Source: Lachnospiraceae bacterium (lineage in GTDB: Bacteria > Bacillota > Clostridia > Lachnospirales > Lachnospiraceae). From it: DNA of 64,000 bases. Positions 1-64,000 of this stretch are shown here, one piece after another. The position numbers and the translations under genes were made by a program. The DNA lies in the NCBI GenBank assembly GCA_024690825.1, contig JAILOK010000027.1:15377-79376 (forward strand), given 5' to 3'. How positions within the stretch are numbered: position 1 is the stretch's first letter; every line of letters starts with the position of its first letter. The notes beneath the pieces are model-generated. The model saw only the letters and a program-made list of their open reading frames with translations. It was not told the origin of the DNA and made no database searches.

Positions 1-926
1 GCCTTGTTCATATTTGCCTGGATCTTGAAAACAAAGGCGGAAAACGGCCTTTCTATCGGATCGACCACGCCGGTGTCCGCAACCCTCGGAAGAGGTGATG
101 AAGTCATCTTCAGGAAGTTCGTAAGAAAGATATCCACGCCGAAATTGGTGAGCGCCGATCCGAAAAAGACCGGAGAAAGCTTTCCGTGATCTACCTTTTC
201 CTGGTCAAAGGCAACGCTTGCGCCGTCAAGCAGATCGATCTCATCTTTCAGAGTGGAAAGAGCATCTTCACCGATTTTTTCCTTAAGTCCGGCTTCGTTT
301 TCTATTGATATGAATTCTTCTTTTCCTTCTTTTGTTCCCTTGAGAGTATCCGAAAAAAGTACAACGCTTGATGAAGCCCTGTCGTAGACGCCCTTAAATT
401 CCTTGCCGGAACCTATGGGCCAGTTGACGGGACAGGTTTCTATGCCCAGTTCCTTTTCGATCTCATCCACGAGATCAAAGGTATCCCTGGCTTCCCTGTC
501 CATTTTGTTTATAAAGGTAAATATCGGAATGCCGCGTCTGCCGCAGACTTTGAAAAGCTTCCTCGTCTGGGCCTCCACGCCTTTTGAAGCGTCTATCACC
601 ATGACGGCAGAATCGGCAGCCATGAGTGTCCTGTATGTATCCTCGGAAAAGTCCTGGTGTCCGGGAGTATCCAGAATGTTTATGCAGCATCCGTTGTACT
701 CAAACTGGAGCACGGAAGAGGTGACCGATATTCCTCTCTCCTTTTCTATGTCCATCCAGTCGGAAACCGCATGTCTTGCCGTAGCCTTTCCCTTTACGGA
801 GCCGGCCAGATTGATCTGTCCTCCATATAATAAGAACTTTTCCGTTAAAGTGGTCTTTCCTGCATCAGGGTGCGATATTATTGCGAAAGTACGCCTTTTT
901 CTTATCTCATTTTCAAGAACTGCCAA
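1..926 (-). CDS. prfC: Peptide chain release factor 3, N-terminal part; runs off the left edge
   Basis: Manual translation from TTG at 926 (RBS AAGGAG upstream) gives RRTFAIISHPDAGKTTLTEKFLL, ERGISVTSS and DTPGHQDFSEDTYRTL, all RF3 GTPase motifs. Absent from the ORF track because its stop lies outside the window. Confidence 0.95.
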   Translation of the reverse strand, partial: MAVLENEIRKRRTFAIISHPDAGKTTLTEKFLLYGGQINLAGSVKGKATARHAVSDWMDIEKERGISVTSSVLQFEYNGCCINILDTPGHQDFSEDTYRTLMAADSAVMVIDASKGVEAQTRKLFKVCGRRGIPIFTFINKMDREARDTFDLVDEIEKELGIETCPVNWPIGSGKEFKGVYDRASSSVVLFSDTLKGTKEGKEEFISIENEAGLKEKIGEDALSTLKDEIDLLDGASVAFDQEKVDHGKLSPVFFGSALTNFGVDIFLTNFLKMTSSPLPRVADTGVVDPIERPFSAFVFKIQANMNK

Positions 927-1041
927 AGTCTGTATTCTCCTTGTTCCTATGATTTAGTCATGCCCGCCCGTTTAGTTGACATAACTTCGAGATACCGCTT
1001 ATTGGCTGTTTTTCCGGAAAATGAGAGTATGGCGATCTGTT

Positions 1042-2208
1042 TTACATAAGAAGATCTGCGCCCTCTATATCGGGATCCGTACCGAGGTATCTTTCAACAG
1101 TATATCCTATATCCGCGTAGGTGTCACGCACTCCCGCGTTTTTCGGATTGACATTTCTGCCGTAGATTATGAGCGGAATGTATTCCCTGGTATGATCAGT
1201 GGATTTTGTATAAGCCGGATCGCAGCCGTGGTCGGCAGTCATTATCAGGATATCATCGTCTCTCATCTTTGCCGTTATCTCAGGGAGCCTGTCATCAAAG
1301 TATTTGAGAGCCTTCGCGTAACCGTCGACATCCCTTCTGTGACCGTAGAGCATGTCATAATCCACGAGATTTGTGAATATCAGTCCTTCAAAATCCCTGT
1401 CCATATATTCGAGGGTCCTGTCTATGCCCTCCGCGTTACCGGATGTGTATACATATTCGCTCATCCCCCTGCCTGCAAAGATATCATGTATCTTGCCTAC
1501 AGCCAGCACGGTCTTTTGGTTCCTTACAAGTTCATCAAGCATGGTATCCTTTGGAGGTTCTATCGAAAAATCGTGTCTTCTGGGCGTCCTCGTATAGTTT
1601 CCGTTGCCTTTTCCGATAAACGGACGGGCTATGACTCTTCCGACGCCGTGTTTTCCGGTCAGGATCTTCCTCGCCTGCCTGCAGTATTCATAGAGTTCCT
1701 CCACGGGAACGATATCCTCATGCGCCGCTATCTGAAAAACACTGTCCGCTGAAGTATAGACTATGAGCTTTCCCGTTGAAACATGTTCGTCTCCGTATTT
1801 ATTGATGACCTCCGTGCCGGAAAACGGAAGGTTACAGAGTATATCACGTCCCACAGCTTCTCTGAAGGGCTTCAGCACCTCCTCCGGAAATCCTTCGGGA
1901 TATGTCGGAAGCGGATGAGGCGTGATAATGCCGGCTATCTCCCAGTGTCCTATGGTCGTGTCCTTTCCCTTTGAGGCTTCGGCGCATTTGCAGTACAGAG
2001 CCGCAGGAGTGTCGGTTCCCTCAAGAAAATCGACGCCGTCTATATTGAAAAGTCCCATCTTTTTCATATTCGGCATATCAAAATAAGGGCTTTTCGAACA
2101 GCTTCTCAAAGTATTTACATCGTAATCTCCGAAATCCGGCGAATCGGGCATCTGTCCCACGCCGAAACTGTCGAGAACTATAAGTATGACTCTCCTGCTC
2201 ATGTTCAT
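1042..2208 (-). CDS. deoB: Phosphopentomutase
   Basis: RRVILIVLDSFGVG, SKGKDTTIGHWE, YTSADSVFQIAAHE, NLVDYDMLYGHRRD and TADHGCDP motifs; RBS AAGGAGG. Confidence 0.95.
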   Translation of the reverse strand: MNMSRRVILIVLDSFGVGQMPDSPDFGDYDVNTLRSCSKSPYFDMPNMKKMGLFNIDGVDFLEGTDTPAALYCKCAEASKGKDTTIGHWEIAGIITPHPLPTYPEGFPEEVLKPFREAVGRDILCNLPFSGTEVINKYGDEHVSTGKLIVYTSADSVFQIAAHEDIVPVEELYEYCRQARKILTGKHGVGRVIARPFIGKGNGNYTRTPRRHDFSIEPPKDTMLDELVRNQKTVLAVGKIHDIFAGRGMSEYVYTSGNAEGIDRTLEYMDRDFEGLIFTNLVDYDMLYGHRRDVDGYAKALKYFDDRLPEITAKMRDDDILIMTADHGCDPAYTKSTDHTREYIPLIIYGRNVNPKNAGVRDTYADIGYTVERYLGTDPDIEGADLLM

Positions 2209-2228
2209 AACCTCCTTAAGATAAATTT

Positions 2229-2257
2229 AGTATATCGAACGCCTGTTCGTATGTCAA
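2229..2257 (-). promoter_or_regulatory. sigmaA promoter of deoB with an SOS (LexA/DinR) box in the spacer
   Basis: Minus strand TTGACA(2257-2252)-N17-TATACT(2234-2229). The spacer contains CGAACAGGCGTTCG (2249-2236), matching the Firmicute consensus CGAACRNRYGTTYG. Confidence 0.8.
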
Positions 2258-2267
2258 TAAAAATCTT

Positions 2268-3731
2268 TTAAAAATTCAGTTCTTTTATATACCGCTCTTC
2301 AAATCCTTTTTCGGCAGCCAGATCAACATAACGACAGTTATTTCTAATCTTTTCGATTTCCTTCATATTATCATTTAAATTGCCTTCGAGAAATCTGACC
2401 GCTCCCGCCAGACTCGTATTTCCGGGAGCCACAGTCTTTGTTACAAGCTCCGCAGGTATCATTCCTATCACGGCAGCCTTCACGGGATCTATATGGCAGC
2501 CGAATCCTCCGGCTAAATATACTTTTGATACATCTTTATAATAACGACCGGTTTTTTTAAGCAGGATATCTATGCCCGCCCTTATTGCCGCCTTTGCCAG
2601 CTGAACCTGCCTGACATCCTCTCTGGTGAAAAATATCTTCGCCGGATCGGATGTAACAAGAAAATCTTCTTCCATAAATCCATCCCGGGCAATCAATTCA
2701 TTTTCCAGAAGCTCCGCAGTCATTTCTATGACCCCTGTCCCGCAAAGCCCTGTTGGTGGTAATTTGTTGATAGTTTCAAGTGTTACTTCAAAAGTGTTAT
2801 TTAATTTAACCCCGCAAATTGCGCCACTTGTCGACGGAACCCCGTATTTTACGCAACCTCCCTCAAATACTGGGCCTGCAGCGGTCGAAGAAGTAAAAAT
2901 AACACCGCCGTCAGATACCGCAATTTCGCCGTTTGTGCCAAGATCGATAAAAATATCGGTCTCGTTTTCAACAGGTAATCCACAGGCAAAAAGACCGGAA
3001 ATGATATCACCGCCAATAAAAGCACCCGTTCCTGGCATTATGTAAACTAAAATGTTATTCAACCCCTCCAAGCCCTCAAAAATATCCCCGATAGTGGTCG
3101 TTATAGTGTCAATCACAACTGTTTCATATGGATAACGACCCAGGCCGGAAATATCATATCCCATCAGTGAATGTACTATGGTTGCGTTACCCGCGATCGA
3201 GACACCTGCTATATTATCGACTCTTGCGTCTGTAATAAGACGCGAAATGATCCCGGCCGTATCTCTCCTCAGAAGTCTCGTTAATTCCTCCGCAGCGCCC
3301 TCCTGGGCGGCCCTGATACGGGATATTATGTCAGAACCGTATATTTTCTGGGAATTTACAGCTGTTTCCGATGATATGACCTTTTGTGGACACCCGCTGT
3401 CCAACACGGTCAGAACCCCTGCCAGAGTGGTTGTGCCTATATCAATGGAAATCCCGTATTTATCAGCTTTATCACACGGATAACATTCGTTTTTTGTGCC
3501 CTTTTCAGGCCCGTTTCCGGCATCCGTCAGACCGACTATCGACATTTCGGGTCTTTTATCCACAATACGAATACTCATGCCCTTTTTATATGTTATTTTG
3601 CAAGCTTTATGTAAACTCTTTTTGCCGTTTTCGTCCGTGATCTCGACCAGACAAGTCCCGCAGGTCCCATTTCCTCCACAATCAGATGCTATTTCCACAC
3701 CGGCTGCTCTGAGATGTTCAAGAACTGTCAT
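2268..3731 (-). CDS. ASKHA-type reductive activator of corrinoid proteins (RACo/DUF4445) with N-terminal 2Fe-2S motif
   Basis: CGGNGTCGTC...C ferredoxin motif, IDIGTTT, YGSDIISRI, DLGTNGEI, TAAGPVFEG, GLCGTG, DVRQVQLAKAAIRAGI, YLAGGFG. Confidence 0.85.
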   Translation of the reverse strand: MTVLEHLRAAGVEIASDCGGNGTCGTCLVEITDENGKKSLHKACKITYKKGMSIRIVDKRPEMSIVGLTDAGNGPEKGTKNECYPCDKADKYGISIDIGTTTLAGVLTVLDSGCPQKVISSETAVNSQKIYGSDIISRIRAAQEGAAEELTRLLRRDTAGIISRLITDARVDNIAGVSIAGNATIVHSLMGYDISGLGRYPYETVVIDTITTTIGDIFEGLEGLNNILVYIMPGTGAFIGGDIISGLFACGLPVENETDIFIDLGTNGEIAVSDGGVIFTSSTAAGPVFEGGCVKYGVPSTSGAICGVKLNNTFEVTLETINKLPPTGLCGTGVIEMTAELLENELIARDGFMEEDFLVTSDPAKIFFTREDVRQVQLAKAAIRAGIDILLKKTGRYYKDVSKVYLAGGFGCHIDPVKAAVIGMIPAELVTKTVAPGNTSLAGAVRFLEGNLNDNMKEIEKIRNNCRYVDLAAEKGFEERYIKELNF

Positions 3732-3796
3732 TATTTAATTTTCTCCCTGATTTTTGTACATAACTGCAGTTATTCTTAACTACCGAAATTATTTGA

Positions 3797-3925
3797 TAAC
3801 TTTCGATTGGTAACTTTAGTTTTTATAACTTTTACTATGATTTGTTAAATAACTTAAGATAGGTAATTGTTGTTGGGTAACTTTTGATAGATAACTTAAG
3901 ATAGGTAACCTTTGTTAGGTATCTT
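3797..3925. repeat. Degenerate ~14-bp tandem repeat array
   Basis: TAAC/TAAT/TATC unit heads at 3797, 3811, 3826, 3850, 3864, 3878, 3892, 3906 and 3920. TAACTTAAGATAGGTAA is exact at 3850 and 3892. Confidence 0.75.
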
Positions 3926-4070
3926 GTGCTCTGTTTTTCATTTTACTATCATAATTAATTATGATAGTACAGATTTACATAAAATTCAAGAGATATATCT
4001 GCATGAGTCAGGCGGCGAAGCGAGGGTCGTGTTGAAGATCAGTTTGTCCGGTTTTAATGTAAAACAAGCA

Positions 4071-4110
4071 AAGAAAAAGCCCCGGAATTATCTGATAATT
4101 CCGGGGCTTT
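4071..4110 (-). terminator. Intrinsic terminator downstream of ppdK
   Basis: Perfect inverted repeat AAAGCCCCGGAATTATC / GATAATTCCGGGGCTTT (4076-4110), followed by a T tract on the minus strand. Confidence 0.85.
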
Positions 4111-4141
4111 ATACAGCCTTGTTCTTATTATACAGCTCTTA

Positions 4142-6775
4142 TTATGCCTGTATTCCCATCTCCTCCAATGCTGCCTGGGCTGCTGCAAGCCTTGCTATCG
4201 GCACCCTGAAGGGCGAGCATGATACATAGTTGAGACCTACCTTGTGGCAGAAGAATACGGATGACGGATCTCCGCCGTGCTCTCCGCAGATTCCTATACG
4301 CAGGTCAGGATTGCTCTCCCTGCCCTTCTTCGTTGCCATCTCGATAAGCTGTCCCACACCGCTCTGATCGAGCTTTGCAAACGGATCCGACTCGTAGATC
4401 TTGGCCTTGTAGTAAGCCGGCAGGAACTTGCCTGCATCATCTCTTGAAAATCCGAAGGTCATCTGTGTCAGATCGTTGGTTCCGAATGAGAAGAAATCCG
4501 CTTCCTTTGCGATCTCATCTGCAGTAAGCGCTGCTCTGGGGATCTCGATCATGGTACCGATATGATAAACGATATCTGAATTTCTTTCCTTCTTTACATG
4601 CTCGGCTGTCTTGATACAGACTTCCTTCACATATTTAAGTTCCTTTGCATCTCCGACAAGCGGGATCATGATCTCAGGCTCGATAGAGAAGCCTTCCACA
4701 TCCTCAACCTCGATGGCTGCTTCCATGACGGCCCTTGTCTGCATCTCGGCGATCTCGGGATAAGTGACTGCCAGACGGCATCCCCTGTGTCCCATCATGG
4801 GATTGACTTCATGCAGGTTATTGCAGGCTTCCTTTACTTCCTCAACCGAGATGCTCATCATATCAGCCAGTTCCTTGATATCCTTGTCATTGTTTGGAAC
4901 GAATTCATGAAGCGGCGGATCGAGGAACCTGATCGTAACCGGTCTTCCCTTAAGGGCTGTGTAGAGGCCCTTGAAATCTGCCTTCTGATAAGGGATCAGC
5001 TCGTAAAGCGCCTTCTTTCTTTCATCATATGTCTTTGAAAGGATCATGCGGCGAAGCTTCGGTATCCTGTCGGGATTGAAGAACATGTGCTCTGTACGGC
5101 ACAGACCGATGCCCTCGGCGCCGTTCCTGACTGCAGTCTCCGCATCAGCCGGAGTATCGGCATTTGTGTAAACCTTGAGTTTGCGGAGAGCGTCAGCCCA
5201 GCCCATGAGTCTCTTGAAATTACCCGATATCTCAGCTTCGCTGGTTGCGATATCGCCCTTGTAGATCTTTCCCGTGGAACCGTCAAGTGAGATGTAATCA
5301 CCCTCTTTGAAGGTCTCGCCTCCCAAAGTAAAGGTCTTGTTCTCTTCATCCATCACTATATCGCCGCAGCCGGAGATACAGCATGTACCCATGCCTCTTG
5401 CAACAACCGCGGCGTGGCTTGTCATACCGCCTCTGACCGTAAGGACACCCTCTGATGAGTGCATTCCCTCGATATCCTCAGGGCTTGTCTCAAGCCTTAC
5501 AAGGATCGTTCTCTGGCCTGCCTTGTGAGCGGCCACTGCATCAGCAGCAGTGAAATAAACGCGTCCCGATGCAGCTCCGGGAGATGCCGGAAGCGCCGAT
5601 CCGACCACCTTTGCCTTCTTGACGGCTTCGGGATCGAAATTCGGGTGAAGGAGCTGGTCGAGCGACTTGGGCTCTATCCTCATGACAGCTTCCTTTAATG
5701 ATATCTTGCCCTCGTCCACAAGGTCGCATGCGATCTGCAGAGCTGCGGCAGCTGTCCTCTTTCCGTTTCTGGTCTGCAGGAAATAGAGCTTTTCTTCCTC
5801 GATGGTAAATTCCATATCCTGCATATCGCGGTAGTGATTCTCAAGCTTTCTGGCTATTCCCATGAACTGCTTGTAAACCTCGGGCATATCCTCCGCAAGC
5901 TTTGAGATCGGCTGGGGAGTACGGACACCGGCAACGACATCCTCTCCCTGTGCATTGATGAGGTATTCACCGAAAATACCCTGTTCGCCGGTGGCGGGGT
6001 TCCTGGTGAATGCCACGCCCGTACCGGACTTGTCGCCCATATTACCGAAAACCATCGACTGCACATTTACGGCCGTACCCCAGTCGCCCGGGATATCGTT
6101 CATGCGGCGGTAGATGATCGCTCTTTCATTGTCCCATGAACGGAACACCGCGCGCACAGCCTCGATAAGCTGAACCTTGGGATCCTGAGGAAATTCCTCT
6201 CCCATCGCATCCTTGTAAATGGCTTTAAACCTCTTGATGAGTTCCTTTAAGTCATCCGCGGTCATGTCGACATCAAACTTGATGCCCTTCTTTTCCTTTA
6301 TCGCGTCTATTTCCTTCTCAAAAAGGGACTTGCTCACTTCCATGACAACATCAGAGAACATCTGGATGAATCTCCTGTAGGAGTCATAAGCAAATCTCGG
6401 ATTACCGGTCTTTTTTGCAAAGCCCTCCACCGAAATATCATTCAATCCCAGGTTAAGGATGGTATCCATCATACCCGGCATCGAAGCGCGGGCTCCGGAA
6501 CGCACGGACACAAGGAGCGGATTGTCAACATCTCCAAACTTCTTGCCCTGTTTCTCCTCGAGCCATTTGAGAGCCTCGAATATCTGCTCCTGGATCTCCA
6601 TCGGTATCTCACGGTTTCTCTCGTAATACTCCGTGCAGGCCTCGGTGGTGATGGTGAAGCCCTGGGGTATGGGCAGACCGAGGTTTGTCATCTCGGCAAG
6701 ACCGGCCCCTTTGCCGCCGAGCAGATTTCTCATGCCGGCGTTTCCTTCATGGAAGTAATAGACCCATTTCTTCAT
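4142..6775 (-). CDS. ppdK: Pyruvate, phosphate dikinase
   Basis: LLGGKGAGLAEM, PLLVSVRSGA, GGMTSHAAVVARG (phospho-His motif), GIGLCRTEHMF, FSFGTNDLTQ, GICGEHGGDP; 877 aa. Confidence 0.98.
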   Translation of the reverse strand: MKKWVYYFHEGNAGMRNLLGGKGAGLAEMTNLGLPIPQGFTITTEACTEYYERNREIPMEIQEQIFEALKWLEEKQGKKFGDVDNPLLVSVRSGARASMPGMMDTILNLGLNDISVEGFAKKTGNPRFAYDSYRRFIQMFSDVVMEVSKSLFEKEIDAIKEKKGIKFDVDMTADDLKELIKRFKAIYKDAMGEEFPQDPKVQLIEAVRAVFRSWDNERAIIYRRMNDIPGDWGTAVNVQSMVFGNMGDKSGTGVAFTRNPATGEQGIFGEYLINAQGEDVVAGVRTPQPISKLAEDMPEVYKQFMGIARKLENHYRDMQDMEFTIEEEKLYFLQTRNGKRTAAAALQIACDLVDEGKISLKEAVMRIEPKSLDQLLHPNFDPEAVKKAKVVGSALPASPGAASGRVYFTAADAVAAHKAGQRTILVRLETSPEDIEGMHSSEGVLTVRGGMTSHAAVVARGMGTCCISGCGDIVMDEENKTFTLGGETFKEGDYISLDGSTGKIYKGDIATSEAEISGNFKRLMGWADALRKLKVYTNADTPADAETAVRNGAEGIGLCRTEHMFFNPDRIPKLRRMILSKTYDERKKALYELIPYQKADFKGLYTALKGRPVTIRFLDPPLHEFVPNNDKDIKELADMMSISVEEVKEACNNLHEVNPMMGHRGCRLAVTYPEIAEMQTRAVMEAAIEVEDVEGFSIEPEIMIPLVGDAKELKYVKEVCIKTAEHVKKERNSDIVYHIGTMIEIPRAALTADEIAKEADFFSFGTNDLTQMTFGFSRDDAGKFLPAYYKAKIYESDPFAKLDQSGVGQLIEMATKKGRESNPDLRIGICGEHGGDPSSVFFCHKVGLNYVSCSPFRVPIARLAAAQAALEEMGIQA

Positions 6776-6972
6776 TCTAAGAAAATCCCCTTTCTAAGTA
6801 ATTGTGAGTATCTTTTAACATCAGTCTCCGCGCCTGCTTTCCGTGGAGCACAGTGCATAAAACTGACATCAAATCATTATACAATAAAACCGTCCGCCTT
6901 GTCTAATGAAAGCCTTTCCACTGTCTAAAAGCCGTATGATGAAAAGAGCGCATATCGTTTGACCGGATACTC

Positions 6973-8511
6973 TCAGGGCTTCATCTGCTCATCGATCCAT
7001 GCCGCCCTGGTGCTGTAAAAAGAGACGATATCATCACAGTACTCATCATAATCATCGATATCCCCGTAAATGCTCTTCTCTCCGAACTGATTGGCGTAGC
7101 CGTATAACAAGAAGTTCAAACGGCCGTCCTGCGCAAGGATCCTTCTCTGTGCTGCAAACTCATCTGTCCCCGAAAGCAGCGCCTCCCTCACTCCGCCGTT
7201 AAAATACTCATCGGCGACAGCCTTCTTAAAATCTTCATTCTTAAAAAGTTCCCTGTACCAGCCCGCATTCCGGACGCGCCAGCCTTCAGGCGTATCAAAA
7301 GACATGCCTTCCTTTTCATAGGGCGAACCGAGAGCCAGATCCATGTCCCAGACCGGCCCCATGTGCATCCTTCCGTCATTTTTCAGATAATACATATATA
7401 CGCTTCTCTGCCAGGCATCAAAATTCATCGATGCCTCTTCGATCCAGTAATATTTCGCAAGAAGACTGAGGTCACAGACATCTTTAAGCGCTGCATTTTC
7501 CGGATCTTCGATTGTATTTATGTAAACCTGCAATAAGGACAAAGCCTCTGCCATCTCTCTTTGGTCTGCATTTTCAGGATATAGCAGATCCGCCACAGGA
7601 TACTCCATTCCGTCCTCAAACCATGTCTCGGATCTGTATAATAAAGGCTGATCCTGCTCGGGCGGATCCATCTTGTAGAAATAATCGCCCTCTTTTAAGG
7701 GGATCCTGTTTTTGTCAACGGTAACCTTTGTCGTCAGCGTATACACGCCGCAGTACTTTCCGTCCACATAGAGGTTTATGTTTCTCATGCCCGGCTGGTA
7801 CGGTATTCCGGCCTCTTCGGCGATCTTATTAAAAGTAATGTTCTTTAATAGGGACACATCAAAAGCGTTTCCCACCAGATTCCAGTTTTTGTTTTTTCCC
7901 AGACCGAGCAGATCCACGGCCTTATTAAGCCGCAGCGAATAAGACTTTTTGCTGTCAGCGCCCCAGCTCGACGATCCTCTTCCCTGCAAAGATGCGTTCA
8001 GACCCGAAATATCTATTGTCCTGTCTCCCGCACATATATGCGTTATCCCCGTACATATCACGCTCTTGTCTTCCGAAGCGTTCATGGCTTCATATTCTGC
8101 CGGATCGGACGATTCAAAAAACAGGGTCGGAATGCAGTGCTCATCGAGCACGACCTGCCACGGACCAAGCATCGCGGTCTGCGTTAGATCAAAAACGCGT
8201 CTGGCAAGGAGGATCCCTCCCGCATCCCTGATATAAACCACCACCGCTTTTTTATACACTCCGGGCGGCAGCGTCAGATGAATATAACCGTCACCGAGAC
8301 TGTAGCCCTCCACATCACAGGGAATGCCGCGGTTTTCATCACCTGAAACAACAACTTCAAAATACGGAAGTTCCGCGATCATTTCATCAGTATAGCCAAG
8401 ATTCGGCCTTATAAGCCTTTCCGCGCTTATTTTTTCACACAAAAGAGCCCCTGCCATAGCAGCGGCCCCTATGATAAGTGATAATAAAAGCAAACCGGTT
8501 CTTTTCTTCAA
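6973..8511 (-). CDS. CotH-kinase-family exported protein
   Basis: N-terminal signal/anchor; QGRGSSSW, KKSYSLRL, WNLVGNAFDVSLLKN, LYVDGKYCGVY and GPVWDMDLALG are CotH-like motifs. TTG start 3 bp after the DUF4956 stop. Confidence 0.85.
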   Translation of the reverse strand: MKKRTGLLLLSLIIGAAAMAGALLCEKISAERLIRPNLGYTDEMIAELPYFEVVVSGDENRGIPCDVEGYSLGDGYIHLTLPPGVYKKAVVVYIRDAGGILLARRVFDLTQTAMLGPWQVVLDEHCIPTLFFESSDPAEYEAMNASEDKSVICTGITHICAGDRTIDISGLNASLQGRGSSSWGADSKKSYSLRLNKAVDLLGLGKNKNWNLVGNAFDVSLLKNITFNKIAEEAGIPYQPGMRNINLYVDGKYCGVYTLTTKVTVDKNRIPLKEGDYFYKMDPPEQDQPLLYRSETWFEDGMEYPVADLLYPENADQREMAEALSLLQVYINTIEDPENAALKDVCDLSLLAKYYWIEEASMNFDAWQRSVYMYYLKNDGRMHMGPVWDMDLALGSPYEKEGMSFDTPEGWRVRNAGWYRELFKNEDFKKAVADEYFNGGVREALLSGTDEFAAQRRILAQDGRLNFLLYGYANQFGEKSIYGDIDDYDEYCDDIVSFYSTRAAWIDEQMKP

Positions 8512-8514
8512 ATC

Positions 8515-9189
8515 CTAACCCCTGAATTCACCGTCATGCGCAACCAAAGACACACTGTCGACACCATTCAGTTCCCTTACCGCGCCGATCAGTCCGTCGG
8601 GATCCTTCACCCTCACCTCAAACACCGAATTTGTTCCGGACGAAGTAACATTTACGGATTTTACGCTCACTACCCGTCCGTATTGTCCGACGGCATTTCT
8701 TATCTCATCAGTTGATATCCTGCCCGTAAAACCGACAAACAGAAGCTGCCCTGTTTTTATTTCCGGGATAAACTTTAAGACCGCGACCGCGATCGTAACG
8801 CATACCGCCAGAATGACGGCGACCTTGTACAGTCCGGCTCCGCAGATGATGCCCGTTCCGATCGACCAGAAGAGAAACAGAAGATCTATCGGCTCTTTTA
8901 TTGCGGTACGGAACCTGACTATGGAAAGCGCGCCGACCATACCGAGCGAGATCACGAGGCTGCTCTGCATCGCCATGATGATCCCGGCCGTAACTATCGA
9001 CATCGCAACCATCGCTATATTGTATTCCTTTGAATAAAAGGCATTCTGTGTTACGAATCTGTATACGAAAAACAGATACAGGGCTATCAGAAATGTGATG
9101 CCGAAGGTGGTAAGTATCTGGGCGGCCGTTATATCCGCTCCCGAAAAACCGTTTAAGACGCTGTCTGTTATTATATCTTTGAAGCTCAT
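8515..9189 (-). CDS. DUF4956-family membrane protein
   Basis: SLGMVGALSIVRFRTAIKEP and LFWSIGTGIICG motifs; 4-5 TM segments plus an ACT-like C-terminus; ATGA overlap with the VTC gene. Confidence 0.88.
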   Translation of the reverse strand: MSFKDIITDSVLNGFSGADITAAQILTTFGITFLIALYLFFVYRFVTQNAFYSKEYNIAMVAMSIVTAGIIMAMQSSLVISLGMVGALSIVRFRTAIKEPIDLLFLFWSIGTGIICGAGLYKVAVILAVCVTIAVAVLKFIPEIKTGQLLFVGFTGRISTDEIRNAVGQYGRVVSVKSVNVTSSGTNSVFEVRVKDPDGLIGAVRELNGVDSVSLVAHDGEFRG

Positions 9190-9926
9190 GCGAAAACTCC
9201 TTTGATCCTTTGTAAGCCCATGGCATATTTTGAACTGCTGCTCCGTGTAAGACCCATGCCCGAAAGGACGCTGCTTATCTCACCGGGGAGGAATTCATCA
9301 TATTTGATCTCAAGCACATGCATGTTACCGTCAAGCACCGGTCTGCCGGTAAGTGCCGGATCAAACATCCTCTCAAAACTGTCGGAGGCGGTTATATTCC
9401 TGTCGATCGTTATCCTGACATTTGCGATGTCGTAAATGTAGGCGCTCCGCTCATAATCAATGATGCACGCAGGACTGTAAAGATCCGCCGTTATCCTTGC
9501 AAGGTATTTTTCCAGGACTCTCTTTTCTCTTTCGTTCCTGTATTCTCCGCTGTCTATGAGACCGCTCAAAATGCGGGACGCCCTTATTATATCACCCGAA
9601 ATAAGCCCGTAAAAAACCTCTTCCGTAATGAGAGCATTCATCTTGGAGATCGTATCCCTGTGCCTTATCTTTATCTCGGAAACGATCGTATCCCTGCCGC
9701 AGTCGTAGGTCCTGATCCTGTATTTCTCACGCGGCGACACGCCTGCGGTATTTTCCCTGCAACAGACAAAAGACGGACTGTCAAAATAGATGCTTCTGAT
9801 CCTGTAATGATCTCCCTTCTGATGCGGATCCGGCCGTAAAAGCGCCTTTATCCGGTTTCTCACATCAAGGAGCACATCGTCACCGACTATGAATTTTAAT
9901 TCCTTCCGGTACCCGTCCATAATCAC
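9186..9926 (-). CDS. VTC / polyphosphate-polymerase-domain protein (CYTH-like)
   Basis: YRKELKF, YRIRSIYFD, REKYRIRTY, YERSAY, VRITID and VLEIKY motifs. Start is GTG 9926 or ATG 9920. Confidence 0.88.
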   Translation of the reverse strand: MIMDGYRKELKFIVGDDVLLDVRNRIKALLRPDPHQKGDHYRIRSIYFDSPSFVCCRENTAGVSPREKYRIRTYDCGRDTIVSEIKIRHRDTISKMNALITEEVFYGLISGDIIRASRILSGLIDSGEYRNEREKRVLEKYLARITADLYSPACIIDYERSAYIYDIANVRITIDRNITASDSFERMFDPALTGRPVLDGNMHVLEIKYDEFLPGEISSVLSGMGLTRSSSSKYAMGLQRIKGVFA

Positions 9927-10002
9927 AGAAAATCATATCAAAATCGGATGATTTATTCAAGACAGGGCAGCCGGCCGGGCGATCGCCGGGCAAGCTGTTT
10001 TT

Positions 10003-10189
10003 CTGACGATACGGAATGATCTTCAACACGACCCACGCTCCGCCGCCTGACGAGCTAACTGCCAACTGCGACTTAAAACTTCCGGAAATTCGGCGTTGCC
10101 TCTTTCCCGGCGGTCTAAATCTTCGTAGGCAGTTATCTCTCGTTGCTGCGCTGATGGGTCGTTTTTGAATGATCATTCCGTATCGTCAG
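10003..10189. repeat. 187-bp rod-like imperfect palindrome (rod A); MITE-like element or structured RNA
   Basis: 19-bp perfect terminal IR CTGACGATACGGAATGATC extending to about 33 bp, with nested stems ACGAG/CTCGT, TAACTGCC/GGCAGTTA, TGCGA/TCGTA, CCGGAAA/TTTCCCGG and GGC/GCC. Confidence 0.7.
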
Positions 10190-10222
10190 GCCAAAATATT
10201 ACTCAGGCGGTCTCCCGGCCGC

Positions 10223-10251
10223 TTTACAAAAGGAACAAATGTTCGTAAAAT
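10223..10251 (+). promoter_or_regulatory. sigmaA promoter with SOS box for the Y-family polymerase
   Basis: TTTACA(10223-28)-N17-TAAAAT(10246-51); GAAC-AAAT-GTTC at 10233-10244 lies in the spacer. Confidence 0.85.
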
Positions 10252-10257
10252 AAAGGT

Positions 10258-11769
10258 ATGGAGAAAGAAAAGAGAACCTACATCGCGATCGACCTCAAAT
10301 CCTTCTACGCTTCAGTCGAATGCGTGGAAAGGGGACTCGATCCGCTTAATACAAACCTTGTCGTGGCGGACGAAAGCCGTACCGAAAAGACCATCTGCCT
10401 TGCGGTATCGCCATCCTTAAAGGAATGCGGGATCCCCGGCAGACCCCGGCTTTTCGAAGTGATACAAAGGGTTGATGAGGTAAACAAAAACCGCCTTCAG
10501 CGCGCAGACGGCCGAATGTTTACCGGTGACAGCTGCTTTAAGGATGAGCTTGATGCCGACCCTTCTCTTAAGCTTTCATATATCACTGCCGTGCCGAGGA
10601 TGGCCCTGTATAAAAGCTACAGCGCAAAGATCTTTTCAATATACTTAAGATATGTTTCAAGCGCCGATATCCACATCTACTCCGTGGATGAGGTGTTCAT
10701 GGACATCACCGGATATCTGGGGATATATAACATGACGCCCCACGAGCTTACGATAAAGATCATCCGCGAAGTCTTGAAAGAGACCGGCATCACTGCCACG
10801 GCCGGCATCGGAACAAACATGTATCTTTGCAAGATAGCAATGGATATAACGGCCAAGCACATGGAGCCGGATGCCGACGGCGTAAGGATAGCGGAACTTG
10901 ACGAAATAAGTTACAGACGCCTTTTGTGGGATCACAGGCCCATCACGGATTTCTGGCGCGTAGGCAGAGGATACCGTGACAGGCTGGCTTCCTGCGCTCT
11001 TTACACCATGGGCGACATAGCCAGGTGCTCACTTGAAAACGATGAGATCCTCTACCGTCTCTTCGGAGTAAACGCAGAGCTTTTGATCGATCATGCCTGG
11101 GGCTATGAGCCCTGCACGATGGAAGCGATCAAAAGCTATGTCCCTGAAAACAACTCCCTGAGTTCGGGCCAGGTCTTAAAAGAACCCTACAGCACAGAAA
11201 AGACCCGGATCGTCGTGCGTGAAATGGCAGACGCGCTGTCGCTTGATCTGATGAAAAAGAACCTTGTAACCGACCAGATCATCCTCACGCTTTCCTACGA
11301 CAAGGCAAGTCTTGATGATAAAAACGGTTCCGGTTATAAGGGCGAGATCACCAAAGACTACTACGGACGCGCTGTGCCAAAGCACGCTCACGGAACTGCG
11401 AATTTAGGTCACCACACTATGACCGGAGCCGAGATCACGGAAAACGCCATGAAGCTTTTTGACACGATAATCACGGAAGGGCTCTTTGTCAGAAGGATCA
11501 ATATCACCGCAAACCATGTCATCCCGTCCGAAAAAGCATCAAAAAGCCGGGATGAATACGAACAGCTTGATCTTTTTTCAATGATGCAGGAAAGGTCGCA
11601 GGATGCCTCATCGGACAGAAAAAGACTTGAAAAAGAAAAAGCGCTGCAGCAGGCAGTGCTTGAGATAAAAAACCGTTACGGCGGAAATGCCGTATTAAAA
11701 GGAACCAGCTTCATGGAAGGAGCTACGGGAAGGGAGCGCAATGAACAGGTCGGCGGACACAAAGCATAA
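10258..11769 (+). CDS. Y-family translesion DNA polymerase (UmuC/ImpB/UvrX-like)
   Basis: YIAIDLKSFYASVEC, ICLAVS, YSVDEVFMD, TATAGIGTNMYLCK, C-terminal IKNRYGGNAVLKG. Confidence 0.92.
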   Translation: MEKEKRTYIAIDLKSFYASVECVERGLDPLNTNLVVADESRTEKTICLAVSPSLKECGIPGRPRLFEVIQRVDEVNKNRLQRADGRMFTGDSCFKDELDADPSLKLSYITAVPRMALYKSYSAKIFSIYLRYVSSADIHIYSVDEVFMDITGYLGIYNMTPHELTIKIIREVLKETGITATAGIGTNMYLCKIAMDITAKHMEPDADGVRIAELDEISYRRLLWDHRPITDFWRVGRGYRDRLASCALYTMGDIARCSLENDEILYRLFGVNAELLIDHAWGYEPCTMEAIKSYVPENNSLSSGQVLKEPYSTEKTRIVVREMADALSLDLMKKNLVTDQIILTLSYDKASLDDKNGSGYKGEITKDYYGRAVPKHAHGTANLGHHTMTGAEITENAMKLFDTIITEGLFVRRINITANHVIPSEKASKSRDEYEQLDLFSMMQERSQDASSDRKRLEKEKALQQAVLEIKNRYGGNAVLKGTSFMEGATGRERNEQVGGHKA

Positions 11770-11938
11770 TAAAGGAAAATACGAAGATATCATAAACACG
11801 GAATATCCGTTCCCATCCGGCCGCAGCCGTATGTCCATGCACGACAGGGCTGCCCAGTTTGCGCCCTTTGCCGCCCTGACAGGCCTCGGGGAAGAACTCG
11901 AGAAGGTAGCGGAGGTGACAGAGGGACGGTCCCGGTGA
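11741..11938 (+). CDS. Short YolD-like accessory protein, possibly C-terminally truncated
   Basis: KYEDII...MSMHDRAAQFAPFAALTG is the N-terminal signature of genes that follow Firmicute UmuC homologues. Overlaps the polymerase end; its last codons and stop come from a REP-like unit. Confidence 0.7.
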   Translation: MNRSADTKHNKGKYEDIINTEYPFPSGRSRMSMHDRAAQFAPFAALTGLGEELEKVAEVTEGRSR

Positions 11939-11947
11939 CAACTTTCA
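11915..11947. repeat. REP-like repeat, locus 1
   Basis: GTGACAGAGGGACGGTCCCGGTGACAACTTTC. Confidence 0.75.
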
Positions 11948-12147
11948 TGCGACTCATTTTGATTCCTAAGCATTCCATTTTGAACTGTGCAGGTGAGATT
12001 ATCACCTACAAAGACTAAACCCGCATGCCATGAGCACATGCAAAGTGCGAATGACTTGCGGGTTTAAGTATTTGTTGGTGATAGGTTCACCGTCGCAGCA
12101 GTTCCCCGGAATGCGTGGAACAAAATGAGTCAAAGTGAAAGTTGTCA
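11936..12147. repeat. 212-bp rod-like imperfect palindrome (rod B)
   Basis: Nested stems TGACAACTTTCA/TGAAAGTTGTCA, GACTCATTTTG/CAAAATGAGTC, TTCC/GGAA, GCATTCC/GGAATGC, GAACT/AGTTC, GGTGA/TCACC, TATCACC/GGTGATA, ACAAA/TTTGT and TAAACCCGCA/TGCGGGTTTA. Confidence 0.8.
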
Positions 12148-12150
12148 ACT

Positions 12151-13023
12151 TCAGTTTCCGTACAGGATCCTTGCATACTCCGAATCCTTGTCAAGGATCA
12201 GTGTCTTGTCATTTCCGGTCATGGCTTCTAAGGAATCCAGCCCCCTTAGATAGTTATAAAAATCAGCCTTGTCCTCATTCCTGTAAGCGTCCGAAAGGAT
12301 CTTCATATATTCGGCTTCACCTTCGGCCTCAAGCTTTGCGGCCTCTTTTTCCGCATTCGCCTTTGTTATGCTTACCTGCTTGTCGGTCTCATTCATTATC
12401 TTTTTTGCTTCAGCCTGTCCCTTGGCACGATATCCGCTGGCGATATTATTTCTTTCGGATATCATTCTTTCATACACCGCAGCCTTGTTGTCATCGGGCA
12501 GATCCAGCGCCTTTATCTCGGCAAGCTCGATCACTATGCCGTACTGGCTTATATCCGAATTCGACTCATCGGTTATCCTATTTGTCAGCGTATTTCCGCG
12601 GGCTGCGATGATCTCGTCCTGGGTCATCGATGATATGATGTTCTTGGTGGCGTTAAATACCGCCGCGCCTATCCTTTCTTCCGCCCTTCCTCTTATCGCT
12701 CCGAGAGTCTGGTAGTATTTCACCGCATCATTTACCGACCAGATCACATAGTTGTCTGCGATCATGGATTTCTTATCCGATGTGATGACATCGGATACCG
12801 GTATGTCATAGAGCCTGTCCCCGCAGTAAACTGTCGTTATGTCCTCGATGAACGGAGTATGCACATGCAGTCCCGTATTCTTCTGAACCGCCTGTATCTT
12901 TCCAAGCCTTATGAGCAGCGCGGTCTCATTTGTATGAACGGTATAGCAGGATGAAACGATGATAAAAAATGCTATGATCAAAACTGCTATGCCGGCGATC
13001 TTAATAAAACTTTTGTTCTTCAT
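12151..13023 (-). CDS. hflC: FtsH protease modulator HflC (SPFH family)
   Basis: Single N-terminal TM; VITSDKKSMIADNYVIW, AVYERMISERN, AEGEAE, KADFYNYLR; directly follows hflK. Confidence 0.85.
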   Translation of the reverse strand: MKNKSFIKIAGIAVLIIAFFIIVSSCYTVHTNETALLIRLGKIQAVQKNTGLHVHTPFIEDITTVYCGDRLYDIPVSDVITSDKKSMIADNYVIWSVNDAVKYYQTLGAIRGRAEERIGAAVFNATKNIISSMTQDEIIAARGNTLTNRITDESNSDISQYGIVIELAEIKALDLPDDNKAAVYERMISERNNIASGYRAKGQAEAKKIMNETDKQVSITKANAEKEAAKLEAEGEAEYMKILSDAYRNEDKADFYNYLRGLDSLEAMTGNDKTLILDKDSEYARILYGN

Positions 13024-13035
13024 CCCGATACCCTC

Positions 13036-14109
13036 CTATTCTTCCGCATCAACCGAATAATCCGTCGCGTCCACAGATTCTTCCGGAATCTCGTCCTCTT
13101 CGTCCGTATTCCTTCCCTCATCGGTGAAGCTGTCCAAAGGCAGCATGGTCTGGGTCTGTCCGTCAGATATGACCACCTTTATGCCCGGAAGGATCTCTTC
13201 CATCTTTTCATAGAACATCCGGCGTTTCGTAACGGTCGGGTATTTCTGATATTCATTGTAGATCTCGTTAAACCTTGCAACCTGTCCCTCGGCTTCGGCT
13301 ATCCTTGCTTCCTTTGCGGCCGTTGCCTTCTGTATTATGGCATCCGCCTCCGCTTCCGCTTCCGGGATCTTTCTGTTCTTGTAGGCCTGGGCGTTATTCT
13401 TGTCCGTATCCGCTCCCTGCTTTGCGGTCTCTACCTCCTTGAAGGCCGCAACGATCTCGGCTGTCGGAGGTCTCGAATCCTGCACAGTGATATTGAGGAC
13501 CATAAGCCCGATATCGTGCTCGTTAAGTTCCTTCGTGATGGCTTCCTTGATATCGGCCTGTATCTGGCTCTTTCCGGTAGTCATGGCCTCGTCGACGGTA
13601 TAGTTTGATACCACCGTCCTGATGTTTGACTGCGCGATGTTGGCAAGTATCGTTTCGGGGCTTTCGGTATTATAGGTATAGGCAACCGGATCGGACACCC
13701 TGTACTCAAGATAAAAATCAATATTGAGCAGGTTGAAATCCGAGGTGATCATGATCCCGCTGGCCTCATCCACAGGATACTGCCCTTTTTGCGCATCCTC
13801 ATCTATCACATAGCCTATCGCGGTTCCGTGGGTCGTCATATCGACCATCCTCACGCTCTGCCACGGAGCCTTGAAATAAAAACCTGCGGTATTTACCTGG
13901 ATCACTCTGCCAAACTGAGTCAGAATCGCGTTCTCCTGCTCGTTTACCGCGTAAAAGCACCGTAGCAGCACTGATACGGCAATGATCGCTATGATCACAA
14001 AGGAGACCACTCCCCGTATCTTTTTGAAAGCTTCTCCCGGATCGGTATAGGTCCCGCCTTCATTGACTATGTCCGGTTTTTTCTTATAAAAGGTGAAATT
14101 CGGTTTCAT
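13036..14109 (-). CDS. hflK: FtsH protease modulator HflK (SPFH family)
   Basis: MITSDFNL, YRVSDP, QDSRPP, AFKEVETAK, AEGQVARF, YQKYPTVTKRRMFYE. Confidence 0.88.
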   Translation of the reverse strand: MKPNFTFYKKKPDIVNEGGTYTDPGEAFKKIRGVVSFVIIAIIAVSVLLRCFYAVNEQENAILTQFGRVIQVNTAGFYFKAPWQSVRMVDMTTHGTAIGYVIDEDAQKGQYPVDEASGIMITSDFNLLNIDFYLEYRVSDPVAYTYNTESPETILANIAQSNIRTVVSNYTVDEAMTTGKSQIQADIKEAITKELNEHDIGLMVLNITVQDSRPPTAEIVAAFKEVETAKQGADTDKNNAQAYKNRKIPEAEAEADAIIQKATAAKEARIAEAEGQVARFNEIYNEYQKYPTVTKRRMFYEKMEEILPGIKVVISDGQTQTMLPLDSFTDEGRNTDEEDEIPEESVDATDYSVDAEE

Positions 14110-14226
14110 AAGCCTTTCTTCCTCCTTATTCGAACTGATATCTCAATTTTAGACATTCAGTAATTTTAAGTATATGCGTGATTTCGGAAAATACGATACC
14201 ATATTTTTCAATTTTGACAAAATATG

Positions 14227-14330
14227 GTGACAGGGGGACGGTTCTGCTGTCATCTTTTGTGTCAGGGGTGTGTCAGGGGGACGGTTCTTCTGTCATCTTT
14301 TGTGTCAGCAGAACCGTCCCTCTGTCAACT
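14227..14330. repeat. REP-like repeat, locus 2 (three half-sites)
   Basis: GACAGGGGGACGGTTCTG..., TCAGGGGGACGGTTCTT... and inverted CAGAACCGTCCCTCTGTC, abutting the ABC gene stop. Confidence 0.85.
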
Positions 14331-16064
14331 CTATATCGCGCTCAGCTGCATGCGGTAATACTTCTCGTAGAGTCCGCCCCGTTTAATAAGTTCCTTATGC
14401 GTGCCCCGTTCCATGATGCCCTCGCTGTCAAGGACGATGATCTCGTCCGCGCCGAGGATCGTGGAAAGCCTGTGGGCTATGGTGATCGTCGTACGGCCGC
14501 AGGCAAGCCTTTCCAGACTGTCCTGTATGAATCGCTCGCTCTCATTATCAAGGGCGCTTGTTGCCTCATCAAGGATAAGCACCGGCGGATTTTTCAAAAA
14601 CACTCTTGCTATCGCGATACGCTGCTTCTGCCCGCCCGATAATCTTTCGCCTCTCTCACCGACCCCGGTATCAAGTCCTTCCGGCAGATCATTTATCAGA
14701 TCCATGAGATCGGCATCCTCCGCGGCTTTTATTATATCGTCATCAGATGCCCCGGGTCTGCCGTAAGCAATATTTTCGCGTATGGTGCCGTTAAAGAGAT
14801 ATACATCCTGCTGGACTATGCCGATGAAGGAACGAAGCGACTTCTGCGTCACATCTCTTACATCTGTCCCGTCGATCTTTACGGAACCTTCGGACACATC
14901 GTAAAACCTCGGAAGGAGCGAACACAGCGTCGTCTTGCCCCCGCCTGACGGCCCTACAATGGCAACAGACTTTCCCGCATCGATATGCAGATCGACAGCC
15001 TTAAGCACTTTTTCATCGCCTTCATATGAAAAACCCACATTCTCATAATCAATGACACCCTTAACATCCCGAAGTTCTTTCGCGCCCGGTCTGTCCACGA
15101 TCTCGGGCACGGTCTCCATCACCTCGCTGAACCGTTCAAAGCCCGCAAGGCCCTTCTGGAACAGCTCGGTAAACTCCACCAGCACATTTATGGGATTGAT
15201 GAAGATATTGATATAGAGCGCATAGATGGCAAGGTCCTCCACGGAAAGAGAACCCTTTGCTATGAGAAATCCGCCGGCTGCGATCACCGCAACATACATC
15301 ATCCCTTCAAAGAAATTGTTGCCCGTGAAAAACAGAGCCATCTGTCTGTAATTGTCTTTTCTCGAATCAAGAAAAGCCAGATTGCTCTCATCGAATTTTT
15401 CCTTTTCGATCTCTTCTCCGGTAAAGGATTTGACCACGCGGATCCCGGCAAGAGTATCCTGCAGTGTTGAGTTGATCCCTGCGATCTTTTCGCGGTTATC
15501 CGTAAATGTAGCTCTCATCCGCCGGTTCTGGCTCACCGAAAAAACGATCATGCACGCAGCCACAAAAACAAGACAGAGAGTCATGGGAACATTGATCCTC
15601 ATCAGCAGTATGAAGGACCCCGCCAGCTTGATGACGGAAATAAAGATATTCTCAGGCCCGTGGTGCGCAAGCTCCGTGATATCAAAAAGGTCGGAAACGA
15701 GCTTCGACATCATCGCGCCCGTATTATGCGTATCGTAGTAGGAGAAGGAAAACGCCTCATATCTGTCAAACAGGTCCTCGCGCATCTTTGATTCCATCCG
15801 TGCGCCCATCATATGACCCTGATAGGTGACATACCATCTGCAAAGCGACCTGATCACATACAGCGCAATAAGAACAAGCGCAATGATCCCAAGCCTTGAA
15901 AGTATCTCCTGCGAAGATTCAAGAAACAAAGTCGTCCTGAGCACCCTCAGAAACTGCGGGAACATGAGATCGATGAGCGACAGTACAGTCGCGCAGAAAA
16001 GATCAAAAAGGAACACTCCGATATGCGGTTTGTAATAAGGTATAAATTTTCTGATCAGTTTCAT
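14331..16064 (-). CDS. ABC exporter, fused permease and ATPase
   Basis: Six-TM N-half; Walker A GPSGGGKT, LSGGQKQRIAIAR, LILDEATSALD, IAHRLST. Start placed at MKLIRK (16064); the ORF track extends to 16115. Confidence 0.92.
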   Translation of the reverse strand: MKLIRKFIPYYKPHIGVFLFDLFCATVLSLIDLMFPQFLRVLRTTLFLESSQEILSRLGIIALVLIALYVIRSLCRWYVTYQGHMMGARMESKMREDLFDRYEAFSFSYYDTHNTGAMMSKLVSDLFDITELAHHGPENIFISVIKLAGSFILLMRINVPMTLCLVFVAACMIVFSVSQNRRMRATFTDNREKIAGINSTLQDTLAGIRVVKSFTGEEIEKEKFDESNLAFLDSRKDNYRQMALFFTGNNFFEGMMYVAVIAAGGFLIAKGSLSVEDLAIYALYINIFINPINVLVEFTELFQKGLAGFERFSEVMETVPEIVDRPGAKELRDVKGVIDYENVGFSYEGDEKVLKAVDLHIDAGKSVAIVGPSGGGKTTLCSLLPRFYDVSEGSVKIDGTDVRDVTQKSLRSFIGIVQQDVYLFNGTIRENIAYGRPGASDDDIIKAAEDADLMDLINDLPEGLDTGVGERGERLSGGQKQRIAIARVFLKNPPVLILDEATSALDNESERFIQDSLERLACGRTTITIAHRLSTILGADEIIVLDSEGIMERGTHKELIKRGGLYEKYYRMQLSAI

Positions 16065-16150
16065 ATGATCTGCCTGATATAGAGATTTTGGAGATTCCTG
16101 CCGGAGAATGACCATTCAGCCATTTCAGAGGTTAATTGTACGATACCGGC

Positions 16151-16720
16151 TCATATCCTTCCAAGGAAATTTTCCATAATGATCCTGCCGTTTGGCGTAA
16201 GAATCGATTCCGGGTGAAACTGCAGACCGTATATATCATACTCTGTGTGCTTTACCGCCATGATCTCACCGTCATCGGTTTTCGCAAGAACCTGCAGACT
16301 TGCGGGAATAGTATCGGGGTCTGCGGCAAGGGAATGGTATCTGGCAACTTCGAGTCTGTCCGGAAGCCCCGCAAATATCGGAGATGTATTATCGATCGAA
16401 GCCGCGCTCTTCCTGCCGTGCATCAGTTCCTTCGCATGTATTATATTCGCACCGAAGACCTCACAGATGGCCTGATGCCCCAGACATATTCCAAGCATCG
16501 GACCCTTCCCTGCAAGCTCCCTTATCACATCCTCACATACACCGGCATCCTTCGGATATCCGGGACCGGGCGACAGTATGATATGATCAAAACCGCCCTT
16601 TTCAATCTCAGAAACCGTCATTGCGTCATTTCTGATAACGCGGATATCCTCCCTGATGCTGCCCACCAGCTGGTATACATTATATGAAAATGAATCGTAA
16701 TTATCTATCAGCAGTACCAT
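16151..16720 (-). CDS. trpG: Anthranilate synthase component II (glutamine amidotransferase)
   Basis: LIDNYDSFSYN, LSPGPG, LGICLGHQ, RYHSL, GLQFHPES. Confidence 0.9.
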   Translation of the reverse strand: MVLLIDNYDSFSYNVYQLVGSIREDIRVIRNDAMTVSEIEKGGFDHIILSPGPGYPKDAGVCEDVIRELAGKGPMLGICLGHQAICEVFGANIIHAKELMHGRKSAASIDNTSPIFAGLPDRLEVARYHSLAADPDTIPASLQVLAKTDDGEIMAVKHTEYDIYGLQFHPESILTPNGRIIMENFLGRI

Positions 16721-16762
16721 GATCGTCCCTCCGGTTTTTGTAAACCATTTATATGAGCCGCT

Positions 16763-18226
16763 TCAGCAGCCAGCCTCTGCGGCATTTATTACAGCATTTC
16801 TCACTGCCAGCGATTTGTTGGCAGATTCCTCGTATTCCTTTTCCGGATCCGAGTCGGCAACTATCCCGCCACCGGCGGAAATATATACAGTGTCACCCCG
16901 CTTCACTGCCATTCTTATGGCAATACAGGTATCCATATTCCCGGACAGGTCAACATATCCCAATGCACCGCCGTAAACGCCTCTGGGGAAATTTTCAAGT
17001 TCATCTATGATCTGACATGCCCTGATCTTTGGCGCTCCGGAAAGCGTACCCGCGGGAAGAAGGGATTCTATGGCATCAAGAGCATCCTTATCTTCACGGA
17101 TATCGCCTTCGACCTGCGAGCAGATGTGCATTATCTTTGAATACCTGTGAATCATCTTATATTTTGTGACCTCGACGCTTCCGAAACGGCAGATCCTGCC
17201 CAGATCATTCCTTCCGAGATCGACAAGCATATTATGCTCCGACAGTTCCTTCTCATCGGCAAGAAGTTCCCTTTCCAGGGCTTCATCCTCCTCTTCATCT
17301 CTTCCTCTGGGACATGAGCCCGCAACGGGGAAGGTTGTCAGCCTCCCGTTTTCAAGTCTGATGAGAGTCTCGGGTGAAGTGCTCATGATCTCGTCGCCGT
17401 CTATATGCAGAAAAACCATGTAGGGCGAGGGATTCGTTGTTCGCAGCACCCTGTACGCATCTGTCAGGCTTTGATCGTATTTTGTCGTGAATCTCCTTGC
17501 TATCACCGCCTGGAAAATGTCTCCGTTATAAATATATTCCCGCGTCTTTTCTATCAGCTTGCAGTATTCCTCCTTTGTCACGCTGCATTCAAAACTGATG
17601 TCTGAAGGGTTCTGCTTTTTTGTTTCCAACGGTGTGAACTGTGATCTGATCATCTCCTCAAGTTTTGAGATATCATGGACCGCTTTTTCATAGTTTTTGT
17701 CGATATCATCCGTCCTCATGTTTACGATGATGAGGATCTTCTGTCTAAGATGGTCAAAAGCGATCACCTTATCATAAAGACACAGATCCATATCATTGTA
17801 TCCATCACTCTTTATGTTAAGGACGGGCTCTGCATAACCTATCATGGCGTACCCGAAATAACCGACGAACCCGCCGGTAAAAGGCGGCATTCCCGGAAGT
17901 TTCGGAGATGCATGCTCCTTCAGCATCTTTCTTACCACGGAAAGCGGATCCCCGGTTTCTTCTGTTTCTTTCCGGCCGTCTTTTTCGATCGTCACGGATT
18001 TATCCTTACAAAAGACCCGTACCGACGGATCATATCCAAGGAAGGAATACCGTCCCCATTTTTCTCCGCCCTCCACACTTTCAAGCAGGAAAAACCTGTC
18101 TGATATCGCCGCCATTTTCTTCAGCAGCAAAATGGGTGTTGTCACATCCGCATATATTTCCTTACTGACGGGGACGACCGGATATTCCTTTGCCAGTTCC
18201 CCGATCTTTGCTTTTTCGGGCATCAT
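16763..18226 (-). CDS. trpE: Anthranilate synthase component I
   Basis: FLLES and NPSPYM (Trp feedback sites), GDIFQAV, EHNMLVDLGRND, PAGTLSGAPKIRA, YGGALGY, AGGGIVADS. Confidence 0.9.
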   Translation of the reverse strand: MMPEKAKIGELAKEYPVVPVSKEIYADVTTPILLLKKMAAISDRFFLLESVEGGEKWGRYSFLGYDPSVRVFCKDKSVTIEKDGRKETEETGDPLSVVRKMLKEHASPKLPGMPPFTGGFVGYFGYAMIGYAEPVLNIKSDGYNDMDLCLYDKVIAFDHLRQKILIIVNMRTDDIDKNYEKAVHDISKLEEMIRSQFTPLETKKQNPSDISFECSVTKEEYCKLIEKTREYIYNGDIFQAVIARRFTTKYDQSLTDAYRVLRTTNPSPYMVFLHIDGDEIMSTSPETLIRLENGRLTTFPVAGSCPRGRDEEEDEALERELLADEKELSEHNMLVDLGRNDLGRICRFGSVEVTKYKMIHRYSKIMHICSQVEGDIREDKDALDAIESLLPAGTLSGAPKIRACQIIDELENFPRGVYGGALGYVDLSGNMDTCIAIRMAVKRGDTVYISAGGGIVADSDPEKEYEESANKSLAVRNAVINAAEAGC

Positions 18227-18304
18227 AATAAAACACTTCCTTTCGCGTCAGATCATCAACCATGATATCATAGCATCATATCCACAAAATGTAAAAATGT
18301 GCGG

Positions 18305-18403
18305 AAAGATGACAGGGGGACGGTTCTGGTGACACAAAAGGTGACAAAAGAACCGTCCCGGTGACACAAAAGTTGTCACCAGAACCGTCCCCCTGTCATC
18401 TTT
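18305..18403. repeat. REP-like repeat, locus 3
   Basis: Perfect 30-bp IR AAAGATGACAGGGGGACGGTTCTGGTGACA (18305-18334 / 18374-18403) with a third half-site inside; lies between divergent trpE and apt. Confidence 0.9.
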
Positions 18404-18449
18404 TTTATATGATATAATAAGATCAGTTTTTCCCGAAAGGAGTATTACT

Positions 18450-18974
18450 ATGAAAAAACTTGAGGAATATGTGAGGAGCATTCCTGATTTTCCGGAGAAG
18501 GGAATCATTTTCCGGGATATAACTTCCGTGCTTCAGGATGCCGACGGATTCCGTCTGGCAATAGATGAGCTGGCAAAACTGCTGGACGATCTTGATCCCG
18601 ATGTGATCGCAGGAACCGAAGCCCGTGGATTCATCCTGGGAGCGCCTTTGGCATATAATCTTCACAAGCCGTTTGTTCCGGTGCGAAAAAAGGGCAAGCT
18701 TCCCTGCGAAACGATCTGCCAGGAGTACTCTCTTGAGTACGGAACCGCGCAGATCGAGATGCATAAAGATGCGATCAAAGCGGGCCAAAAGGTTGTGCTC
18801 GTGGATGATCTGGTCGCGACCGGCGGAACCCTGGAGGCTGCGGCAAAGCTTGTGGAAAGACTCGGCGGAGAAGTCATAAGGATCATCTGCCTCATAGAAC
18901 TTGCAGGTCTTAAAGGACGCGAACTGTTAAAAGATTATGACCTCAAAACAGTCATCAGATATGAAGGAAAATGA
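18450..18974 (+). CDS. apt: Adenine phosphoribosyltransferase
   Basis: PDFPEKGIIFRDIT, EARGF, RKKGKLP, YSLEYG, VDDLVATGGT; RBS AAGGAG. Confidence 0.97.
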   Translation: MKKLEEYVRSIPDFPEKGIIFRDITSVLQDADGFRLAIDELAKLLDDLDPDVIAGTEARGFILGAPLAYNLHKPFVPVRKKGKLPCETICQEYSLEYGTAQIEMHKDAIKAGQKVVLVDDLVATGGTLEAAAKLVERLGGEVIRIICLIELAGLKGRELLKDYDLKTVIRYEGK

Positions 18975-18987
18975 AGCAGATCCCAAA

Positions 18988-19016
18988 TTGACAGTCCGTT
19001 CAATGAATAATAATAT
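18988..19016 (+). promoter_or_regulatory. sigmaA promoter for the 19049 membrane protein
   Basis: TTGACA-N17-TAATAT. Confidence 0.6.
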
Positions 19017-19048
19017 ACACATAAAAAACCAATAAGGAGCTTTGATCA

Positions 19049-21079
19049 ATGAGCGCAGGCAAAGCCTTTTCGGCAAAAAATATCAAATATATAATACTGG
19101 CCATACTCGGCATCCAGATACTTTTTATCGTCTGGCTCAATCTGTTCAGGTGTCACGACTGGATCGACCATGACGCTTCCATGCTGTACAGCCACACGAT
19201 CCAGATGTGGGAACAGAAAAGGCTTGTATTATCAAATTATCAGGAGGAAACCTTCCTTCACCTGGACACCTCCTGTATCCTTGCCGTTCCGCTCTACGGC
19301 CTGACACATGACATATTCCTGGCATACGGGATAAGCAATGTGATCTTTCTGATAATTACCCTTCTCATAATGAACGACCTGTTAAAAAGGCTTAATGTTA
19401 AGGATGAATACCGATATGCCGCCATGCTTTTATATATCATACCGTACCGGATCGGGCTGGTTCAGTATACCAACATGCTCTTCTTTGAATGCAGTTTTTA
19501 TAATATCTGCATAATCGATACCATACTTGCGATCGATCTCTTTCTTTATGAGAAGACAACGAAAAAAAAGGATCAGGCCGTCTATTATGTAATGCTTGCC
19601 GCATACGCGCTGTTCACTGTGCTCACAGCCTTTTCAAGAGGCACCTATACACTTCTTCTGGCGCTTCTTCCGGTAATACTCTGTTATGTGCTGGAAGTCA
19701 TATTGTCTCCCGACGGACTGAAGCATATCAAAAGATCAAAGGTCGTTTTGATCATCGTCACATTTGTATCCTATGCCTTAGGAATGGGATACGGAAAGAT
19801 CACGGACATGCTGCCCCGCACAACGGGATACAAGCTTGTGTACCCCAGAGACCTCTTTGAGAATTTTGTTCACGTGATCTGGGGCCACCTGAGCATTTTC
19901 CTGGGTCTGACCGGGCCCGATGTATTCACGGTGGAGGGCATTTACCAGCTCCTTCTCATCGGATATGCGCTGTTTATCATAATCATTCTCATCTTCAATC
20001 TGAAGCTTGCTTTTAAGGACGGTCCGCACGCAAACGCCCTCCGCTATCTGTCGGTCATTTATCTGTGGAACATCGTGATACTCGGCATGACCGACTGTTC
20101 AAACAGCACCTGGGGCTTCCCGGAAAGATACCTGTTTCCCGGATTCATACCGCTTCTGCTCTCACTTCCCGTTATGCTCACATACATGGAAAAGATCGAA
20201 CGGCAGCTGCTTCGCGGGTGCGCATATTTTGTAGTGTCCGCGCTTGTATTCCTCACCGCCGTCTCATGCGATATCAGTACAGTCGTGAATATTGAACAGA
20301 ACCTCAAGGATGTTCAGGGAATAAAAGAGGTCCTTGCTTATGCAAAGACCAATCAGATAAATACGGTGTTCTTTGTCAACGACGACAATGCGGCCCTGAT
20401 CTCACGAAGCCTGGAACCCTCCCTTCATGTGGCGCCCGTGGATAAGCGCAATGACGGAAGCATCTACATACATACCAGGGAAGACTACAGATCCGCGCAC
20501 GACAGGGGAAGCTACACTGACGAGAATGTCCTTGCGATGACCTGGAACGAGCAGCCGGAAGATGTCTTCAGCGAATATCAGCTGAGTTCCTATCAGTATG
20601 TCGGCGATGTCCAGGATTATCACCTCTACCGCGCCGGTTCAAATAAGTTTGACGATATGGCGGGATTCCCCCTTGATGACCGTCATCTCTACAAAACCAC
20701 CGATTTCTGCTATACAGAAGGGTATCAGGCCTCAGGAGACATCGACCTTTACGGTTATCTCGAGACTACGGGCGGCGACAATTTCGTGCTGATCAGCCCG
20801 GTCTTTGACGCGCCGTACAAAGCCTGCGATGTCACGCTCACATATGAGATGGGACACAAGGTGGCAGACGGTGACCGGCAGACAGCCGGCGATGACCGCG
20901 CAGTCGGAAAACTGATGCTGCTTGATTCTTCCTATCAGGAGATAAGCTCCGCTGAAATAAAAAGCAGTGAGACGAGTGTATCGCTCACCGCTGATCCTTC
21001 GCAGTCATGCTGTGTAGCTGTATGGCTTAATAAGGACGAGAAGATCACTTTATCGCGGATAGATTTTGAGATAAAGTAA
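19049..21079 (+). CDS. Polytopic membrane protein with extracellular C-terminal domain; probable GT-C-fold glycosyltransferase
   Basis: About 12 hydrophobic segments, acidic DHDA motif in the first external loop, late loop ERYLFP; adjacent to GT2 and YdjC genes. Function is inferred. Confidence 0.55.
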   Translation: MSAGKAFSAKNIKYIILAILGIQILFIVWLNLFRCHDWIDHDASMLYSHTIQMWEQKRLVLSNYQEETFLHLDTSCILAVPLYGLTHDIFLAYGISNVIFLIITLLIMNDLLKRLNVKDEYRYAAMLLYIIPYRIGLVQYTNMLFFECSFYNICIIDTILAIDLFLYEKTTKKKDQAVYYVMLAAYALFTVLTAFSRGTYTLLLALLPVILCYVLEVILSPDGLKHIKRSKVVLIIVTFVSYALGMGYGKITDMLPRTTGYKLVYPRDLFENFVHVIWGHLSIFLGLTGPDVFTVEGIYQLLLIGYALFIIIILIFNLKLAFKDGPHANALRYLSVIYLWNIVILGMTDCSNSTWGFPERYLFPGFIPLLLSLPVMLTYMEKIERQLLRGCAYFVVSALVFLTAVSCDISTVVNIEQNLKDVQGIKEVLAYAKTNQINTVFFVNDDNAALISRSLEPSLHVAPVDKRNDGSIYIHTREDYRSAHDRGSYTDENVLAMTWNEQPEDVFSEYQLSSYQYVGDVQDYHLYRAGSNKFDDMAGFPLDDRHLYKTTDFCYTEGYQASGDIDLYGYLETTGGDNFVLISPVFDAPYKACDVTLTYEMGHKVADGDRQTAGDDRAVGKLMLLDSSYQEISSAEIKSSETSVSLTADPSQSCCVAVWLNKDEKITLSRIDFEIK

Positions 21080-21968
21080 AGCGCGCGCCCTCTTTTTCAA
21101 TGTCCCTTCCGTCTGAAAGATAAAAACTCTCAGCAGCATCTTTGGGTATTTCGGGGCTGCACTCATCCTTTGTCATGCGTCCGGGATGAAAGAGTATCTC
21201 AAGTCTTCTGTTTTTTGCCTTTGCCGTATCCGTCATACGCCGGTACAGGATCCCGATCCTGTCTGCATCCATATTTCCGCTCATGACAAGACCCCACAGA
21301 TACATCGGTTCATGACCGTTTTTGCGGTCATATCTTTCTGCCGGGCGCGACATAAAACGTAGTATGCGATTCTTGATTATGTTAACCAACCTGTAGCTCT
21401 GCCACAGAGATACTTCAGAAATAAACGGGGAAAGCGGCTCCCTTGAATTTCTGATATATTCGGCCTCAAATCCGCAGTTCTGCAGAGATCTTTGCAGACT
21501 TTCCCACACGACCGGTATCATGTGCGTATGCTGATGGCTGTCAACCCTGATCTTCTCCTGTTCACACTTCACGCCGGATTTTTTTGCAATATCAATGCAC
21601 GCTTTTATTCCATCCCACCCCTTTTTAAGCTGGGCACTTATCTCCTTTTCAAGCAGTTTGGATACCCGCTTTTTTCTTCCCGGGAGAAATGAAGCCAAAA
21701 AAAGATCCTTCCATGAGGCATTTATCATCCTGCCCGGATCGGACAGATAATAGCCTTCAACGAGATTTAAGTGAACAGACATTTTCGGGAGAAAAGGAAG
21801 GGCCGGGATCTTTTTCTTAAGCATATCCATACACTGTTCATAACAGGTATTGTTCGTGATGATGCTGATGCTGTCAAAGACACCATCCTGCAAAAATTCC
21901 AGCATTTCCTTTGAAGTGTTTACGCTCAGACCGTAATCATCGGCATGGATATCGATCATGTCATTCAT
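21045..21968 (-). CDS. YdjC/ChbG/HpnK-family carbohydrate deacetylase
   Basis: IHADDYGLS, VHLNLVEG, VDSHQHTH, EILFHPG. Start at MNDMID (21968) overlaps the GT2 stop. Confidence 0.85.
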   Translation of the reverse strand: MNDMIDIHADDYGLSVNTSKEMLEFLQDGVFDSISIITNNTCYEQCMDMLKKKIPALPFLPKMSVHLNLVEGYYLSDPGRMINASWKDLFLASFLPGRKKRVSKLLEKEISAQLKKGWDGIKACIDIAKKSGVKCEQEKIRVDSHQHTHMIPVVWESLQRSLQNCGFEAEYIRNSREPLSPFISEVSLWQSYRLVNIIKNRILRFMSRPAERYDRKNGHEPMYLWGLVMSGNMDADRIGILYRRMTDTAKAKNRRLEILFHPGRMTKDECSPEIPKDAAESFYLSDGRDIEKEGARFTLSQNLSAIK

Positions 21969-22983
21969 CTCCGTCCGATGTCTTCTCACCCTGCTTTCCG
22001 GCAGGATCCTGCCAGACGACGGAATCGATTATATAGGGCGGACGGTGCTTTGTCTCCATGTAGATCTTTGCGATATACTCACCTATTACCCCTAATGAAA
22101 GAAGGGTTGCCCCGGTTGATATGAGCAATACGATAAGCAGCGTCGTGTAGCCCGGGATATTACGCCCGTTGATCCAGTCAACGAGACACACTATGCTCAT
22201 GATGATGCCGAAAATGACCACAAAAAATCCGAGCAGTCCGATGAGATGCAAAGGCCTCGTGCTGAAGGATGTTATCCCGTCCATCGCAAGCCTCATCATT
22301 TTTTTGAAGGTGTACTTCGATGTTCCGGCTTCTCTTTCCTTCACATCAAAATACACGATGCCCGATCTGAATCCCATGTTCGGAATAAGACCCCGAAGGA
22401 AAAGATTGACCTCCCTGTATTCGGACAATGCGTCCAGCACCTTGGAGGATACCAGTCTGTAATCCGCGTGATTCGGGATGATATCGGCACCGAGAAGCTT
22501 CATCAGATTATAATAAGATGAAGCCGTAAACTTTTTCGCAAGGCCGTCGGAATGACGGTCATTTCTGACCCCGTAGACAACCTCACAGCCTTCGGTGTAC
22601 TTTTCTATGAAAAGGTCAATGGCCTCTATATCCTGCTGAAGATCCGCATCTATGGTAACAACTATGTCCGCCGTACCCTTTGCCGTCATCATTCCCGCAA
22701 GTATCGCGTTCTGATGCCCTCTGTTTGCCGCAAAATTTACGACAGAAAATACGGGATCCCTTTCGCAGAGTCCATGTATGATCCTCAGTGTATTGTCGGT
22801 ACTTCCGTCATTGACAAAAAGGATACGGCTGCCTTTTGATACCGTCTGCTTTTCAGCAAGCGACTTCACCTTATCCGAAAGCACCTTTGCGCTCTTTTCA
22901 ATGACCGCTTCCTCGTTAAACACAGGTACTACAAGAACCAGAAGCGGAGCGGCTGCTGATTTGTCAGTTGTCTTATATTCCAT
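21961..22983 (-). CDS. GT2 polyprenol-phosphate glycosyltransferase (GtrB/ArnC-like)
   Basis: VVPVFNEE, FVNDGSTD, NRGHQNAILAG, TIDADLQQD, ADYRLVS, REAGTSKY; two C-terminal TMs. Confidence 0.92.
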   Translation of the reverse strand: MEYKTTDKSAAAPLLVLVVPVFNEEAVIEKSAKVLSDKVKSLAEKQTVSKGSRILFVNDGSTDNTLRIIHGLCERDPVFSVVNFAANRGHQNAILAGMMTAKGTADIVVTIDADLQQDIEAIDLFIEKYTEGCEVVYGVRNDRHSDGLAKKFTASSYYNLMKLLGADIIPNHADYRLVSSKVLDALSEYREVNLFLRGLIPNMGFRSGIVYFDVKEREAGTSKYTFKKMMRLAMDGITSFSTRPLHLIGLLGFFVVIFGIIMSIVCLVDWINGRNIPGYTTLLIVLLISTGATLLSLGVIGEYIAKIYMETKHRPPYIIDSVVWQDPAGKQGEKTSDGDE

Positions 22984-23057
22984 AAAAATCCTGTCTATAA
23001 CGTCTTTTTATTGATCTCTTTTATTGTATATCCACGAAATACCTTTTTCAAGAAATT

Positions 23058-23975
23058 CTATCTTTCCATTTCCCTGATCTTCTGATAGAACTTTTCGTTT
23101 ACCGGAACCGGAACATTATAGATTTTCGACAGGCGTATCATCTCTCCCGCAAACATTTCCACTTCAGTTTTTCTTTTTGCTACGGCATCCTGTCTCATGG
23201 ATGGATAGCCGTCCGGGTCCAGACTCTTAAGGATCTCCATATCCGCATTAAGATCATCTTCCGTGAGATTTACTCCGGCTTTTCTGGCCACAGCCGTGAC
23301 CTCTCTCATGGCACCCATAAGATCTTTGAAAGCTGTCTCACCTCCTAACACCTGACTGTAGCTTGCTTCATAAACCATGCACGCCTGGTTGATCCCTACA
23401 TTTATCATAAATTTATTCCACATGGCATGTACTATGTCATCACACACTTCAAACGGAAGACTTACCTTTTCAAAAAAATCCTCAAGAAGCGCCAGGCCTT
23501 CTTTCTGATCATCATATCTGGCGCCTATCTGGAGCTTTCCCGTTTTAGTATATTTAAGGCTGCTGCCGTCTCTCATGGCATCCATACCGATGGGTACGCA
23601 GTCGATGATCCTTCTCCTGTCAAAGGTCTCCGAAATGATCTCTTCACTGTTGATGCCGTTTAACAGGGAAACGATAACAGTATCTTCACAGACAACACAT
23701 TGAGAAAGCTTTATCGCGTCACGAAGAGAATCATACTTGGTCGCTATCATCAGAAGATCGGCCTTCTTTCCCTCGCACTCTTCAGGTACCCTTACCGGAA
23801 AATGCACTTCCCTCCCGTTTATCCTGTAGACATCATTCTCATGCCTCTTTCTTCTGTCTTCATCCATCAGAAAGAAGTTTTCCCCATCCTTATTGTTTTC
23901 ATTGATCATCTGTCCGAAAAGGAGTCCCAAAGCTCCCATTCCCACGATGCATACGTTTTTTATTTCTCTTTTCAT
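23058..23975 (-). CDS. panE: 2-dehydropantoate 2-reductase (ketopantoate reductase family)
   Basis: VGMGALG Rossmann motif, LLNGI, WNKFMINVGIN, PSMRQD, TEVEMFAG. Confidence 0.8.
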   Translation of the reverse strand: MKREIKNVCIVGMGALGLLFGQMINENNKDGENFFLMDEDRRKRHENDVYRINGREVHFPVRVPEECEGKKADLLMIATKYDSLRDAIKLSQCVVCEDTVIVSLLNGINSEEIISETFDRRRIIDCVPIGMDAMRDGSSLKYTKTGKLQIGARYDDQKEGLALLEDFFEKVSLPFEVCDDIVHAMWNKFMINVGINQACMVYEASYSQVLGGETAFKDLMGAMREVTAVARKAGVNLTEDDLNADMEILKSLDPDGYPSMRQDAVAKRKTEVEMFAGEMIRLSKIYNVPVPVNEKFYQKIREMER

Positions 23976-23976
23976 A

Positions 23977-25374
23977 TCAATAAAACCTGATCTTCTTCAC
24001 CATATCAACGAACTCACGGTTGCTGCGTGTTCGCGAGAAGAGGTCTATGAGCTTGTCGACTGCTTCCTCGGGCTTCATCGCATTTAAGGTCTTTCTGATG
24101 GTATCTATCGCCTCCATCTCCTCTTTGTTGAGAAGCAGATCCTCGCGTCTTGTCGAGGACTTTGCAAGGTCGATGGCAGGGAACACCCTCTTTTCCTGAA
24201 GTTTTCGGTTCAGCACCATTTCCATGTTGCCGGTTCCCTTAAACTCCTCGTAAACGACATCATCCATCTTGCTTCCCGTGTCTACCAGCGCAGTAGCAAG
24301 GATGGTAAGGCTGCCGCCCTCTCTCATGTTTCTTGCTGCGCCGAAGAACCGCTTGGGCATGTGAAGAGCCGCGGGATCAAGACCGCCGGAAAGAGTACGG
24401 CCTGACGGCGGAACGGTAAGGTTATATGCCCTTGCAAGTCTTGTGATGGAATCAAGGAGTATCATGACATCCTGCTTGTGTTCCACAAGCCTGCGGGCAC
24501 GCTCTATTACCATTTCGGAAACTCTCTTGTGATGCTCCGGAAGCTCGTCAAAGGTGGAATAAATGACTTCCACATTTTCGCCTTTTATTGATTCCTTTAT
24601 ATCCGTTACTTCCTCGGGACGTTCGTCGATAAGAAGGATTATCAGATGTATTTCGGGATTGGCTTTCGTTACGGATTTCGCAACTGCTTTAAGAAGTGTC
24701 GTTTTACCGGCTTTCGGAGGTGATACGATCATTCCTCTCTGACCCTTGCCGACGGGAGATATCAGATCCATGATCCTCATCGCGATGTTATTATTTCCCG
24801 ATTCCAGATGGATCCTTTCGTTCGGGAAGATCGGAGTCATGTCCTCAAAATTATATCTCTTAACTGCTTCCGAAACAGGGAAACCGTTTACGGTCTTCAC
24901 AAAAAGAAGCGCCGAGAATTTCTCGTTTCCTGTCTTGACCCTTGTGTTTCCGCTTATGATATCACCGGTCCGAAGTCCAAATCTCCTGATCTGGCTTGGA
25001 GCAACATAGACATCATTTTCTCCCGGGAGGTAATTTTCACATCGTATGAAACCGTAGCCGTCTGCCATGACTTCCAGAATACCGTTGGCTGCCACTCCGG
25101 AATCAAGTCCGTCCTTGTCGACAAACTCATCTTTTGCCTGCTCTTCTCCTCCGTCGGAAGACTTTGTTTCAGCCTCGGCGTTTTTATTATCCGAATCTGC
25201 CGCGCCGGAGCGGGCATCGTTTTTTTCGGCTATCTCAACCTGTGTATTCTCCGCAGCGGCACACAGCGCATCTATGAGTTCAGACTTTTTCATAGTGGAC
25301 GCGCCCTTAATGTTCTGTGCCTTTGCCAGACTTTTCAGCTGGGCAAGGGGCAGGGTTTCAAGTTTTTCTCTCAT
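23977..25374 (-). CDS. rho: Transcription termination factor Rho
   Basis: Rho N domain, [58 protein letters not shown]. Confidence 0.97.
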
Positions 25375-25504
25375 TAAAATTCCTCCATGGTACTGTATAT
25401 GTATGCTTTCAATTTACTCAATGTTCATAATCTGGGATTTAAAAAATGAAAAATCTCTTCGAACAAAAACGATCGTATAAAGACTAAATGATCAAATCTG
25501 TTAC

Positions 25505-25533
25505 ATGATACTACAAAAAAGAATAAGTTGCAA
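25505..25533 (-). promoter_or_regulatory. Candidate sigmaA promoter of rho
   Basis: TTGCAA(25533-28)-N17-TATCAT(25510-05). Confidence 0.55.
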
Positions 25534-25600
25534 TTATCTGAAAAAGAAAAATCACTTCTTTTTCCGCCCCGCAAGCACAGCGAAAAAATAAATTTATGAT

Positions 25601-25706
25601 ACATTCACGCAGTATGATTGTGCATATGCGATGAAACCGAAAGAGGCAATGCGGGCATTGCCGATTGAGGTTGAAGAAACATATGTGCAATCAGACAAGC
25701 GAATGT
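25601..25706 (+). ncRNA. Candidate structured small RNA (unassigned)
   Basis: ACATTC/GAATGT; a 14-bp stem 25615-28/25680-93 with two G-U pairs valid only on the plus strand; AACC/GGTT; apical GGCAATGC-GG-GCATTGCC. Confidence 0.35.
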
Positions 25707-25711
25707 GTCAG

Positions 25712-26809
25712 TTAATTTTTTTGATGTGCAAGTACAGACAGAAATCTGTTGATCAGCAGTATCATCACAGAAACATATATCAGGAAACATACGACGATGA
25801 CGACATAACTGACATAACCGCGGGCTCTGGTGACAAACTTGTTTACAAACATTGCGGCGTACAAAGATGCGATCCAGACAGCGGGGTTATTGTGAACAGC
25901 CATGAAAAGAAGCGAATTCCTGCCCCAGAACCGCGTGACCGGAAACGCCTTACCGCTCTTTGAAAGCGACATCACCATCCTGCACATCAGGATAATAAAA
26001 CCGGATCCCGCCACGGCGCCGATGTAATACAGCAGATAATTGTTAAGAACAAGCGAACGCAGATCCGTCGGCGAATTGAACCTGACCACCGCAATATTGA
26101 CCGCAAAAAAGATTACAGCGGTAAGAAGATGACAGGGGGACGGTTCTGCTGACAACTTTTTGGAAAAAAGATGACAGCAGAACCGTCCCCCTGTCATCTC
26201 AAAAAGATATCCGATCGAAATAAATGAGCAGGCGATGACCGGACGCAGAAGCATCACGATGATCTCGTTAAGACGCACATATACTGCCGGATTTTCCGGA
26301 ATGTATCCGCGGATCTCATTTACCCCCAGAGCCGCCATGGTCATGATGAGAACCGCGATCCACCTTTTCTTTCCGTCAAACTTTTTCATGATGAGAGCAA
26401 AGATCATCTCGGCAATAAACAGTGCAGGGAGAAACCACAGTACATTGATGCCGTAGAGACTTACGGCGTACCACAGCTGCACGAACATATCGGTTATGTT
26501 CATCGAATGACTGATAAAGACTCCGTAGAGGATGATCAGAAAATAGATCACGGTAAAAAGATAATAAGGGACCATGATCGTAGAGAATCTCTTTTTGAAA
26601 AAGTCCTTCATAGGGGGTATCTCGCCCTTCGCCGCAAAGAGCATTCCCGATATGATGAAAAACATCGGCATGTGAAAAGAAAAGATCCATTTACAGAACC
26701 CCTGAATATGGGGAGAAAGCGCAAAGATCGTATCATTTTGAAGGTGCCCGCATAATACGAGCACCATTCCTATACCTTTTGCAAGATCAATATAAGCTAC
26801 ACGTTTCAT
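25712..26809 (-). CDS. Acyltransferase-3 (OafA-like) membrane O-acyltransferase containing an in-frame REP-like element
   Basis: YIDLAKGIGMVLVLCGH, IFSFHMPMFFIISG, VLWFLPALF, WGRNSLLFMAVH. Confidence 0.88.
   Translation of the reverse strand: MKRVAYIDLAKGIGMVLVLCGHLQNDTIFALSPHIQGFCKWIFSFHMPMFFIISGMLFAAKGEIPPMKDFFKKRFSTIMVPYYLFTVIYFLIILYGVFISHSMNITDMFVQLWYAVSLYGINVLWFLPALFIAEMIFALIMKKFDGKKRWIAVLIMTMAALGVNEIRGYIPENPAVYVRLNEIIVMLLRPVIACSFISIGYLFEMTGGRFCCHLFSKKLSAEPSPCHLLTAVIFFAVNIAVVRFNSPTDLRSLVLNNYLLYYIGAVAGSGFIILMCRMVMSLSKSGKAFPVTRFWGRNSLLFMAVHNNPAVWIASLYAAMFVNKFVTRARGYVSYVVIVVCFLIYVSVMILLINRFLSVLAHQKN
26127..26199. repeat. REP-like repeat, locus 4, inside a coding sequence
   Basis: Perfect 25-bp IR AGATGACAGGGGGACGGTTCTGCTG / CAGCAGAACCGTCCCCCTGTCATCT; translated as MTGGRFCCHLFSKKLSAEPSPCHL. 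Confidence 0.9.
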
Positions 26810-26814
26810 AAATA

Positions 26815-29800
26815 CTACTCAGCCTGAGCCACATCAAACTTTCTTTTTATCTTACCGGTAAACCGTGTTCCGGTTCCGACGATCGTAACTGTTCCCTTCT
26901 TCGGACCTACCTGCTTGAAGGTTCCCCACACCACATAGTAGTCGCCTGCTTCATTGCCGGATACATCCTTCGGCTTCAGGACCTCCTTCGTCTCTTTGTC
27001 AGCCCTTGTCCATACCACCTTTATCATGCTGTCATCATACTGCCCGTCAGGTCTGTAGGGCACGGGCTGTTCAATGCCGTCTTCCTCATTGACAAACACC
27101 TCGACCGGCGTTTTGTCCTTATTATACTCCTGTACGCCTATGGTATATGTCAGATCATATCTGCCGTAATATTTTCCGGTGCCTTCAACCCTGATCCTGT
27201 ACCTGCCGGCCCTGTTGTTTGAGAGCGCGGAGCCGTCGATCCTGTAGCCCTCTTCCGCAAGCGTCGAAAGATCATCTATCGTTGTTTCATTCTGATAGAT
27301 ATAAAGCCTGATGCCTTCCGTGCCTTTATTTTCGATCCGGTTTGAAAGCTTAAGCGTCAGATCGGTGTATTCATCCCCGCTTGAGAAATTGAAACTCTTT
27401 TTCTTCAGCGTGATGTCATCACACTTAAGCTTCGTGCCGCCGTAGGTCACCTTTACATATGCAGGCTCGAACACATAGTATTTCATCTTCAGACTTTCAT
27501 CCGAAAACTGCACTTTCAGATAATAAATACCAGAGTTCAGCGCTTCCGGGGTAAGCTCGCTCTTCGCATATACTTTCGCGGTGCATTCGTCCTTCCCGTC
27601 TACGAGATCAACGCTGATCGAACCACCGCTGCCGTCCTTATCCACATCCTGATAGGTGTATTTCTTCTCCGAAGTCTTTGCATAGAACTTATCCGGATCA
27701 AGGAATGCGGCGATCCCGGCTTCCTCTTCCGACATGGGATAAACGACCTTTTTATAGGTTCCTCCGACAGTCATCTTTTTCGAGGTCTTCGGAATTCCAT
27801 AGAAGAATATGCCTTCGCTTTCTCCTTCTCCCTCGTATTTGAAAGGATCCTGGGTCCTGCCGCTGATATTGGGATTGCTGCCGTTTGATGTCAGCACGAC
27901 CGTATACCTGCTGAAGGAATCCGTGGTCTTAAACTTCTTTGCCGTTACATCCTTTCCGTCCTCGTCATAGATCGATATATCATAGGCGGATGAAGGTATG
28001 GTCTTTCCGGCATTCACGCCGCTTAAATAGCTTGCCTTAACCTTGGGCTTTAAGACCTTTCCGTTATATTTGATATACTGCGTTGTCACGGCAACATCCG
28101 CCGCGTAGGCAAGGTCTGCGGGAAGTATCACAAAGTATACCTTGATCTTCATTTCGGAATAAATACCCTTGCCGGTAACGATGACGGTCGGTCTGTTTTC
28201 ACTGTCCATGTTGCCTGCGTTCTTATTATTTTTGTAGGTAAGGGTATAATCGGTACCGAAGGAAAGCCTGTTGCCGCCGTCCTCAACGCGGATGTCTAGG
28301 GTGGGACTGTAGCCGCTCTTGGGGAGTCCCTTTGAGTAATACCTGGTGTCGTCCTTTGCCACATATTTGTTGCCGTTATAGACAACGGGCATTAAAGCCT
28401 TCACTGTAAGGCTGGCATTGTTATCGCTTGCGCTGACTTCCTCTGTAAATATCTCAAACAGCGTATATTTTGCTCCGTCTTTTTTGATCTTTTCCACAAA
28501 AGTTTGTCTGTCAAAGGTAAATTTTGTTCCCTTTTCATCCCTTGTGGGCTCGCTGTAGATACCGATATCGGCAGCGTTCATCATTTCTTCTTTATAGCAC
28601 TGTTCAAGCTGGTCATACACGACCTGTTTGACACACCAGACCGCGCCCTTTGTTGACTGCTTGTTCGAGAAGCTGTATATGGTAAGGGGAGTCGTATCCT
28701 CCGCCCTTCTTATCTTCGTCGGAGCGATCTCCTTTTCCATTGAAGGATCCCTGAATTCAAGGATGAGCGAGGGTTCCACATTGTAGGTGACCCAGGGCTT
28801 CTCCATGAGTTCATAGTTGCTTTCCTTATCATCATTGGGATCTGACTTAAGTTTTCCCAGATCCTTAAGCTGCGCTTTGTAGCCGGAATATTTTCTTGCA
28901 TTGGATATGCCGGTAAGGTCAATGACGGAGGATGAGGAATCAAACCAGTCCTGGATCGGAACATTTTCTCCCGACACAACCGTCACTTTGCTCATCTTTC
29001 CGCTCTCATCTGCCCTGTATACGCTTATAAGCCCGTAATATCTTTCCGTCAGTTCATCTCCGACAAGTGAACTTACGGCCTTGGATGCGGTAACATATAC
29101 AGGCATGCGCAGAATGGCAAAATCCGTCGAAGCGTTCTTTTCAAGGCAGTCAACGCTTACCGAAATCTCAGTTCCCGCGCTCATCTTTGAGCAGTCAAAC
29201 GAATCTGACGGAGTGTTTGCGCCGTTCCAGTAGAAAAGTGCGCCGGAAGACTTTGTCAGTTCCTTCTTTGTGCTTCCGTGTATGAAATACAATGTGAAAT
29301 AATCATAAACATTGTCTATCTTATCCGAATAAAAGACATCCTTTTTCTGTACCAAAGACAGGCTGTCCTTTTCCTTTATCTCCTCCACGGTATACCTAAG
29401 GAGCTGGGTTATTGATACGACTGAAGCATTCAGGATCCTGTAACGCCCTGTTTTATCCACTCCGTTCACGCTGATGTTAAATCCTGTATCCGTCTTTGCA
29501 GCTATATAATAAGTACCTGCATCGTTACAGGACAGATTGACATCAACGGGCTTCTCATTCTGTCCCGCGTCATTAGTGCTCACATAGGCAGTTCCGGTCA
29601 CGACGGCATCGGTGATCTCGTTTCCGTTCTTATCAAAAAGCGCGGTCGTCAATCCGGCCTGCTTTAAGCTCTGTCCCTTCAATACCATTCCAAGGGCAAG
29701 CGCAGGGCGTATATAGGCATCCTCCTGCTCATGGATCTCATAATATGTGCCGTTTTTTTCCGCATAATAACCGTCTTTAATGCAGTTCATATCCGGTTTT

Positions 29801-31350
29801 GTATTAAAAGATCCTCCGGTAATGTTGACATTATCCTTTATGACACCGGTATCATAGGCTGCGCTTACCGCCATTGCCTGTCCGTTTTTATTATTGGGAA
29901 CCGAGGTGAACTTTCCTCCGCTGATGTCGACCTTCATATGGGTCCTCTGCAGCGCAGGATCCGTACTTCTGTGATTCACATATAACCCAAACAGGCCGGA
30001 AAAGGTTCCTCCCTTTATGGTCAGGCTGCTGTGCTCCGTTTCATATGATGTGTGCTGGGTATAGGGAGAGTAACCGATGCCGCATCCGACAGTCGTGGAA
30101 CCGTTTGCGATATAGCTCAGATTCAGATTGTCTATAAAGGTGTTGTCCGATATGCATGACACCACTGCGTTCTCGATCACTGTGATACCGTTGCTGACCT
30201 CGATACCCGTAGATCCGGTAAAGTTACCGCCGTTTATCGTAAGATTTCCGAAACCCGCATGATAGATCGCAGTTCCTTCATTATCCAAGGCCTTGAAGGT
30301 TCCGCCGTTTATGGTAAATTTTGTTCCGAAAGACCAGGGCTCGCCGTAGTTCTGGAAACATGTACTCCTTGTAGTTATATTTACGGTGTCATCTTCGACT
30401 ATTACCTCGGCTCCGTTTCCTATGGCATACATTCCCATGTAACCGTCGGTTATCTTAAGTCCCGATCTGATTACAGCCTTTGAATTGTAAGGCTCCTTGA
30501 CATCAAATTTTTTTCCGGAAGGGACAGCTGCGACATTTCCGACGACCATTATGGCCTTGCCGCACGCCTCAAGGGCAGATTTATGCTCATCGCAGTCGAT
30601 ATAGGCCGCTATCGAGATCTTTTCCGCGGTAAGCTCAGCCTTGTCCCAGACTGCTACGACAGAATCCGAGGCTTCCGTATTGTTTACGATCGAACCGGGG
30701 GTTTCCGATGAATCGGTGAGGGTAAGCTTCGTCCCCTCTCCGTGAGCAGAGATCAGAAACTCGTTTTCCATATTTTTGGATCCGCCCATATTGATGGCCG
30801 TATTAAGGGCTGTAATTGCCTCTCCCGTACCGCCTATGCCATGACCGTTAAGATCTATCATGATATTTTTCCCGCCGTCTATGTCCACAGCCGTGCCGGT
30901 AAGGGTTATATCTCCCGTCAGAGTGATCTTTGCAGCCGCAGATGCGGGAGCTGCTGCAACAGCGCTCATAAGGGCAGCTGCCGAAGATACCGTAACCTCG
31001 GCTCCTGCTGCTTCTTCCGGTGCAGTTTCTCCCTCTTCTTCAACAGGAAGCGTCTCGTCTTCCGAAACACTCTCGCCGGGTTCATTATCCGATGCAGAGG
31101 ATTCGGGCTGTTTTTCTTCCGGGATCACGGGAGCAGTCTCGTCTCCGGAAGGAGTTGTCTCATCTTCCGGTCTTGTTTCATCCGGCGCCTCAGTGCTCGG
31201 CTCGGATACGGCAGGCATCTCTATACCCGCTCCCGCTCCCGGCATCACCGGCGTATCTTTTACCTCATCCGCATAAACGCTGCAGGTCATTGACATGACC
31301 ATTGCAATGATGAGCAGTATCGACAGCTGTTTCCTGAACCTTTTCCTCAT
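26815..31350 (-). CDS. 1511-aa secreted/surface protein: signal peptide, acidic P/E-rich linker, beta-helix-like region, Ig-like repeats
   Basis: MRKRFRKQLSILLIIAMVMSMTCSVYADE signal; repeated xITGGxF strands; repeats such as DYTLTYKNNKNAG...VTGKGIY, VEGTGKYYG and TIVGTGTRFTG. Confidence 0.8.
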   Translation of the reverse strand: MRKRFRKQLSILLIIAMVMSMTCSVYADEVKDTPVMPGAGAGIEMPAVSEPSTEAPDETRPEDETTPSGDETAPVIPEEKQPESSASDNEPGESVSEDETLPVEEEGETAPEEAAGAEVTVSSAAALMSAVAAAPASAAAKITLTGDITLTGTAVDIDGGKNIMIDLNGHGIGGTGEAITALNTAINMGGSKNMENEFLISAHGEGTKLTLTDSSETPGSIVNNTEASDSVVAVWDKAELTAEKISIAAYIDCDEHKSALEACGKAIMVVGNVAAVPSGKKFDVKEPYNSKAVIRSGLKITDGYMGMYAIGNGAEVIVEDDTVNITTRSTCFQNYGEPWSFGTKFTINGGTFKALDNEGTAIYHAGFGNLTINGGNFTGSTGIEVSNGITVIENAVVSCISDNTFIDNLNLSYIANGSTTVGCGIGYSPYTQHTSYETEHSSLTIKGGTFSGLFGLYVNHRSTDPALQRTHMKVDISGGKFTSVPNNKNGQAMAVSAAYDTGVIKDNVNITGGSFNTKPDMNCIKDGYYAEKNGTYYEIHEQEDAYIRPALALGMVLKGQSLKQAGLTTALFDKNGNEITDAVVTGTAYVSTNDAGQNEKPVDVNLSCNDAGTYYIAAKTDTGFNISVNGVDKTGRYRILNASVVSITQLLRYTVEEIKEKDSLSLVQKKDVFYSDKIDNVYDYFTLYFIHGSTKKELTKSSGALFYWNGANTPSDSFDCSKMSAGTEISVSVDCLEKNASTDFAILRMPVYVTASKAVSSLVGDELTERYYGLISVYRADESGKMSKVTVVSGENVPIQDWFDSSSSVIDLTGISNARKYSGYKAQLKDLGKLKSDPNDDKESNYELMEKPWVTYNVEPSLILEFRDPSMEKEIAPTKIRRAEDTTPLTIYSFSNKQSTKGAVWCVKQVVYDQLEQCYKEEMMNAADIGIYSEPTRDEKGTKFTFDRQTFVEKIKKDGAKYTLFEIFTEEVSASDNNASLTVKALMPVVYNGNKYVAKDDTRYYSKGLPKSGYSPTLDIRVEDGGNRLSFGTDYTLTYKNNKNAGNMDSENRPTVIVTGKGIYSEMKIKVYFVILPADLAYAADVAVTTQYIKYNGKVLKPKVKASYLSGVNAGKTIPSSAYDISIYDEDGKDVTAKKFKTTDSFSRYTVVLTSNGSNPNISGRTQDPFKYEGEGESEGIFFYGIPKTSKKMTVGGTYKKVVYPMSEEEAGIAAFLDPDKFYAKTSEKKYTYQDVDKDGSGGSISVDLVDGKDECTAKVYAKSELTPEALNSGIYYLKVQFSDESLKMKYYVFEPAYVKVTYGGTKLKCDDITLKKKSFNFSSGDEYTDLTLKLSNRIENKGTEGIRLYIYQNETTIDDLSTLAEEGYRIDGSALSNNRAGRYRIRVEGTGKYYGRYDLTYTIGVQEYNKDKTPVEVFVNEEDGIEQPVPYRPDGQYDDSMIKVVWTRADKETKEVLKPKDVSGNEAGDYYVVWGTFKQVGPKKGTVTIVGTGTRFTGKIKRKFDVAQAE

Positions 31351-31438
31351 AACTTAAACTCTCCTTGTAAAAAAACCGTACCCCTTATCGGTGATTTATG
31401 TATACAATCATTCGCAGAAAAGTGCTTTAAAAACAGGT

Positions 31439-31497
31439 AAAGGCGGGGCGAAAACACCCCACCTTTGATACTACTCCAGGTAAACTCTTTATGTCAA
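31439..31497 (-). promoter_or_regulatory. Promoter and leader hairpin of the large surface protein gene
   Basis: TTGACA(31497-92)-N18-TAGTAT(31473-68), immediately followed by AAAGGTGGGG/CCCCGCCTTT (31466-31439) and ACCTGTTTTT. Confidence 0.55.
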
Positions 31498-31525
31498 CAA
31501 GAAATTTTATGTAATCCTATGTTGA

Positions 31526-34174
31526 TCACTGCATATCTGTTCCCAGCTGCAGGCATTCCCAGTTTGCGGGATCAAAGATATTGTCATGCACGGAAAGCCA
31601 CGATATCATCTCATCGTCATAGACCGTATCTTTTTCGGTATCCACCTCAATCTTCGTTCTGACGATAACAAGCGGTCCCTCGCTCTTTCTGTCGTTATTG
31701 ACGGGATTTCCCGTAAAGGGATTGACCGGATCTTTTATTACATCCTTCATGGCTATAGTCGGCACATCGGCGTTGCACATAAATGTGTCATCCGTGACGA
31801 CTCCCTCGTGATCCGAATCGAAATCCTTTACCAGAAGCACGGGGTTGACGGCCTCGACATCGATCGGTATATCTTCAAAATACATATAAGGGAACTGACC
31901 CATTCCGAAACCGTGGTCGGCCGTGATGATTATTCTGGTATTATCGTAAACGCCCAAATCTCTTAAGGTATCCAGCCAGTCACCAAGCTTCATCATGGCG
32001 GCCATGTCCGCGTCATAGTGCTCCTCCTGGATCGTATGGGTTATCTTCATCGTCTTCCCGTCTGGAAGCGTGCGCTTTTCGGGAGTTTCCGCAAGCCTTA
32101 CCGTCGAATCGGGCTCATAATCCGGAGGATTGAGCGAAGTGTTTTCGTGCGCCGCATCATTTTCGATCATAATAAGCTCGCCCTTGCTGTCATCCGAAAC
32201 CTCAGTAAGCTCGGGCATCAGGCGCAGGAATGACAGACAGGTGATGAAACGGTACTTCAGGCCGTTATTTGTGATCGAAAGATAATTGCCCTCATCATAA
32301 AGTGTCTCCTGCGTGAAAAGAGGCATAGAACGGAAGAGGCTGTAGAAAAAGAAGTTCCTCTTCTGCTGCTCGAGTTCTATGCATGCCCTCTCCTTTTCGG
32401 TGAGATAATCATTGTATTCACCGTTTGATGTGCGGTAGGCATCGCAGTCGGGGACATTGTCAAATATGCGCGATCCGTTTATGAAGGAATTTTCAAGGTC
32501 CGCAAGCGGCAGGTCGCATACCGTGGAATGATACCCTTCTTTTCCAAATAATAAAGGCATGAGCTTTAAGGCTTCGTTCTGCTTGTCCTTTAAGAGCACA
32601 TCATCTCTTTTATTGGATTCGGCCAGCGCATACTCATATCCGCCAAATAGCGCGGCAGACGCATTTATTGTTTCCGTCCCCGTGGAGACCGTATTGGGAT
32701 AAAATGTAAATCCCTCAAACTTCTTTTCAAGCTCCGGTTTTTCCTGGAAAAGATACGGAATATAAGCCCCTATGGACCGGTCAAGCATGATGACCACCAC
32801 ATTTTTTCCCTTTGAGGAAAACTTAAGGATCTTATTATTTATATCCGCAGGCTCGACTCCGGCCGCCTTGCCGTTTTTGGCGTTTGCAAAGATATGCGAG
32901 GACCTGACGGTCTTTTCGATCGAGACCGCATTATATACGGAAAAGATCATCTCGCAGACGATCAGGATGCCCAGAAGGCTGAATACATATTTCTTTCCCT
33001 TTTTGAAAAAGGCCGTCAGTACAACAGCCGTGGTAGCGATGAACAGTACATTGAAGATCCTGTTCACATATCCGTAGGAAGGATATCTGTCGTAGATGAG
33101 CGTATAGGAAATGATCCCGAACTGCCCGGAAAAAAACATGTGGTTGATGATGAACACAACCGAGCAGCACAGAGCCGCAAGGCTTATAAACTTCCTCAAA
33201 CGGGGCCCCGAAAGGAAGAAAATGACCGCGCCCCACAAAATAAAGACGCCCGATGCTATGGCAAAGGAAAGAAGCGCATATCTTACCGGATCCGGATAGA
33301 TCAGGTTTTCCGCAAAATCAAGGGGCGAAGCATCAATGACCGACAGCGGTATGGCAAGACCCGTAAAAAGCGAAAGCAGCACCGCCGAGAGTGCCCAGAG
33401 CTTTGTGACATCGCTGTCCTTTTTGGGGGAGCCGGAAACGCTTCTTTGAACGGCTTCAGCCTCAGACGGCAGATCATCTCCCGCCTCCTTCGTCTGTTTC
33501 TTTTTGTTGATCATATCCATGACAATGTTCTTTCCGAGGGAAAAAACATTATTGAGCGTCCAGTAAAATACAAGTCCCGCAGGCGATCTGTATAGCAGCA
33601 CCAGAAATACCAGGGCAAAAGCCACGGTCTGGATCTTTTCCTTCTTTGTTCCGCCTTTCGTATAGATGGCCGCGGAAGTCAGATTGATCGCCGTCATAAG
33701 GATGGGAAGCAGGTTAATGTGCAGGCCTCCTATGGGGATCAGTCCGTCGGGACTTCCCAGATCCTGTATCATCAGGAAGGATGCGCCCTTTAACAGCGTG
33801 AGATTTGAAAGAAAATCATAGGCCGCGATAAAGAAAGGAACCTGCAGAAGCAGGGAAAGTGAGCTCTTTAACACATACCAGGGCTGGTAATCATTCTGCC
33901 TGTAGTATTCGGACAGGATCATGAACCGCTCATCGCCCTTAAAGGTGCGCCGTATCTCCTTAACCCAGTGCTCCATGTCCTTCTGCTTTTTGCGCTCCTC
34001 TGCCTGCATCGCATCGGACCGAAGATACATCGGCAGAACCAGGATATTCATCACAAGACTTACCGAGAGAATGGATATCCCGGGGTTCGTGAAAAGATGA
34101 TAGCTGACCCTGAAGATGATCTCAAAGAGAAACCATATCGGTTTTATTGCAAGATAATATAAGAATTCGCCCAT
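31526..34174 (-). CDS. Fusion: YidC/Oxa1-like domain, additional TM bundle, alkaline-phosphatase/sulfatase-superfamily domain
   Basis: About aa 1-220 YidC-like (ILVLP, LLLQVPFF, LPILM, PAGLVFYWTLNNVFS). C-terminal NVVVIMLDR, YPNTVSTGTET, NTRIIITADHG and NADVP are LtaS/EptA/sulfatase-like. Confidence 0.85.
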   Translation of the reverse strand: MGEFLYYLAIKPIWFLFEIIFRVSYHLFTNPGISILSVSLVMNILVLPMYLRSDAMQAEERKKQKDMEHWVKEIRRTFKGDERFMILSEYYRQNDYQPWYVLKSSLSLLLQVPFFIAAYDFLSNLTLLKGASFLMIQDLGSPDGLIPIGGLHINLLPILMTAINLTSAAIYTKGGTKKEKIQTVAFALVFLVLLYRSPAGLVFYWTLNNVFSLGKNIVMDMINKKKQTKEAGDDLPSEAEAVQRSVSGSPKKDSDVTKLWALSAVLLSLFTGLAIPLSVIDASPLDFAENLIYPDPVRYALLSFAIASGVFILWGAVIFFLSGPRLRKFISLAALCCSVVFIINHMFFSGQFGIISYTLIYDRYPSYGYVNRIFNVLFIATTAVVLTAFFKKGKKYVFSLLGILIVCEMIFSVYNAVSIEKTVRSSHIFANAKNGKAAGVEPADINNKILKFSSKGKNVVVIMLDRSIGAYIPYLFQEKPELEKKFEGFTFYPNTVSTGTETINASAALFGGYEYALAESNKRDDVLLKDKQNEALKLMPLLFGKEGYHSTVCDLPLADLENSFINGSRIFDNVPDCDAYRTSNGEYNDYLTEKERACIELEQQKRNFFFYSLFRSMPLFTQETLYDEGNYLSITNNGLKYRFITCLSFLRLMPELTEVSDDSKGELIMIENDAAHENTSLNPPDYEPDSTVRLAETPEKRTLPDGKTMKITHTIQEEHYDADMAAMMKLGDWLDTLRDLGVYDNTRIIITADHGFGMGQFPYMYFEDIPIDVEAVNPVLLVKDFDSDHEGVVTDDTFMCNADVPTIAMKDVIKDPVNPFTGNPVNNDRKSEGPLVIVRTKIEVDTEKDTVYDDEMISWLSVHDNIFDPANWECLQLGTDMQ

Positions 34175-34189
34175 TGATGACCGTCCTTA

Positions 34190-35701
34190 TTAGTTAACAT
34201 AAAATAATACAAATTCTTTCAGGACCGTCACGCCCCATCCCTGATTTGTGAATGCGTCTACAAGGTCGGGACGCTCGTATTGGTCTACGGCATATATGTG
34301 ATCGGGAGAATAATCGATATCTCCTTCGGGATTTACTTCGACATTGTTAAAGGAAAAGCTGCTCGCATCTGAAAACTGCCTGTAATCGGCAGGGGATGCC
34401 GCGCCGTAAAGCGCAATCAAAAGATTTCTGCCTTCAAATTCCCCGGTATAGACAGTGACCGTTTTTTCCGGATACATCTTCAATGCGGCCTTGACCGCCT
34501 CTCCCGCGCTCTTGTCGACTATATTTCCGTTTTCGTGGTCGCTGCTGTGATTAAGCTCGGAGTTGTAATTTACCAGATAGTAATGCGTAAGGATGCAAAA
34601 TCCCACGATATATACCAGCACGATGACGGGCAGAGTGCCTTTGACATTATCTCCTATGTAAATGATCCCCTCCATGATGAGCATGGCAAGGGCAAAAAAG
34701 AGACCGCAGGCAGTGCTTAAACCTGCCTTTTTTATGATAAGGCATACCGGAAGGCCCGCGATGACAAAGCACCAGGCCAATACCGAAGCATCAAAGGTTT
34801 TTGTTTTAACAGAGGTCAGGACTTTTTTGAAGGAAACGATGACTCCGGTAACAAGAAGCGGAAGCGAGAACACATACATCGTCCCAAAGTCCGGTATGAC
34901 ATTGAAATCATGTCCGTCATCCCAGAACATCTTCTTAAATCTGGTAAGGTTTTTAAGGATGCCCGCCGGATTCACATCAAGCTTAAGTCCGGATATCACG
35001 ATCAATACGGCGCATATAAGTACGGGTACGCATAATAAAACCGCATCTCGTATCCTGATCTTTTTTACAAAAAAGAGATACGCGCAGACGATCAGCGCAA
35101 ACAAAGGAATAATTATGCAGCCGGGCCTCCAGGTAAGGACTGCCGCCGAAAACAGGATCCCAGATAATAAGAACAGCAGGGCCTTCGACTTTTTTATTGC
35201 CGCAAGCAGAAAGAAAAATGCCGCGGGGAGGATCGAAAGCACCAGGAAATTCTCAAGGAAATTTCTCTGGCTTATGAAAAATATCGGAAGCGACAGAACA
35301 AGTCCCGCCGCAACAAATCCGTCCTTCTTTTTTCCCGTCCACTGCCAGACGAAAAGATAGGAAAAGATCATCGCAAAAAATCCGCCTGCCGCGGAAATGA
35401 GCCTGAAAAGCTTCATCGAAAACAAAGCCGGACGAAGCTTCATCAGAAGCGCCCCGGCCCATATGAAAAGAGGGCTGTGTCCGTCACCGAATCCGCCGAA
35501 AAAAAGAGAAGGCGCAGCCCCTGTGCTGTCAGTCCCGAACCTTGCGATGCAAAGCGATTCATAAGCCTGTTCCAGTTCTTTCGTATGGAGATAATAAGGG
35601 ATCTCTCCTGCCATAAATACCCTGCTGAATAAATAACCGGCCAGGAGTATGAGAAGAAATACCGGATTATATTTTTCGAAGATCTCTCCCGCTTTTTTCA
35701 T
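34190..35701 (-). CDS. GT39/ArnT-like (GT-C) membrane glycosyltransferase
   Basis: First-loop PYYLHTKELEQAYES (degenerate DE motif), GHSPLFIW, about 12 TM segments. Start MKKAGE at 35701 after AAAGGTGG. Confidence 0.65.
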   Translation of the reverse strand: MKKAGEIFEKYNPVFLLILLAGYLFSRVFMAGEIPYYLHTKELEQAYESLCIARFGTDSTGAAPSLFFGGFGDGHSPLFIWAGALLMKLRPALFSMKLFRLISAAGGFFAMIFSYLFVWQWTGKKKDGFVAAGLVLSLPIFFISQRNFLENFLVLSILPAAFFFLLAAIKKSKALLFLLSGILFSAAVLTWRPGCIIIPLFALIVCAYLFFVKKIRIRDAVLLCVPVLICAVLIVISGLKLDVNPAGILKNLTRFKKMFWDDGHDFNVIPDFGTMYVFSLPLLVTGVIVSFKKVLTSVKTKTFDASVLAWCFVIAGLPVCLIIKKAGLSTACGLFFALAMLIMEGIIYIGDNVKGTLPVIVLVYIVGFCILTHYYLVNYNSELNHSSDHENGNIVDKSAGEAVKAALKMYPEKTVTVYTGEFEGRNLLIALYGAASPADYRQFSDASSFSFNNVEVNPEGDIDYSPDHIYAVDQYERPDLVDAFTNQGWGVTVLKEFVLFYVN

Positions 35702-35732
35702 ATTATGTAAACCACCTTTGCATGGATTAATT

Positions 35733-36857
35733 TTATGTAAACTGTTCAAGGTGTCTCATGAAGTTTTCTTTGTTTTCCAGCGCTGTCGTAGTGGGACGCC
35801 CGAGATCCGGTCTTGCTCCGACCTGACATTTAACCTCAATGAACGAAAGCTCTCCGGCATCTTTTGCACTCTTTAATTCACTGTCAAGGCTGTCCATATC
35901 GGACACACTGACCGCCCTTTTATAACCGCAGGCCTTTGCTATCGACACAAGGTCAACGGATCCCGCAACGGTCGGCATGCCTCCCACGGTCTCATGCGCT
36001 CCGTTATTTATCACTATGTGTATGAGATTTGAAGGAGCATTTGTTCCGATGACTGCCATGGCTCCCATATGCATGAGCGCCGCTCCGTCACCGTCTATGC
36101 ACCAGACCCTCACTCCGGGTTTATTAAGCGCAACACCCAAAGCGATCGATGAGCAGTGTCCCATGGAACCCACAGTCAGAAAATCCGTTCCGTGGTCCAT
36201 TCCCTTTTCGGTACGGTATTCAAAAAGCTCACGGCTTATCTTTCCCGTCGTTGAGATGACAGGATCAGAGCCTGTCACGGCTGCTATATGCTTTATGACC
36301 TCTTCGCGGTTGAGGCTGTAGTTATTATCATATTTTACCTTCCCGTCAAAGCTTAAGCCGCCCTCCCGTATAATAAAAGCGGCCTGCTTTCCCTTTGCAA
36401 GCTCTTTTCTGAAGGTTTCCATGGCTTTATTCACTTCCTCATCCGTGGTGTCCTTTCCGATGACGAAGGTCTTCACATCCATATCCTGCATGAGCTTTTC
36501 GGTGACGATGCCCTGGTAGATGTGCTGGGGCTCGTCGTGAATACCCGGTTCGCCTCTCCAGCCTATGATGAATACCACCGGTATGGCATAAACCTTGTCA
36601 TTTACCAGTGAAGCAAGAGGGTTTATTATATTTCCCTCACCGCTGTTCTGCATGTATACCACGGGAACCTTCCCTGTGGCCAGATGATATCCCGCTGCCA
36701 GTGCCAGACAGTTTCCTTCGTTTGCGGCTATGATGTGATGGTTCTTATCTATACCGTATTTATCCATCAGGAAATTGCACAGCGCTTTAAGCCTGCTGTC
36801 GGGAACTCCCGAATAAAATTCCGATCCTATGATTTCAAATAATTTTTCCGTTTTCAT
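35733..36857 (-). CDS. aepY: Phosphonopyruvate decarboxylase
   Basis: YSGVPDS, AANEGN, YMQNSGEGN, DEPQH, VGSMGH, ThDP motif IDGDGAALMHMG...NN. Confidence 0.95.
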   Translation of the reverse strand: MKTEKLFEIIGSEFYSGVPDSRLKALCNFLMDKYGIDKNHHIIAANEGNCLALAAGYHLATGKVPVVYMQNSGEGNIINPLASLVNDKVYAIPVVFIIGWRGEPGIHDEPQHIYQGIVTEKLMQDMDVKTFVIGKDTTDEEVNKAMETFRKELAKGKQAAFIIREGGLSFDGKVKYDNNYSLNREEVIKHIAAVTGSDPVISTTGKISRELFEYRTEKGMDHGTDFLTVGSMGHCSSIALGVALNKPGVRVWCIDGDGAALMHMGAMAVIGTNAPSNLIHIVINNGAHETVGGMPTVAGSVDLVSIAKACGYKRAVSVSDMDSLDSELKSAKDAGELSFIEVKCQVGARPDLGRPTTTALENKENFMRHLEQFT

Positions 36858-36901
36858 ATGTTTTTCCTTCAATATTTGTGAGCCGCTTTACTGTCACCTT
36901 T

Positions 36902-38203
36902 TTATCCCATGGCAGGCTGCGGTGTATCCTCAGAGACTGTATCATCACCGGAGCCCGCAAGTTCATCATGCTTTTTTACAAGATAGTCAACCGTAAGTTT
37001 TGCGGCTTCCCCGGGATTTGACCAGGTTTCGGCGCGGGCCTTGTCACGGCCTGCCGCAAGTGTCTCGTCGTTTACCGTCCTGTCGATCACTTCTTTGATA
37101 TTGTCGAAATCTTCTTCCTTTAACGGGATACCGATCTTGGGCAGGATCCTTAAGGTCCACATATCTTCCTCAAGCCAGGCGGCATCATAGGCCGATTTGT
37201 CAAATTCGATGTCGGCATAGATGAAGGGCCTGTCAAAGATCAGGGCATAATCAAACATGACGCCGGAGAAATCCGTGATCATGATATCGGCGCTCTTTAA
37301 CACATCAAAATTGTCATTATCCCTGTTCCAGTGAAGCTTTTCGCTTTCGGGAAATTTCGCCTGAAGTGAATCCATCATCTCCTTTTCGGATGTAAAGGAT
37401 TGCGGATGAGGGCGGATGATTATATTATATCCTGTTTTGATAAGGGCTTTTATTATCTTCTCGCCGAACCTTTTAAGGATCGCGGTATCGCCCCAGGTAG
37501 GCGCAAGGAGAACTGTCTTTGTGCCGTCTGAAGCATGATCTGACGGTGCTTCGCCTTTTACCGAATCATCATATCTTTTCTTCATGGTATCAAGGTAGGT
37601 GATGCCTGTCATGAAGGTTTCGCGCCTGTTGATGTTTCTTAAGGCCTCGATATCACGGAGCTGCTTTTCCTCATATTCTCCGGAGATCAGCACCGCATCG
37701 TAATGATCGAGTCCGAACATCCTGTAAAAGGTTGTGTCTCCGGGCTGATGAAGGATATGGACATACCAGTTCACATTCTTTGACCTTTTCCACTGAAGCA
37801 CGTCAAGACCCGGAGTCGTGGCCAGCACCACGCCCGCATTCATGATATTGAGTTTTGAAAAGGCCTTGTTGCCCTCCCCGATAAACGATGCCTTAACATG
37901 AGAATACTCCGTCTTCAGGGCAGGATCATCCTCCGACATCGTCCAGTACTCGACATCGATCCCGCGTTTTTCAAATTCATCGCAGACGGGTTTGAAAACA
38001 TTCCAGTATCTTTTGCTGTCGGAAAAGATCACATATGGGATTTTTTCTGTATCGGCTGCCTGCGCCTTGCCTCCCGATAAGACAAATTTCAACTTCAGTT
38101 TGAGCTTCTGAAAAACAAAATACCCGGCAGAAACTGCTCCTATCAGTATGGTAAAGAGCATGCTTCCCGTTCCGGGATCTATGTACAAAAGTATAGGGTT
38201 CAT
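36902..38203 (-). CDS. CDP-glycerol glycerophosphotransferase (TagB/TagF-like) family protein with N-terminal anchor
   Basis: YIDPGTGS N-terminal TM; LLAPTWG, IRPHPQ, DIMITDFSGVMFDYA. Confidence 0.85.
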   Translation of the reverse strand: MNPILLYIDPGTGSMLFTILIGAVSAGYFVFQKLKLKLKFVLSGGKAQAADTEKIPYVIFSDSKRYWNVFKPVCDEFEKRGIDVEYWTMSEDDPALKTEYSHVKASFIGEGNKAFSKLNIMNAGVVLATTPGLDVLQWKRSKNVNWYVHILHQPGDTTFYRMFGLDHYDAVLISGEYEEKQLRDIEALRNINRRETFMTGITYLDTMKKRYDDSVKGEAPSDHASDGTKTVLLAPTWGDTAILKRFGEKIIKALIKTGYNIIIRPHPQSFTSEKEMMDSLQAKFPESEKLHWNRDNDNFDVLKSADIMITDFSGVMFDYALIFDRPFIYADIEFDKSAYDAAWLEEDMWTLRILPKIGIPLKEEDFDNIKEVIDRTVNDETLAAGRDKARAETWSNPGEAAKLTVDYLVKKHDELAGSGDDTVSEDTPQPAMG

Positions 38204-38212
38204 ATGTTCTCC

Positions 38213-38950
38213 TTATTGTATTTGGTTTACATAATTTTCATCAAAGGCTGCCAGTTCTTCGACGCTGTCGATCTCGGTGATCTGGTCATTCTTTACCGGA
38301 TGTATGACGAGTTTAAGCCTGTCAAGATTTTCATTGACCACATCATCCCAGTAGACATCTTCATGTCCGGGCTTTGAATACCTGTCGTCAATGGCATCCG
38401 CAAGGATCACGGAGTCCTCTTCGGTAAAATATGAAATGCCGCACATATTATAGCAGTTATCTCCGACTTTTCCCACCCGGGTGATGAATCCTTTTTCATC
38501 AAGGTCAAATACCCAGTCATCGGAGTGACCCTCTATGAACTTTCCGAAGTAACAGGAATCATTCAGATCCGCAAGAAAGATCGACGGATCTGACACAAAA
38601 AGATCGGCCTCACAGATAAATACACGCTTTCCGCGCAGGATATCCGTGACCGCCTTTATTGACGAGATATTGTTCACTATCTCGTAGTCTTTATTTTTTA
38701 CGAGGGATAAACCCGGATATTTGGATGCAAGATAGGAAAACTGCTCTCCCAGATAACCCGTGACAACATAGATCTCATCTATCCCACGGCCTCTCAGTCC
38801 GTTTATCACGGTCTCTGCCATGGGGATGCCCTTTACCCTGATCAGGGGTTTCGGGGTATTTTCGGTCAGGGGACGCATCCTTGTCCCCATTCCCGCAGCC
38901 ATCAGGACCGCAATTTCCTTATTTTTTATCTGTTCTTCCGCAACGATCAT
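38213..38950 (-). CDS. LicC/PntC-like phosphocholine/phosphonate cytidylyltransferase
   Basis: LMAAGMGTRMRPLTENTPKPL, VVTGYL, NNISS, EADL, ITEIDSVEEL; ATGA overlap with pepM. Confidence 0.88.
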   Translation of the reverse strand: MIVAEEQIKNKEIAVLMAAGMGTRMRPLTENTPKPLIRVKGIPMAETVINGLRGRGIDEIYVVTGYLGEQFSYLASKYPGLSLVKNKDYEIVNNISSIKAVTDILRGKRVFICEADLFVSDPSIFLADLNDSCYFGKFIEGHSDDWVFDLDEKGFITRVGKVGDNCYNMCGISYFTEEDSVILADAIDDRYSKPGHEDVYWDDVVNENLDRLKLVIHPVKNDQITEIDSVEELAAFDENYVNQIQ

Positions 38951-40242
38951 AACTCGTCTATCAGTGTTATTATTTCCTTGAAGGGCATCAGATGCGAATC
39001 CGCTTCCATTGCCCTGTGATTTGTAAGTATCTCTACGGCAGTCTGCTTCATGGCCGGGAATGCCGCCCTCATCAGCTGGTTTGCGTATATAACGATATTT
39101 ACGCCGTGACGGCTCAGTTCTTCTTCCGTTACGCTGTTGAAGGAAGTGGGCACCACAACGATCGGGGTTGTCTTGTCCTTTTCCCTGAACTTATCGCAGA
39201 ATTCAAAGATCTCCGCCGGATCCTTTTTGCGGCTGTGTATCATTATCCCGTCTGCGCCTGCCTCCTTAAAGGCAAAGGCACGCGTCAGGGCATCTTCCAT
39301 GCCGCGTTCCAATATCAGGGATTCGATGCGCGCGATGATCATGAAATCATCCGTAAGCTGCGCCCTCTTTCCTGCGGCTATCTTTGCCGAGAAGTTTTCT
39401 ATGGAATCCTGGGTCTGGACGACCTCGGTACCGAAAAGAGAATTCTTTTTCAGCCCCGTCTTGTCCTCTATGATGACTGCCGAAACACCCATTCTTTCCA
39501 GGGTACGGACATTATATACAAAATGCTCCGTAAGTCCGCCTGTATCACCGTCAAGGATTATGGGCTTTGTGGTCACCTCGAGGATATCGCTGATGGTACG
39601 AAGACGCGAGGTCATATCCACAAGTTCGATGTCAGGCTTTCCCCTGTCGGTGCTGTCGCACAGGGATGAAACCCACATGCCGTCGAACTGGTCGAGCTTC
39701 CCGTCCTTTTCCACTATGGTCTTTTCGGTGATAAGGCCGGTAAGTCCGCTGTGCGCCTCCATGATCTTTACTATGGGACAGATCTCGATGAGCTGTCTTA
39801 AACGCTTCCTTCTGTATTCGGGCATGGCCAGCTTTTCCTTTAACCGCCGGTCGGCCTTGGATACATTTTCATTGTAGGTATAGCCGATCTCTACAAGCTC
39901 TCCGCCGTATTTCTTCAGAGCCTCCAGACAATTCTCCCTCAGCGCCTTCTCCGGCCCGTCCTTCCAGTTATCGCCGTGGATGACTATGTCGGGCTTCAGC
40001 GTACTTATTATGCCGTCATAAGTCATGTCATCCTGAACTACCACCTCGTCGACGCCTTCAAGCGATTTATAGAGCGCTATCCTTTCATCGATCGATATCG
40101 TGGGAAATCTGTTATAGCGTATGAGCGCACTGTCGGACAGCGCCCCGATGGTGACGCTTCCAAGCTTTGCTGCTTCCTTTATTATATTCAGATGACCTTC
40201 ATGAATGATGTCAGTCGTAAAACAGGTGTATACTTTTTTCAA
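38947..40242 (-). CDS. pepM: Phosphoenolpyruvate mutase fused to an N-terminal cytidylyltransferase-like domain
   Basis: TDIIHEGH (HxGH) N-domain; diagnostic EDKTGLKKNS (EDKxxxxxNS); ARIES, DGIMIHS, YANQLMRA. Confidence 0.96.
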   Translation of the reverse strand: MKKVYTCFTTDIIHEGHLNIIKEAAKLGSVTIGALSDSALIRYNRFPTISIDERIALYKSLEGVDEVVVQDDMTYDGIISTLKPDIVIHGDNWKDGPEKALRENCLEALKKYGGELVEIGYTYNENVSKADRRLKEKLAMPEYRRKRLRQLIEICPIVKIMEAHSGLTGLITEKTIVEKDGKLDQFDGMWVSSLCDSTDRGKPDIELVDMTSRLRTISDILEVTTKPIILDGDTGGLTEHFVYNVRTLERMGVSAVIIEDKTGLKKNSLFGTEVVQTQDSIENFSAKIAAGKRAQLTDDFMIIARIESLILERGMEDALTRAFAFKEAGADGIMIHSRKKDPAEIFEFCDKFREKDKTTPIVVVPTSFNSVTEEELSRHGVNIVIYANQLMRAAFPAMKQTAVEILTNHRAMEADSHLMPFKEIITLIDEL

Positions 40243-40267
40243 AACAAAATCTCCTATGGGTGTAAGA

Positions 40268-40330
40268 GTTGTCAGGGGGACGGTTCTGTTGTCAACTTTT
40301 GTGACAGAGGGACGGTTCTGTTGTCATCTC
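40268..40330. repeat. REP-like repeat, locus 5 (two direct half-sites)
   Basis: GTCAGGGGGACGGTTCTGTTGTCAACTTTTGTGACAGAGGGACGGTTCTGTTGTCATC between the AEP transaminase and pepM. Confidence 0.85.
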
Positions 40331-40338
40331 TTACAACT

Positions 40339-41466
40339 TTAATTATATTTCAGCGGTACACTGACGCCCGCATCTTTGAGCGCTTCCTTGAAAACCTTCC
40401 AGAAATCACGGATGTCGCCTTCATCTATTGCTCCAAGAGCGCAGAGCCTGAAGGTTCCCTGTCCCGCTATCTTTCCGGGATAGATGGTAAATCCCCTTTC
40501 ATAGCAGAAGTCATGGACCTTCTCAAAATCCCAGTTCGGATCATCCGGATAGATGAGGGCAGCAACAAGTCCCGACTGGACATCGCGGCTTAAAGCCTCC
40601 TTAAAGCCAAGTTCATCAATGCCCTCCCTTATGGCATTCATGACACGGGTATGTCTCTCCCACTTTGCCTTTTCACCCTCCTCATAATACTCGATCAAAG
40701 CCTGCTTCGCGGCATAGATCGTCTGTACCGGAGGAGTGAAGTGCATCTCGCCGGTCTTTTCAAAATATTCATACTGCATATACAGATTGCAATAATAAGA
40801 GCGTTTAGGGAAATCCTTTGACTTTTCTATGATATCGCGCCTTCCTATGATGTATGAAAGGCCCGTCATGCCCATGATACCCTTCTGCGCCGAAGCCATG
40901 CAGAAATCAATGTTCTCATCATATACATTTATAGGGATCATCGCATAGGCGCTGGTGGTGTCAGTTATAAGAAATGCGCCGTATTTATGTGCCAAGTCGC
41001 CTATCTCCTTAACCGGATTTAAAAGTCCTGTCCCGGTCTCGTGATAGGTGACATATACATATCCTATATCCTTATTTTCTTTCAGTGTTTCTTCTATTTT
41101 CTGAAGATCCGGCTTTTCATCGAGCGGCTGTTTCAATTCAATATGCGGCAGATCATAGTATCTGCACACATCGCAGGCTCTTTCGGAATAAGCTCCGTTG
41201 TTTATGATAAGAGCCTTTTTATCCCTGTCGAGCAGCGAATTCAAGGCAATATCTATGCATATCGTCCCCGAACCGCAGAACAGCACAGCCGTGTATTCCT
41301 TCGTATCCGCATGAACGATGCGTACCAGATCATCTCGCATGGGTGCCATGATACCTGCAAATTCCTTTTCCCTCGGGCAGATATCCGGAACCACCTGGGC
41401 CATCTTGACGGTATCCGTCGTAGTCGACGGACCGGGATTCAGCAGTATATTCCGTTTAATGTCCAT
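40339..41466 (-). CDS. aepZ: 2-aminoethylphosphonate transaminase (AepZ/PhnW family, PLP-dependent)
   Basis: ILLNPGP, YHETGTGLLN, TDTTSAY, SAQKG, FTPPVQ, TIYPGK. Start MDIKR at 41466 after GGAGG. Confidence 0.92.
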   Translation of the reverse strand: MDIKRNILLNPGPSTTTDTVKMAQVVPDICPREKEFAGIMAPMRDDLVRIVHADTKEYTAVLFCGSGTICIDIALNSLLDRDKKALIINNGAYSERACDVCRYYDLPHIELKQPLDEKPDLQKIEETLKENKDIGYVYVTYHETGTGLLNPVKEIGDLAHKYGAFLITDTTSAYAMIPINVYDENIDFCMASAQKGIMGMTGLSYIIGRRDIIEKSKDFPKRSYYCNLYMQYEYFEKTGEMHFTPPVQTIYAAKQALIEYYEEGEKAKWERHTRVMNAIREGIDELGFKEALSRDVQSGLVAALIYPDDPNWDFEKVHDFCYERGFTIYPGKIAGQGTFRLCALGAIDEGDIRDFWKVFKEALKDAGVSVPLKYN

Positions 41467-41522
41467 TTTTTCATATCCTCCTGCACTGCCCATAAGTTTA
41501 CATCAGATACACATGTCATGTC

Positions 41523-41597
41523 AAAAGATGACAGAGGGACGGTTCTGGTGTCAACTTTTGTGTCACCAGAACCGTCCCCCTGTCACCCCTGTCATCT
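41523..41597. repeat. REP-like repeat, locus 6
   Basis: GATGACAGAGGGACGGTTCTGGTG...CACCAGAACCGTCCCCCTGTCA hairpin directly after the htpG stop. Confidence 0.88.
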
Positions 41598-41598
41598 A

Positions 41599-43677
41599 TT
41601 ACATCTTTAAGAGTATGTCGTTGCTCCGCTGTATGAACTTCGTGAGTTCATCCGGCGAAAGCTGTTTGTTTGAAAGGAGAGCCAGATCGTAGAGCTGCTG
41701 CTCTATGAGCTTTGAGGTATCGCTTTCGGGATCCTCCATGATCTTCTGGACCAGGGGATGGCCCGCGTTCAGGATGAGCGTTTCTCCCTCTGCATCCTTG
41801 AACATATCTCCCATATCATTTCCCATGGAATACATCTTCATCATATCCTGCATCCTGCGGGATTCCTCGGAGAAGGTTATCATAGATGCAACCTTTTTGT
41901 TCTTAAGCTTGTCAAGCTTTACGACTAGCTTGTCTTTCTTGAGTGTCTTGCGCAGCTTCTTTTCAAGCTTTTCTGATTTTTCCTTAAACTCCTCTATCTC
42001 CTTCTTTGAGGTCTTTGAACGCATGGTATCCTCAACTTCGGAATCGATGCGCAGGAACCTCACTCCCTCATTCTTTGATTCGAGCTGCTGGATAAAGGGC
42101 TGGTCTATATTGTGCGTAAGCACCACAGCTGTCATCTTTGCGGATTTAAACATGTTGATGTACTGGCTCTGCTGCACGGGATCCGTCACATAGTAGACCT
42201 TCTTTTCCTTCTTTTCTTCCTCTACAGGCTCGCCGTTTTCATCGACGACCTCGCCCTCAACCTTCTCGGGAGCATCAACGCTGCCCTCTCCGGACTTGGA
42301 TTCGTCCTTGTTTTCCGTATCAACGGCTGCCGAAGCGTCCTTATTCTCCTCATCCTCATCGTCTCCCGTATCTATGGGCTTCACCTCGAGGCACTCGGGC
42401 AGTGTCGTGAACTTGTCGTAGATATCCTTGAAGAGGATATAATCATTGATCTTTTCGGCAAACTTATCGTTTCTTAAAACACCGTATTTAACGAAGGGTG
42501 AGATGTCATCCCAGTATTTCTCGTAGTTCTCCCTGTCGGTCTTGCAAAGGCCGGAGAGCTTTTCGGCGACCTTCTTTGTGATATAATCAGAGATCTTGTT
42601 CACGAAGCCGTCATTCTGCAGCGCACTCCTTGAAACATTGAGCGGCAGGTCCGGACAGTCGATGACACCCTTTAAGAGCATCAGGAATTCCGGTATAACC
42701 TCCTTGATATTGTCCGCAATAAAGACCTGATTGTTATAGAGCTTGATCACACCCTCGATGGATTCGTACTCGATGTTGATCTTCGGGAAATAAAGGATTC
42801 CCTTGAGGTTGAAGGGATAGTCCATGTTCAGATGGATCCAGAATAAGGGCTCCCTGTAATCCCTGAACACCTTGCGGTAAAACTCCTTGTACTCCTCATC
42901 TGTGCAATCCTTCGGAGTCTTTGCCCAGAGCGGATGGATATCGTTGATGGGCTTGGGCGCCTCAGGCGGGATCTCATTTCCGTCCTTGTCCTTTTTGGGC
43001 TCTTCCGGAGCCTTGTTCACATTTTTAAGATAGATCTCCGTCGGCATGAAGGAGCAGTATTTCTCCAGCACCTCGTGCACGGTGTATTCGTTGCAGTACT
43101 TGAGACAGTCGTCATTCATGTGAAGGGTGATCTTCGTTCCGACCTTTGTGCGGTCTCCGTCCTTCATCTCAAAATCAGTGCCTGCGCCCTCGCACTCCCA
43201 GTGAACGGCCGCAGCGTCCTTCTTATATGAAAGGGTATCGATCGTAACCCTGTCCGCAACCATGAATGCGGAATAAAAGCCCAGACCGAAATGCCCTATG
43301 ATCTGGTCAGCATCCGACTTGTCCTTGTATTTTTCAATAAAATCGGTAGCACCGGAAAAGGCGATCTGATTAATGTATTCGTCAACCTCGTCCATGGTCA
43401 TGCCGAGACCGTTATCGATGAAGGTGAGCGTCTTGTTCCTGTCATCACACTCCACATCGATGCGTCCTTTGAGCATCGCTCCTTCAGACCCGTCGGTCTC
43501 CTCTGCAGGAGCCTCATATTCTCCCATCATTTCCAGCTTTTTTAATTTCGTAATAGCGTCACATCCGTTGGATATCAGCTCTCTGATGAAGATATCCTGA
43601 TCGGAGTACATCCATTTTTTTATTATAGGGAAGATATTCTCACTCGATATCGAAAGCGATCCCTTTTTTTCAGCCAT
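41599..43677 (-). CDS. htpG: Hsp90 chaperone HtpG
   Basis: IFIRELISNGCDA, IDNGLGMT, IGHFGLGFYSAFMVA, KLYNNQVF, LPLNVSRSALQ. Start MAEKK at 43677. Confidence 0.96.
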   Translation of the reverse strand: MAEKKGSLSISSENIFPIIKKWMYSDQDIFIRELISNGCDAITKLKKLEMMGEYEAPAEETDGSEGAMLKGRIDVECDDRNKTLTFIDNGLGMTMDEVDEYINQIAFSGATDFIEKYKDKSDADQIIGHFGLGFYSAFMVADRVTIDTLSYKKDAAAVHWECEGAGTDFEMKDGDRTKVGTKITLHMNDDCLKYCNEYTVHEVLEKYCSFMPTEIYLKNVNKAPEEPKKDKDGNEIPPEAPKPINDIHPLWAKTPKDCTDEEYKEFYRKVFRDYREPLFWIHLNMDYPFNLKGILYFPKINIEYESIEGVIKLYNNQVFIADNIKEVIPEFLMLLKGVIDCPDLPLNVSRSALQNDGFVNKISDYITKKVAEKLSGLCKTDRENYEKYWDDISPFVKYGVLRNDKFAEKINDYILFKDIYDKFTTLPECLEVKPIDTGDDEDEENKDASAAVDTENKDESKSGEGSVDAPEKVEGEVVDENGEPVEEEKKEKKVYYVTDPVQQSQYINMFKSAKMTAVVLTHNIDQPFIQQLESKNEGVRFLRIDSEVEDTMRSKTSKKEIEEFKEKSEKLEKKLRKTLKKDKLVVKLDKLKNKKVASMITFSEESRRMQDMMKMYSMGNDMGDMFKDAEGETLILNAGHPLVQKIMEDPESDTSKLIEQQLYDLALLSNKQLSPDELTKFIQRSNDILLKM

Positions 43678-43740
43678 AATAAAAACACTTCCTTTCTTAA
43701 AACTCTGCATTTTTGCGGATCTTCATACCCGCCACTACCG

Positions 43741-43803
43741 ATTTTAAGACCGGCAAAGACAAAAGTCAATAAAAAATTAGCACTCAATAAAATTGAGTGC
43801 TAA
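43741..43803 (-). promoter_or_regulatory. htpG sigmaA promoter and CIRCE (HrcA operator)
   Basis: Perfect TTAGCACTC-N9-GAGTGCTAA at 43777-43803; TTGACT(43769-64)-N17-TAAAAT(43746-41). Confidence 0.92.
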
Positions 43804-43837
43804 TAAAAACCGTATCATCCTTTGTCTTTATAACATT

Positions 43838-46585
43838 TCAGGCCATGCTGAAAAACGACCTCATCTCCAGACATCCTTCCGGCGCCTTTCTGAGCCACAG
43901 ATGATCATAGACCGTTTCGCCGTCTGCGTTTCTTTCAAGGTAATACATCATCCTGTCGATCCTCTTTACCGTCTTCCTTTCCGATTTCGGATCCGCATCA
44001 TAGTTTTCCTCAAGGTAAAGGCTGGTGCAGACAAGATAATCGTCGTCTTCGTCATACATAAGTGTCTGTGTTTCAAGCCTGAGCCTTGTATGCGGTACTT
44101 CCTCATACCGATAATAAAACACGGGCGTATCTCCATCCTCGTCCACATGATCAAGCGGATGGTCGAAATAATAATCCTTTACATGCACCATATCGAGCCA
44201 CTCTGCTTTCTCATCCGTCGAAAACAGATCGTCAACCGCCACTTCAAAGAACAGCCGGTCTTTTGGATACTCTCTGATGATATCCCCGCTCGTATCAATT
44301 TCAAGGATCTTATCGGGATCATATGAAATATCTTTTTCTCCGCGCTCGATCTGAGCACCGATCCTCTTTATGGATTCCGGAGAATAATATGCTTCAAGCC
44401 TTCGCTTCAGCGGGAGATAATAAATGTTGCAGTTTTCATCCAGGATATCGATCATGTTATCGATCAGAAACATTTCAGTTACATTTATAATTTTTTCGGT
44501 GACCTTATTTTTTTTCTTATTTTTGTACTTATTCCTGTCCTGATTTTCGCCCTCACCTTCATCTTTAATCATATACCGCTCCCTGAAAAATGCGGCTGCC
44601 CTTGCAGGATCTTCATTCAGATAATCAACAAATTCGTCGGTTACGCCACCCCTGCACATGAAGATCTTTTCAAGACGCTCTCTTTCGGTTTCAAGAGCAT
44701 ATAAATATCTTCTTTCCGTCAATGTGAATTCATTCGCTCTCTTTCTTGTCAGCGCCTTCGGCTCATCCGTATATAACATGCCGATAGAATCAAGATAAGA
44801 TGCCATGTTCTTGACTACCTGAATATAGGATAACTGCTCCGCAAGCGACGGTACCGGCGAAAAATCCGAAAAGACACTTTCACCTGATGCCTTTATTCCA
44901 TGAGTCCCGGCATACAATTCAACAGCCAGTTCATATATATTTATCAGTCTGATGCTTGAAAGATTATCCTCCCTGAATTTTGTATCGGGCTCCATTTTGC
45001 AGCCAACTTTTAATCCCGATGAACCGTCATGCGTCAGATCGGTAAGATCCAGGATCTCTTCGATATCCTTGTAAAATTTACAGGTCAGGGCTTCTTCGGA
45101 TCCGGGTTTTATCTCCCATGTATCCGGATTTCCTTCGATAAACCTGTCTTTCTCCTGAAAATAGCTGCCTTTTTTATCGCGCATAAACTTTTTATAGGTA
45201 CCGGCAACCACCTTAAAGATCTCTCCGTTTTGAAACTCTATGGCATTTTTGTCGGTCTCAAAAAGATATACGGCCGTGATCTTTTCATCTTCAAACCCGA
45301 AAACACAGTCCATGGCATGAAGCTGCTGTTTTGACTCTTTTCCGTAAGAAGTCCTGTCCCAGCACTGAAGCTCATCACAGAGCATGAGAAGATATGCGAG
45401 CGGATGCTCCTCCATCTTTAAGGGGGTCTCTTTTTCGTCTATCTCTCTTAAGGAGAACTTAAACATGCTGTTATGAAGCACGATCGCAGTCATACTGTCC
45501 ATCCAGCCGTAAAACTGCTGTTTATCATATTCGTTCTCTGCTACCCTGCCGAGGATCGTATCCGTACCGAATATCTCTATCAGTTTTCTGAAGATCAAAA
45601 CACCGCTGAAAACGGCATGATCCATATAGTAATCAAAACTTTCCGGCTCGGCGGGCTTGGTCAGCAGTATATCCCTGATATATTTTTTGGGATAATGTCT
45701 CTGCTTCATTCTCCTGTAAATATGGCAGGCCAGCACATCCGCTGCAGTCAGCGAACCGATGTCTTTGATCTTCTCATTCTCCAGAAGGTTTTTTACCTGT
45801 TCCAGGCAGGTATTTTCATCAGCTCCTGAGGCTCCCAGGATTATCTCCAGATCAAACAGTTCATCCATCTGCTGATACGAAATATAGGGACTTTTTTTGA
45901 CCACCTCTCCACGCACGCGATCAGGCTTGTCATAGGTAAAATATGTTTTTATCTGTTCAAAGGGTATCTCGAAGGGATAGCCTATGTCATGAAACAGTGA
46001 TGTCACTCCCCAGAACTGCAGGAAATTCAGCGCCGCCTCATCATCGGCAACAGCGCTTTTCCCGTAATAAGTATTCCTGTATACCTCGCGATACTTAGCG
46101 TTATTGTTATATATTGCAAGTCCGATAATAAAAACATACACCGAGTGGGAATAGTGGTCTCGATGGCTCATAACAAGAGAGCTTGCCGAATTCTCATAGT
46201 TTGAAAGCATCTCAATCAGTTTCTTTGCTCTTCCGTAATCACTGACCGAAATGATATTTATCAGGGCATAGTAGACATCAAAGGCATCCTCGCGGCTGCC
46301 GGTCTCCATGAATCCGTGGACCGCATTATAAAGACAGAGGAGGTTTTCATTCTTAAAATATTTCTGACCCTCTTCGGATTTCGTGCTGTATATAGACTTG
46401 CAGTCATCGAGAATAAAGGTCAGAGCGCTTTTTTCAAGCTCGGAAACGCCCTCAAAAGAATCCCTGTGCATTTTATGATCATGGATCCTTCTTGTGATCC
46501 TGTCGGGAGAACATGAAAATAAAAACTCATCAAGCACATCTTTACGTATTTCTTTGTCTTTTTCATCTTTCGAGATCAATCCCAT
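43838..46585 (-). CDS. Large HD-domain protein (915 aa) with possible degenerate RyR-like segment and unknown acidic C-terminus
   Basis: HRDHYSHSVYV, SLFHDIGYP, MDHAVFSG, AIVLHN and LLMLCDELQCWDR metal-ligand motifs. Start MGLISK at 46585 after GGAGG. Confidence 0.75.
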   Translation of the reverse strand: MGLISKDEKDKEIRKDVLDEFLFSCSPDRITRRIHDHKMHRDSFEGVSELEKSALTFILDDCKSIYSTKSEEGQKYFKNENLLCLYNAVHGFMETGSREDAFDVYYALINIISVSDYGRAKKLIEMLSNYENSASSLVMSHRDHYSHSVYVFIIGLAIYNNNAKYREVYRNTYYGKSAVADDEAALNFLQFWGVTSLFHDIGYPFEIPFEQIKTYFTYDKPDRVRGEVVKKSPYISYQQMDELFDLEIILGASGADENTCLEQVKNLLENEKIKDIGSLTAADVLACHIYRRMKQRHYPKKYIRDILLTKPAEPESFDYYMDHAVFSGVLIFRKLIEIFGTDTILGRVAENEYDKQQFYGWMDSMTAIVLHNSMFKFSLREIDEKETPLKMEEHPLAYLLMLCDELQCWDRTSYGKESKQQLHAMDCVFGFEDEKITAVYLFETDKNAIEFQNGEIFKVVAGTYKKFMRDKKGSYFQEKDRFIEGNPDTWEIKPGSEEALTCKFYKDIEEILDLTDLTHDGSSGLKVGCKMEPDTKFREDNLSSIRLINIYELAVELYAGTHGIKASGESVFSDFSPVPSLAEQLSYIQVVKNMASYLDSIGMLYTDEPKALTRKRANEFTLTERRYLYALETERERLEKIFMCRGGVTDEFVDYLNEDPARAAAFFRERYMIKDEGEGENQDRNKYKNKKKNKVTEKIINVTEMFLIDNMIDILDENCNIYYLPLKRRLEAYYSPESIKRIGAQIERGEKDISYDPDKILEIDTSGDIIREYPKDRLFFEVAVDDLFSTDEKAEWLDMVHVKDYYFDHPLDHVDEDGDTPVFYYRYEEVPHTRLRLETQTLMYDEDDDYLVCTSLYLEENYDADPKSERKTVKRIDRMMYYLERNADGETVYDHLWLRKAPEGCLEMRSFFSMA

Positions 46586-46610
46586 ATTTTTGTATCCTCC
46601 GTTAAAATTT

Positions 46611-47363
46611 TTATCCCTTAAGCGGAACTTCAAAAACCTTCATGTCATCAAGTCTGATGAAAAGCGCGCCGGTCTTTATTGTACTGCTGTACCCCACGGC
46701 GCAGCCTCCGTCTATATCGATAAAGTTTCCTTTTTTGTAGATCTTCAGATCATTGTACTCATAATCTCCCAGGAAATTCTGCATGATATATCCCACCGGC
46801 ACATGACCGGTGATAAAGGTGTAATCATATTTTTTGTAAATATCGCTGCCTTTTGTCTCTCCATGCCTGTATACCGAGGTCCATACTATATTCCATACCG
46901 CAGCATATTCCAGCTCATGATATTTTTTGTTCTCATATTTTGGAACATAGTAAGAGTGAGTCAGGCAGAAATCCTTACCGCCAACATTGATGGTCTTTAT
47001 CACATACCGGTCCCGCAGCCACTCAAGAAGTGCGATCCTGTCTTTTTCCTTAAGTCCTGTATATTTTTCAAAAGTTATCCTGCCGCCGTTATAATAAAGC
47101 CAAAGATCGGTATCAGCCCCGCTGCACTTATTCTTTCCGTCCGGATCAACAGAGTTTAACATCATGAATTCATGATTACCGATGAGAAGGTCCATGTTCT
47201 CATGACTCATTACATATCGAAGTATCTCTATGCCGCCTTCTCCCCTGTCCACAGCATCTCCCAGAACATACAGCATATCCGTATCCTTAAGGCCGATCCT
47301 TTTGATGCCCTCGATAAAAGCGTCATATTGTCCGTGCAGATCCGAAACCGCATATACCGACAT
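46611..47363 (-). CDS. Calcineurin-like metallophosphoesterase (lambda-PP/PphA-like Ser/Thr phosphatase family)
   Basis: SDLHG, LGDAVDRG, GNHE, THS, TGHVP, DIDGGC. Confidence 0.9.
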   Translation of the reverse strand: MSVYAVSDLHGQYDAFIEGIKRIGLKDTDMLYVLGDAVDRGEGGIEILRYVMSHENMDLLIGNHEFMMLNSVDPDGKNKCSGADTDLWLYYNGGRITFEKYTGLKEKDRIALLEWLRDRYVIKTINVGGKDFCLTHSYYVPKYENKKYHELEYAAVWNIVWTSVYRHGETKGSDIYKKYDYTFITGHVPVGYIMQNFLGDYEYNDLKIYKKGNFIDIDGGCAVGYSSTIKTGALFIRLDDMKVFEVPLKG

Positions 47364-47382
47364 ATCATTTCCTCCCTATCAA

Positions 47383-47424
47383 GGATATAATAAAAAAAGA
47401 GACAGGTCAAAAGAAACCCGTCTC
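47383..47424 (-). promoter_or_regulatory. Promoter/operator copy 1 (upstream of the phosphatase-HD unit)
   Basis: 28/30 identical to 50725-50754; 26-bp dyad GAGACAGG-N10-CCCGTCTC (47399-47424) overlapping TTGACC-N17-TATCCT. Confidence 0.7.
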
Positions 47425-47447
47425 TTAAAACCATAAAACCTGTAAGA

Positions 47448-48605
47448 TCATTTATAAAGTTCCGCTGCCTGCTTAAGCCTTAGTTTTACTTCGGTGGCAA
47501 GATCATCGGGTTTTATTATCCTGATGTTCTGACAGTACTGGACTGCCACCAACGCCATTCCGCCGAAAGTCGTTTTGCTTATCCTGACTTTGATCCATTT
47601 TTCATCCGGACTTAACTTTTCCGGAACGGATGAAAACGCTTCCTTCATATCTTCTTCTGCTGCATCGGTCATCTGAAGATTATTTTTGTCCATGCCGAAG
47701 ATATCCACCAGAGCATTGATCATGCCGTTTTTTTCATCGGTCCTGACAAGCATCGTGACCGGGATCAGCTTTCCGCCGAACATGATCGGATGAAAGGTCC
47801 TGTATGATGAACCCGTCGCAAGCTGGTTTGTCCTGTCTTTTTTTGAATTCAGGATTTCCAGGATCTTTTCAGGCACATCCTTTCTGTCCGCTTCCTTTAT
47901 TTCCACGATCCTGTCTATCCTTAAATTCACCGGAGTATCGAATTTCTCATTAAAACATGCGCAGTAATAATACCCGTTTCCCCAGACAAGCTTTAAGGGC
48001 TTAAAAAACTTCGGATACCCGCTCCTCGGATGCAGCGCGCAGTCCGTGCCGTAGTTGCAGTAGGTAATAAGGGCGATCCCCTTTGTTTTTATTATGCGGC
48101 TTAAGATCCTTATATTGTCAAGCACCCGAGCTTCGGGCTTTTTCAGGTTTGCGTCATTCGGATCGTTTGAGAGATACTTCGTGATATCGTAGGATTCCGG
48201 ACAGACGGCCATGAGCCCTTTAACGATATCTGCGATATTCTGCGTGGTGATGTAATTATAAGCCTCGATCGAATCCCTTAAAGCCAGGATCTGCTCCTTC
48301 TTAAACGGCTGTCTGTAATAAAAGTATTTTGTCTGCGACCTGCCGGTTTCAGAGCTTCTGTAGGGCACAAACGATTCTCCCGGCAGTTTGGATTTCATGA
48401 CCATCCGAACCGGCCCGTGACTGCCCAAAATTGCCAGCTCATCGAGGTTCCGGCTGACGGTCTTTTTATCAATGCCGTCTCCCGGCAGGATTGATGCGTA
48501 TTCGGAATTTATCTTTGCGGCGACCTGGGACGAAGTAAGCGGATTCTGCTCGTCACTGTGCTTTTGCAGCGTCTGCAGGATAAAGAACATATAATCTCTG
48601 GACAT
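47448..48605 (-). CDS. WYL-domain transcriptional regulator (wHTH-WYL-WCX)
   Basis: N-terminal ILQTLQKHSDEQNPLT...KKTVSRNL; WYL core KPLKLVWGNGYYY and LRIDRI; C-terminal IRIIKPDDL. Start MSRDY at 48605. Confidence 0.88.
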   Translation of the reverse strand: MSRDYMFFILQTLQKHSDEQNPLTSSQVAAKINSEYASILPGDGIDKKTVSRNLDELAILGSHGPVRMVMKSKLPGESFVPYRSSETGRSQTKYFYYRQPFKKEQILALRDSIEAYNYITTQNIADIVKGLMAVCPESYDITKYLSNDPNDANLKKPEARVLDNIRILSRIIKTKGIALITYCNYGTDCALHPRSGYPKFFKPLKLVWGNGYYYCACFNEKFDTPVNLRIDRIVEIKEADRKDVPEKILEILNSKKDRTNQLATGSSYRTFHPIMFGGKLIPVTMLVRTDEKNGMINALVDIFGMDKNNLQMTDAAEEDMKEAFSSVPEKLSPDEKWIKVRISKTTFGGMALVAVQYCQNIRIIKPDDLATEVKLRLKQAAELYK

Positions 48606-48675
48606 ATTTTTTCTCCTCAGGCGATATGATGTCACGAATCACTTCTTTCGTCAATCGATCGCCGCCGTCTGCTTA

Positions 48676-50667
48676 TTAGATACTGCCAAACCCAAAGCCT
48701 CTGCCCGCTGCGCCCCGGCCGTTCTGCATGCAGGTGCCCCTCTTTTGTCTTGCTATCGCCTTTCTTATATCGGAGGGCGTGATCTCCTGAAACTTCCGCC
48801 TGTCGTTTGCCGTAACCTTCATATCCCTCGTCCTCTGCGCCGCAAAGACGGCAGCGTTTTCCAAAAGGCTTCTGGCTTCGCGTCCGTTACCGAAATCCCT
48901 GGACTTTGAACGTTCCATGAAGTAAGCCTTTATCTCATTGTCGGCCCTGCGTCCCAGTATGAACTGCTGGTTTGCCGCAAGCCTGTGCACTATCTCCACC
49001 ATCTCATCGGGCGTGTAGGACTTGAAGTATATGGTCGAGTTGATACGGCTCTTTAATCCGGGATTGGAGTCAATGAATCTCTTCATGAGATTATCCTTTT
49101 CCTCCACATCCACTCCGCCGTAGCCTGCAAAGAGCACCAGTTTTTCGTTTCCGCGGTTTTCGATCTCGGTTATGAGGGTCGATACCGCCTCCTGCGAAAA
49201 TATGTCCCCGCCTGCAGATGAGCCGTCGCTTATCGTCAGCGAATAGGCTTCGTCGATCATTATGATATCGTTATTCTCAAAGAGGTTTTTCACCTTAGGC
49301 GCGGTGTGTCCGACATACATGCCCTTCAGGTCGGCTCCGTTTATGCAGGTGAAACGGTTTCCGGGCAGCAGATTCTCCTCCATCATCATCTGTCCCATGT
49401 ACTTTGCAACCGTGGTCTTGGCAGTTCCGGGTGCGCCCAGAAGCACATGCACATTATGGAATTCTCCCTTGTCGAGTCCGAGGTTTTCCCTTCTCCTGTA
49501 GTACTTCATCACATCAACGACCTCCCGGACTCTCTGCTTTACTTCCTCCATTCCGCAAAGACCCTTCTCGAGTTTTTTCGCGCTTGTTTCTCCTGCCGTC
49601 TTTTTGTCCACAAGATTGGCAAACCTTTTGAGCACATCAAAATCCTTTTCCTCAAGCACATCGGATCCGCTTCCCTGCTGCCTGATATAATGAAGGATCT
49701 GTCCCATCAGTATGGATTTTGCCGGATTTCTCATGCTGTTTATGCGGCCTGTGATCTTCCGGCAGGGAAAATCCTCTGCCAGGGTAAACTGCTCCCTTTC
49801 CACCCAGTTTTCAAACTGAGTGGTACGGTAATCGAGAACCTTTTCCTTATCCCATTTTCCCCGAAGATCTATGACAGCTGCGCTTTCTTCGAGCACCATC
49901 CTGGTAAATTCGGGATTTTCAAAATTGTTTGAGCTGCCATCACTGTCTTCAAACGGAAATTCATCGATCATGTCGGGTTTGATGTCGAGTACGAAAAGGT
50001 GTCTGTTTTTCCTGAAATGCATGCCGACTTCCGAACTGAAATTCGCGTAAGGGTTTCCGCAGAAGCCCGTGAAATCACCCGGATTTTCAATGACACAGAC
50101 ACTTTCCCTTGTCGCCTTATACCACCAGGGATCCCTTCTTCTTGCATTATTCTCACCCTTCATGCCAAGTCCCGCATCATCAAATACGCTGTAGAGATTT
50201 CCGCCGGTAGTGTCATTTCTGACCTCGGCTATGGTGATTATCGGGATCCTTCTGCAGTGTTCATGCCACTCTGTCACATCGTCAAGCGCAAACTCCTCCT
50301 CTTCTTCATCCGCATATTCATTTTCAAAGACATCCTCTCCGTTCTCATCCATGATCCCTCCCCCGAAAAAAAATCCGTTCTGATCGGAGGTATCCCGGGT
50401 CTCTATATCGTTATAAATGCCGGCAAGATAGGTGAGCGCCATAAATCCCAGTTCCTCATTATCGCTTCTGATCACGACAACTCTGGAGGGCTTCTTTTCA
50501 GCCTGCTCCTTAAGAGTTTCAAAAAACAGGGCACCGTTTTTCAGATCCTCCGTAAGCCTGCTTTTTTTCATTTCTTCGGGTATCTCAAGATACCTGATCA
50601 GTTCCCTTCCCCTCCCCTCAAGGAATCCGGTGCGGACATCGGGTGAAAGCAGATTTAATTTTTTCAT
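48676..50667 (-). CDS. AAA+ ATPase of the CbbX/SpoVK/EccA type with long unknown N-terminal region
   Basis: LCGMEEVKQ, Walker A GAPGTAKT, LKGMYVGHT, Walker B IMIDEAYSL, NPGLKSRI, GNGREARSL. Confidence 0.9.
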   Translation of the reverse strand: MKKLNLLSPDVRTGFLEGRGRELIRYLEIPEEMKKSRLTEDLKNGALFFETLKEQAEKKPSRVVVIRSDNEELGFMALTYLAGIYNDIETRDTSDQNGFFFGGGIMDENGEDVFENEYADEEEEEFALDDVTEWHEHCRRIPIITIAEVRNDTTGGNLYSVFDDAGLGMKGENNARRRDPWWYKATRESVCVIENPGDFTGFCGNPYANFSSEVGMHFRKNRHLFVLDIKPDMIDEFPFEDSDGSSNNFENPEFTRMVLEESAAVIDLRGKWDKEKVLDYRTTQFENWVEREQFTLAEDFPCRKITGRINSMRNPAKSILMGQILHYIRQQGSGSDVLEEKDFDVLKRFANLVDKKTAGETSAKKLEKGLCGMEEVKQRVREVVDVMKYYRRRENLGLDKGEFHNVHVLLGAPGTAKTTVAKYMGQMMMEENLLPGNRFTCINGADLKGMYVGHTAPKVKNLFENNDIIMIDEAYSLTISDGSSAGGDIFSQEAVSTLITEIENRGNEKLVLFAGYGGVDVEEKDNLMKRFIDSNPGLKSRINSTIYFKSYTPDEMVEIVHRLAANQQFILGRRADNEIKAYFMERSKSRDFGNGREARSLLENAAVFAAQRTRDMKVTANDRRKFQEITPSDIRKAIARQKRGTCMQNGRGAAGRGFGFGSI

Positions 50668-50724
50668 ACCTTACCTCCTTTTGAAATGACGCTTAAGCGT
50701 CCCGCCTGATCCTCCTTTGTTCGG

Positions 50725-50766
50725 GGATATGATAAAAAAAGACACAGGTCAAAAATGACCTATGTC
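50725..50766 (-). promoter_or_regulatory. Promoter/operator copy 2 (upstream of the AAA-WYL unit)
   Basis: GGATATGATAAAAAAAGACACAGGTCAAAA; 26-bp dyad GACACAGGTCA-AAAA-TGACCTATGTC (50741-50766) overlapping TTGACC-N17-TATCCC. Confidence 0.7.
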
Positions 50767-50795
50767 CATTTTCCGTAAATTAAATTTGTATACAG

Positions 50796-51035
50796 CTATT
50801 TTATCTCCGGCATATACCTGTCAATCCACTCCGGATCTATACCCTGATCCATCGCCTCTTTCCGATACTTCCCTGTAACCTCATCCGGTGTAGGAACATA
50901 GACTGTAGAACATCTGACTGAATTCATGAAATCATCGTTCATATTCCGTTCGCTGATCTGCAGCTGCTCGATGTATTCCTTGTAAATCCGGCATCGGTGG
51001 TATTCCAACGCCATTTCTTCAGTAATAAGGCCCAT
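50796..51035 (-). CDS. 79-aa hypothetical protein
   Basis: RBS AAGAAGAGGT before the ATG, fills an otherwise empty gap, same strand as its neighbours; no motif recognised. Confidence 0.5.
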   Translation of the reverse strand: MGLITEEMALEYHRCRIYKEYIEQLQISERNMNDDFMNSVRCSTVYVPTPDEVTGKYRKEAMDQGIDPEWIDRYMPEIK

Positions 51036-51174
51036 AGATTTAATACCTCTTCTTTAAAATCGAATATCTTGCAATCGCCAGAATAATAGCCACCACGATA
51101 ATCACAACCGTCAATACTCCTCCACCCAGCGTTGCAAGAATGGAAAATATCTTTTTTAAGCCCTGCTGTATTTC

Positions 51175-52527
51175 CTACTTTTTGATCAGCTTCACATTCC
51201 TGATATGGACGGTTGCCGTCGAGCCCTGTTTGCCCATATTAAATTCCACCCTTCCGTTGTCGTCGGTCTTTTTGTCCATATTGACATCAAAGGTAAAGGT
51301 CTGCCAGTCGTTTGTCAGGTCTACCGGCGTATCCGGGAAATAGCGTATCCAGTCCACATCCGGAGCCGTGATCGCAGGCTTGATCGTACGCGGCTCATCT
51401 GCCTTTGCCTCAAATGAAAATTCATAGGAGCATCCCTCTTCCATCGGCATTTTTGGCTGTACCAGCTGCACCGAATATTCCTCAGTGCCTTCGTTTGTCG
51501 ATGTTATTATTATCTCATGATCGCCGATCTTTGCCTCTCCTTCACCTCCGTTAAAGAGCAGGAATTTCCAGTTTTCATCATCGGTAAGATCTTCCTTTTC
51601 CCCAAAATCGCTGTTGTAAACCAGGTTCCCGTCAGATGCGGCTTCTCGAAGTTCAAGCACCTTTTCCGGCTTTTTGACATTTTCATCATAGGAATCCTTC
51701 TGGAACATCCTGACATAGTCCACATACATGCAGGCCCTGTCATCAAATACCGTCGTCTCGTCGGGATCTCCCGGCCAGTCGCCTCCGACAGCGACATTTA
51801 AGATCACATGGAAGGGTTGGTTAAAAGGCGCGGGATACGGCTTTTCCTCTTCTCCCTCAACGGCGGAAAACCAGTCGTCTGCCGAATGATACTCTTTGCC
51901 GTCGCAGTACCAGGTGATCTTCCCCGGCTCCCATTCGACCGCGAACACATGGTATTCATCCGCAAAATCTCCGTCAGCAAGAGAATACGAACCCTGAACC
52001 TGTTTGTGCGGTTCACCGAAATGGACCGTGCCGTAGTTCACCTTCGTGCTGTCTCCGAGCACCTCCATGATGTCTATCTCTCCGCATTTCGGCCACTGTC
52101 CGTAGTATTCCTCATCCTGCGGCATCATCCAGAAGGCCGGCAGGAAACCCTTTCCTCTCGGCACCTTTAATCTTGCCTCAAAGTATCCGTATTTCAGATC
52201 GTGTTTATTCTGCGTATTCACGCGTCCCGACTTATAGACTGCGCTGCTGCCTTCACCCTCTTTCACGGGTCTTATCACAAGCTCTCCGTCCTTTACATAC
52301 GCATAATCAGGACTTGCCACATATTCCTGCAGTTCATGGTTTACCCAGCCCTTTTCATGCACCTCGTAATTCCAGTCTTTCTCATTAAGTTTTTTTCCGT
52401 CAAATTCATCCGACCATACGAGATGATAGCCTTCGGGGATCACCATGTCCGCAGGCGCCGTCTTGCCGCAGGCAGTAAGCGCTGATACCGATATCACTGT
52501 CAGGATCAATAAACCCGTTTTTTTCAT
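51175..52527 (-). CDS. GH16 beta-1,3(-1,4)-glucanase lipoprotein with C-terminal CBM4/9-like module
   Basis: Lipobox LTAC; WSDEFDG, catalytic GEIDIME, FHVILNVAVGGDWPG; CBM-like VQLVQPKMPMEEG...Y.FSF.AKA. Confidence 0.92.
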   Translation of the reverse strand: MKKTGLLILTVISVSALTACGKTAPADMVIPEGYHLVWSDEFDGKKLNEKDWNYEVHEKGWVNHELQEYVASPDYAYVKDGELVIRPVKEGEGSSAVYKSGRVNTQNKHDLKYGYFEARLKVPRGKGFLPAFWMMPQDEEYYGQWPKCGEIDIMEVLGDSTKVNYGTVHFGEPHKQVQGSYSLADGDFADEYHVFAVEWEPGKITWYCDGKEYHSADDWFSAVEGEEEKPYPAPFNQPFHVILNVAVGGDWPGDPDETTVFDDRACMYVDYVRMFQKDSYDENVKKPEKVLELREAASDGNLVYNSDFGEKEDLTDDENWKFLLFNGGEGEAKIGDHEIIITSTNEGTEEYSVQLVQPKMPMEEGCSYEFSFEAKADEPRTIKPAITAPDVDWIRYFPDTPVDLTNDWQTFTFDVNMDKKTDDNGRVEFNMGKQGSTATVHIRNVKLIKK

Positions 52528-52543
52528 TTATCGGATACCTCCT

Positions 52544-53587
52544 CTATTTTCCCATTATCTTTACCGGATAACTCGTGCCGTCAACTGTAACTTCGGTTAT
52601 GCGCTCATAGCCCGAAAAAACATCCTCTTCGACATATTCATACTTATCCGGAGTCTGGCCTGCCTCAAGATTTTCTATGATCTTTTTGACCCTGGGTCCG
52701 TGCAGCGGATTGCACTCGCCGATACAGGATATGCTGCCGTTCCTTAAGTTTTCAAGTGCCTGACGGCTCACACCGTCAAAGGACATCACGAGCACTTCCC
52801 CGCCGCGGATATTTCCGCCGGCCTTTTTCCCGGCAGCCTCCAAAGCTTCTATCGCTCCGAAGGCCTCATTGTCATTCTCGCAGTATACCACATTTATATT
52901 ATCATACTTTTCAAGCATCCTTGCCGCGGCTTCCCTGCCCTTTGCCTGGGTATATTCCCCGGGAACCGCATCCAAAAGACGCCATCCGTTTTCTATGACC
53001 GCGTCCCGCAGTCCCGTCGTTCTTCCTATCTGGGCAGATGATCCTATCGTTCCCTGGATATCCACGATATTGACATCCCCGGGATCCATATGCTGCCTTT
53101 CAAGATAGCTTTTAAGCCATGCGCATGCCTTCCTGCTTTCGAGCTTGAAATCAGATCCCACCCAGCAGGTGAAGAGACTGTCGTCATCCACGTTGACCAT
53201 TCGGTCCACGATGATCACCGGGATTCCGGCGTCCTTTGCTTCCCCGAGGACCGTATCCCATCCGTCCTCCGTGACCGGGGCCAGAACTATATAGTCGACC
53301 TCCCTCTGAATGAAGGTCCTTATCGCCGTGATCTGATTCTGCTGCTTTTGCTGGGCATCTTCAAAGATCAGTTCATAACCCTTATCCCTGGTAAAGGTTG
53401 ACCGCATCGATTCGGAATTTTCCTTCCGCCAGTCGGACTCCGCCCCGACCTGCGAAAACCCGATCACGATAAGATCCTCCTTCGCTTCGGGCACCTGTTC
53501 ATTTACGACTTTACGGGATGCACTCTGCGCACATCCCGTAATCAAAATCATACAAAAACAAATAATACTGAAAATGTTTTTATTCAT
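52544..53587 (-). CDS. Sugar ABC substrate-binding lipoprotein (RbsB/YtfQ-like), second copy
   Basis: Lipobox ITGC; IGFSQVGAESDWR, AGIPVIIVDR, YCENDNEAFGA. Start MNKNI at 53587. Confidence 0.9.
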   Translation of the reverse strand: MNKNIFSIICFCMILITGCAQSASRKVVNEQVPEAKEDLIVIGFSQVGAESDWRKENSESMRSTFTRDKGYELIFEDAQQKQQNQITAIRTFIQREVDYIVLAPVTEDGWDTVLGEAKDAGIPVIIVDRMVNVDDDSLFTCWVGSDFKLESRKACAWLKSYLERQHMDPGDVNIVDIQGTIGSSAQIGRTTGLRDAVIENGWRLLDAVPGEYTQAKGREAAARMLEKYDNINVVYCENDNEAFGAIEALEAAGKKAGGNIRGGEVLVMSFDGVSRQALENLRNGSISCIGECNPLHGPRVKKIIENLEAGQTPDKYEYVEEDVFSGYERITEVTVDGTSYPVKIMGK

Positions 53588-53663
53588 AACCTCAATTTGC
53601 AAAAAACCAACAAGAAAAACTACACCGGCTGCCATAAAATGTTGCTACGATATATATAATTAT

Positions 53664-54695
53664 TTATTTTTTCACAGATCTCTTCTTCCTTGCCATGACC
53701 ACAGACTGTATCACAAGGAAGATACAAAGCATTGCCGCGATCGTGATACCTGTCCACCATGCCTGGTCAAGACCTGCGCTCGATACGATATTCTGGATCG
53801 TGGACAGTGACAGCACTCCAAAGAAGGTTCCTATGATGTTGCCGACACCGCCCGTCAGCATCGTTCCGCCTATGATGGAGGATGCTATAGCGTTCATTTC
53901 GGCACCCTGCGCATGAGTTGCCGCTCCGGATCCTACATGAAGGAAATATACATATCCACCTATGCCTGCAAGAAGTGAACAGATCATGTGCGACATGAAC
54001 TTGGTCCTCTTCACATTAATACCGAGCATCAGCGCGCTCTGCTTGTTTCCGCCTACCGCATAGAAGCTTCTGCCAAGCTTTGTCCACTTAAGAATGCAGA
54101 ACATCAGGATCACGATGATGATCGCAATGATAACTCCTATCTCAACATATGCATTTACATATATGCCCTTCTTGTTGACAGATCCCATTCCGGGAACGAT
54201 GATCCTGGCATTCTTCAGTGCCTGGAACTTCTCATTCTGCACATTGAACGGGTTGGTATTGACTATGGTCGTCATGCCTCTTGCAAAGAACATGCCTGCA
54301 AGCGAGACGATGAACGGCTGTATGTCAAGGTAAGCGACCAGAAAGCCCTGGACCAAACCGTATGCCAGGCCGATGCCGATGGCTATGAGCATCGAAACAG
54401 CCACATTTCCGCCCTTGAAATCAAGGTAGACCGCTGCGCACATACTTACGAGTGCGGTCACGCCGCCGACCGAGATATCGATACCGCCGGTGATCATGAC
54501 AATGCTCATGCCGCAGGACAGTATAATAAGAGCTGCATTGGCATTAAGGATGTTAAAGAAGGTCTGGGGCTTTAAGAAGCCCTTGCCCTGAAAAATGATC
54601 GCGCCTATGTACATCAGAAAGAATACGACTATCGTGATGGTAAGGAGAAGCTGCGTATCAGTCATATCCTTGAATTTCTTTGTAAGATTTGACAT
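53664..54695 (-). CDS. Sugar ABC permease (YjfF-like)
   Basis: ITGGIDISVG, QPFIVSLAGMF, GRSFYAVGGN, EMNAIASSIIGGT. Confidence 0.9.
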   Translation of the reverse strand: MSNLTKKFKDMTDTQLLLTITIVVFFLMYIGAIIFQGKGFLKPQTFFNILNANAALIILSCGMSIVMITGGIDISVGGVTALVSMCAAVYLDFKGGNVAVSMLIAIGIGLAYGLVQGFLVAYLDIQPFIVSLAGMFFARGMTTIVNTNPFNVQNEKFQALKNARIIVPGMGSVNKKGIYVNAYVEIGVIIAIIIVILMFCILKWTKLGRSFYAVGGNKQSALMLGINVKRTKFMSHMICSLLAGIGGYVYFLHVGSGAATHAQGAEMNAIASSIIGGTMLTGGVGNIIGTFFGVLSLSTIQNIVSSAGLDQAWWTGITIAAMLCIFLVIQSVVMARKKRSVKK

Positions 54696-55784
54696 TTATG
54701 CTGCCTCCTTCCTCTGTATTCCAAGATTCTTTGTAAGACCTCCAAGCTTTTCCCTCACTACCGGCGCAGAGAAGACCACCAGAAGGATGACCACTACCGC
54801 CTTGTAAGCGGGAAGCGCATCGGACGGAACCTTGAACTTGAAAAGCGTGGTTGTAAGCATCTGTATAACAAAAGCACCGATGACAGATGCTGCCATGTTG
54901 AACTTGCCTCCGCTCAGGGCATTTCCGCCGAGAGCAACCGCAAGGATCGCATCCATCTCTATGTCCTTTGCGATAACCGAATAGTTGATCGAGGACAGAC
55001 GGCTTACCTTGATCAGCGCCGCAACCGCGACACAGGCACCGAGGATAACGAAGGTCAGCCATTTGATGAATACGGGATTTAATCCGTTAAGTCTTGATGA
55101 ACTTTCATTGATACCGACTGCCTGGGTATACAGACCGAGGTTTGTATATTTAAGAACAAGTGTTATTATCACAACCATCACAGCCGCGATAAAGAAAGGC
55201 GTCGGGATCGGGATTCCCGGAATGAACCCGCCGTAATAACCGAACTTGGGATCACTTATTATGGGAAGCTCGTTGTTGTTGATCCATGCCGCTATGGAAC
55301 GGCCCGCCGTATAAAGGATCAGCGTCGCCACCATCGGCTGTATCTTGAATATGGCCACCAATGCTCCGTTGAATGCTCCGAATGCCATTGCCACGAGCAT
55401 GCTTATTATGAATGCCACAAAGATCGGTGTCCTTAAGGTTTCGGGCCTGGTATTGGTACCGCAGAGCACCCGAAGGAGTGTGCTTCCTGCGATGGCTATT
55501 GCCGCGCCCACACTGATATCCTGTCCGCCGGATGCTGCGGTAACAAGCGTCATTCCTATAGCCAGTATCGCAAGCTCCGAGCCGTTATCGAGCACAGTCA
55601 TGAGATAACCCGAAAGGACGGGGTTTCCTGCGCTGTTATATCCCATGGATATCTTGAAAAATCCGGGATCGGCTATCAGATTGAAAAGCAAAAGGATAAA
55701 CATTGCCGCAAGGGGAATGAATATCTGGTTTTTATAGATCTTTGAGAGGACGATCGTTTTTTTCCTGTTTGTTGCCGGACTCAT
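54696..55784 (-). CDS. Sugar ABC permease (YtfT-like)
   Basis: GGQDISVG, QPMVATL, AVGINE, EMDAILAVALGG. Confidence 0.9.
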   Translation of the reverse strand: MSPATNRKKTIVLSKIYKNQIFIPLAAMFILLLFNLIADPGFFKISMGYNSAGNPVLSGYLMTVLDNGSELAILAIGMTLVTAASGGQDISVGAAIAIAGSTLLRVLCGTNTRPETLRTPIFVAFIISMLVAMAFGAFNGALVAIFKIQPMVATLILYTAGRSIAAWINNNELPIISDPKFGYYGGFIPGIPIPTPFFIAAVMVVIITLVLKYTNLGLYTQAVGINESSSRLNGLNPVFIKWLTFVILGACVAVAALIKVSRLSSINYSVIAKDIEMDAILAVALGGNALSGGKFNMAASVIGAFVIQMLTTTLFKFKVPSDALPAYKAVVVILLVVFSAPVVREKLGGLTKNLGIQRKEAA

Positions 55785-57295
55785 TTTTTCTCTTCACCTC
55801 CCGCTATTGTACTCATAATCTTATTCTGTGTCAGGTCGTCACCGGTAAGCTCTCCGACGACCTTTCTGTCTCTCATTACGATGAGCCTTGAGCAGGTTCT
55901 GAGCATCTCGTCCGTTTCCGATGAGATGAAGGTGATGCTCATTCCCTCGCTTGCAAGCTTTAACACGAGCTTCTGGATATCCACCTTGGTTCCGATGTCT
56001 ATTCCTCTCGTGGGCTCGTCAAGAATGAGATAATCGGGATGTGTCAGAAGCCAGCGGGCAAGTATGACCTTCTGCTGGTTTCCTCCCGACAGTGATTTGA
56101 TCGGGGTATCGGATGAAGCTGTCTTGATTGAAAGAGTCTTGATGTATTCATCCGCAAACGCATTAGCTTCGGCTTTTGAGAAGGGTCTGAAGAATCCTCT
56201 CATTACCTGGAGCGCAAGTATTATATTCTCCTTTACGGATAGATCTCCGACTATGCCGTCTATCTTCCTGTCCTCGGGGAGATAGCCGATGCCGTTCTTC
56301 ATGGCATCTATGGGCTTCTGTATCTTTATTGTCTTTCCGTTCTTTTTCATCGAGCCGGTTACAACTCTGTCCGCTCCGAAGATGGCTCTGACACATTCGC
56401 TTCGGCCCGAGCCCAGAAGTCCGGTAAATCCGTTTACTTCGCCCTTGCTGATGTGGAAATCGAAAGGCTTGATCCCTTCAGTGCTTGAAAGACCCTCTGC
56501 TTCAAAAAGAGGCTCTCCCTTTTTGTCGACCTTTGTTTCCGTCTCTTCTGTCTTTATATCAGAAAGATCGTCCAGCTCTTTTCCCAGCATCTTTGAAACG
56601 AGCTGCAGTCTGGGAAGATCCTTTATCTCGTATTCACCTACAAGTTTTCCGTCACGAAGCACCGTGATCCTGTCACATACCTCGTAAACCTGATCAAGGA
56701 AGTGGGTGACAAAGATGATGCCGACTCCTCTTTCCTTCAGTTCCCTCATCAGCTTGAAGAGCTTCTGGACTTCCTGATCATCAAGCGATGATGTGGGCTC
56801 GTCGAGTATCAGCACCTTGCAGTCCATATCTACCGCTCTTGCGATAGCTACCATCTGCTGTACCGCTATCGAACAGCTTCCGAGCTGCTGGGTTGCGCGC
56901 GCGGGTATGTCGAGGTTTTCCAGCATCTTTCTGGCACCCTCGTTCATTTTTTTCCAGTTCTGATAGATCTCATCCGAACGTCCGATGTACATATTCTCCG
57001 CCACGGACAGATTCGGACAAAGTGTTATTTCCTGATAAACGGTGCTTATTCCCATGTGCTGCGCATCCTGCGGTGAACGGATGGCCACTTCCTTATCATC
57101 CAGCCTGATGCTGCCTTCGTCTTTGGTATAAACACCTGTCAGCACCTTTATGAGCGTGGATTTTCCTGCTCCGTTCTCTCCCATCAGTGCATGGATCTCT
57201 CCCTTTCTCAGAGTGAAATCCACCTTGGAAAGCGCCTTTACTCCGGGAAACACCTTATCTATTCCCCTCATTGTAAGTAAAGTCTCTTTAGTCAT
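55781..57295 (-). CDS. Sugar ABC ATP-binding protein (two NBDs, CUT2 family)
   Basis: FPGVKAL, GENGAGKST, LILDEPT twice, LSGGNQQKV. True start MTKETL at 57295 after GGAGG; the ORF-track extension to 57526 crosses intergenic hairpins. Confidence 0.93.
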   Translation of the reverse strand: MTKETLLTMRGIDKVFPGVKALSKVDFTLRKGEIHALMGENGAGKSTLIKVLTGVYTKDEGSIRLDDKEVAIRSPQDAQHMGISTVYQEITLCPNLSVAENMYIGRSDEIYQNWKKMNEGARKMLENLDIPARATQQLGSCSIAVQQMVAIARAVDMDCKVLILDEPTSSLDDQEVQKLFKLMRELKERGVGIIFVTHFLDQVYEVCDRITVLRDGKLVGEYEIKDLPRLQLVSKMLGKELDDLSDIKTEETETKVDKKGEPLFEAEGLSSTEGIKPFDFHISKGEVNGFTGLLGSGRSECVRAIFGADRVVTGSMKKNGKTIKIQKPIDAMKNGIGYLPEDRKIDGIVGDLSVKENIILALQVMRGFFRPFSKAEANAFADEYIKTLSIKTASSDTPIKSLSGGNQQKVILARWLLTHPDYLILDEPTRGIDIGTKVDIQKLVLKLASEGMSITFISSETDEMLRTCSRLIVMRDRKVVGELTGDDLTQNKIMSTIAGGEEKK

Positions 57296-57335
57296 ATCCT
57301 GACCTCCAGTATTATCGAGATTCCTTATTCTCAAA

Positions 57336-57535
57336 AACGCGGCATAAGCATCTGCTTTTAAGTGACACTTATACCGCGTTCTTTGATTTACTAAACATGA
57401 TGTCCACGAATTGCTCCGCCGCTTCGCAGCTTTCGCAATTCTTAAAACACTCACAATCCGTGCTGTCGCACTACTTGTTCGTGTTTTACGGTTCTCAAGT
57501 TCCAAATCCTCTTTGCGCCAGCGCAATCGGATTTG
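57336..57535 (-). other. Four consecutive hairpins between the SBP and ATPase genes
   Basis: CAAATCC/GGATTTG (57503-35), TAAAACAC/GTGTTTTA (57443-88), GAATTGC/GCAATTC (57408-41), and a 13-bp stem at 57336-80 followed by a T run on the minus strand. Confidence 0.65.
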
Positions 57536-57554
57536 TCACTCTCGCACCTGGCTA

Positions 57555-58634
57555 TCAAATGCCGTAGCTGTCAACATCTTCCTGTGTGATCTTTGTTGCG
57601 TCAAATCCCTTCTCATCCATGATGATGGTCTTCTCTGCTACAGTTCCGCCGCTCTCAAGAGTCTTGATAACGTCGTTGATGTAAGATGACTGGAAAGGAT
57701 TGCACTGTCCGTCATAGTTCCAGTTTCCTGCAAGGAGCTCTTCAAGTGCCCACTTGTTGCAGTCAAAGCCCATTACGATAACGTCTTTGCCTACGCCGTG
57801 AGAGATGTTAGCCTTGTCAAGTGCTGCAACGGCACCCTTAGCCATATCGTCGTTCTCTGCATAGATTACGTTGAACTTTGTTCCTGCGTCGATAACTGAC
57901 TGAACGATCTGCTGTGCATTCTCTGCATTCCACTCAGCTGTCTGCTGTGTAACGATGTTCCAGTTGCTTTCTGCTGCAACCTTTGCATCAAGAGCGCCTG
58001 AACGGCCCTTCTGAGCTGCTGAACCCATAACACCCTGGATGTGGATTACATTGTACTCATCAAGTCCCTGATCTGCAAGCCAGTTAACAGCGGTCTCGCC
58101 TTCCTTGTCCATATCGGAAACGATTGATGCTGCATAGAGGCTGGGATCTGCGTCGATTGTACGGTCGAAAAGGATAACCTGGATTCCTGCATCCTGTGCA
58201 TCCTGAAGAACTGAATCCCATCCTGATGTATCAGCTGCTGAAAGGAGAAGATAATCAACACCGTCCTGGATGAACTTCTGAGCTGCTGTGATCTGCTCAT
58301 CGTTCTTAAGGCTGTATGCGAATGATGCTTCGTATCCGTTTGCCTCTGTGAAGGTATTCTTCAGATCCTTGTCGTTAGCTGTACGATATCCGGACTCGTT
58401 GGGGTCGTTGTTGATGATACCAACCTTGATGAGGTCTCCGCTGCTCTCTGCTGCAGGTGCCTCTGCCTCTGCTGCGGGCTCCTCTGCCTCTGCTGCAGGT
58501 GCAGGCTCTTCTGCTGCGGGCTCCTCAGCTGCTGCGGGCTCTGCTGCCGGAGCGGGTGCTGCTGCTTCGCCGCAGGCCATGAGGCCAAATGCCATTGCTG
58601 ATGCAACCAATACTGCCAAAACTTTCTTCTTCAT
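57555..58634 (-). CDS. Sugar ABC substrate-binding lipoprotein (YtfQ-like) with A/E/P-rich linker
   Basis: Lipobox LMAC; NNDPNESGYR, ILFDR, YAENDDMAKG. Confidence 0.92.
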   Translation of the reverse strand: MKKKVLAVLVASAMAFGLMACGEAAAPAPAAEPAAAEEPAAEEPAPAAEAEEPAAEAEAPAAESSGDLIKVGIINNDPNESGYRTANDKDLKNTFTEANGYEASFAYSLKNDEQITAAQKFIQDGVDYLLLSAADTSGWDSVLQDAQDAGIQVILFDRTIDADPSLYAASIVSDMDKEGETAVNWLADQGLDEYNVIHIQGVMGSAAQKGRSGALDAKVAAESNWNIVTQQTAEWNAENAQQIVQSVIDAGTKFNVIYAENDDMAKGAVAALDKANISHGVGKDVIVMGFDCNKWALEELLAGNWNYDGQCNPFQSSYINDVIKTLESGGTVAEKTIIMDEKGFDATKITQEDVDSYGI

Positions 58635-58810
58635 AAGTAATCCTCCTAAATGAAAAGAATCTGTTTTTCAAAGGACCATTCCTTTGATGATCTTATCCTA
58701 ATCCATTCAGGTCAATAATTAAATTAACAAAAAAACTTATGGGGTTCAGATTTTTATCACGATGGGGATTTGGTTTAAGATTTCTACGATAACAGTTGAT
58801 ATTTTTATGT

Positions 58811-60286
58811 TCAGGGTTCGGCAGGGAGGAGAACCGTGACAGAAGTGCCCTCACCGTGGACGGAATCTATGTGGATGCCGTATCTGTCGCCGAATTTCAG
58901 CCTGATCCTTTCATTGACATTATAGAGCCCGAATATCTCCGCTTCCATGCGGTTTCCCGAAGGTTCGGATGCAGTTTCGGTCTTTTCGCCGGAATTTATC
59001 TTATTATTTATCTGGGTAAGCCTGTCAGGCGTCATGCCTATGCCGTCATCCTTCACGCACAGACAGATACAGTTTCCTTCTATCCTTCCGCTGATCATGA
59101 TACTCCCGCCGCCTCTTTTATTCTTGATGCCGTGATAAAGCGCGTTTTCCACCAGCGGCTGGAGTGTGATCTTCGGTATCCTGAAAATGTACAGGTCTTC
59201 GGGCACCTCAACCTTATAGGTAAGGATATCCTGATATCTCACCTGCTGGATCTGGAGATAGCTTATCACATGCTTCATCTCATCGCCTATGGATACGATG
59301 TCCCGGCCCTGTCCCAGGGAAGCCCTGAAAAATTCCGAAAGGCTTCCGACCATGCCGACGACCTTTTTCTGGTCGCCCGCCTCCGCAAGCCATATGATGG
59401 TGTCAAGCGTATTATAAAGGAAATGGGGATTGATCTGCGCCTGCAGAAGCTCAAGTTCGGCAACGCGCAGGTTTTCCTGCTCCTCTCTCACCTGGGTTAT
59501 CAGCATGTTGATGCGTTCGATCATCTCATCAAGCGAACGGCTTAAGACGCCAAGCTCCGCCCCTGTATCCAGATTTGCCCTGACGGAAAGATCCCCTCCC
59601 GCCACCTTTTCGGTAACCCTCGAAAGCTTCAGAACGGGGCTTGTGATGGATCGCGAAATTGCATAGGTTATGTAAACTATGAGCGCAAGGACCAGCGCAG
59701 CTGCCACAATGGAATAAGTGAAGGCCTGCGCGTATACACCGTTTACCTCTTCCCTGACCTCCTGCATGTCCTGTATCTCATAATAAATAAACTGTATTAT
59801 CGTCTCCCTGACCAGTCCGGTGACTATCTGTACATCGTTTTCCCATATCTCTATATTCTCTTCGTATCTGTCCCCGCCTTTCAGGTTGTCTCTTATTCTG
59901 TGGGTATAGGTCTTAAGATTGTTCAGGTATTTTCTGATATCTTCAAGCCTTCCGACATTGTCGCGGTCAAGGTTTTCGTCGTTGCCGAGCGAATCGACCA
60001 CGGCCATGGCCGTAGCAAGCAAATTTTCAAGTTCGGACTCTTCATAGGTCTTGCTTTCGACTATCACAAGATATGTCTCGTAATCAAAATCCTTTTTGAA
60101 ATCCAGACTGAACTGACTCGCCCTTCCCGCTGCCTCTATGATCTTATCATACTGCTTGTTCTGCCGTACCAAAGTTATGAGGCAGAAGATCATGAATGTG
60201 ACCAGGGGAAGTATGACGATGAGATATGAATATCTGATCTTTGAGGCCAACGGCATGTCGGCCCATTTTTTTCTCATTGAACTCAT
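58811..60286 (-). CDS. YesM/LytS-type sensor histidine kinase
   Basis: Two TMs, HAMP, QAQINPHFLYNTLD, LQPLVENALYHG, DDGIGM. Confidence 0.93.
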   Translation of the reverse strand: MSSMRKKWADMPLASKIRYSYLIVILPLVTFMIFCLITLVRQNKQYDKIIEAAGRASQFSLDFKKDFDYETYLVIVESKTYEESELENLLATAMAVVDSLGNDENLDRDNVGRLEDIRKYLNNLKTYTHRIRDNLKGGDRYEENIEIWENDVQIVTGLVRETIIQFIYYEIQDMQEVREEVNGVYAQAFTYSIVAAALVLALIVYITYAISRSITSPVLKLSRVTEKVAGGDLSVRANLDTGAELGVLSRSLDEMIERINMLITQVREEQENLRVAELELLQAQINPHFLYNTLDTIIWLAEAGDQKKVVGMVGSLSEFFRASLGQGRDIVSIGDEMKHVISYLQIQQVRYQDILTYKVEVPEDLYIFRIPKITLQPLVENALYHGIKNKRGGGSIMISGRIEGNCICLCVKDDGIGMTPDRLTQINNKINSGEKTETASEPSGNRMEAEIFGLYNVNERIRLKFGDRYGIHIDSVHGEGTSVTVLLPAEP

Positions 60287-60312
60287 GCTTTACGGTACCT
60301 TTTTGGCTGAGC

Positions 60313-61941
60313 CTATGCCTGACCGTGATCCGGACCGCCCTGTCCGTTTCGATACTGGGTCGGAGTCACGCCCTGTGTTCTTTTAAACAGGTAGGAAAAA
60401 TAATGCGGATCCTTGTAACCGACCTCATAGCTTATGTCCGAACCGCGCTTTGATGTACAGCGAAGCATCTCCTTTGCCTTGTTCATGCGGTAATCCGTCA
60501 GGTATTTTATGAAGGTCATGCCGGTCTGCGCCGAAAAGACCGCGCTTAAGTGGTTGGGCGAGAAATTTACATGGCTTGCAAGCTTGTTCAGTGAAAGCTC
60601 CTCATCCGAATAGTTTTCATCGATATATTTTTTAGCCTCGTCGATCACGCTCTTATTACGGTTTCCTGCGCCCGCGTCCCTTATATCCATAGCGGTCGCG
60701 GTAAGCTTTATAAAATAATCCCTGGTGCTGTCCTTGTCCCTGATATCTCCGGCGGCCATGTCAAAAGCCTGCGTTTCGCTCCTGTCTCCCCCGATCTCTT
60801 CAACGAAGGTGCTAACGGCAAAATAGTATTCCGTGGCAAGATATTGTCTGAACATGGCGGACTTTAAAGCCCCTTCGCCGAAACCTTCGATGAATTCATC
60901 CATGAAAAATTCCACTTCATCCTTCTGTCCGGTACGAAGGAATTCGATTATCCTGTTCCGGCTTATCTTATTGGGATCCACGCTGCTCAGGGAAAATGTT
61001 TCCTCCGCATTGTGTTCCGCCGGAGCAAAGATCCTTATCCCGCTCTTTTTTGTGAAAAACCTGTGCGCATAGGCCTGCGATGCCTGTCTGAAGCACTCCG
61101 GCAGTTCGGTAAGCCTTGCCACCGGTAGTCCGATCCCGCCGTGAAGAGCCACATGCTCATATTCCGAAACAAGCTCTTCTATCCGTGATGTGACATTTTC
61201 ACGGATCTTTTCTATCTCCTCCTTTGAATCGGCCCTGAACACTATCGCCTTTCCTTCTATGCTCCTGTCAAATACAAGCGCGTTTTCACTTTCGGCGATA
61301 TCCACGGCCTTCTCATATATGGAGACAACGCTTCCCGAATATTCCGTCTGGGAATGATGCCCGGAAATGACCTGAAACAGAAGGATGTTGTACTGCCCTG
61401 CAGAGATATCGATCCCCTGCTGCCTGGCAAGCTCTATGATCCCCGAAAGGCTCATGTCACCCGTGGCCATATGCCTGAAGAGATCCCTTCTCTCTTCCAT
61501 CCTGTTTTCCGCCATCTCGGCTATGTATTTTTCCTTCAGCTTGCGTTCCTGTTTCTTCTCCTCTATCCTTTCGGCAAGCGAGTTTATCTGGGAAAGAAGA
61601 TCTTCGCTGTTTATCGGTTTCGTGAGATAATGAGCCACTCCTATCGATATGGCCTGCTTGGCGTAATCAAATTCGGCATATCCCGAAAGGATCACTATTT
61701 CCATCCACGGAAATTCCTTTTTTATCAGACGCGAAAGTTCCAGTCCGTCCATGAAAGGCATCCTTATGTCCGTGATCACGATATCGGGCTTCAGCTTTTG
61801 TATCATGGGAAGCGCCAGTTCCCCGTCACCGGCCTCGCCGACGAATTCATAGCCGTTTCCTTCCCAGTCTATCTTATTCTTGATGCCTTCCCTCACCACA
61901 TATTCATCTTCTACAAGAAATACTTTTATCTTATTTTCCAT
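60313..61941 (-). CDS. YesN-type response regulator (receiver plus AraC HTH)
   Basis: VFLVEDE, ITDIRMPFMDG, YLTKP, C-terminal SPNHLS and GYKDPHYFS. Start MENK at 61941 overlaps the upstream stop. Confidence 0.93.
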   Translation of the reverse strand: MENKIKVFLVEDEYVVREGIKNKIDWEGNGYEFVGEAGDGELALPMIQKLKPDIVITDIRMPFMDGLELSRLIKKEFPWMEIVILSGYAEFDYAKQAISIGVAHYLTKPINSEDLLSQINSLAERIEEKKQERKLKEKYIAEMAENRMEERRDLFRHMATGDMSLSGIIELARQQGIDISAGQYNILLFQVISGHHSQTEYSGSVVSIYEKAVDIAESENALVFDRSIEGKAIVFRADSKEEIEKIRENVTSRIEELVSEYEHVALHGGIGLPVARLTELPECFRQASQAYAHRFFTKKSGIRIFAPAEHNAEETFSLSSVDPNKISRNRIIEFLRTGQKDEVEFFMDEFIEGFGEGALKSAMFRQYLATEYYFAVSTFVEEIGGDRSETQAFDMAAGDIRDKDSTRDYFIKLTATAMDIRDAGAGNRNKSVIDEAKKYIDENYSDEELSLNKLASHVNFSPNHLSAVFSAQTGMTFIKYLTDYRMNKAKEMLRCTSKRGSDISYEVGYKDPHYFSYLFKRTQGVTPTQYRNGQGGPDHGQA

Positions 61942-63307
61942 AATAAAGATCATTCTGAGCGCTGAAAACATTCTCCGTGCCGGATGACTGTTCCTCTTCT
62001 TCTCTTCTCCTGCGCTCTTCTTCCTCTTCTTCTCTTCTCCTGCGTTCTTCTTCCTCTTCTTCCTCTTCTTCCCTTCTCCTTCGCTCTTCCTCTTCTTCTC
62101 TTTTCCTCTGCTCTTCTTCCTCTTCTTCTTTTCTCCTCTGCTCTTCTTCCTCTTCTTCTTTTCTCCTCTGCTCCTCTTCCTCTTCTTCTCTTCTCCTCTG
62201 CTCCTCTTCCTCTTCTTCCCTGCGTCTGCGTTCCTCTTCCTCTGCCGCCGCGGGATCTATGACCGGCTGTTCCAAAGCAGGATCAGGCACCGTGATCTCG
62301 GGCATCGCAGGCACCTCCGGCACTGCCGCAGGAGCGGTTTGGGGAGCTGCGGGGATCTTGTTTTGCTGCTTCGGCTTCACATAATGGACCTTGTATTCAC
62401 CCTCATCCGAAACCCCCGGAACCGGATGTGTCACTATATAATCAAGGATGGTCCCGTATGCATAAGCGCTGTAATGCAGTCCGTCGCCTCCGTCATACTC
62501 GGCCTTGATCGATCCCTTGTCATTTTTAAGCACCGTATTCACATCAAGATAATGAATGTGTTTGTCTTCGGCAAGCTTCATCAGGAAGGTGTTGTATTTA
62601 TCTATCCATTCATTCCTGACCTTGCCCTGATAGACACCGTAGTCATCAACAGGCCATACGGACATGATAACTATATTGCTGTTTGGTGCCCATTCGATGA
62701 TCTTGTCCACAAGATCGGTATAGGTCTCCTTGTACCTGTCCTCCGGAATGCTGTCCATGCCGTTTACACCGTAACAGACATAGACCACATCCGCTTTCTT
62801 TTCTGCCAGGTACTGCTTTACCGTATAACTTTTTCCGGAATTCTGGGTGAAGGTGGCGGTTGCGGCATCCGTATGCATCAGTCCGACCTTGGCAAGGGCA
62901 TCCTCGTCGGATATGCATTTATAATTGACCATGCCGACTGTCCTTGAATCTCCTAAGAATACGCAGTTGTTCAGATATCCGAAGCCGTTATCCTCATCAT
63001 ATTCAAGGATGCACGGAGACTCCAGCACCTTGTCCTTTTCGGCGCTTTTTATCGAGTCATTTTCAACCTTGCCGCTTAAGGCCTTTTCTTCCTCCTCCGG
63101 CTCTTCCTCTTCCTCCTCTGCCGCAGGAAAGGTTATGATCTTTACCGGCATGCCGTCAAAGGGGGATTTTTTCTTTATCCCGAGGCGGTTTACGCAGACT
63201 GTCACTATCCCGACGATGATAACGATGGCCGCAGCCACTATCGCGACCGTCACCGGGTTCATCCTGCTCTTTATGAAACTGATGATCCTAAGAAAAAAAT
63301 CTTTCAT
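61931..63307 (-). CDS. Membrane-anchored SGNH/GDSL-family hydrolase with E/R-rich C-terminal tail
   Basis: N-terminal TM; FLGDSRT (block I), CYGVN (block III), GDGLH (block V). Start MKDFF at 63307. Confidence 0.85.
   Translation of the reverse strand: MKDFFLRIISFIKSRMNPVTVAIVAAAIVIIVGIVTVCVNRLGIKKKSPFDGMPVKIITFPAAEEEEEEPEEEEKALSGKVENDSIKSAEKDKVLESPCILEYDEDNGFGYLNNCVFLGDSRTVGMVNYKCISDEDALAKVGLMHTDAATATFTQNSGKSYTVKQYLAEKKADVVYVCYGVNGMDSIPEDRYKETYTDLVDKIIEWAPNSNIVIMSVWPVDDYGVYQGKVRNEWIDKYNTFLMKLAEDKHIHYLDVNTVLKNDKGSIKAEYDGGDGLHYSAYAYGTILDYIVTHPVPGVSDEGEYKVHYVKPKQQNKIPAAPQTAPAAVPEVPAMPEITVPDPALEQPVIDPAAAEEEERRRREEEEEEQRRREEEEEEQRRKEEEEEEQRRKEEEEEEQRKREEEEERRRREEEEEEEEERRRREEEEEERRRREEEEQSSGTENVFSAQNDLYYGK
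61988..62242 (-). repeat. Low-complexity ~30-bp coding repeat encoding (R/K)3-4 E4-9 Q units
   Basis: CTCTTC-rich tract on the plus strand; about 84 consecutive residues are only E, R, K or Q. Confidence 0.9.
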
Positions 63308-63332
63308 ACGCCATCCATTATACCACACAAAA

Positions 63333-63397
63333 TGTGACAGGGGGACGGTTCCGGTGACAACTTTTGTGACAGGGGGACGGTTCTACTGTCATCTTTT
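63333..63397. repeat. REP-like repeat, locus 7 (two direct half-sites)
   Basis: GTGACAGGGGGACGGTTCCGGTGACAACTTTTGTGACAGGGGGACGGTTCTACTGTCATC. Confidence 0.85.
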
Positions 63398-63625
63398 CCG
63401 AAGCAGACAGTCAGGAAAATGACCGATTCTGCTCCCTGTTAGCAGTTTATTCGTATTTATCGGAAAAACATCGTAAAGCATTGATGATTATGGTATCATA
63501 TAAACACGGCATCGACTATAAGCCTATACATTATGCGGCGCTGCTGCCGTGTTTATTCTTTTCGCTGTTCGAATACCGGCTATCGTATTCTGGCGGTTAT
63601 GATTTGGCTTTTTGGAGGTCAGGGC

Positions 63626-64000
63626 GTGAAAAAGGCCTTAATAATATCGTCAACGTGATCATTATTTTATCCATATTGATCTTCGTTGCGCTTTATTCCG
63701 GATATGAAAGCAAGGCTGCTTACAAGAGACAGATAGAGCATTTTGAAAACATCACGGTCACAATGGAACATGTGACAGAAAACTATCTGGAAGGCGAGTA
63801 GCGTATTTGTGATGTATGGGCGAATTATATCAACAATAAAAATATGACTATAGAAGAGGCGGCGGATTATATCCGTGCATCCCATGTTCTTGCAAGTACT
63901 TCGGCGCATCTTATTTTTCTCGAAACACTCACAGGCTTTTCTACATGTCCGAAACAGGGCACATCAGATGATTATGCCGTTTCTTATGAACGGGTGGATC
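63626..64000 (+). pseudogene. Probable disrupted membrane sensor gene; runs off the right edge
   Basis: GGAGG(63614-18)-7 nt-GTG(63626) is one base out of frame with the long frame (A5 where A6 would give MKKGLNNIVNVIIILSIL). In-frame TAG at 63799-63801, after which the frame stays open to the window end. Confidence 0.6.

Follow-up and report, generated by a model that had tools for sequence, protein, structure and literature searches.

Organization of the gene cluster

Within the window (the whole stretch of DNA analyzed, 64,000 nucleotides from a Lachnospiraceae bacterium), an ORF check located seven ORFs between positions 31526 and 41493, all on the minus strand and spaced from a 4-bp overlap up to 96 bp (Table 1), in agreement with the tight, single-strand cluster described in the initial annotation. 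The transaminase ORF spans 40339-41493 and its likely true start is 41466, as that annotation had proposed, preceded by GGAGGA at a distance of 9 nt and by a -10-like hexamer that ends at 41495. The ORF of the GT-C protein (34190-35749) extends upstream as far as the TTG at 35749, and its likely start is Met17 at 35701. A long hairpin is found at approximately 41530-41584, 15 nt past the htpG stop codon, and the promoter-like site comes after this hairpin. The arrangement of the genes is not due to chance, since they are found clustered in many other genomes as well.

Table 1. Genes and control-like signals of the cluster, with positions in the window.
Feature	Position	Strand	Basis
Promoter-like site (TTGACA, 18 nt, TAAACT)	41495..41524	-	5' of the operon; consensus match only
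2-Aminoethylphosphonate:pyruvate transaminase, AepZ type	40339..41466	-	TIGR03301, 438 bits; GGAGGA ribosome-binding site
Fom1-like cytidylyltransferase-PEP mutase fusion	38947..40242	-	PF01467, PF13714, TIGR02320
LicC/PntC-like nucleotidyltransferase	38213..38950	-	PF12804, PF00483; 4-bp overlap with the mutase gene
TagF-like phosphotransferase	36902..38203	-	PF04464; N-terminal membrane helix
Phosphonopyruvate decarboxylase (Ppd), TPP enzyme	35733..36872	-	TIGR03297
Probable GT-C fold membrane glycosyltransferase, ArnT/PMT_2 type	34190..35701	-	Atlas clusters; PMT_2 profile
YidC-like + LtaS/EptA-like fusion	31526..34174	-	PF02096, PF00884; last gene
Strong terminator-like hairpin	31439..31466	-	12-bp stem with 7 G-C pairs, T run; 60 nt past the last gene

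Synthesis of 2-aminoethylphosphonate

The PEP mutase (PepM), Ppd and transaminase calls were judged by the NCBI equivalog cut-offs, and all three proteins scored above them: 413 bits against 320 for the mutase (TIGR02320), 458 against 313 for Ppd (TIGR03297) and 438 against 361 for the transaminase (TIGR03301, PhnW-AepZ). These matches uphold the earlier proposal that the three enzymes together yield 2-aminoethylphosphonate (AEP). In the fused protein, Pfam placed PF01467 at residues 11-103 and PF13714 at residues 150-406, delimiting a cytidylyltransferase domain (residues 1-135, motif HEGH) and a PEP mutase (residues 145-431) with the motif EDKTGLKKNS, which fits EDKxxxxxNS. Judged from its motif and profile matches, the mutase half is the part that forms the C-P bond, and Ppd draws the mutase reaction forward. 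The transaminase fell below the cut-off of the degradative PhnW model (TIGR02326) and, on these profiles, is of the biosynthetic AepZ type, converting phosphonoacetaldehyde to AEP.

Transaminases acting on AEP are also found in catabolism, and the Fom1-like domain on the mutase recalls antibiotic biosynthesis, so that AEP degradation or a soluble, fosfomycin-related natural product might be considered. Such an outcome is extremely improbable: the operon carries no alcohol dehydrogenase, Fom2/3/4-type genes, PhnX or export pump, the transaminase fits the AepZ and not the PhnW model, and membrane transferases make up three of the seven proteins. Moreover, a catabolic role is unlikely because the phosphonatase PhnX was not found in the 99.4%-complete genome.

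Probable activation with CTP

The LicC-like enzyme is nearer in sequence to Streptococcus pneumoniae LicC (1jyk; E = 3.6e-34, full-length match) than to Tde-PntC (6pd1; E = 6e-15). The Trp and Tyr of the aromatic box are retained, and the second of the discriminating positions (E196/D192) is occupied by an Asp equivalent to LicC D192. These features would suit a true phosphocholine cytidylyltransferase, in which case the mutase-fused domain would activate AEP and two head groups would be installed; PF01467, of which the fused domain is a member, includes ethanolamine-phosphate cytidylyltransferase, and AEP is the C-P counterpart of phosphoethanolamine. We nevertheless regard this possibility as quite improbable. 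The operon has neither a choline kinase nor a choline transporter, and contig C88 of the same genome holds a separate, complete phosphocholine (Lic) locus, LicA-LicC-BCCT transporter-LicD, whose own LicC has Asp at the key position and is 34% identical to the enzyme of the operon. At that position the operon enzyme has Glu114, aligned with E104 of Tde-PntC and D105 of LicC; Glu is present there in 59 of 60 LicC-like proteins from mutase loci, while Ser, Asp or Pro is found in seven of nine from kinase loci. Besides, Ari-PntC is LicC-like, has the aromatic box and still prefers AEP (Rice et al., 2019, PMC6697681).

Overall, the LicC-like enzyme is probably AEP-specific, and from its sequence features a CTP:AEP cytidylyltransferase of the PntC type, yielding CMP-AEP, is the probable assignment. 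The formation of CMP-AEP, as claimed in the initial annotation, is supported, even if not proven, by Glu114, the constant linkage to PepM and the separate Lic locus elsewhere in the genome. The mutase-fused domain matched the CyTase domain of Fom1 (5x3d, E = 4.7e-31), and it may also make CMP-AEP or activate another phosphonate. The presence of two cytidylyltransferase domains was confirmed, but the arrangement is not new: Rice et al. (2019, PMC6697681) already reported, in O. uli, A. rimae and T. denticola, a mutase fused to a cytidylyltransferase together with a separate LicC-like enzyme.

Putative membrane-associated transferases

The TagF-like protein matched PF04464 with 64.2 bits (cut-off 22.1, E = 1.4e-17), and its predicted structure (pLDDT 83) had TagF as the top fold match (Foldseek, 3l7j, E = 1e-13). 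Its N-terminal membrane helix bears the conserved motif YIDPGTGSMLF. His266 aligns with H584 of TagF; H152, D311 and S313 are invariant, the D-x-S motif is conserved, and His152 is likely the equivalent of TagF H444. The protein is presented as a candidate CMP-AEP-dependent phosphonyl transferase, the context arguing for CMP-AEP rather than CDP-glycerol as donor, and it cannot act as a polymerase here because AEP has no hydroxyl to extend.

No LicD gene is present in the operon, and the sole PF04991 match of the genome lies on contig C88. In seven relatives (L042, L044, L045, L074, L076, L081, and L084) the TagF-like gene stands between the transaminase and mutase genes. Among the first 81 mutase loci, 20 had a TagF-like gene, 12 had LicD and none had both; a TagF-like and a LicD-like gene do share one locus, L149. 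We infer, in line with the envelope tailoring suggested earlier, that AEP is transferred to the cell envelope, and this is strengthened by the position of the TagF-like gene among AEP core genes in the seven relatives and by its lack of co-occurrence with LicD in the 81 loci.

The last protein of the operon had been described as a YidC-sulfatase fusion. Both domains were recovered (PF02096, 78 bits against a cut-off of 35; PF00884, 37.8 bits, above its cut-off), with TIGR03592 slightly below its cut-off (83.5 against 84.3 bits), but the "sulfatase" part proved to be a full membrane transferase of LtaS/EptA type. The model comprises a YidC-like domain (residues 1-230), a cytoplasmic linker, five transmembrane helices (about 254-425) and an alkaline-phosphatase-fold domain (about 450-882), with fold matches to PbgA, LtaP/LtaS, EptA and MCR-1; the catalytic domain would lie outside the cell, since the predicted topology places it there. 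Residues D465, T502, H676, D753 and H754 are invariant in 17 fusion sequences and were equated, by motif only, with the metal ligands and Thr nucleophile of LtaS/EptA. Asn43 aligns with the groove arginine R366 of Escherichia coli YidC, and throughout the 17 members of the fusion family this column is occupied by N, Q or C. A separate housekeeping YidC is encoded on contig C78 of the same genome. Thousands of such fusions are annotated simply as "YidC insertase," which is misleading.

The GT-C protein scored slightly below the PMT_2 cut-off (PF13231, 25.6 against 26.1 bits) and grouped with ArnT/PMT_2 clusters in the Atlas (score 0.99, TM 0.78), where its record begins at Met17. Its gene follows Ppd in five related loci.

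Distribution of the TagF-like and fusion genes

Of 71 loci from Bacillota, Actinomycetota and Spirochaetota, 53 had the TagF-like and fusion genes side by side on one strand and no more than 100 bp apart, a count in which related loci are not independent samples. The pair occurs in either gene order, and its partners include a choline/ethanolamine kinase (15 loci), a LicC-like nucleotidyltransferase (19), an EamA transporter (7) and, in 6-8 loci, a nucleotidyltransferase fused to a 6oux-like phospho-amino-acid decarboxylase. Some operons (L148 and L153) consist only of a kinase, a nucleotidyltransferase, the TagF-like gene and the fusion. A paralogous module on contig C60 of the same genome comprises a PF01467 cytidylyltransferase, a TagF-like protein (52% identity) and a YidC-sulfatase protein (35%). 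We read the pair as a conserved module that is not phosphonate-specific and generically installs aminoethyl-type phospho(no) head groups, here being fed CMP-AEP.

The two enzymes need not act together in cis, because nine of the 20 mutase loci with a TagF-like gene have no YidC-sulfatase gene within 10 kb. These nine loci would also suit a scheme in which the TagF-like enzyme alone, in the manner of LicD, acts in the cytoplasm and places AEP on a glycan repeat unit linked to a lipid, while the fusion polymerizes the glycopolymer, ligates it or, like LtaS and GacH, draws on phosphatidylglycerol to add glycerol-phosphate. Three of the five fusion paralogues of the genome do not adjoin a TagF-like gene, which fits this scheme, and phospholipid donors are the norm for LtaS-type enzymes. 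Even so, we consider it rather unlikely in view of the direct adjacency of the pair in most loci of three phyla, in either order, and of the minimal operons L148 and L153. These observations would be difficult to account for if the two enzymes did not share a head group.

Proposed pathway and significance

Taken together, the seven genes likely constitute one operon by which a Gram-positive rumen Lachnospiraceae bacterium decorates its cell envelope with AEP. From family assignments, PEP mutase would convert PEP to phosphonopyruvate, Ppd would convert this to phosphonoacetaldehyde, and the AepZ-type transaminase would make AEP from the latter; that the LicC-like enzyme then forms CMP-AEP from CTP and AEP is strongly inferred. 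The later steps are proposed from context. The membrane-anchored TagF-like enzyme, replacing LicD, would transfer aminoethylphosphonyl from CMP-AEP to the hydroxyl of a membrane-bound acceptor at the cytoplasmic face, and the fusion would handle the resulting intermediate on the outer face, most likely passing a Thr-bound phosphonyl to the final envelope acceptor, as modelled on LtaS, EptA and GacH acting on phospholipid head groups. The YidC-like domain may provide the membrane crossing route or a dock for the TagF-like helix, and the GT-C enzyme probably acts outside the membrane, providing or altering the acceptor sugar. The acceptor, the lipid-linked intermediate and the sequence in which the two transfers take place are all putative. 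Elsewhere, the pair would be fed by choline/ethanolamine kinase and LicC-like enzymes or by the phospho-amino-acid decarboxylase-nucleotidyltransferase fusion.

A membrane phosphonolipid as end product, with the TagF-like enzyme loading AEP on diacylglycerol or a glycolipid, appears improbable. Although the operon has no Wzx/Wzy-type glycan polymerase or flippase, and the sulfatase-rich clusters of Selenomonas were once classed as phosphonolipid clusters (Li and Horsman, 2022), it also has no CDP-alcohol phosphatidyltransferase, and the outward-facing GT-C protein and LtaS/EptA-type transferase point to an extracytoplasmic acceptor.

More tentatively, envelope decoration could proceed by an undescribed two-step relay, in which the TagF-like enzyme takes an aminoethyl-type head group (AEP, phosphoethanolamine or phosphocholine) from the CMP/CDP donor and loads it onto a membrane carrier, and the LtaS-like domain transfers it outside to wall or lipoteichoic acid. 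The YidC-like domain would then have been repurposed from protein insertion, either to carry the charged head group across the membrane or to dock the invariant YIDPGTGSMLF helix. If true, the relay would allow many gut Bacillota, Actinomycetota and Spirochaetota to decorate their envelopes with zwitterionic groups independently of LicD, and it would give the YidC fold a non-insertase role.

The rumen is the habitat in which AEP was first discovered, and zwitterionic, phosphatase-resistant surface groups bear on host recognition, phage adsorption and rumen phosphorus cycling. Many gut and rumen bacteria have the same pair in operons of phosphocholine/phosphoethanolamine type, and the hypothesis is directly testable in cultured Hungate carriers (XPB1003, AB2028, NK4A179, XBD2001, and C. 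aminophilum). In addition, the Pnt steps after CMP-AEP have been called "enigmatic" (Rice et al., 2019, PMC6697681), an acknowledged gap for which the operon and its relatives offer concrete candidate enzymes.

Comparison with known systems

The synthesis and activation half of the operon is of the known "Pnt" type, and the transfer half, formed by the TagF-like and fusion pair, appears undescribed. As in the operon, the Pnt clusters of Olsenella uli, Atopobium rimae and Treponema denticola (PMC6697681) combine a mutase-nucleotidyltransferase fusion, Ppd and an AEP transaminase with a separate LicC-like PntC located one or two genes from the mutase, CMP-AEP being the donor for a cell-surface target. 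They differ in having LicD-like phosphotransferases or glycosyltransferases where the operon has the TagF-like protein, the YidC-LtaS-like fusion and the GT-C protein; in T. denticola PntC is fused to the transaminase, whereas the PntC-like enzyme of the operon is unfused. The Lic pathway of S. pneumoniae (LicA, LicB, LicC, and LicD1/2) likewise makes or imports a zwitterionic head group, activates it with CTP through the LicC fold and moves it to an envelope polymer, but the operon builds its own head group, a C-P compound, de novo from PEP, and its transferase adopts the TagF fold instead of that of LicD.

Fom1 of Streptomyces wedmorensis (5x3d) shares the domain order and the HxGH motif with the mutase fusion; however, it activates 2-hydroxyethylphosphonate toward an antibiotic, and the operon has neither a dehydrogenase for that substrate nor the later fosfomycin genes. 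The TagF-like protein resembles TagF/TarF/TarL and TagF-like capsule polymerases (3l7i, 8va1, 8qoy) in fold, in the His equivalent to H584 and in the D-x-S-S nucleotide motif, yet it is only about 17% identical and has a single N-terminal transmembrane helix with the invariant YIDPGTGSMLF. Residues 254-882 of the YidC-like fusion correspond to LtaS, GacH, EptA/MCR-1 and PbgA in architecture, fold, the outward catalytic domain and, by motif, the Asp/Thr/His/Asp-His set. Unlike these proteins, the fusion has a YidC-like domain without the groove Arg in front, and its gene partners that of a cytoplasmic CDP-donor transferase, a pairing that suggests a dedicated donor rather than bulk phospholipid.

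Genetic organization of the operon

The genome containing the window (its contig C46) was assembled from a metagenome (2.95 Mb, 99.4% complete), and its host is a Gram-positive rumen anaerobe, since the closest public relatives of the window genes are Lachnospiraceae from the rumen and gut. The seven ORFs lie head to tail and, considering also the promoter-like site ahead of them, the hairpin at their end and a second hairpin that sets them apart from the upstream htpG gene, they constitute a single operon of seven genes, spanning about 10 kb. The hairpin next to htpG may act as terminator of that gene as well. Because the promoter-like site ends only two bases ahead of the ATG that opens the transaminase ORF and a GGAGGA box precedes a further in-frame ATG, the upper coordinate of the initial annotation (41466) is the better transaminase start.

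Location of the features discussed in the text
Feature	Location	Strand	Description
Seven operon ORFs	window 41493 to 31526	minus	transaminase to fusion gene
Transaminase start	window 41466	minus	in-frame ATG downstream of GGAGGA box
Operon promoter-like site		minus	TTGACA-18-TAAACT, ending two bases before first ATG of transaminase ORF
Operon terminator hairpin			G+C-rich, 12 bp, with T run, 3' of last gene
htpG-side hairpin	window 41530-41584		stem of ~21 bp, between htpG stop codon and operon promoter
N-terminus of TagF-like protein	window 38108-38203	minus	membrane helix opening with YIDPGTGSMLF
Secreted protein gene	window 26815-31350	minus	1511 aa
Second promoter-like site	window 31468-31497		TTGACA-18-TAGTAT
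Related operon	L011:8857-18953		close relative
Second module copy, contig C60	L095:7695-12769	minus	same genome as window
Lic locus, contig C88	L096:1380-14966		same genome as window
Nucleotidyltransferase-decarboxylase fusion	L102:6186-7991		directly upstream of TagF-like/fusion pair
Cytidylyltransferase-mutase loci	L054, L057, L059, L061 (about 11300-14000 each)		no transaminase gene

All seven genes are also present in the related operon of L011, which has the same htpG flank and a mutase 92% identical to that of the window. There, the fusion gene precedes the phosphonopyruvate decarboxylase (Ppd) and GT-C genes, while in the window it follows both, a difference that represents a recent rearrangement within the operon. 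The gene directly past the operon terminator specifies a secreted protein that bears a signal peptide and an acidic segment rich in Pro and Glu, and that has no Pfam match. In L011, a homologue (45% identical) likewise follows the operon, and contigs C22, C5, and C65 carry partial paralogues. The second promoter-like site, located directly upstream of the terminator hairpin and ahead of this gene, could be due to chance or to a leader arrangement.

Synthesis of 2-aminoethylphosphonate

The initial annotation described a cluster for the synthesis, activation and transfer of 2-aminoethylphosphonate (AEP); Pfam and NCBIfam profiles bore out all of its gene assignments. The observation was confirmed and its interpretation supported. 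The PEP mutase (TIGR02320, 413 bits), the phosphonopyruvate decarboxylase (TIGR03297, 458 bits) and the AepZ-type AEP transaminase (TIGR03301, 438 bits) scored above the NCBI equivalog cut-offs, and the transaminase fell under the cut-off of the degradative PhnW model. The mutase carries the diagnostic EDKxxxxxNS motif, with HEGH in its N-terminal domain. According to these family assignments, the three enzymes would convert PEP to phosphonopyruvate, phosphonoacetaldehyde and finally AEP. Catabolism of AEP was rejected as unlikely, since no PhnX was found in the 99.4%-complete genome and the transaminase matches the AepZ rather than the PhnW model, as was a fosfomycin-like antibiotic route, whose downstream genes are absent from the operon. 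In four loci where a cytidylyltransferase-mutase gene occurs without a transaminase, the mutase is immediately followed by genes for a metallophosphoesterase and a DUF6564 protein, and the product of these loci is probably a different phosphonate.

Probable activation by the LicC-like enzyme

Two cytidylyltransferase domains are encoded in the operon. The domain fused to the mutase matches the CyTase domain of Fom1 (5x3d, E = 4.7e-31), while the separate LicC-like enzyme resembles Streptococcus pneumoniae LicC (full-length match, E = 3.6e-34) more closely than Tde-PntC (E = 6e-15) and retains the aromatic box. Ari-PntC is likewise nearer to LicC and has the aromatic box, yet it prefers AEP (Rice et al., 2019, PMC6697681).

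Moreover, the window's enzyme has Glu114 at the position of Tde-PntC E104 and LicC D105. In our alignment of LicC-like proteins, this column contains Glu in 59 of the 60 that come from mutase loci, which are phylogenetically dependent, and Ser, Asp or Pro in seven of the nine that come from choline/ethanolamine kinase loci. Contig C88 of the same genome carries a full Lic locus (choline kinase, LicC-like protein, BCCT transporter, and LicD), whose LicC-like protein has Asp at this position and is only 34% identical to that of the operon. The E196/D192 position was dropped as a PntC/LicC signature, as it did not separate mutase-linked from kinase-linked enzymes. On this evidence we regard the LicC-like enzyme as a CTP:AEP cytidylyltransferase, allowing a slight chance that it has another activity, and we strongly infer that it would activate AEP to CMP-AEP.

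Behind the Lic locus on C88 lie genes for WbsX, GT2, GT61, and GT10 glycosyltransferases, as well as another YidC-sulfatase paralogue.

The TagF-like protein as candidate transferase

The operon lacks LicD and encodes a TagF-like protein of 433 residues, with one N-terminal membrane helix and, in the predicted model (pLDDT 83), a TagF-type fold whose best match is TagF itself (E = 1e-13). The catalytic residue H584 of TagF is matched by His266 in the alignment, and H152, D311, and S313 are invariant in the aligned TagF-like proteins. Across the window and 80 related mutase loci, the TagF-like gene was present in 20 and LicD in 12, with no locus carrying both, and in seven Lachnospiraceae the TagF-like gene is located between the transaminase and mutase genes. 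Because its gene never co-occurs with LicD in these 81 loci and in seven of them lies between AEP genes, the TagF-like protein is the leading candidate for the CMP-AEP-dependent transferase. Strict exclusivity was rejected, since L149, a locus from a later set, carries both genes. Since AEP has no hydroxyl group, the TagF-like enzyme can only be a single-transfer enzyme in this operon.

The membrane helix opens with a motif that is nearly invariant in two protein alignments (A1 and A3) spanning three phyla. This conservation is too high for a plain anchor and may reflect contact with the YidC-like partner or a lipid acceptor.

The YidC-LtaS-like fusion and the proposed transfer mechanism

In the predicted model, the fusion protein opens with a YidC-like domain (residues 1-230), which a charged linker in the cytoplasm connects to five more transmembrane helices and an alkaline-phosphatase-fold domain; PbgA, LtaP/LtaS, EptA, and MCR-1 are the best fold matches. 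Residues D465, T502, H676, D753, and H754, invariant across 17 family members, are the kind of set used by LtaS and EptA for metal binding and a covalent Thr intermediate. The groove arginine is missing from the YidC part, where Asn43 stands at the position of Escherichia coli R366, a column occupied by N, Q or C in all 17 members aligned. The genome has five such fusions, a normal YidC elsewhere and two ordinary LtaS-like genes, and the family comprises at least 3,256 clusters, annotated "YidC insertase".

Based on this context, the TagF-like enzyme would transfer the phosphonyl group at the cytoplasmic face and load a membrane carrier, and the fusion protein would handle the group at the outer face, where its LtaS-like domain may hand it to the final acceptor via a Thr-bound intermediate. 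Such a two-step relay is the simplest explanation, because a cytoplasmic CDP-donor enzyme is tightly paired with an outward-facing phosphotransferase and the two are sometimes the sole transferases in an operon. The main rival holds that the TagF-like enzyme works on a precursor as LicD does and that the fusion has a separate role, which would fit nine mutase loci that have a TagF-like gene and no fusion gene nearby; the relay is nevertheless favoured. The GT-C gene is found behind Ppd in five close relatives, and the probable role of its product is to add sugar to the acceptor on the outer side of the membrane.

A generic module beyond phosphonates

A search with the TagF-like subfamily, using one genome per species, returned 80 phylogenetically dependent loci. 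The fusion gene directly adjoined the TagF-like gene (same strand, gap of 100 bp or less), in either order and in Bacillota, Actinomycetota, and Spirochaetota, in 53 of 71 loci, several of the non-adjacent loci ending at contig edges. The mutase was present in only 8 of the 80 loci; recurring neighbours were a LicC-like nucleotidyltransferase (19 loci), a choline/ethanolamine kinase (15), an EamA transporter (7) and a fusion between a nucleotidyltransferase and a 6oux-like phospho-amino-acid decarboxylase (6-8). Certain operons (L148 and L153) consist of the kinase, nucleotidyltransferase, TagF-like and fusion genes and nothing else. Mutase-linked TagF-like proteins required at least four label changes on a quick tree, in which the window's protein falls in a clade with good support, made up of 15 Lachnospiraceae sequences that are mutase-linked. 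Taken together, the varied neighbours, the few mutase loci and the repeated label changes indicate that the pair is a generic module that was joined to AEP synthesis several times.

The nucleotidyltransferase-decarboxylase-like fusion of L102 (best PDB match 6oux, E = 1e-44, threonine/serine-phosphate decarboxylase-like) and seven similar loci might supply CDP-ethanolamine or CDP-aminopropanol without the need for a kinase. Additionally, the second module copy on contig C60 encodes a SAM methyltransferase, a 136-aa PF01467 cytidylyltransferase, and TagF-like and fusion proteins 52 and 35% identical to those of the operon. This copy is flanked by GT2 genes and an epimerase, and the group that it adds may be of a methylated phosphoethanolamine type.

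In Erysipelothrix rhusiopathiae, a tagF homologue is connected with virulence and may also be connected with the phosphocholine that the capsule bears. Reviews describe the attenuation of a tagF mutant and the modification of the capsule with phosphocholine independently of each other, and Erysipelothrix was not among the best 80 loci ranked on an Erysipelotrichaceae TagF-like protein.

Comparison with known systems

Rice et al. (2019, PMC6697681) found that about 60% of PEP mutases carry a fused nucleotidyltransferase, and 23.6% a fused PF01467 domain. They also showed that a fused and a separate nucleotidyltransferase occur together in the O. uli, A. rimae, and T. denticola clusters, the separate LicC-like enzymes (PntC) preferring AEP over phosphocholine. 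The double cytidylyltransferase domains are thus not a new observation, and the synthesis and activation half belongs to an already known kind of system. Our literature search found no paper that connects phosphonates with TagF-like enzymes or with YidC-sulfatase fusions; the transfer half appears to be a variant not described before, whose reach extends beyond phosphonates.

Follow-up and report, generated by a model that had tools for sequence, protein, structure and literature searches.

WYL-controlled defense islands are already known. The regulators BrxR and CapW combine a WYL domain with a WCX-like C-terminus, have variable defense-type neighbors and a palindrome beside their own gene, and CapW has been reported to sense ssDNA (PMC9122601, PMC9122588, PMC11662680). 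We analyzed a stretch of 64,000 nt of DNA from a gut Lachnospiraceae bacterium, hereafter the window, in which a WYL regulator with a putative WCX-like C-terminus likewise has variable defense-type neighbors and a palindrome beside its gene. Unlike BrxR and CapW, this regulator has an AAA+ ATPase as its dedicated partner, an association that occurs with or without ClpP and is absent from the papers describing them, and it is weakly similar to the WYL proteins of solved structure. A WYL gene near an AAA+ unfoldase and a compartmentalized protease is also found in the PafBC/Mpa-proteasome system of actinobacteria (PDB 6sj9 and 7p5x). The pair of the window differs from that system by its phylum, by the AAA clade of its ATPase, by a putative association with ClpP in place of the 20S proteasome, by the lack of a Pup system, and by a context that is defense-like and not that of a DNA-repair regulon. 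In concept, an ATPase and a protease in a defense island recall the IetAS pair. However, IetS is a subtilisin-like protease and not ClpP, and the PADLOC IetA models match the AAA core of the window protein weakly (E = 5e-4), through generic AAA similarity.

We lean toward viewing the block at about 43822-50783 as a strain-variable accessory island of two modules, acting by the mechanism proposed in the last section. The island is modular and not a fixed four-gene system, since the strain-variable block joins a conserved AAA-WYL pair to locus-specific cargo, and it is probably defensive.

Organization of the Block

The 7-kb block comprises four ORFs, all on the minus strand (table 1), which encode an AAA+ ATPase, a WYL regulator, a lambda-type phosphatase, and a large protein with HD motifs. 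It is flanked by the genes of HtpG (E = 3.9e-66) and of a GH16 beta-1,3-glucanase (E = 6.7e-53). The genes form two units, AAA-WYL and phosphatase-HD, each preceded by the same 30-nt element, and the HD gene starts 25 nt 3' of the phosphatase stop codon. The first-pass annotation had described four same-strand genes in two units with a common cis element, which the ORFs and a 28/30 repeat bear out, and its AAA, WYL, phosphatase, and, at the level of motifs, HD domain calls are supported. Its statement that no named system has this combination agrees with PADLOC-DB v2.0.0, in which the proteins of the block matched no named antiphage system. The AAA protein gave only generic AAA matches (TRIP13, 1.4e-6, and IetA, about 5e-4), the regulator matched WYL models, and the phosphatase and HD protein matched nothing. 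No Rfam family and no tRNA was detected in the block.

Table 1. Features of the four-gene block (positions counted from the first nucleotide of the window)
Feature	Coordinates	Strand	Basis or remark
Intrinsic terminator 3' of the HD gene	43776..43804	-	13-bp stem and T-tract
Protein with HD-type metal-binding motifs, 915 aa	43838..46585	-	ATG behind RBS GGAGG is the real start
Calcineurin-like metallophosphoesterase of the lambda NinI/PrpA/ApaH type, 250 aa	46611..47363	-	Pfam, PHROG, motifs
Element 2, terminator-shaped palindrome AAGAGACGGGTTTC-tttt-GACCTGTCTCTT, then T-tract and TATTAT	47397..47426	-	Hairpin
Transcription regulator of the putative wHTH-WYL-WCX type, 385 aa	47448..48605	-	ATG behind RBS GAGGAG is the real start
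AAA+ ATPase, 663 aa	48676..50667	-	Pfam AAA (1e-12) and AAA_lid_6 (2e-8), motifs
14-nt palindrome without mismatch, GACGCTTAAGCGTC, in the 5' leader of the AAA gene, directly before the RBS	50688..50701	-	Read from the sequence
Element 1, terminator-shaped palindrome GGACATAGGTCA-tttt-TGACCTGTGTCT, then T7 and TATCAT	50740..50767	-	AAA gene starts 74 nt downstream

Four contiguous genes on one strand with one common cis element could correspond to a single WYL-inducible defense system, as the first-pass annotation had proposed, with an HD protein that makes or degrades a nucleotide signal, a phosphatase that resets it, and an ATPase that remodels the complex. However, no PADLOC model covers the set, and the related loci described below make such a system very improbable.

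A Recurrent AAA-WYL Pair in Lachnospiraceae

The regulator scored 17.6 bits against Pfam WYL (PF13280), below the cut-off of 21.8, and matched the PADLOC WYL model with E = 2.9e-10. As PF13280 is matched by 24 of the 29 aligned family members (best 2.9e-11), its earlier assignment to the WYL class is supported. The best relatives of the family profile in the PDB are PafBC (E = 4.6e-5) and PafC (1.2e-3), the C-terminus of PafC aligning with profile positions 345-398, and Pfam WCX is found in three of the 29 members. An HTH family was matched in one of the 29 and none was detected in the protein of the window. The 70-nt gap 3' of the AAA gene contains a promoter-like site (48654-48626) whose -10 is of the extended type.

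We identified 67 AAA loci, 47 of which, from other Lachnospiraceae, have at least 2.5 kb of flanking sequence on both sides. Among these 47, a WYL gene directly adjoins the AAA gene in 20, lies at most two genes away in 28 and within 10 kb in 34; no WYL gene is found within 10 kb in the remaining 13. The AAA gene is present and the WYL gene absent in L019-L021 and L029, which are syntenic with a shared gene order. Proximity holds in several orientations and for AAA proteins that are 31-58% identical. In L007, genes for a WYL protein (46% identical), ClpP, and a full-length AAA protein (58% identical) are located beside rpoB, which indicates that the pair moves between genomic sites. By these sequence comparisons, AAA and WYL form a real, recurrent pair confined mainly to Lachnospiraceae.

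The neighbors of the pair vary and are often of defense type (McrBC-like, AddAB-like, TIR, PD-(D/E)XK). Recurrent ones match the PADLOC models PDC-M26A/B, PDC-S26, and GajB-like UvrD, as well as Pfam TIR_2, DUF2779, and VWA/MoxR. The relatives of the pair thus sit in a context resembling a defense island, in line with the defense or conflict module that the first-pass annotation had proposed for the block. By analogy with PafBC-Mpa, the WYL regulator and an AAA/ClpP machine might instead form a non-immune proteolytic DNA-damage or stress regulon, with the phosphatase and HD genes as unrelated neighbors within a variable stretch and the shared element as two terminators. The kinship of the WYL profile with PafBC and PafC is consistent with such a regulon, as are the proteases encoded in cis at 15 AAA loci and the many recurrent flanking genes that are housekeeping. 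We nevertheless regard it as unlikely. The AAA family is rare and patchy and occupies different chromosomal sites, and genes of nuclease, TIR, and McrBC type are overrepresented among its neighbors. Its N-terminal domain occurs in 102 of 1.84 billion clusters at 50% identity, with one architecture throughout, and 124 stretches matched the family in a collection with one genome per species. No full-length homologue was found on 72,556 plasmids, in a phage collection, or in IMG/VR, and carriage by phages or plasmids was therefore rejected.

A Predicted ClpP-Coupled Unfoldase

The Pfam AAA and AAA_lid_6 matches of the ATPase are restricted to residues 360-640; residues 1-360 form a family-specific N-terminal domain for which no match was found in the PDB. 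The AAA module is of the CbbX/SpoVK/EccA clade, with the Walker A motif GAPGTAKT, in which an alanine replaces the usual last glycine, the Walker B motif IIMIDE, the pore loop YVG, and GNGR. Walker B and the pore loop are invariant in the family. All scores against the NCBIfam equivalog models are below the cut-offs (SpoVK, 150.9 vs 423 bits; CbbX, 146.7 vs 459; EccA, 130 vs 467). Judged from these scores, the protein shares clade and lid with the three groups and belongs to none of them. No ClpX, ClpA, or ClpC match was obtained in Pfam, NCBIfam, or the PDB.

The protein ends in ...GFGFGSI. A tripeptide [ILMVCFY]GF is present within the last 14 residues of 54 of 64 full-length AAA proteins, against a chance expectation of about 1.3%; the version of the window protein is FGF. 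A ClpP paralogue is encoded in cis at 15 AAA loci, in several of them directly downstream of the AAA gene. It scores 251.6 bits for an NCBIfam ClpP subfamily cut-off of 249 and does not conform to the model for prohead proteases. No ClpP gene is present in cis in the block of the window. The conserved IGF-like tail and the cis ClpP paralogues suggest that the AAA protein is probably a ClpP-coupled unfoldase, a role other than the remodeling of a complex first ascribed to it. Like ClpXP and ClpCP, it would combine an aromatic pore loop (YVG), a tripeptide similar to the ClpP-docking IGF, and a ClpP paralogue nearby in several loci. Unlike them, its AAA module is of the CbbX/SpoVK/EccA group with AAA_lid_6 and not Clp/Hsp100, its N-terminal domain is unrelated to anything else, and the tripeptide lies on the C-terminal tail, whereas the ClpX/ClpA motif is in an internal loop. 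In the literature searched, WYL with AAA/ClpP, SpoVK/CbbX in defense, and ClpP-IGF in defense are combinations not described.

A Shared Palindromic Element

The 30-mers at 47383-47412 and 50725-50754 are identical at 28 of 30 positions. No third match occurs in the 64-kb window, nor was any found in 100 shuffles. Each corresponds to the 3' arm and T-tract of a hairpin with a 12-bp stem (-23 kcal/mol, z = -4.3 and -5.4), and a terminator scan labels both hairpins intrinsic terminators. Element 2 is located 22 nt 3' of the WYL stop codon and 34 nt 5' of the phosphatase start. Element 1 is conserved in L007 and L009, and a counterpart of element 2 is found 3' of the WYL gene in L089 and L007, despite different downstream genes there. 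Eight copies from four genomes, with AAA proteins about 58% identical, align to GACATAGGGCAttttTGCCCTgTGT followed by T6-7 and TATnAT. In other AAA subfamilies, the core GGNCA-N4-TGNCC is retained and the arms around it vary, each subfamily having variants of its own. In L011-L014, the palindrome precedes the AAA gene only and not the nearby HD operon.

No feature of an ordinary intrinsic terminator is missing from the element. Both copies of the window and that of L089 have arm mismatches, three in all, and each of these is compatible with G-U pairing on the sense strand, a pattern pointing to selection on an RNA hairpin. From the TGNCC arm to the TATNAT box there are only 9-13 nt, so that a canonical -35/-10 pair is absent. 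PafBC-dependent promoters are likewise not known to have a -35 box, and none is recognizable at the element of the window. A sigma-70 reading (TTGACC-17-TATCCT, nine of 12 matches) was judged weak because a better TATNAT box lies 12 nt from TTGACC and because the spacing is not kept in L089. Of the promoter/operator previously placed before each unit, the shared element is real; it is terminator-shaped and without a canonical -35/-10 pair.

In L009, the copy at position 2246 separates two genes of divergent orientation, a place that calls for no terminator. This copy in a divergent promoter region, together with the conservation of the element at 58% AAA identity, suggests that the element probably also serves as an operator. 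The terminator shape and the G-U compatible mismatches suit the stress-regulon reading, in which the element would be two terminators, whereas the arms kept at this protein divergence and the divergent-promoter copy argue against it.

The Phosphatase and the HD Protein

The phosphatase matches Pfam Metallophos (1.5e-11; 45.5 bits for a cut-off of 21.5) and the NinI-like Ser/Thr phosphatases of PHROG_246 (4.8e-35). Its motifs DxH...GDxxDRG, GNHE, and GH are all intact, a complete catalytic set as in lambda NinI, PrpA, and ApaH. Unlike ApaH and PrpA/B, it scores below their NCBIfam equivalog cut-offs, and these scores therefore give no choice between a phosphoprotein and a dinucleoside polyphosphate substrate. 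Plasmid, phage, and virus collections gave one weak match.

For the HD protein itself, no match was found in Pfam, PADLOC, NCBIfam, or the PDB, where sequence and profile searches were empty or spurious. It carries the invariant motifs RDHYSHS, FHDIGY, MDHA, LHNS, and LCDELQ, and the putative metal-site residues H144/H147, H199-D200, D322-H323, H371, and D404 are invariant in 32 sequences. Among these 32, Pfam HD (PF01966) is matched in seven (best 2.9e-5, scanning at E up to 1) and the RyR domain (PF02026) in eight. AlphaFold2 gave confident models, with pLDDT values of 84.1 for the whole protein and 83.5 for a 346-aa core. Foldseek searches of the PDB and BFVD with these models returned nothing below E = 0.06 and large alignments with TM-scores of at most about 0.2, so the fold gave no functional lead. 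From the sequence comparison, the protein represents a long, divergent branch of the HD-RyR family, which has more than 2000 members. The RyR hallmark residues are lost in it (EHxRW to ETERE), and it has an additional beta-rich C-terminal domain (about residues 720-915). One match of the HD protein was found in IMG/VR.

Elsewhere, its relatives usually head operons with TIR proteins and carry the RyR domain: a TIR-domain gene is among the next three same-strand genes in 27 of 59 HD-family loci. Phage RyR-domain proteins bind or cleave the Thoeris signals 2'/3'cADPR (PMC13232231, a 2026 preprint). With RyR domains and downstream TIR genes, the typical members of the family look Thoeris-like, Thoeris consisting of a TIR producer and a signal-activated effector. 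As phage RyR proteins bind or cleave Thoeris signals and host HD-RyR proteins are encoded beside TIR genes, the latter are candidates for a new signal-reading effector; as far as searched, no HD-TIR Thoeris variant or HD-RyR effector is described in the literature. In contrast, the HD protein of the window has no TIR neighbor, no TIR gene being found in the window, differs by the lost hallmarks and the extra domain, and matches no PADLOC Thoeris model.

These comparisons bear on the integrated four-component system. HD relatives lie near the AAA gene in 12 of the 67 AAA loci, and among 85 HD loci an AAA gene is found in three and a WYL gene in four. The phosphatase occurs in none of these about 150 related loci (0/67 and 0/85), and the nearest HD homologues (45-46% identical) stand alone. 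The full set of four families is thus not found together in these related loci, an outcome that the first-pass annotation itself had named as refuting one system. The assigned division of labor between HD protein, phosphatase, and ATPase finds no support in the comparisons. The canonical partner of the HD family is a TIR protein and not a phosphatase.

Strain Variability and Mobility

Strains were compared using metagenome contigs. The runs containing the sequence are DNA metagenomes only. In X1 and X2, from a second study, strains about 96% identical carry all four genes together, in line with an integrated system. In the gut metagenome run X9, contigs of the htpG and GH16 sides differ from the window by five mismatches in 445 nt and about 12 in 780 nt. 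The flank on the htpG side is kept up to 43821, including the terminator 3' of the HD gene. The HD gene itself is absent, with a depth of 0 at 43903-45106 even at 80% likeness. The X9 copies of the AAA, WYL, and phosphatase genes are only 89-91% identical to those of the window, and the gene following WYL is a different one, with a PcfJ-like N-terminus by eye. Gene content at the htpG site therefore varies between strains, in line with the patchy distribution that the first-pass annotation had named as a check. The segment that varies, 43822-50783, matches the four-gene block almost exactly. This coincidence would suit an integrated system, whereas the presence of three of its genes without the HD gene of the window does not.

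The block could also represent cargo together with a regulatory region belonging to a mobile element, integrative or conjugative, with the palindromes as cassette boundaries or recombination sites. PcfJ is a family of conjugative plasmids, and PcfJ-family genes adjoin WYL or AAA in L007, L008, L014, L048, and L057; in L089 the gene after WYL is PcfJ-like by eye only. The block behaves as an indel between strains, and three palindrome copies in L009 separate genes or short gene groups. Against this, no integrase, relaxase, or tRNA is present in or beside the block, no recombinase appears in the 25 leading Pfam families, out of 128, of recurrent neighbors, full-length homologues are missing from the plasmids searched, and the block is not bordered by long direct repeats. 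Integron attC-like sites were set aside, as the 28-nt hairpins are simple, lack attC features, and are accompanied by no integrase. We consider the chances of a mobile element of this kind to be slim.

Proposed Mechanism and Implications

In the two-module island that we favor, module 1 would be AAA-WYL and module 2 phosphatase-HD, a cargo specific to the locus of the window. We infer that the regulator, of putative wHTH-WYL-WCX type, would bind DNA as a dimer at the palindrome (core GGNCA-N4-TGNCC), spanning the -35 region before the TATNAT box, and that the same hairpin would also terminate the preceding unit. WYL, sensing a nucleic-acid or nucleotide ligand like other WYL regulators, would induce both units. 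The AAA+ protein, a predicted substrate-threading ATPase of the classic clade, would dock on ClpP through its [ILMCY]-G-F tail, using the cis paralogue at other loci and the housekeeping ClpP here. AAA/ClpP would then degrade a specific target, whether the regulator itself, an inhibitor, or some phage protein. The putative HD phosphohydrolase, a stand-alone offshoot of the large HD-RyR family, would be the effector in any antiphage role, and the phosphatase an accessory.

More tentatively, and with some doubt, two undescribed immune components may meet at this locus. One would be a WYL regulator with a new class of ClpP-coupled unfoldase, distinguished by a classic-clade AAA module, an N-terminal domain of its own, and a C-terminal IGF tail. 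The two would form a portable module in Lachnospiraceae that controls varied defense cargo, or acts as its effector, through proteolysis. The other would be a branch of the HD-RyR family, whose canonical members may be Thoeris-like readers of TIR-made cADPR through a host RyR domain. As a candidate host signal-reading effector, that family matters beyond the window. The conserved 28-bp palindrome offers an immediate handle on regulation. WYL-controlled islands have precedents, but no AAA+/ClpP machine is known as the dedicated partner of their regulators. If the ATPase feeds ClpP, it would represent a new adaptor-free class of Clp unfoldase and would bring proteolysis into the way immunity is controlled or executed in abundant, hard-to-culture gut and rumen Firmicutes.

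Gene Content of the Block

In the window, htpG and a GH16 beta-1,3-glucanase gene enclose four minus-strand genes, which are cellular and not phage- or plasmid-borne (see table). The AAA protein has SpoVK, CbbX, and EccA as its nearest named families, each far under its NCBIfam cut-off. Taken alone, the WYL protein is sub-threshold for Pfam WYL (17.6 bits vs. the 21.8 needed); it matches the PADLOC WYL model at 2.9e-10. The top match of the phosphatase is the PHROG "NinI-like Ser/Thr phosphatase" (4.8e-35), with likeness also to ApaH and PrpA. The HD protein of the window gave no match in Pfam, NCBIfam, PADLOC, PHROGs, or PDB. According to the first-pass annotation, this combination corresponded to no named system, and the PADLOC run agrees: no system model covers the proteins of the block.

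Coordinates of the block, its flanks, and its sequence elements
Feature	Position	Strand	Characteristics
Genes beyond htpG	38947–41493	−	By eye, cytidylyltransferase fused to a PEP-mutase-like domain, plus aminotransferase
htpG	41599–43677	−	E = 3.9e-66 against E. coli HtpG
HD gene	43838–46585	−	915 aa; ATG after GGAGG, 25 nt past the phosphatase stop
Phosphatase gene	46611–47363	−	Calcineurin-like metallophosphoesterase; catalytic motifs complete
Inverted match to leader palindrome (repeat I8)	46617–46635		16/19; end of phosphatase gene
30-mer	47383–47412		
WYL gene	47448–48605	−	Start at ATG preceded by GAGGAG
Promoter-like site	48654–48626		Extended −10
AAA gene	48676–50667	−	663 aa; Pfam AAA and AAA_lid_6 restricted to residues 360–640
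Leader palindrome	50688–50701	−	Perfect, 14 nt; directly ahead of the RBS
30-mer	50725–50754		
Putative ORF	50796–51035	−	79 aa; between GH16 gene and first palindrome
GH16 beta-1,3-glucanase gene	51175–52527		E = 6.7e-53

The HtpG ORF (703 aa) has a long acidic, low-complexity insert at residues ~440–500, which solved HtpG/Hsp90 chains leave unaligned. If read as in the table, the genes beyond htpG would constitute a phosphonate-type pathway. The 79-aa ORF has no match in any library.

The AAA and WYL Genes Form a Conserved Pair

We took 80 loci around AAA homologs from a one-genome-per-species set and clustered their flanking ORFs de novo; the counts cover 67 analyzed loci, designated like all homolog loci by L-numbers. 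A WYL gene lies within 10 kb of the AAA gene in 43 of the 67, a ClpP-like protease is nearby in 15, and an HD-family protein in 12. The phosphatase was found in none of them, save for a weak 70-residue match in L022. When at least 2.5 kb was available on both sides (47 loci), WYL was the immediate neighbor in 20; 28 had it no more than two genes away, and 34 no more than 10 kb away. The second set comprised 85 loci around HD homologs, 80 of metagenomic origin plus five others: WYL is present in four and AAA in three, and all of them lack the phosphatase. The full-length HD homologs closest in sequence (45–46% identical) stand alone, and a 51%-identical homolog has a WYL gene behind it that shares 29% identity with the WYL gene of the window. 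These counts identify AAA–WYL as a genuine conserved pair. HD turns up occasionally in the same islands, and among the AAA and HD loci analyzed only this one carries the phosphatase. Co-occurrence does not support the single four-component, WYL-inducible system proposed in the first-pass annotation.

The neighbor sets found at AAA loci are alternative to one another, with housekeeping genes on their flanks: HD, TIR-like, PD-(D/E)XK (PADLOC PDC-S26), and an unknown 460-aa protein; AddA/AddB-like helicase–nuclease pairs; a second AAA, ClpP, VWA, and a MoxR-like ATPase; or the McrBC-like PDC-M26A/B (PADLOC models). A larger block, consisting of AAA, a second AAA (~575 aa), ClpP, VWA (DUF2201), a ~500-aa unknown protein, a MoxR-like AAA, and WYL, recurs in L017, L018, L026, L028, L042, L060, and L066; it represents a vWA–MoxR-type conflict system joined to the AAA–WYL pair. 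Around HD homologs, a 45%-identical one in L001 (13090–15080) adjoins an AAA_15/AAA_21 ATPase and a DUF3226 protein, which look like a defense gene pair. In L003 and L004, a 675-aa HD-family gene shares its island with a pair of serine recombinases, sortase-like genes, and genes for a TIR_2 protein and an LRR protein of 1036 aa, resembling defense cargo borne by a mobile element.

The AAA family has an invariant Walker B (IIMIDE), pore loop (YVG), and GNGR motif; its Walker A, GAPGTAKT, with Ala for the last Gly, is likewise invariant. Of 1.84 billion clusters at 50% identity, only 102 contain its N-domain (residues 1–360), in every case N-terminal in ~650-aa proteins. The last 14 residues contain [ILMVCFY]-G-F in 54 of 64 full-length members (~1.3% expected by chance); the Clp unfoldases ClpX and ClpA dock on ClpP via a tripeptide of this type. 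The protease adjoining AAA in 15 loci meets the NCBIfam ClpP subfamily cut-off and fails the prohead-protease one. We infer that the AAA protein is a ClpP-coupled unfoldase, which in the window would have to rely on housekeeping ClpP.

Among 29 members of the WYL family, Pfam WYL matches 24 and WCX three; among solved structures, PafBC and PafC are the closest relatives. The regulator is a new member of the BrxR/CapW kind, WYL regulators that co-localize with diverse defense systems (BrxR, PMC9122601; CapW, PMC9122588, PMC11662680). Our literature search turned up no WYL regulator that has an AAA+/ClpP machine as its partner.

A Shared Predicted Terminator and Possible Operator

The four same-strand genes and their shared cis element, observed in the first-pass annotation, are confirmed. 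The two 30-mers, ahead of the AAA unit and of the phosphatase–HD unit, are identical at 28 of 30 positions and are the sole such matches in 64 kb, with none in 100 shuffles. Each covers the T-tract and the descending arm of a hairpin of 12 bp (−23.8 and −22.9 kcal/mol, with z −5.4 and −4.3), which the scanner scores as an intrinsic terminator. One hairpin lies right behind the WYL stop and the other behind a small upstream ORF; a third terminator, 3′ of the HD gene, is unrelated. The shared element is real. It had been called a promoter/operator; its face-value reading is that of a terminator rather than a promoter, and an operator role survives as part of a dual reading.

The element recurs elsewhere. 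In L089 (WYL 88% identical), it is 3′ of WYL and precedes a gene other than the phosphatase; L007 has it both in the gap separating WYL from ClpP–AAA and upstream of another module gene. L009 carries three copies, each followed by T6 and TATAAT, and its copy at 2246 sits between divergent genes, where no terminator is needed. The alignment of eight copies, from loci whose AAA proteins are only ~58% identical, yields GACATAGGGCA-tttt-TGCCCTgTGT followed by T6–7 and TATnAT. More distant AAA subfamilies have their own arm variants around a GGNCA-N4-TGNCC core, upstream of the AAA gene. Because the arm sequence is conserved beyond mere pairing, recognition by a protein is favored. Conversely, in the three copies with imperfect arms (L089 and the two of the window), all mismatches are G–U compatible on the sense strand, which suggests selection on the RNA hairpin as well and counts against protein recognition only. 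In our reading, the element would be a dual terminator/operator over the −35 region, with the TATNAT box as the putative −10. No canonical −35 is present at the element, and the WYL regulator could therefore be either a repressor working through occlusion or a PafBC-like activator.

Other repeats were observed. The palindrome in the AAA leader is GACGCTTAAGCGTC. In L037, L041, L062, and L070, another conserved repeat, TATAATACGTGTTATAATACGTATTATA, lies ~45–180 nt upstream of the AAA gene; no WYL gene was detected within these contigs, and three have McrBC-like PDC-M26 genes. This repeat suggests a different regulator for that AAA subfamily.

The HD Protein and Its Relatives

Across 32 aligned HD sequences, H144, H147, H199-D200, D322-H323, H371, and D404 are invariant. 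In scans at E up to 1, Pfam HD matches seven of the 32 relatives (best 2.9e-5) and RyR eight, two of them above the Pfam cut-off, at residues ~560–640. Downstream sequence of 2 kb or more was available at 59 HD loci; a TIR-like gene comes directly after the HD gene in 18 of them, and either of two TIR families occurs at most three same-strand genes on in 27. One TIR family, c19, scores 27.5 bits, just below Pfam's 28-bit cut-off. The canonical HD–RyR family thus looks like a Thoeris-like effector.

Proteins with HD and a C-terminal RyR number more than 2000 in Clostridia (~650 aa). Their gene is typically followed by a TIR-like gene, often with a PD-(D/E)XK (PDC-S26) gene and a 460-aa protein, also RyR-like by eye (L090, L098, L109, L117, L121, L130, L155, L168, and others; HD gene at ~10001 in full-flank loci). 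This looks like an undescribed Thoeris-like operon, and our literature search found no description of an HD–RyR/TIR system.

The HD protein of the window belongs to a long branch (seven loci, proteins >850 aa) that never has a TIR neighbor. In this branch, EHxRW is degraded to ETERE and an extra beta-rich domain is present at ~720–915. Foldseek searches with confident AlphaFold models of the window protein returned no neighbor.

A Strain-Variable Island

The window sequence is present in gut metagenome runs, and the run search found it in no RNA run. Metagenomes X1 and X2 keep the order of all four genes, at ~96% identity; in X2, a single contig links the N-terminal end of HD, the phosphatase, and part of the WYL gene. 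In metagenome X9, the htpG-side contig reaches 43821 (5 mismatches in 445 nt) and the GH16-side contig matches from 50784 on with few mismatches, its 378 nt further left being unlike the window. Depth in X9 is zero over 43903–45106, even at 80% likeness, and AAA, WYL, and phosphatase exist there only as 89–91% identical copies on separate contigs. Variable content at the htpG site, which the first reading had named as a check, is thus observed; the variable segment, 43822–50783 in these fragmentary assemblies, matches the coordinates of the block. The conserved GH16-side flank of X9 takes in the 79-aa ORF. In the ~96% strains (X1–X3), 81 nt of the AAA–WYL intergenic region (48610–48692) are skipped and replaced by 108 other letters; the replaced region contains the promoter-like site.

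Functions past domain content, co-occurrence, and sequence conservation are those we infer from sequence. The best-supported picture is that of a modular, strain-variable, probably defensive island, in which a conserved WYL and AAA(IGF) pair, with its conserved palindromic terminator/operator, would provide control and proteolysis, and phosphatase–HD would be locus-specific cargo.

Follow-up and report, generated by a model that had tools for sequence, protein, structure and literature searches.

Two near-identical 30-bp sequences in the 64-kb window (the whole stretch of DNA analyzed here) each appear to combine the terminator of the upstream gene with the operator and promoter of the operon behind it, and we place the probability of this composite reading, whichever the sign of regulation, at roughly two in three (0.68). 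As RNA, a GC-rich 12-bp hairpin followed by U7 would terminate the upstream transcript, which at copy 2 would be that of a 79-amino-acid ORF and at copy 1 that of an AAA+/WYL operon, and this terminator half would insulate each operon from read-through. As DNA, the dyad core AGGTCA-N4-TGACCT would be the operator to which the wHTH-WYL-WCX regulator encoded at this locus binds; it would be centered about 31.5 bp ahead of the start site of a promoter that has no -35 at normal spacing. The locus would thus comprise two regulated operons, with copy 2 driving AAA+ and WYL and copy 1 driving a metallophosphatase and P931; since copy 2 would drive WYL itself, we propose that the regulator is autoregulated. 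The locus is a previously unstudied gut-bacterial gene island, and the arrangement of terminator and regulated promoter is itself of a known kind; that WYL factors bind dyads at the promoters of their neighbors is an established general principle.

Two copies of one element in a minus-strand gene island

All genes of the region lie on the minus strand. The genes behind the two copies and the parts of the copies themselves are as follows.

48676-50667, minus strand: AAA+ ATPase, 663 aa, first gene of the operon behind copy 2
47448-48605, minus strand: wHTH-WYL-WCX regulator (by predicted structure), 385 aa, second gene of the operon behind copy 2
46611-47363, minus strand: metallophosphoesterase of ApaH/PrpE type, 250 aa, first gene behind copy 1
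43838-46585, minus strand: P931, 915 aa from the ATG at 46585, starting 25 nt past the phosphatase gene
50725-50767, minus strand: copy 2 composite (hairpin, T7, -10), the top terminator-like match within 41-53 kb
50740-50767, minus strand: copy 2 hairpin, GGACATAGGTCA tttt TGACCTGTGTCT, 12 pairs, two of them G·U on the sense strand
50746-50761, strandless: copy 2 dyad core, AGGTCA-N4-TGACCT, put forward as the WYL operator, with its center between 50753 and 50754
50729-50734, minus strand: copy 2 proposed -10, TATCAT, 11 nt past the right half-site TGACCT
47383-47426, minus strand: copy 1 composite (hairpin, T7, -10), the second-ranked terminator-like match
47397-47426, minus strand: copy 1 hairpin, AAGAGACGGGTT tctttt GACCTGTCTCTT
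47404-47409, minus strand: copy 1 right half-site TGACCT
47387-47392, minus strand: copy 1 proposed -10, TATTAT, 11 nt past TGACCT

The preliminary description had reported 28/30 identity between 47383-47412 and 50725-50754, and this is confirmed, the two mismatched positions being R (A/G) and S (G/C). These two places are the only exact matches to the pattern GGATATRATAAAAAAAGASACAGGTCAAAA in the window; allowing up to three mismatches added no match in the 64 kb, and 100 dinucleotide-preserving shuffles produced zero matches. The dyads it had described are present in both copies (plus-strand sequences GAGACAGGTCAAAAGAAACCCGTCTC and GACACAGGTCAAAAATGACCTATGTC) and retain their symmetry as claimed, with the S difference offset by a change in the opposite arm. 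On the minus strand, the 30-mer reads TTTTGACCTGTsTCTTTTTTTATyATATCC, a hairpin's 3′ arm followed by T7 and a -10-like hexamer, and each copy on this strand runs from a 12-bp hairpin through T7 to TATTAT or TATCAT. Four related strains from public metagenomes carry 0 substitutions in 47380-47429 and 50660-50779 and about 20 in the adjoining coding sequence at 47178-47322. The 28/30 identity of the window copies could nevertheless stem in part from recent duplication or gene conversion rather than from selection. The window holds no third element; matches to GGKCA-N3-7-TGMCC are at chance level and fall inside genes only. An abundant unrelated contig in metagenome runs X1-X4 contains a 38-nt match to copy 1 at 84%.

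Direct repeats of this kind, which here enclose a 3.3-kb two-gene segment, might also be junction scars or recombination sites around a mobile AAA+/WYL cassette, as would fit the complete divergence of related strains immediately beyond the elements (50779/50790 and 47376) and the shuffling of island gene content between genomes. We give this idea very little weight: among the contigs of four related metagenomes, none links one repeat directly to the other and none is missing the cassette; the region encodes neither an integrase nor a transposase domain; a scan of viral contigs found no relatives; and each locus has between one and four of the same elements, invariably placed as in a promoter. 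The scar model was rejected for want of joined forms in the four metagenome runs. The elements would mark module boundaries at most, by virtue of being terminator-promoter units.

Related loci share a dyad core and a fixed -10 distance

We compared homologous loci from about 20 Lachnospiraceae genomes, whose WYL proteins form three clades. Loci carry one to four dyads with the common core [G/T]CA-N4-TG[C/A], and the -10 hexamer starts 11 nt past the 6-nt right half-site at 10 of 11 clade-A, 16 of 20 clade-B, and all 4 clade-C sites, counts that, like the p-values below, are to be read with the phylogenetic nonindependence of the sites in mind. The geometry of the copy 2 dyad agrees with that of 11 clade-A, 16 clade-B, and 4 clade-C sites.

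Clade A comprises WYL relatives that are 44 to 88% identical, and its 11 sites, the window's two included, are all RGGKCA-N4-TGMCCY or a degenerate form of it; TAnnnT lies exactly 11 nt past the right half-site in 10 of them (binomial p of ∼1e-11 to 1e-18). Copy 1 is one of the degenerate forms, its left half-site reading GGGTTT in the 4-nt register; the ortholog in locus L003 retains a perfect GGGTCA-atta-TGACCT. Three clade-A sites (L002, L022 at 2280, and L023 at 190) have no hairpin or T-run and yet keep half-site and spacing, and a DNA signal therefore exists without the terminator. The 11 clade-B loci contain 20 exact GCAATATTGC palindromes, versus 0.19 expected; read on the gene strand, 16 of them show TAnnnT at +14, and 0 do so on the opposite strand. 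Their core is GCA-N4-TGC, and the distance from the T of TG to the -10 is 17 nt, as in clade A; clade-B sites form no hairpins, and many or most of them have a TGn-extended -10. Clade C (L025) has four sites of the form [G/T]CA-wwww-TGCGCA-N11-TATnnT, two of which are near-identical copies with hairpin and T-run, laid out as in the window, while the site at 4180 keeps the geometry with neither hairpin nor T-run.

Across loci, the genes behind the sites are the AAA+ gene, the WYL operon itself, and P931 homologs. The operator varies with the recognition helix of the regulator: DKKTVSRNL goes with GGTCA, DRSTVxRIL with GGGCA, and SxDTVKRTL with GCAATATTGC. The preliminary description had taken the sites for those of the WYL regulator and as markers of a small regulon, and the sequences support this across three clades, with locus-specific dyads, a common core, and a fixed distance to the -10; the operator and mini-regulon reading draws good support from the shared core, the fixed -10 distance, and the helix-linked variation of the dyad. 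We regard it as highly improbable that the dyad is the operator of another DNA-binding protein or that the WYL domain binds the hairpin RNA or ssDNA itself. WYL domains are reported to bind single-stranded nucleic acids, but WYL is the only DNA-binding gene common to all site-carrying loci, the dyad variant follows the wHTH recognition helix, and the clade-B sites have no hairpin to bind. A metagenome scan with the WYL alignment returned only two short contigs (L019 and L020) and no new downstream sites.

Both copies carry a probable terminator

In a scan of 41-53 kb, the two copies were the top two terminator-like sites. Copy 1 lies 22 nt past the WYL stop codon and about 24 nt ahead of the metallophosphatase start codon, and for copy 2 the corresponding distances are 29 nt (79-aa ORF stop) and about 60 nt (AAA+ start codon); each has 12 pairs, 5 of them GC, and T7 on the coding strand. 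GC-rich 12-pair stems with 4- to 6-nt loops, U7 tails, short distances to the preceding stop codon, and strand-asymmetric G·U pairs are all shared with intrinsic terminators. The copy 2 hairpin alone is predicted at -18.4 kcal/mol sense versus -12.6 antisense, and that of copy 1 at -17.4 versus -11.3; in general, sense hairpins were as stable as the antisense ones or more stable by up to 6 kcal/mol. The clade-A hairpin sites (n = 8) have 10 non-Watson-Crick pairs, every one of them G·U when read on the sense strand and 0 on the antisense strand, as expected if selection acts on the RNA and not on the dyad as DNA. With all 10 asymmetries of this kind, the elements are probably real terminators as well. 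The T-run is confined to sites with a perfect hairpin. The preliminary description had allowed T7 and a terminator at copy 1 only; the terminator-like signal at copy 1 stands, but not its exclusivity, both copies having T7 and terminator-like hairpins. An Rfam search gave only chance matches below threshold, and no RNA-seq run was found to contain the stretch.

The rank of the two sites, their placement past stop codons with U7 following, and the restriction of all asymmetries to sense-strand G·U are also what one would see if the copies were mere intrinsic terminators, alike by duplication or gene conversion, with a dyad that nothing reads and downstream genes expressed by read-through or from other promoters. 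This account is improbable, in our judgment, since the similarity of the copies extends beyond the T-run through the -10 hexamer, and half-site and -10 spacing persist without hairpin or T-run at the three clade-A sites named above, at the L025 site at 4180, and at all clade-B sites. Moreover, ordinary intrinsic terminators are unconserved in sequence between distant relatives and have no -10 at a fixed distance, whereas here the hairpin sequence is kept, with paired changes, between loci with just 46% protein identity (GGACATAGGTCA versus GGACATAGGGCA).

TTGACC is a half-site rather than a -35

The TTGACC noted in the preliminary description is present in both copies, on the minus strand, but its assignment as a -35 is not supported: it belongs to the half-site, lies 12 nt from the -10, and is rejected as a -35 on account of this spacing and of its absent conservation. 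The only -10 register conserved across loci is that of TATTAT/TATCAT; the hexamers that would partner TTGACC at 17 nt, TATCCT and TATCCC, are weak and unconserved in related sites, and that of copy 2 lacks the final T. TATTAT (47392-47387) and TATCAT (50734-50729) fit the sigma-70/SigA -10 TAnnnT, and no -35 stands at 16 to 18 nt from them, the hexamers at 17 nt being TTCTTT and CATTTT. With neither a -35 nor a TG-extended -10, the window promoters might be very weak or silent. To judge from sequence, their layout is that of DriD/PafBC-type promoters, with a factor site at the -35 position, a fixed distance to the -10, and the -35 itself absent. A consensus scan also picked up a possible separate WYL promoter in the AAA-WYL spacer, a spacer that is replaced by other sequence in strains X1/X2:

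48626-48654, minus strand: TTGACG, 17 nt, TG-extended CATCAT

The regulator resembles both activators and repressors of the WYL family

Structure prediction makes the 47448-48605 protein a wHTH-WYL-WCX regulator. The AlphaFold2 (AF2) model is of moderate confidence (pLDDT 62), with WYL-domain strands at residues 177-239 (pLDDT 70 to 87) and a WCX region at 280-385 (pLDDT 64 to 88) that aligns to the C-terminal domains of DriD (7tzv, 9cu3) and PafBC. At the N terminus, helices 5-16, 25-35, and 47-60 are modeled at a pLDDT of only 55 to 75 and match no Pfam HTH; full-length Foldseek alignments to DriD, PafBC, and BrxR (∼400 columns) take in this region. Foldseek gave 32 matches to the model at E < 1e-3, every one a WYL regulator; PafBC and DriD rank first, by a small margin over BrxR and CapW. 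At the sequence level, the Pfam WYL score is 17.6 bits, under the cutoff of 21.8, the PADLOC WYL model matches residues 162-381 at 2.7e-10, and PDB searches with the protein and with an 18-sequence profile gave no match.

We infer that the regulator binds these dyads and, as the somewhat likelier sign, activates the promoters in response to a nucleic-acid signal such as ssDNA; repression is the less probable sign. Activation is favored because the -10 spacing is base-pair exact, a -35 is absent, and the closest structures are DriD and PafBC. DriD promoters have no -35; in its place stands the DriD site, whose distance to the -10 is constant (PMC13004042). DriD of Caulobacter crescentus (didA, bapE, CCNA_03891) is likewise a wHTH-WYL-WCX protein and among the top structural matches, although it is only about 15% identical in sequence and no HMM-level match links the window protein to any PDB chain. 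The host here is also a Firmicute, the dyad sequence is different, the sites double as terminators, the targets are AAA+ and HD-like proteins, and activation would have to be carried over by inference. SiwR binds a 19-bp imperfect palindrome between -10 and -35 (PMC10693628), and PafBC is reported to reprogram RNA polymerase by sigma adaptation. Both are actinobacterial WYL activators whose site replaces or overlaps the -35 region, as proposed here, and PafBC is the top Foldseek match. PafBC is a heterodimer or a fusion with an asymmetric site. PafBC and SiwR differ from the window system in phylum and regulon and in having no terminator overlap.

The same operator and promoter could instead be held by a repressor of BrxR/CapW type that covers the -35 region until a signal makes it let go, which would de-repress the AAA+/WYL and phosphatase/P931 operons; this account differs from the preferred one in the sign of regulation only, takes its probability as a share of that of the composite reading, and is on the whole doubtful. 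BrxR represses its adjacent island and is autoregulated, and its boxes R-BOX1 and R-BOX2 in the pEFER island are inverted repeats of 10 to 11 bp with a 4- to 5-bp spacer (PMC9122601). As in the window, two boxes in one island serve one WYL regulator, with one arm near-identical and the other diverged. The BrxR boxes, however, lie downstream of the -10, where they repress by steric block, and they have no described role as terminators; the genes associated with BrxR are those of BREX plus BrxU, whereas PADLOC finds no known defense system at the window locus. CapW, another wHTH-WYL-WCX factor and a structural match to the window regulator, is reported to bind a palindromic site in the promoter of the neighboring system, which it represses, and to sense ssDNA; it differs in being a repressor in a divergent gene layout, and no CBASS genes occur at the window locus. 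Repression would also suit the TGn-extended -10 of most clade-B sites, which needs no activator and fits a self-sufficient promoter, and a TIR and a PD-(D/E)XK neighbor, both found in L016 only, suggest a defense context there. Against it, base-pair-exact spacing to the -10 over three clades and about 30 sites is a trait of activator promoters such as those of DriD, and variable positions are usually tolerated by repressors; the window promoters have neither a -35 nor an extended -10, and the top structural matches, albeit by that small margin, are activators.

Gene content of the two operons

The AAA+ protein has a CbbX/SpoVK/EccA-like C-terminal module (Pfam AAA plus AAA_lid_6; CbbX 3syk, 7e-33; NCBIfam) behind an unassigned N-terminal region of 360 aa, and its homologs adjoin WYL in 12 loci. 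P931 is an HD-like member of a large uncharacterized family (>2000 proteins); this assignment is drawn only from invariant H/HD/D residues, because a PDB fold search with its confident model gave no significant match. P931 homologs lie near WYL in L008, L009, L015, L016, L018, and L025, in L015 directly behind a dyad. The earlier idea that the four genes form one system thus holds in part: AAA+, WYL, and P931 co-occur elsewhere, and the metallophosphatase, of which no homolog was found in the related loci, does not. PADLOC returned only weak AAA-domain matches (TRIP13, IetA) at the locus and nothing for the phosphatase or P931.

If the composite reading is correct, an operator model, [G/T]CA-N4-TG[C/A] with the -10 11 nt past the 6-nt right half-site, would apply to an uncharacterized WYL family of gut and rumen Lachnospiraceae, whose defined targets would be AAA+ and the HD-like P931 family, joined by ClpP, PcfJ, DUF2779, and YdjM in other genomes. 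It would provide a clean natural case of one short sequence acting as both terminator and regulated promoter, and a direct test of whether Firmicutes WYL factors work as activators like DriD/PafBC or as repressors like BrxR/CapW. More speculatively, the family may act as master activator of a Lachnospiraceae regulon, not described before, that is triggered by stress or phage, with the CbbX-like AAA+ protein (with its novel 360-aa N-domain) and the HD-like family member as core effectors and with fused terminator-operator-promoter cassettes that let gene modules swap between strains under the regulator's control. The second operon ends at a terminator-like hairpin and T-run unrelated to the two copies:

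43776-43804, minus strand: hairpin and T-run at the end of the second operon

Two repeats in a minus-strand gene region

The window contains the 30-mer GGATATRATAAAAAAAGASACAGGTCAAAA at exactly two places, 47383-47412 (copy 1) and 50725-50754 (copy 2); no third copy with three or fewer mismatches was found there, and 100 shuffled sequences gave no matches. All genes of the region lie on the minus strand, on which the 30-mer reads TTTTGACCTGTsTCTTTTTTTATyATATCC.

Features of the region in minus-strand gene order
50796-51035, minus, 79-aa ORF, first in gene order
50725-50754, copy 2
48676-50667, minus, AAA+ ATPase, 663 aa
47448-48605, minus, WYL protein, 385 aa
47383-47412, copy 1
46611-47363, minus, metallophosphoesterase, 250 aa
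43838-46585, minus, P931, a 915-aa HD-like protein
43776-43804, minus, terminator unrelated to the copies
beyond this terminator, minus, htpG, last in the order

The dyads given for both copies in the preliminary description were borne out in the sequence. Each copy forms a 12-pair hairpin followed by T7, beginning 22 nt past the WYL stop codon (copy 1) or 29 nt past the stop of the 79-aa ORF (copy 2), and the two are the top terminator-like matches between 41 and 53 kb. Their likeness runs from the 3′ arm through the T-run into nine more bases, including TATTAT or TATCAT; the 5′ arms are unlike in sequence, with complementarity kept. Separately, 38 nt of copy 1 (47389-47426) are matched at 84% by an abundant contig (∼100x depth) in four public metagenome runs (X1 to X4); this contig is otherwise unrelated, with different flanks, and may carry another organism's terminator or operator of similar kind.

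Four related strains show no change in either element, against ∼20 substitutions over 150 nt of neighboring phosphatase coding sequence. Past 50779, which is 12 nt out from the copy 2 hairpin, these strains are fully divergent, and in another strain the phosphatase gene stands behind different sequence from 47376 on. This conservation, with divergence just outside the elements and no contig joining the two repeats in the related-strain data, points to elements that act as conserved module boundaries rather than deletion or insertion scars. Runs X1, X2, and X9, from related strains, show unrelated sequence at two further intergenic segments: 108 letters instead of 48610-48692, the AAA-WYL spacer with a candidate WYL promoter, and 48 letters instead of 51040-51173.

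The regulator and its relatives

The Pfam WYL score of the 385-aa protein is under threshold, and the PADLOC WYL model matches it at 2.7e-10. In its AlphaFold model (mean pLDDT, 62; WYL and C-terminal parts, 64 to 88), the only PDB fold matches with E<1e-3 are wHTH-WYL-WCX regulators, with PafBC and DriD at the top, followed by a CRISPR-associated WYL protein, BrxR, and CapW; a PDB search by sequence alone gave no match. The family is rare, with six clusters in a word-indexed search. Scanning one genome for each species yielded 13 loci, every one in a metagenome-assembled genome of Lachnospiraceae or Hungatella; additional loci were reached via AAA+ and P931 homologs. The WYL proteins of the window and of these related loci (labeled with L numbers) fall into three groups.

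Groups of WYL proteins
Clade A: window, L001-L006, L023; 44-88% identity
Clade B: L007-L018; ∼35% identity to clade A
Clade C: L025; 28-40% identity to the other clades

An AAA+ homolog adjoins WYL in 12 loci, and P931 homologs lie within ∼6 kb of it in six; neither the phosphatase nor the 79-aa ORF is conserved among the related loci. At clade-B locus L016 (3765-8673), the genes that come after the WYL-AAA+-P931-like block, for a TIR-domain protein and a PD-(D/E)XK nuclease, hint at a defense-island context. In L021 (250-8438) and L024 (170-8320), an AAA+ homolog (57% identity) is last in a ClpP-455aa-DUF2201-AAA-AAA operon, with a different palindrome, GACAAATTTGTC, upstream of ClpP and no WYL gene within reach of the operon.

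Site geometry across clades

All 11 clade-A sites, the window's two included, have the form RGGKCA-N4-TGMCCY or a degenerate version of it, and in 10 of them TAnnnT lies exactly 11 nt past the 6-nt right half-site (TATTAT, TATCAT, TATGCT, TACCAT, TATACT, TATTAT again, TATAAT twice, TATCCT, and TATTCT). Clade-B loci contain 20 exact GCAATATTGC palindromes against 0.19 expected; TAnnnT follows 14 nt further in 16 of these on the gene strand versus 0 on the other strand (binomial p ∼1e-25). Sites of related loci, in whichever clade, share ancestry and are not phylogenetically independent. In the form GCA-ATAT-TGC, clade-B sites share the core GCA-N4-TGC with clade A, and in both clades the -10 is 17 nt from the T of TG. 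The clade-C locus carries four sites, [G/T]CA-wwww-TGCGCA-N11-TATnnT; two are identical hairpin and T-run copies of ∼38 nt on either side of the WYL-containing block, the same layout as in the window. In L001 (clade A), one site precedes the WYL-containing operon and another lies between WYL and ClpP-AAA+. Genes behind sites include AAA+ homologs, the WYL operon itself, a P931 homolog (L015), DUF2779, YdjM, PcfJ, and ClpP. In L005 (3600-3690), tandem GATAAGGTAATAAT-type repeats occupy the usual place of the dyad directly downstream of WYL.

With the -10 set at -12 to -7, the dyad centers near -31.5 and the right half-site covers -30 to -25. The preliminary description had placed a TTGACC -35 in each copy: the hexamer is indeed present on the minus strand of both, and its reading as a -35 fails, as it stands just 12 nt from the -10. 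No -35 hexamer was found 16 to 18 nt from the -10, and the pairing TTGACC-17-TATCCT/TATCCC is weak and not conserved at other sites.

The site variants pair with distinct recognition helices: DKKTVSRNL with GGTCA/TGACC (window, L003), DRSTVxRIL with GGGCA/TGCCC, and SxDTVKRTL with GCAATATTGC. That the dyad variant tracks the wHTH recognition helix is suggestive only, because just three groups are available.

Half-site and spacing persist without a stable hairpin or T-run at three clade-A sites, one clade-C site, and every clade-B site, a pattern that argues for a DNA-level function independent of termination; L002 has a separate terminator just upstream of its hairpin-less site. In the eight clade-A hairpin-type sites, all asymmetries are G·U, ten on the sense strand versus none on the antisense strand, and sense hairpins are equal to or up to 6 kcal/mol more stable than antisense ones; T-runs are confined to sites with a perfect hairpin. 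These features argue that hairpin-type sites, both window copies included, are also selected as terminators.

Proposed mechanism and sign of regulation

Our best reading, from sequence comparison, is that each element fuses terminator, operator, and promoter. The upstream transcript would end at the hairpin and U7, and the same dyad, as duplex DNA, would serve as the binding site of a WYL dimer, across the -35 region of a promoter with a -10 only. Copy 2 would thereby place the AAA+/WYL operon under autoregulation, with the phosphatase/P931 operon under the control of copy 1. Basal WYL expression may come from a TTGACG-17-CATCAT site between the AAA+ and WYL genes.

We favor activation as the sign of regulation, at about three chances in five, because the spacing is exact to the base pair, the -35 is missing, and the structural ranking agrees. 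The layout is exactly that of known WYL activators: in DriD promoters, which have no -35, the site overlaps where one would lie, with constant spacing to the -10 (PMC13004042), and the SiwR palindrome falls between -10 and -35 (PMC10693628). Repression is the less likely alternative, and the TGn-extended -10 at many clade-B sites would suit it. BrxR, the precedent for an island with two boxes that share one conserved arm, represses (PMC9122601), unlike the activation favored here. A predicted WYL regulator with putative dyad operators at neighboring promoters is of an already known kind; the operator model proposed for this family, the apparent systematic fusion of sites with terminators, and the candidate target genes would be new in detail.

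Candidate target genes and other repeats

The AAA+ protein has a CbbX/SpoVK/EccA-type module behind 360 N-terminal residues with no domain assignment. P931 is one of a family of >2000 uncharacterized proteins, typically ∼650 aa and with a RyR domain in a few, whose invariant H, HD, and D residues (H144/H147, H199-D200, D322-H323, H371, and D404) suggest an HD phosphohydrolase. Its AF2 model is confident (pLDDT, 85; pTM, 0.88), with no PDB fold match at E<0.2 and no match in Pfam, NCBIfam, PADLOC, or PDB sequences; PADLOC recognized no known defense system at the locus.

A perfect 14-bp palindrome, GACGCTTAAGCGTC, lies at 50688-50701 in the AAA+ 5′ leader, between copy 2 and the ribosome-binding site; a similar one, GTGTCTTAAGACAC, is upstream of the P931 homolog in L025. 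Elsewhere in the window, a REP-like family of ∼33-nt palindromic intergenic repeats (TGACAGGGGGACGGTTCTGCTGTCA) has 14 copies, often in adjacent inverted pairs (11913-11945, 14225-14332, 18307-18403, 26127-26201, 40267-40331, 41526-41591, and 63332-63396), and recurs in L022, from another metagenome, near 1300 and 4320. Four tandem 14-nt units (TTTGTTAAATAACT / TAAGATAGGTAA...) give 3841-3924 an iteron-like look. At 61956-62258 and 58446-58565 there are CT-rich repeats (period, 8 to 30 nt) and GCTGC-rich repeats, which probably code on the minus strand for protein segments of low complexity, rich in E/K or A/E.
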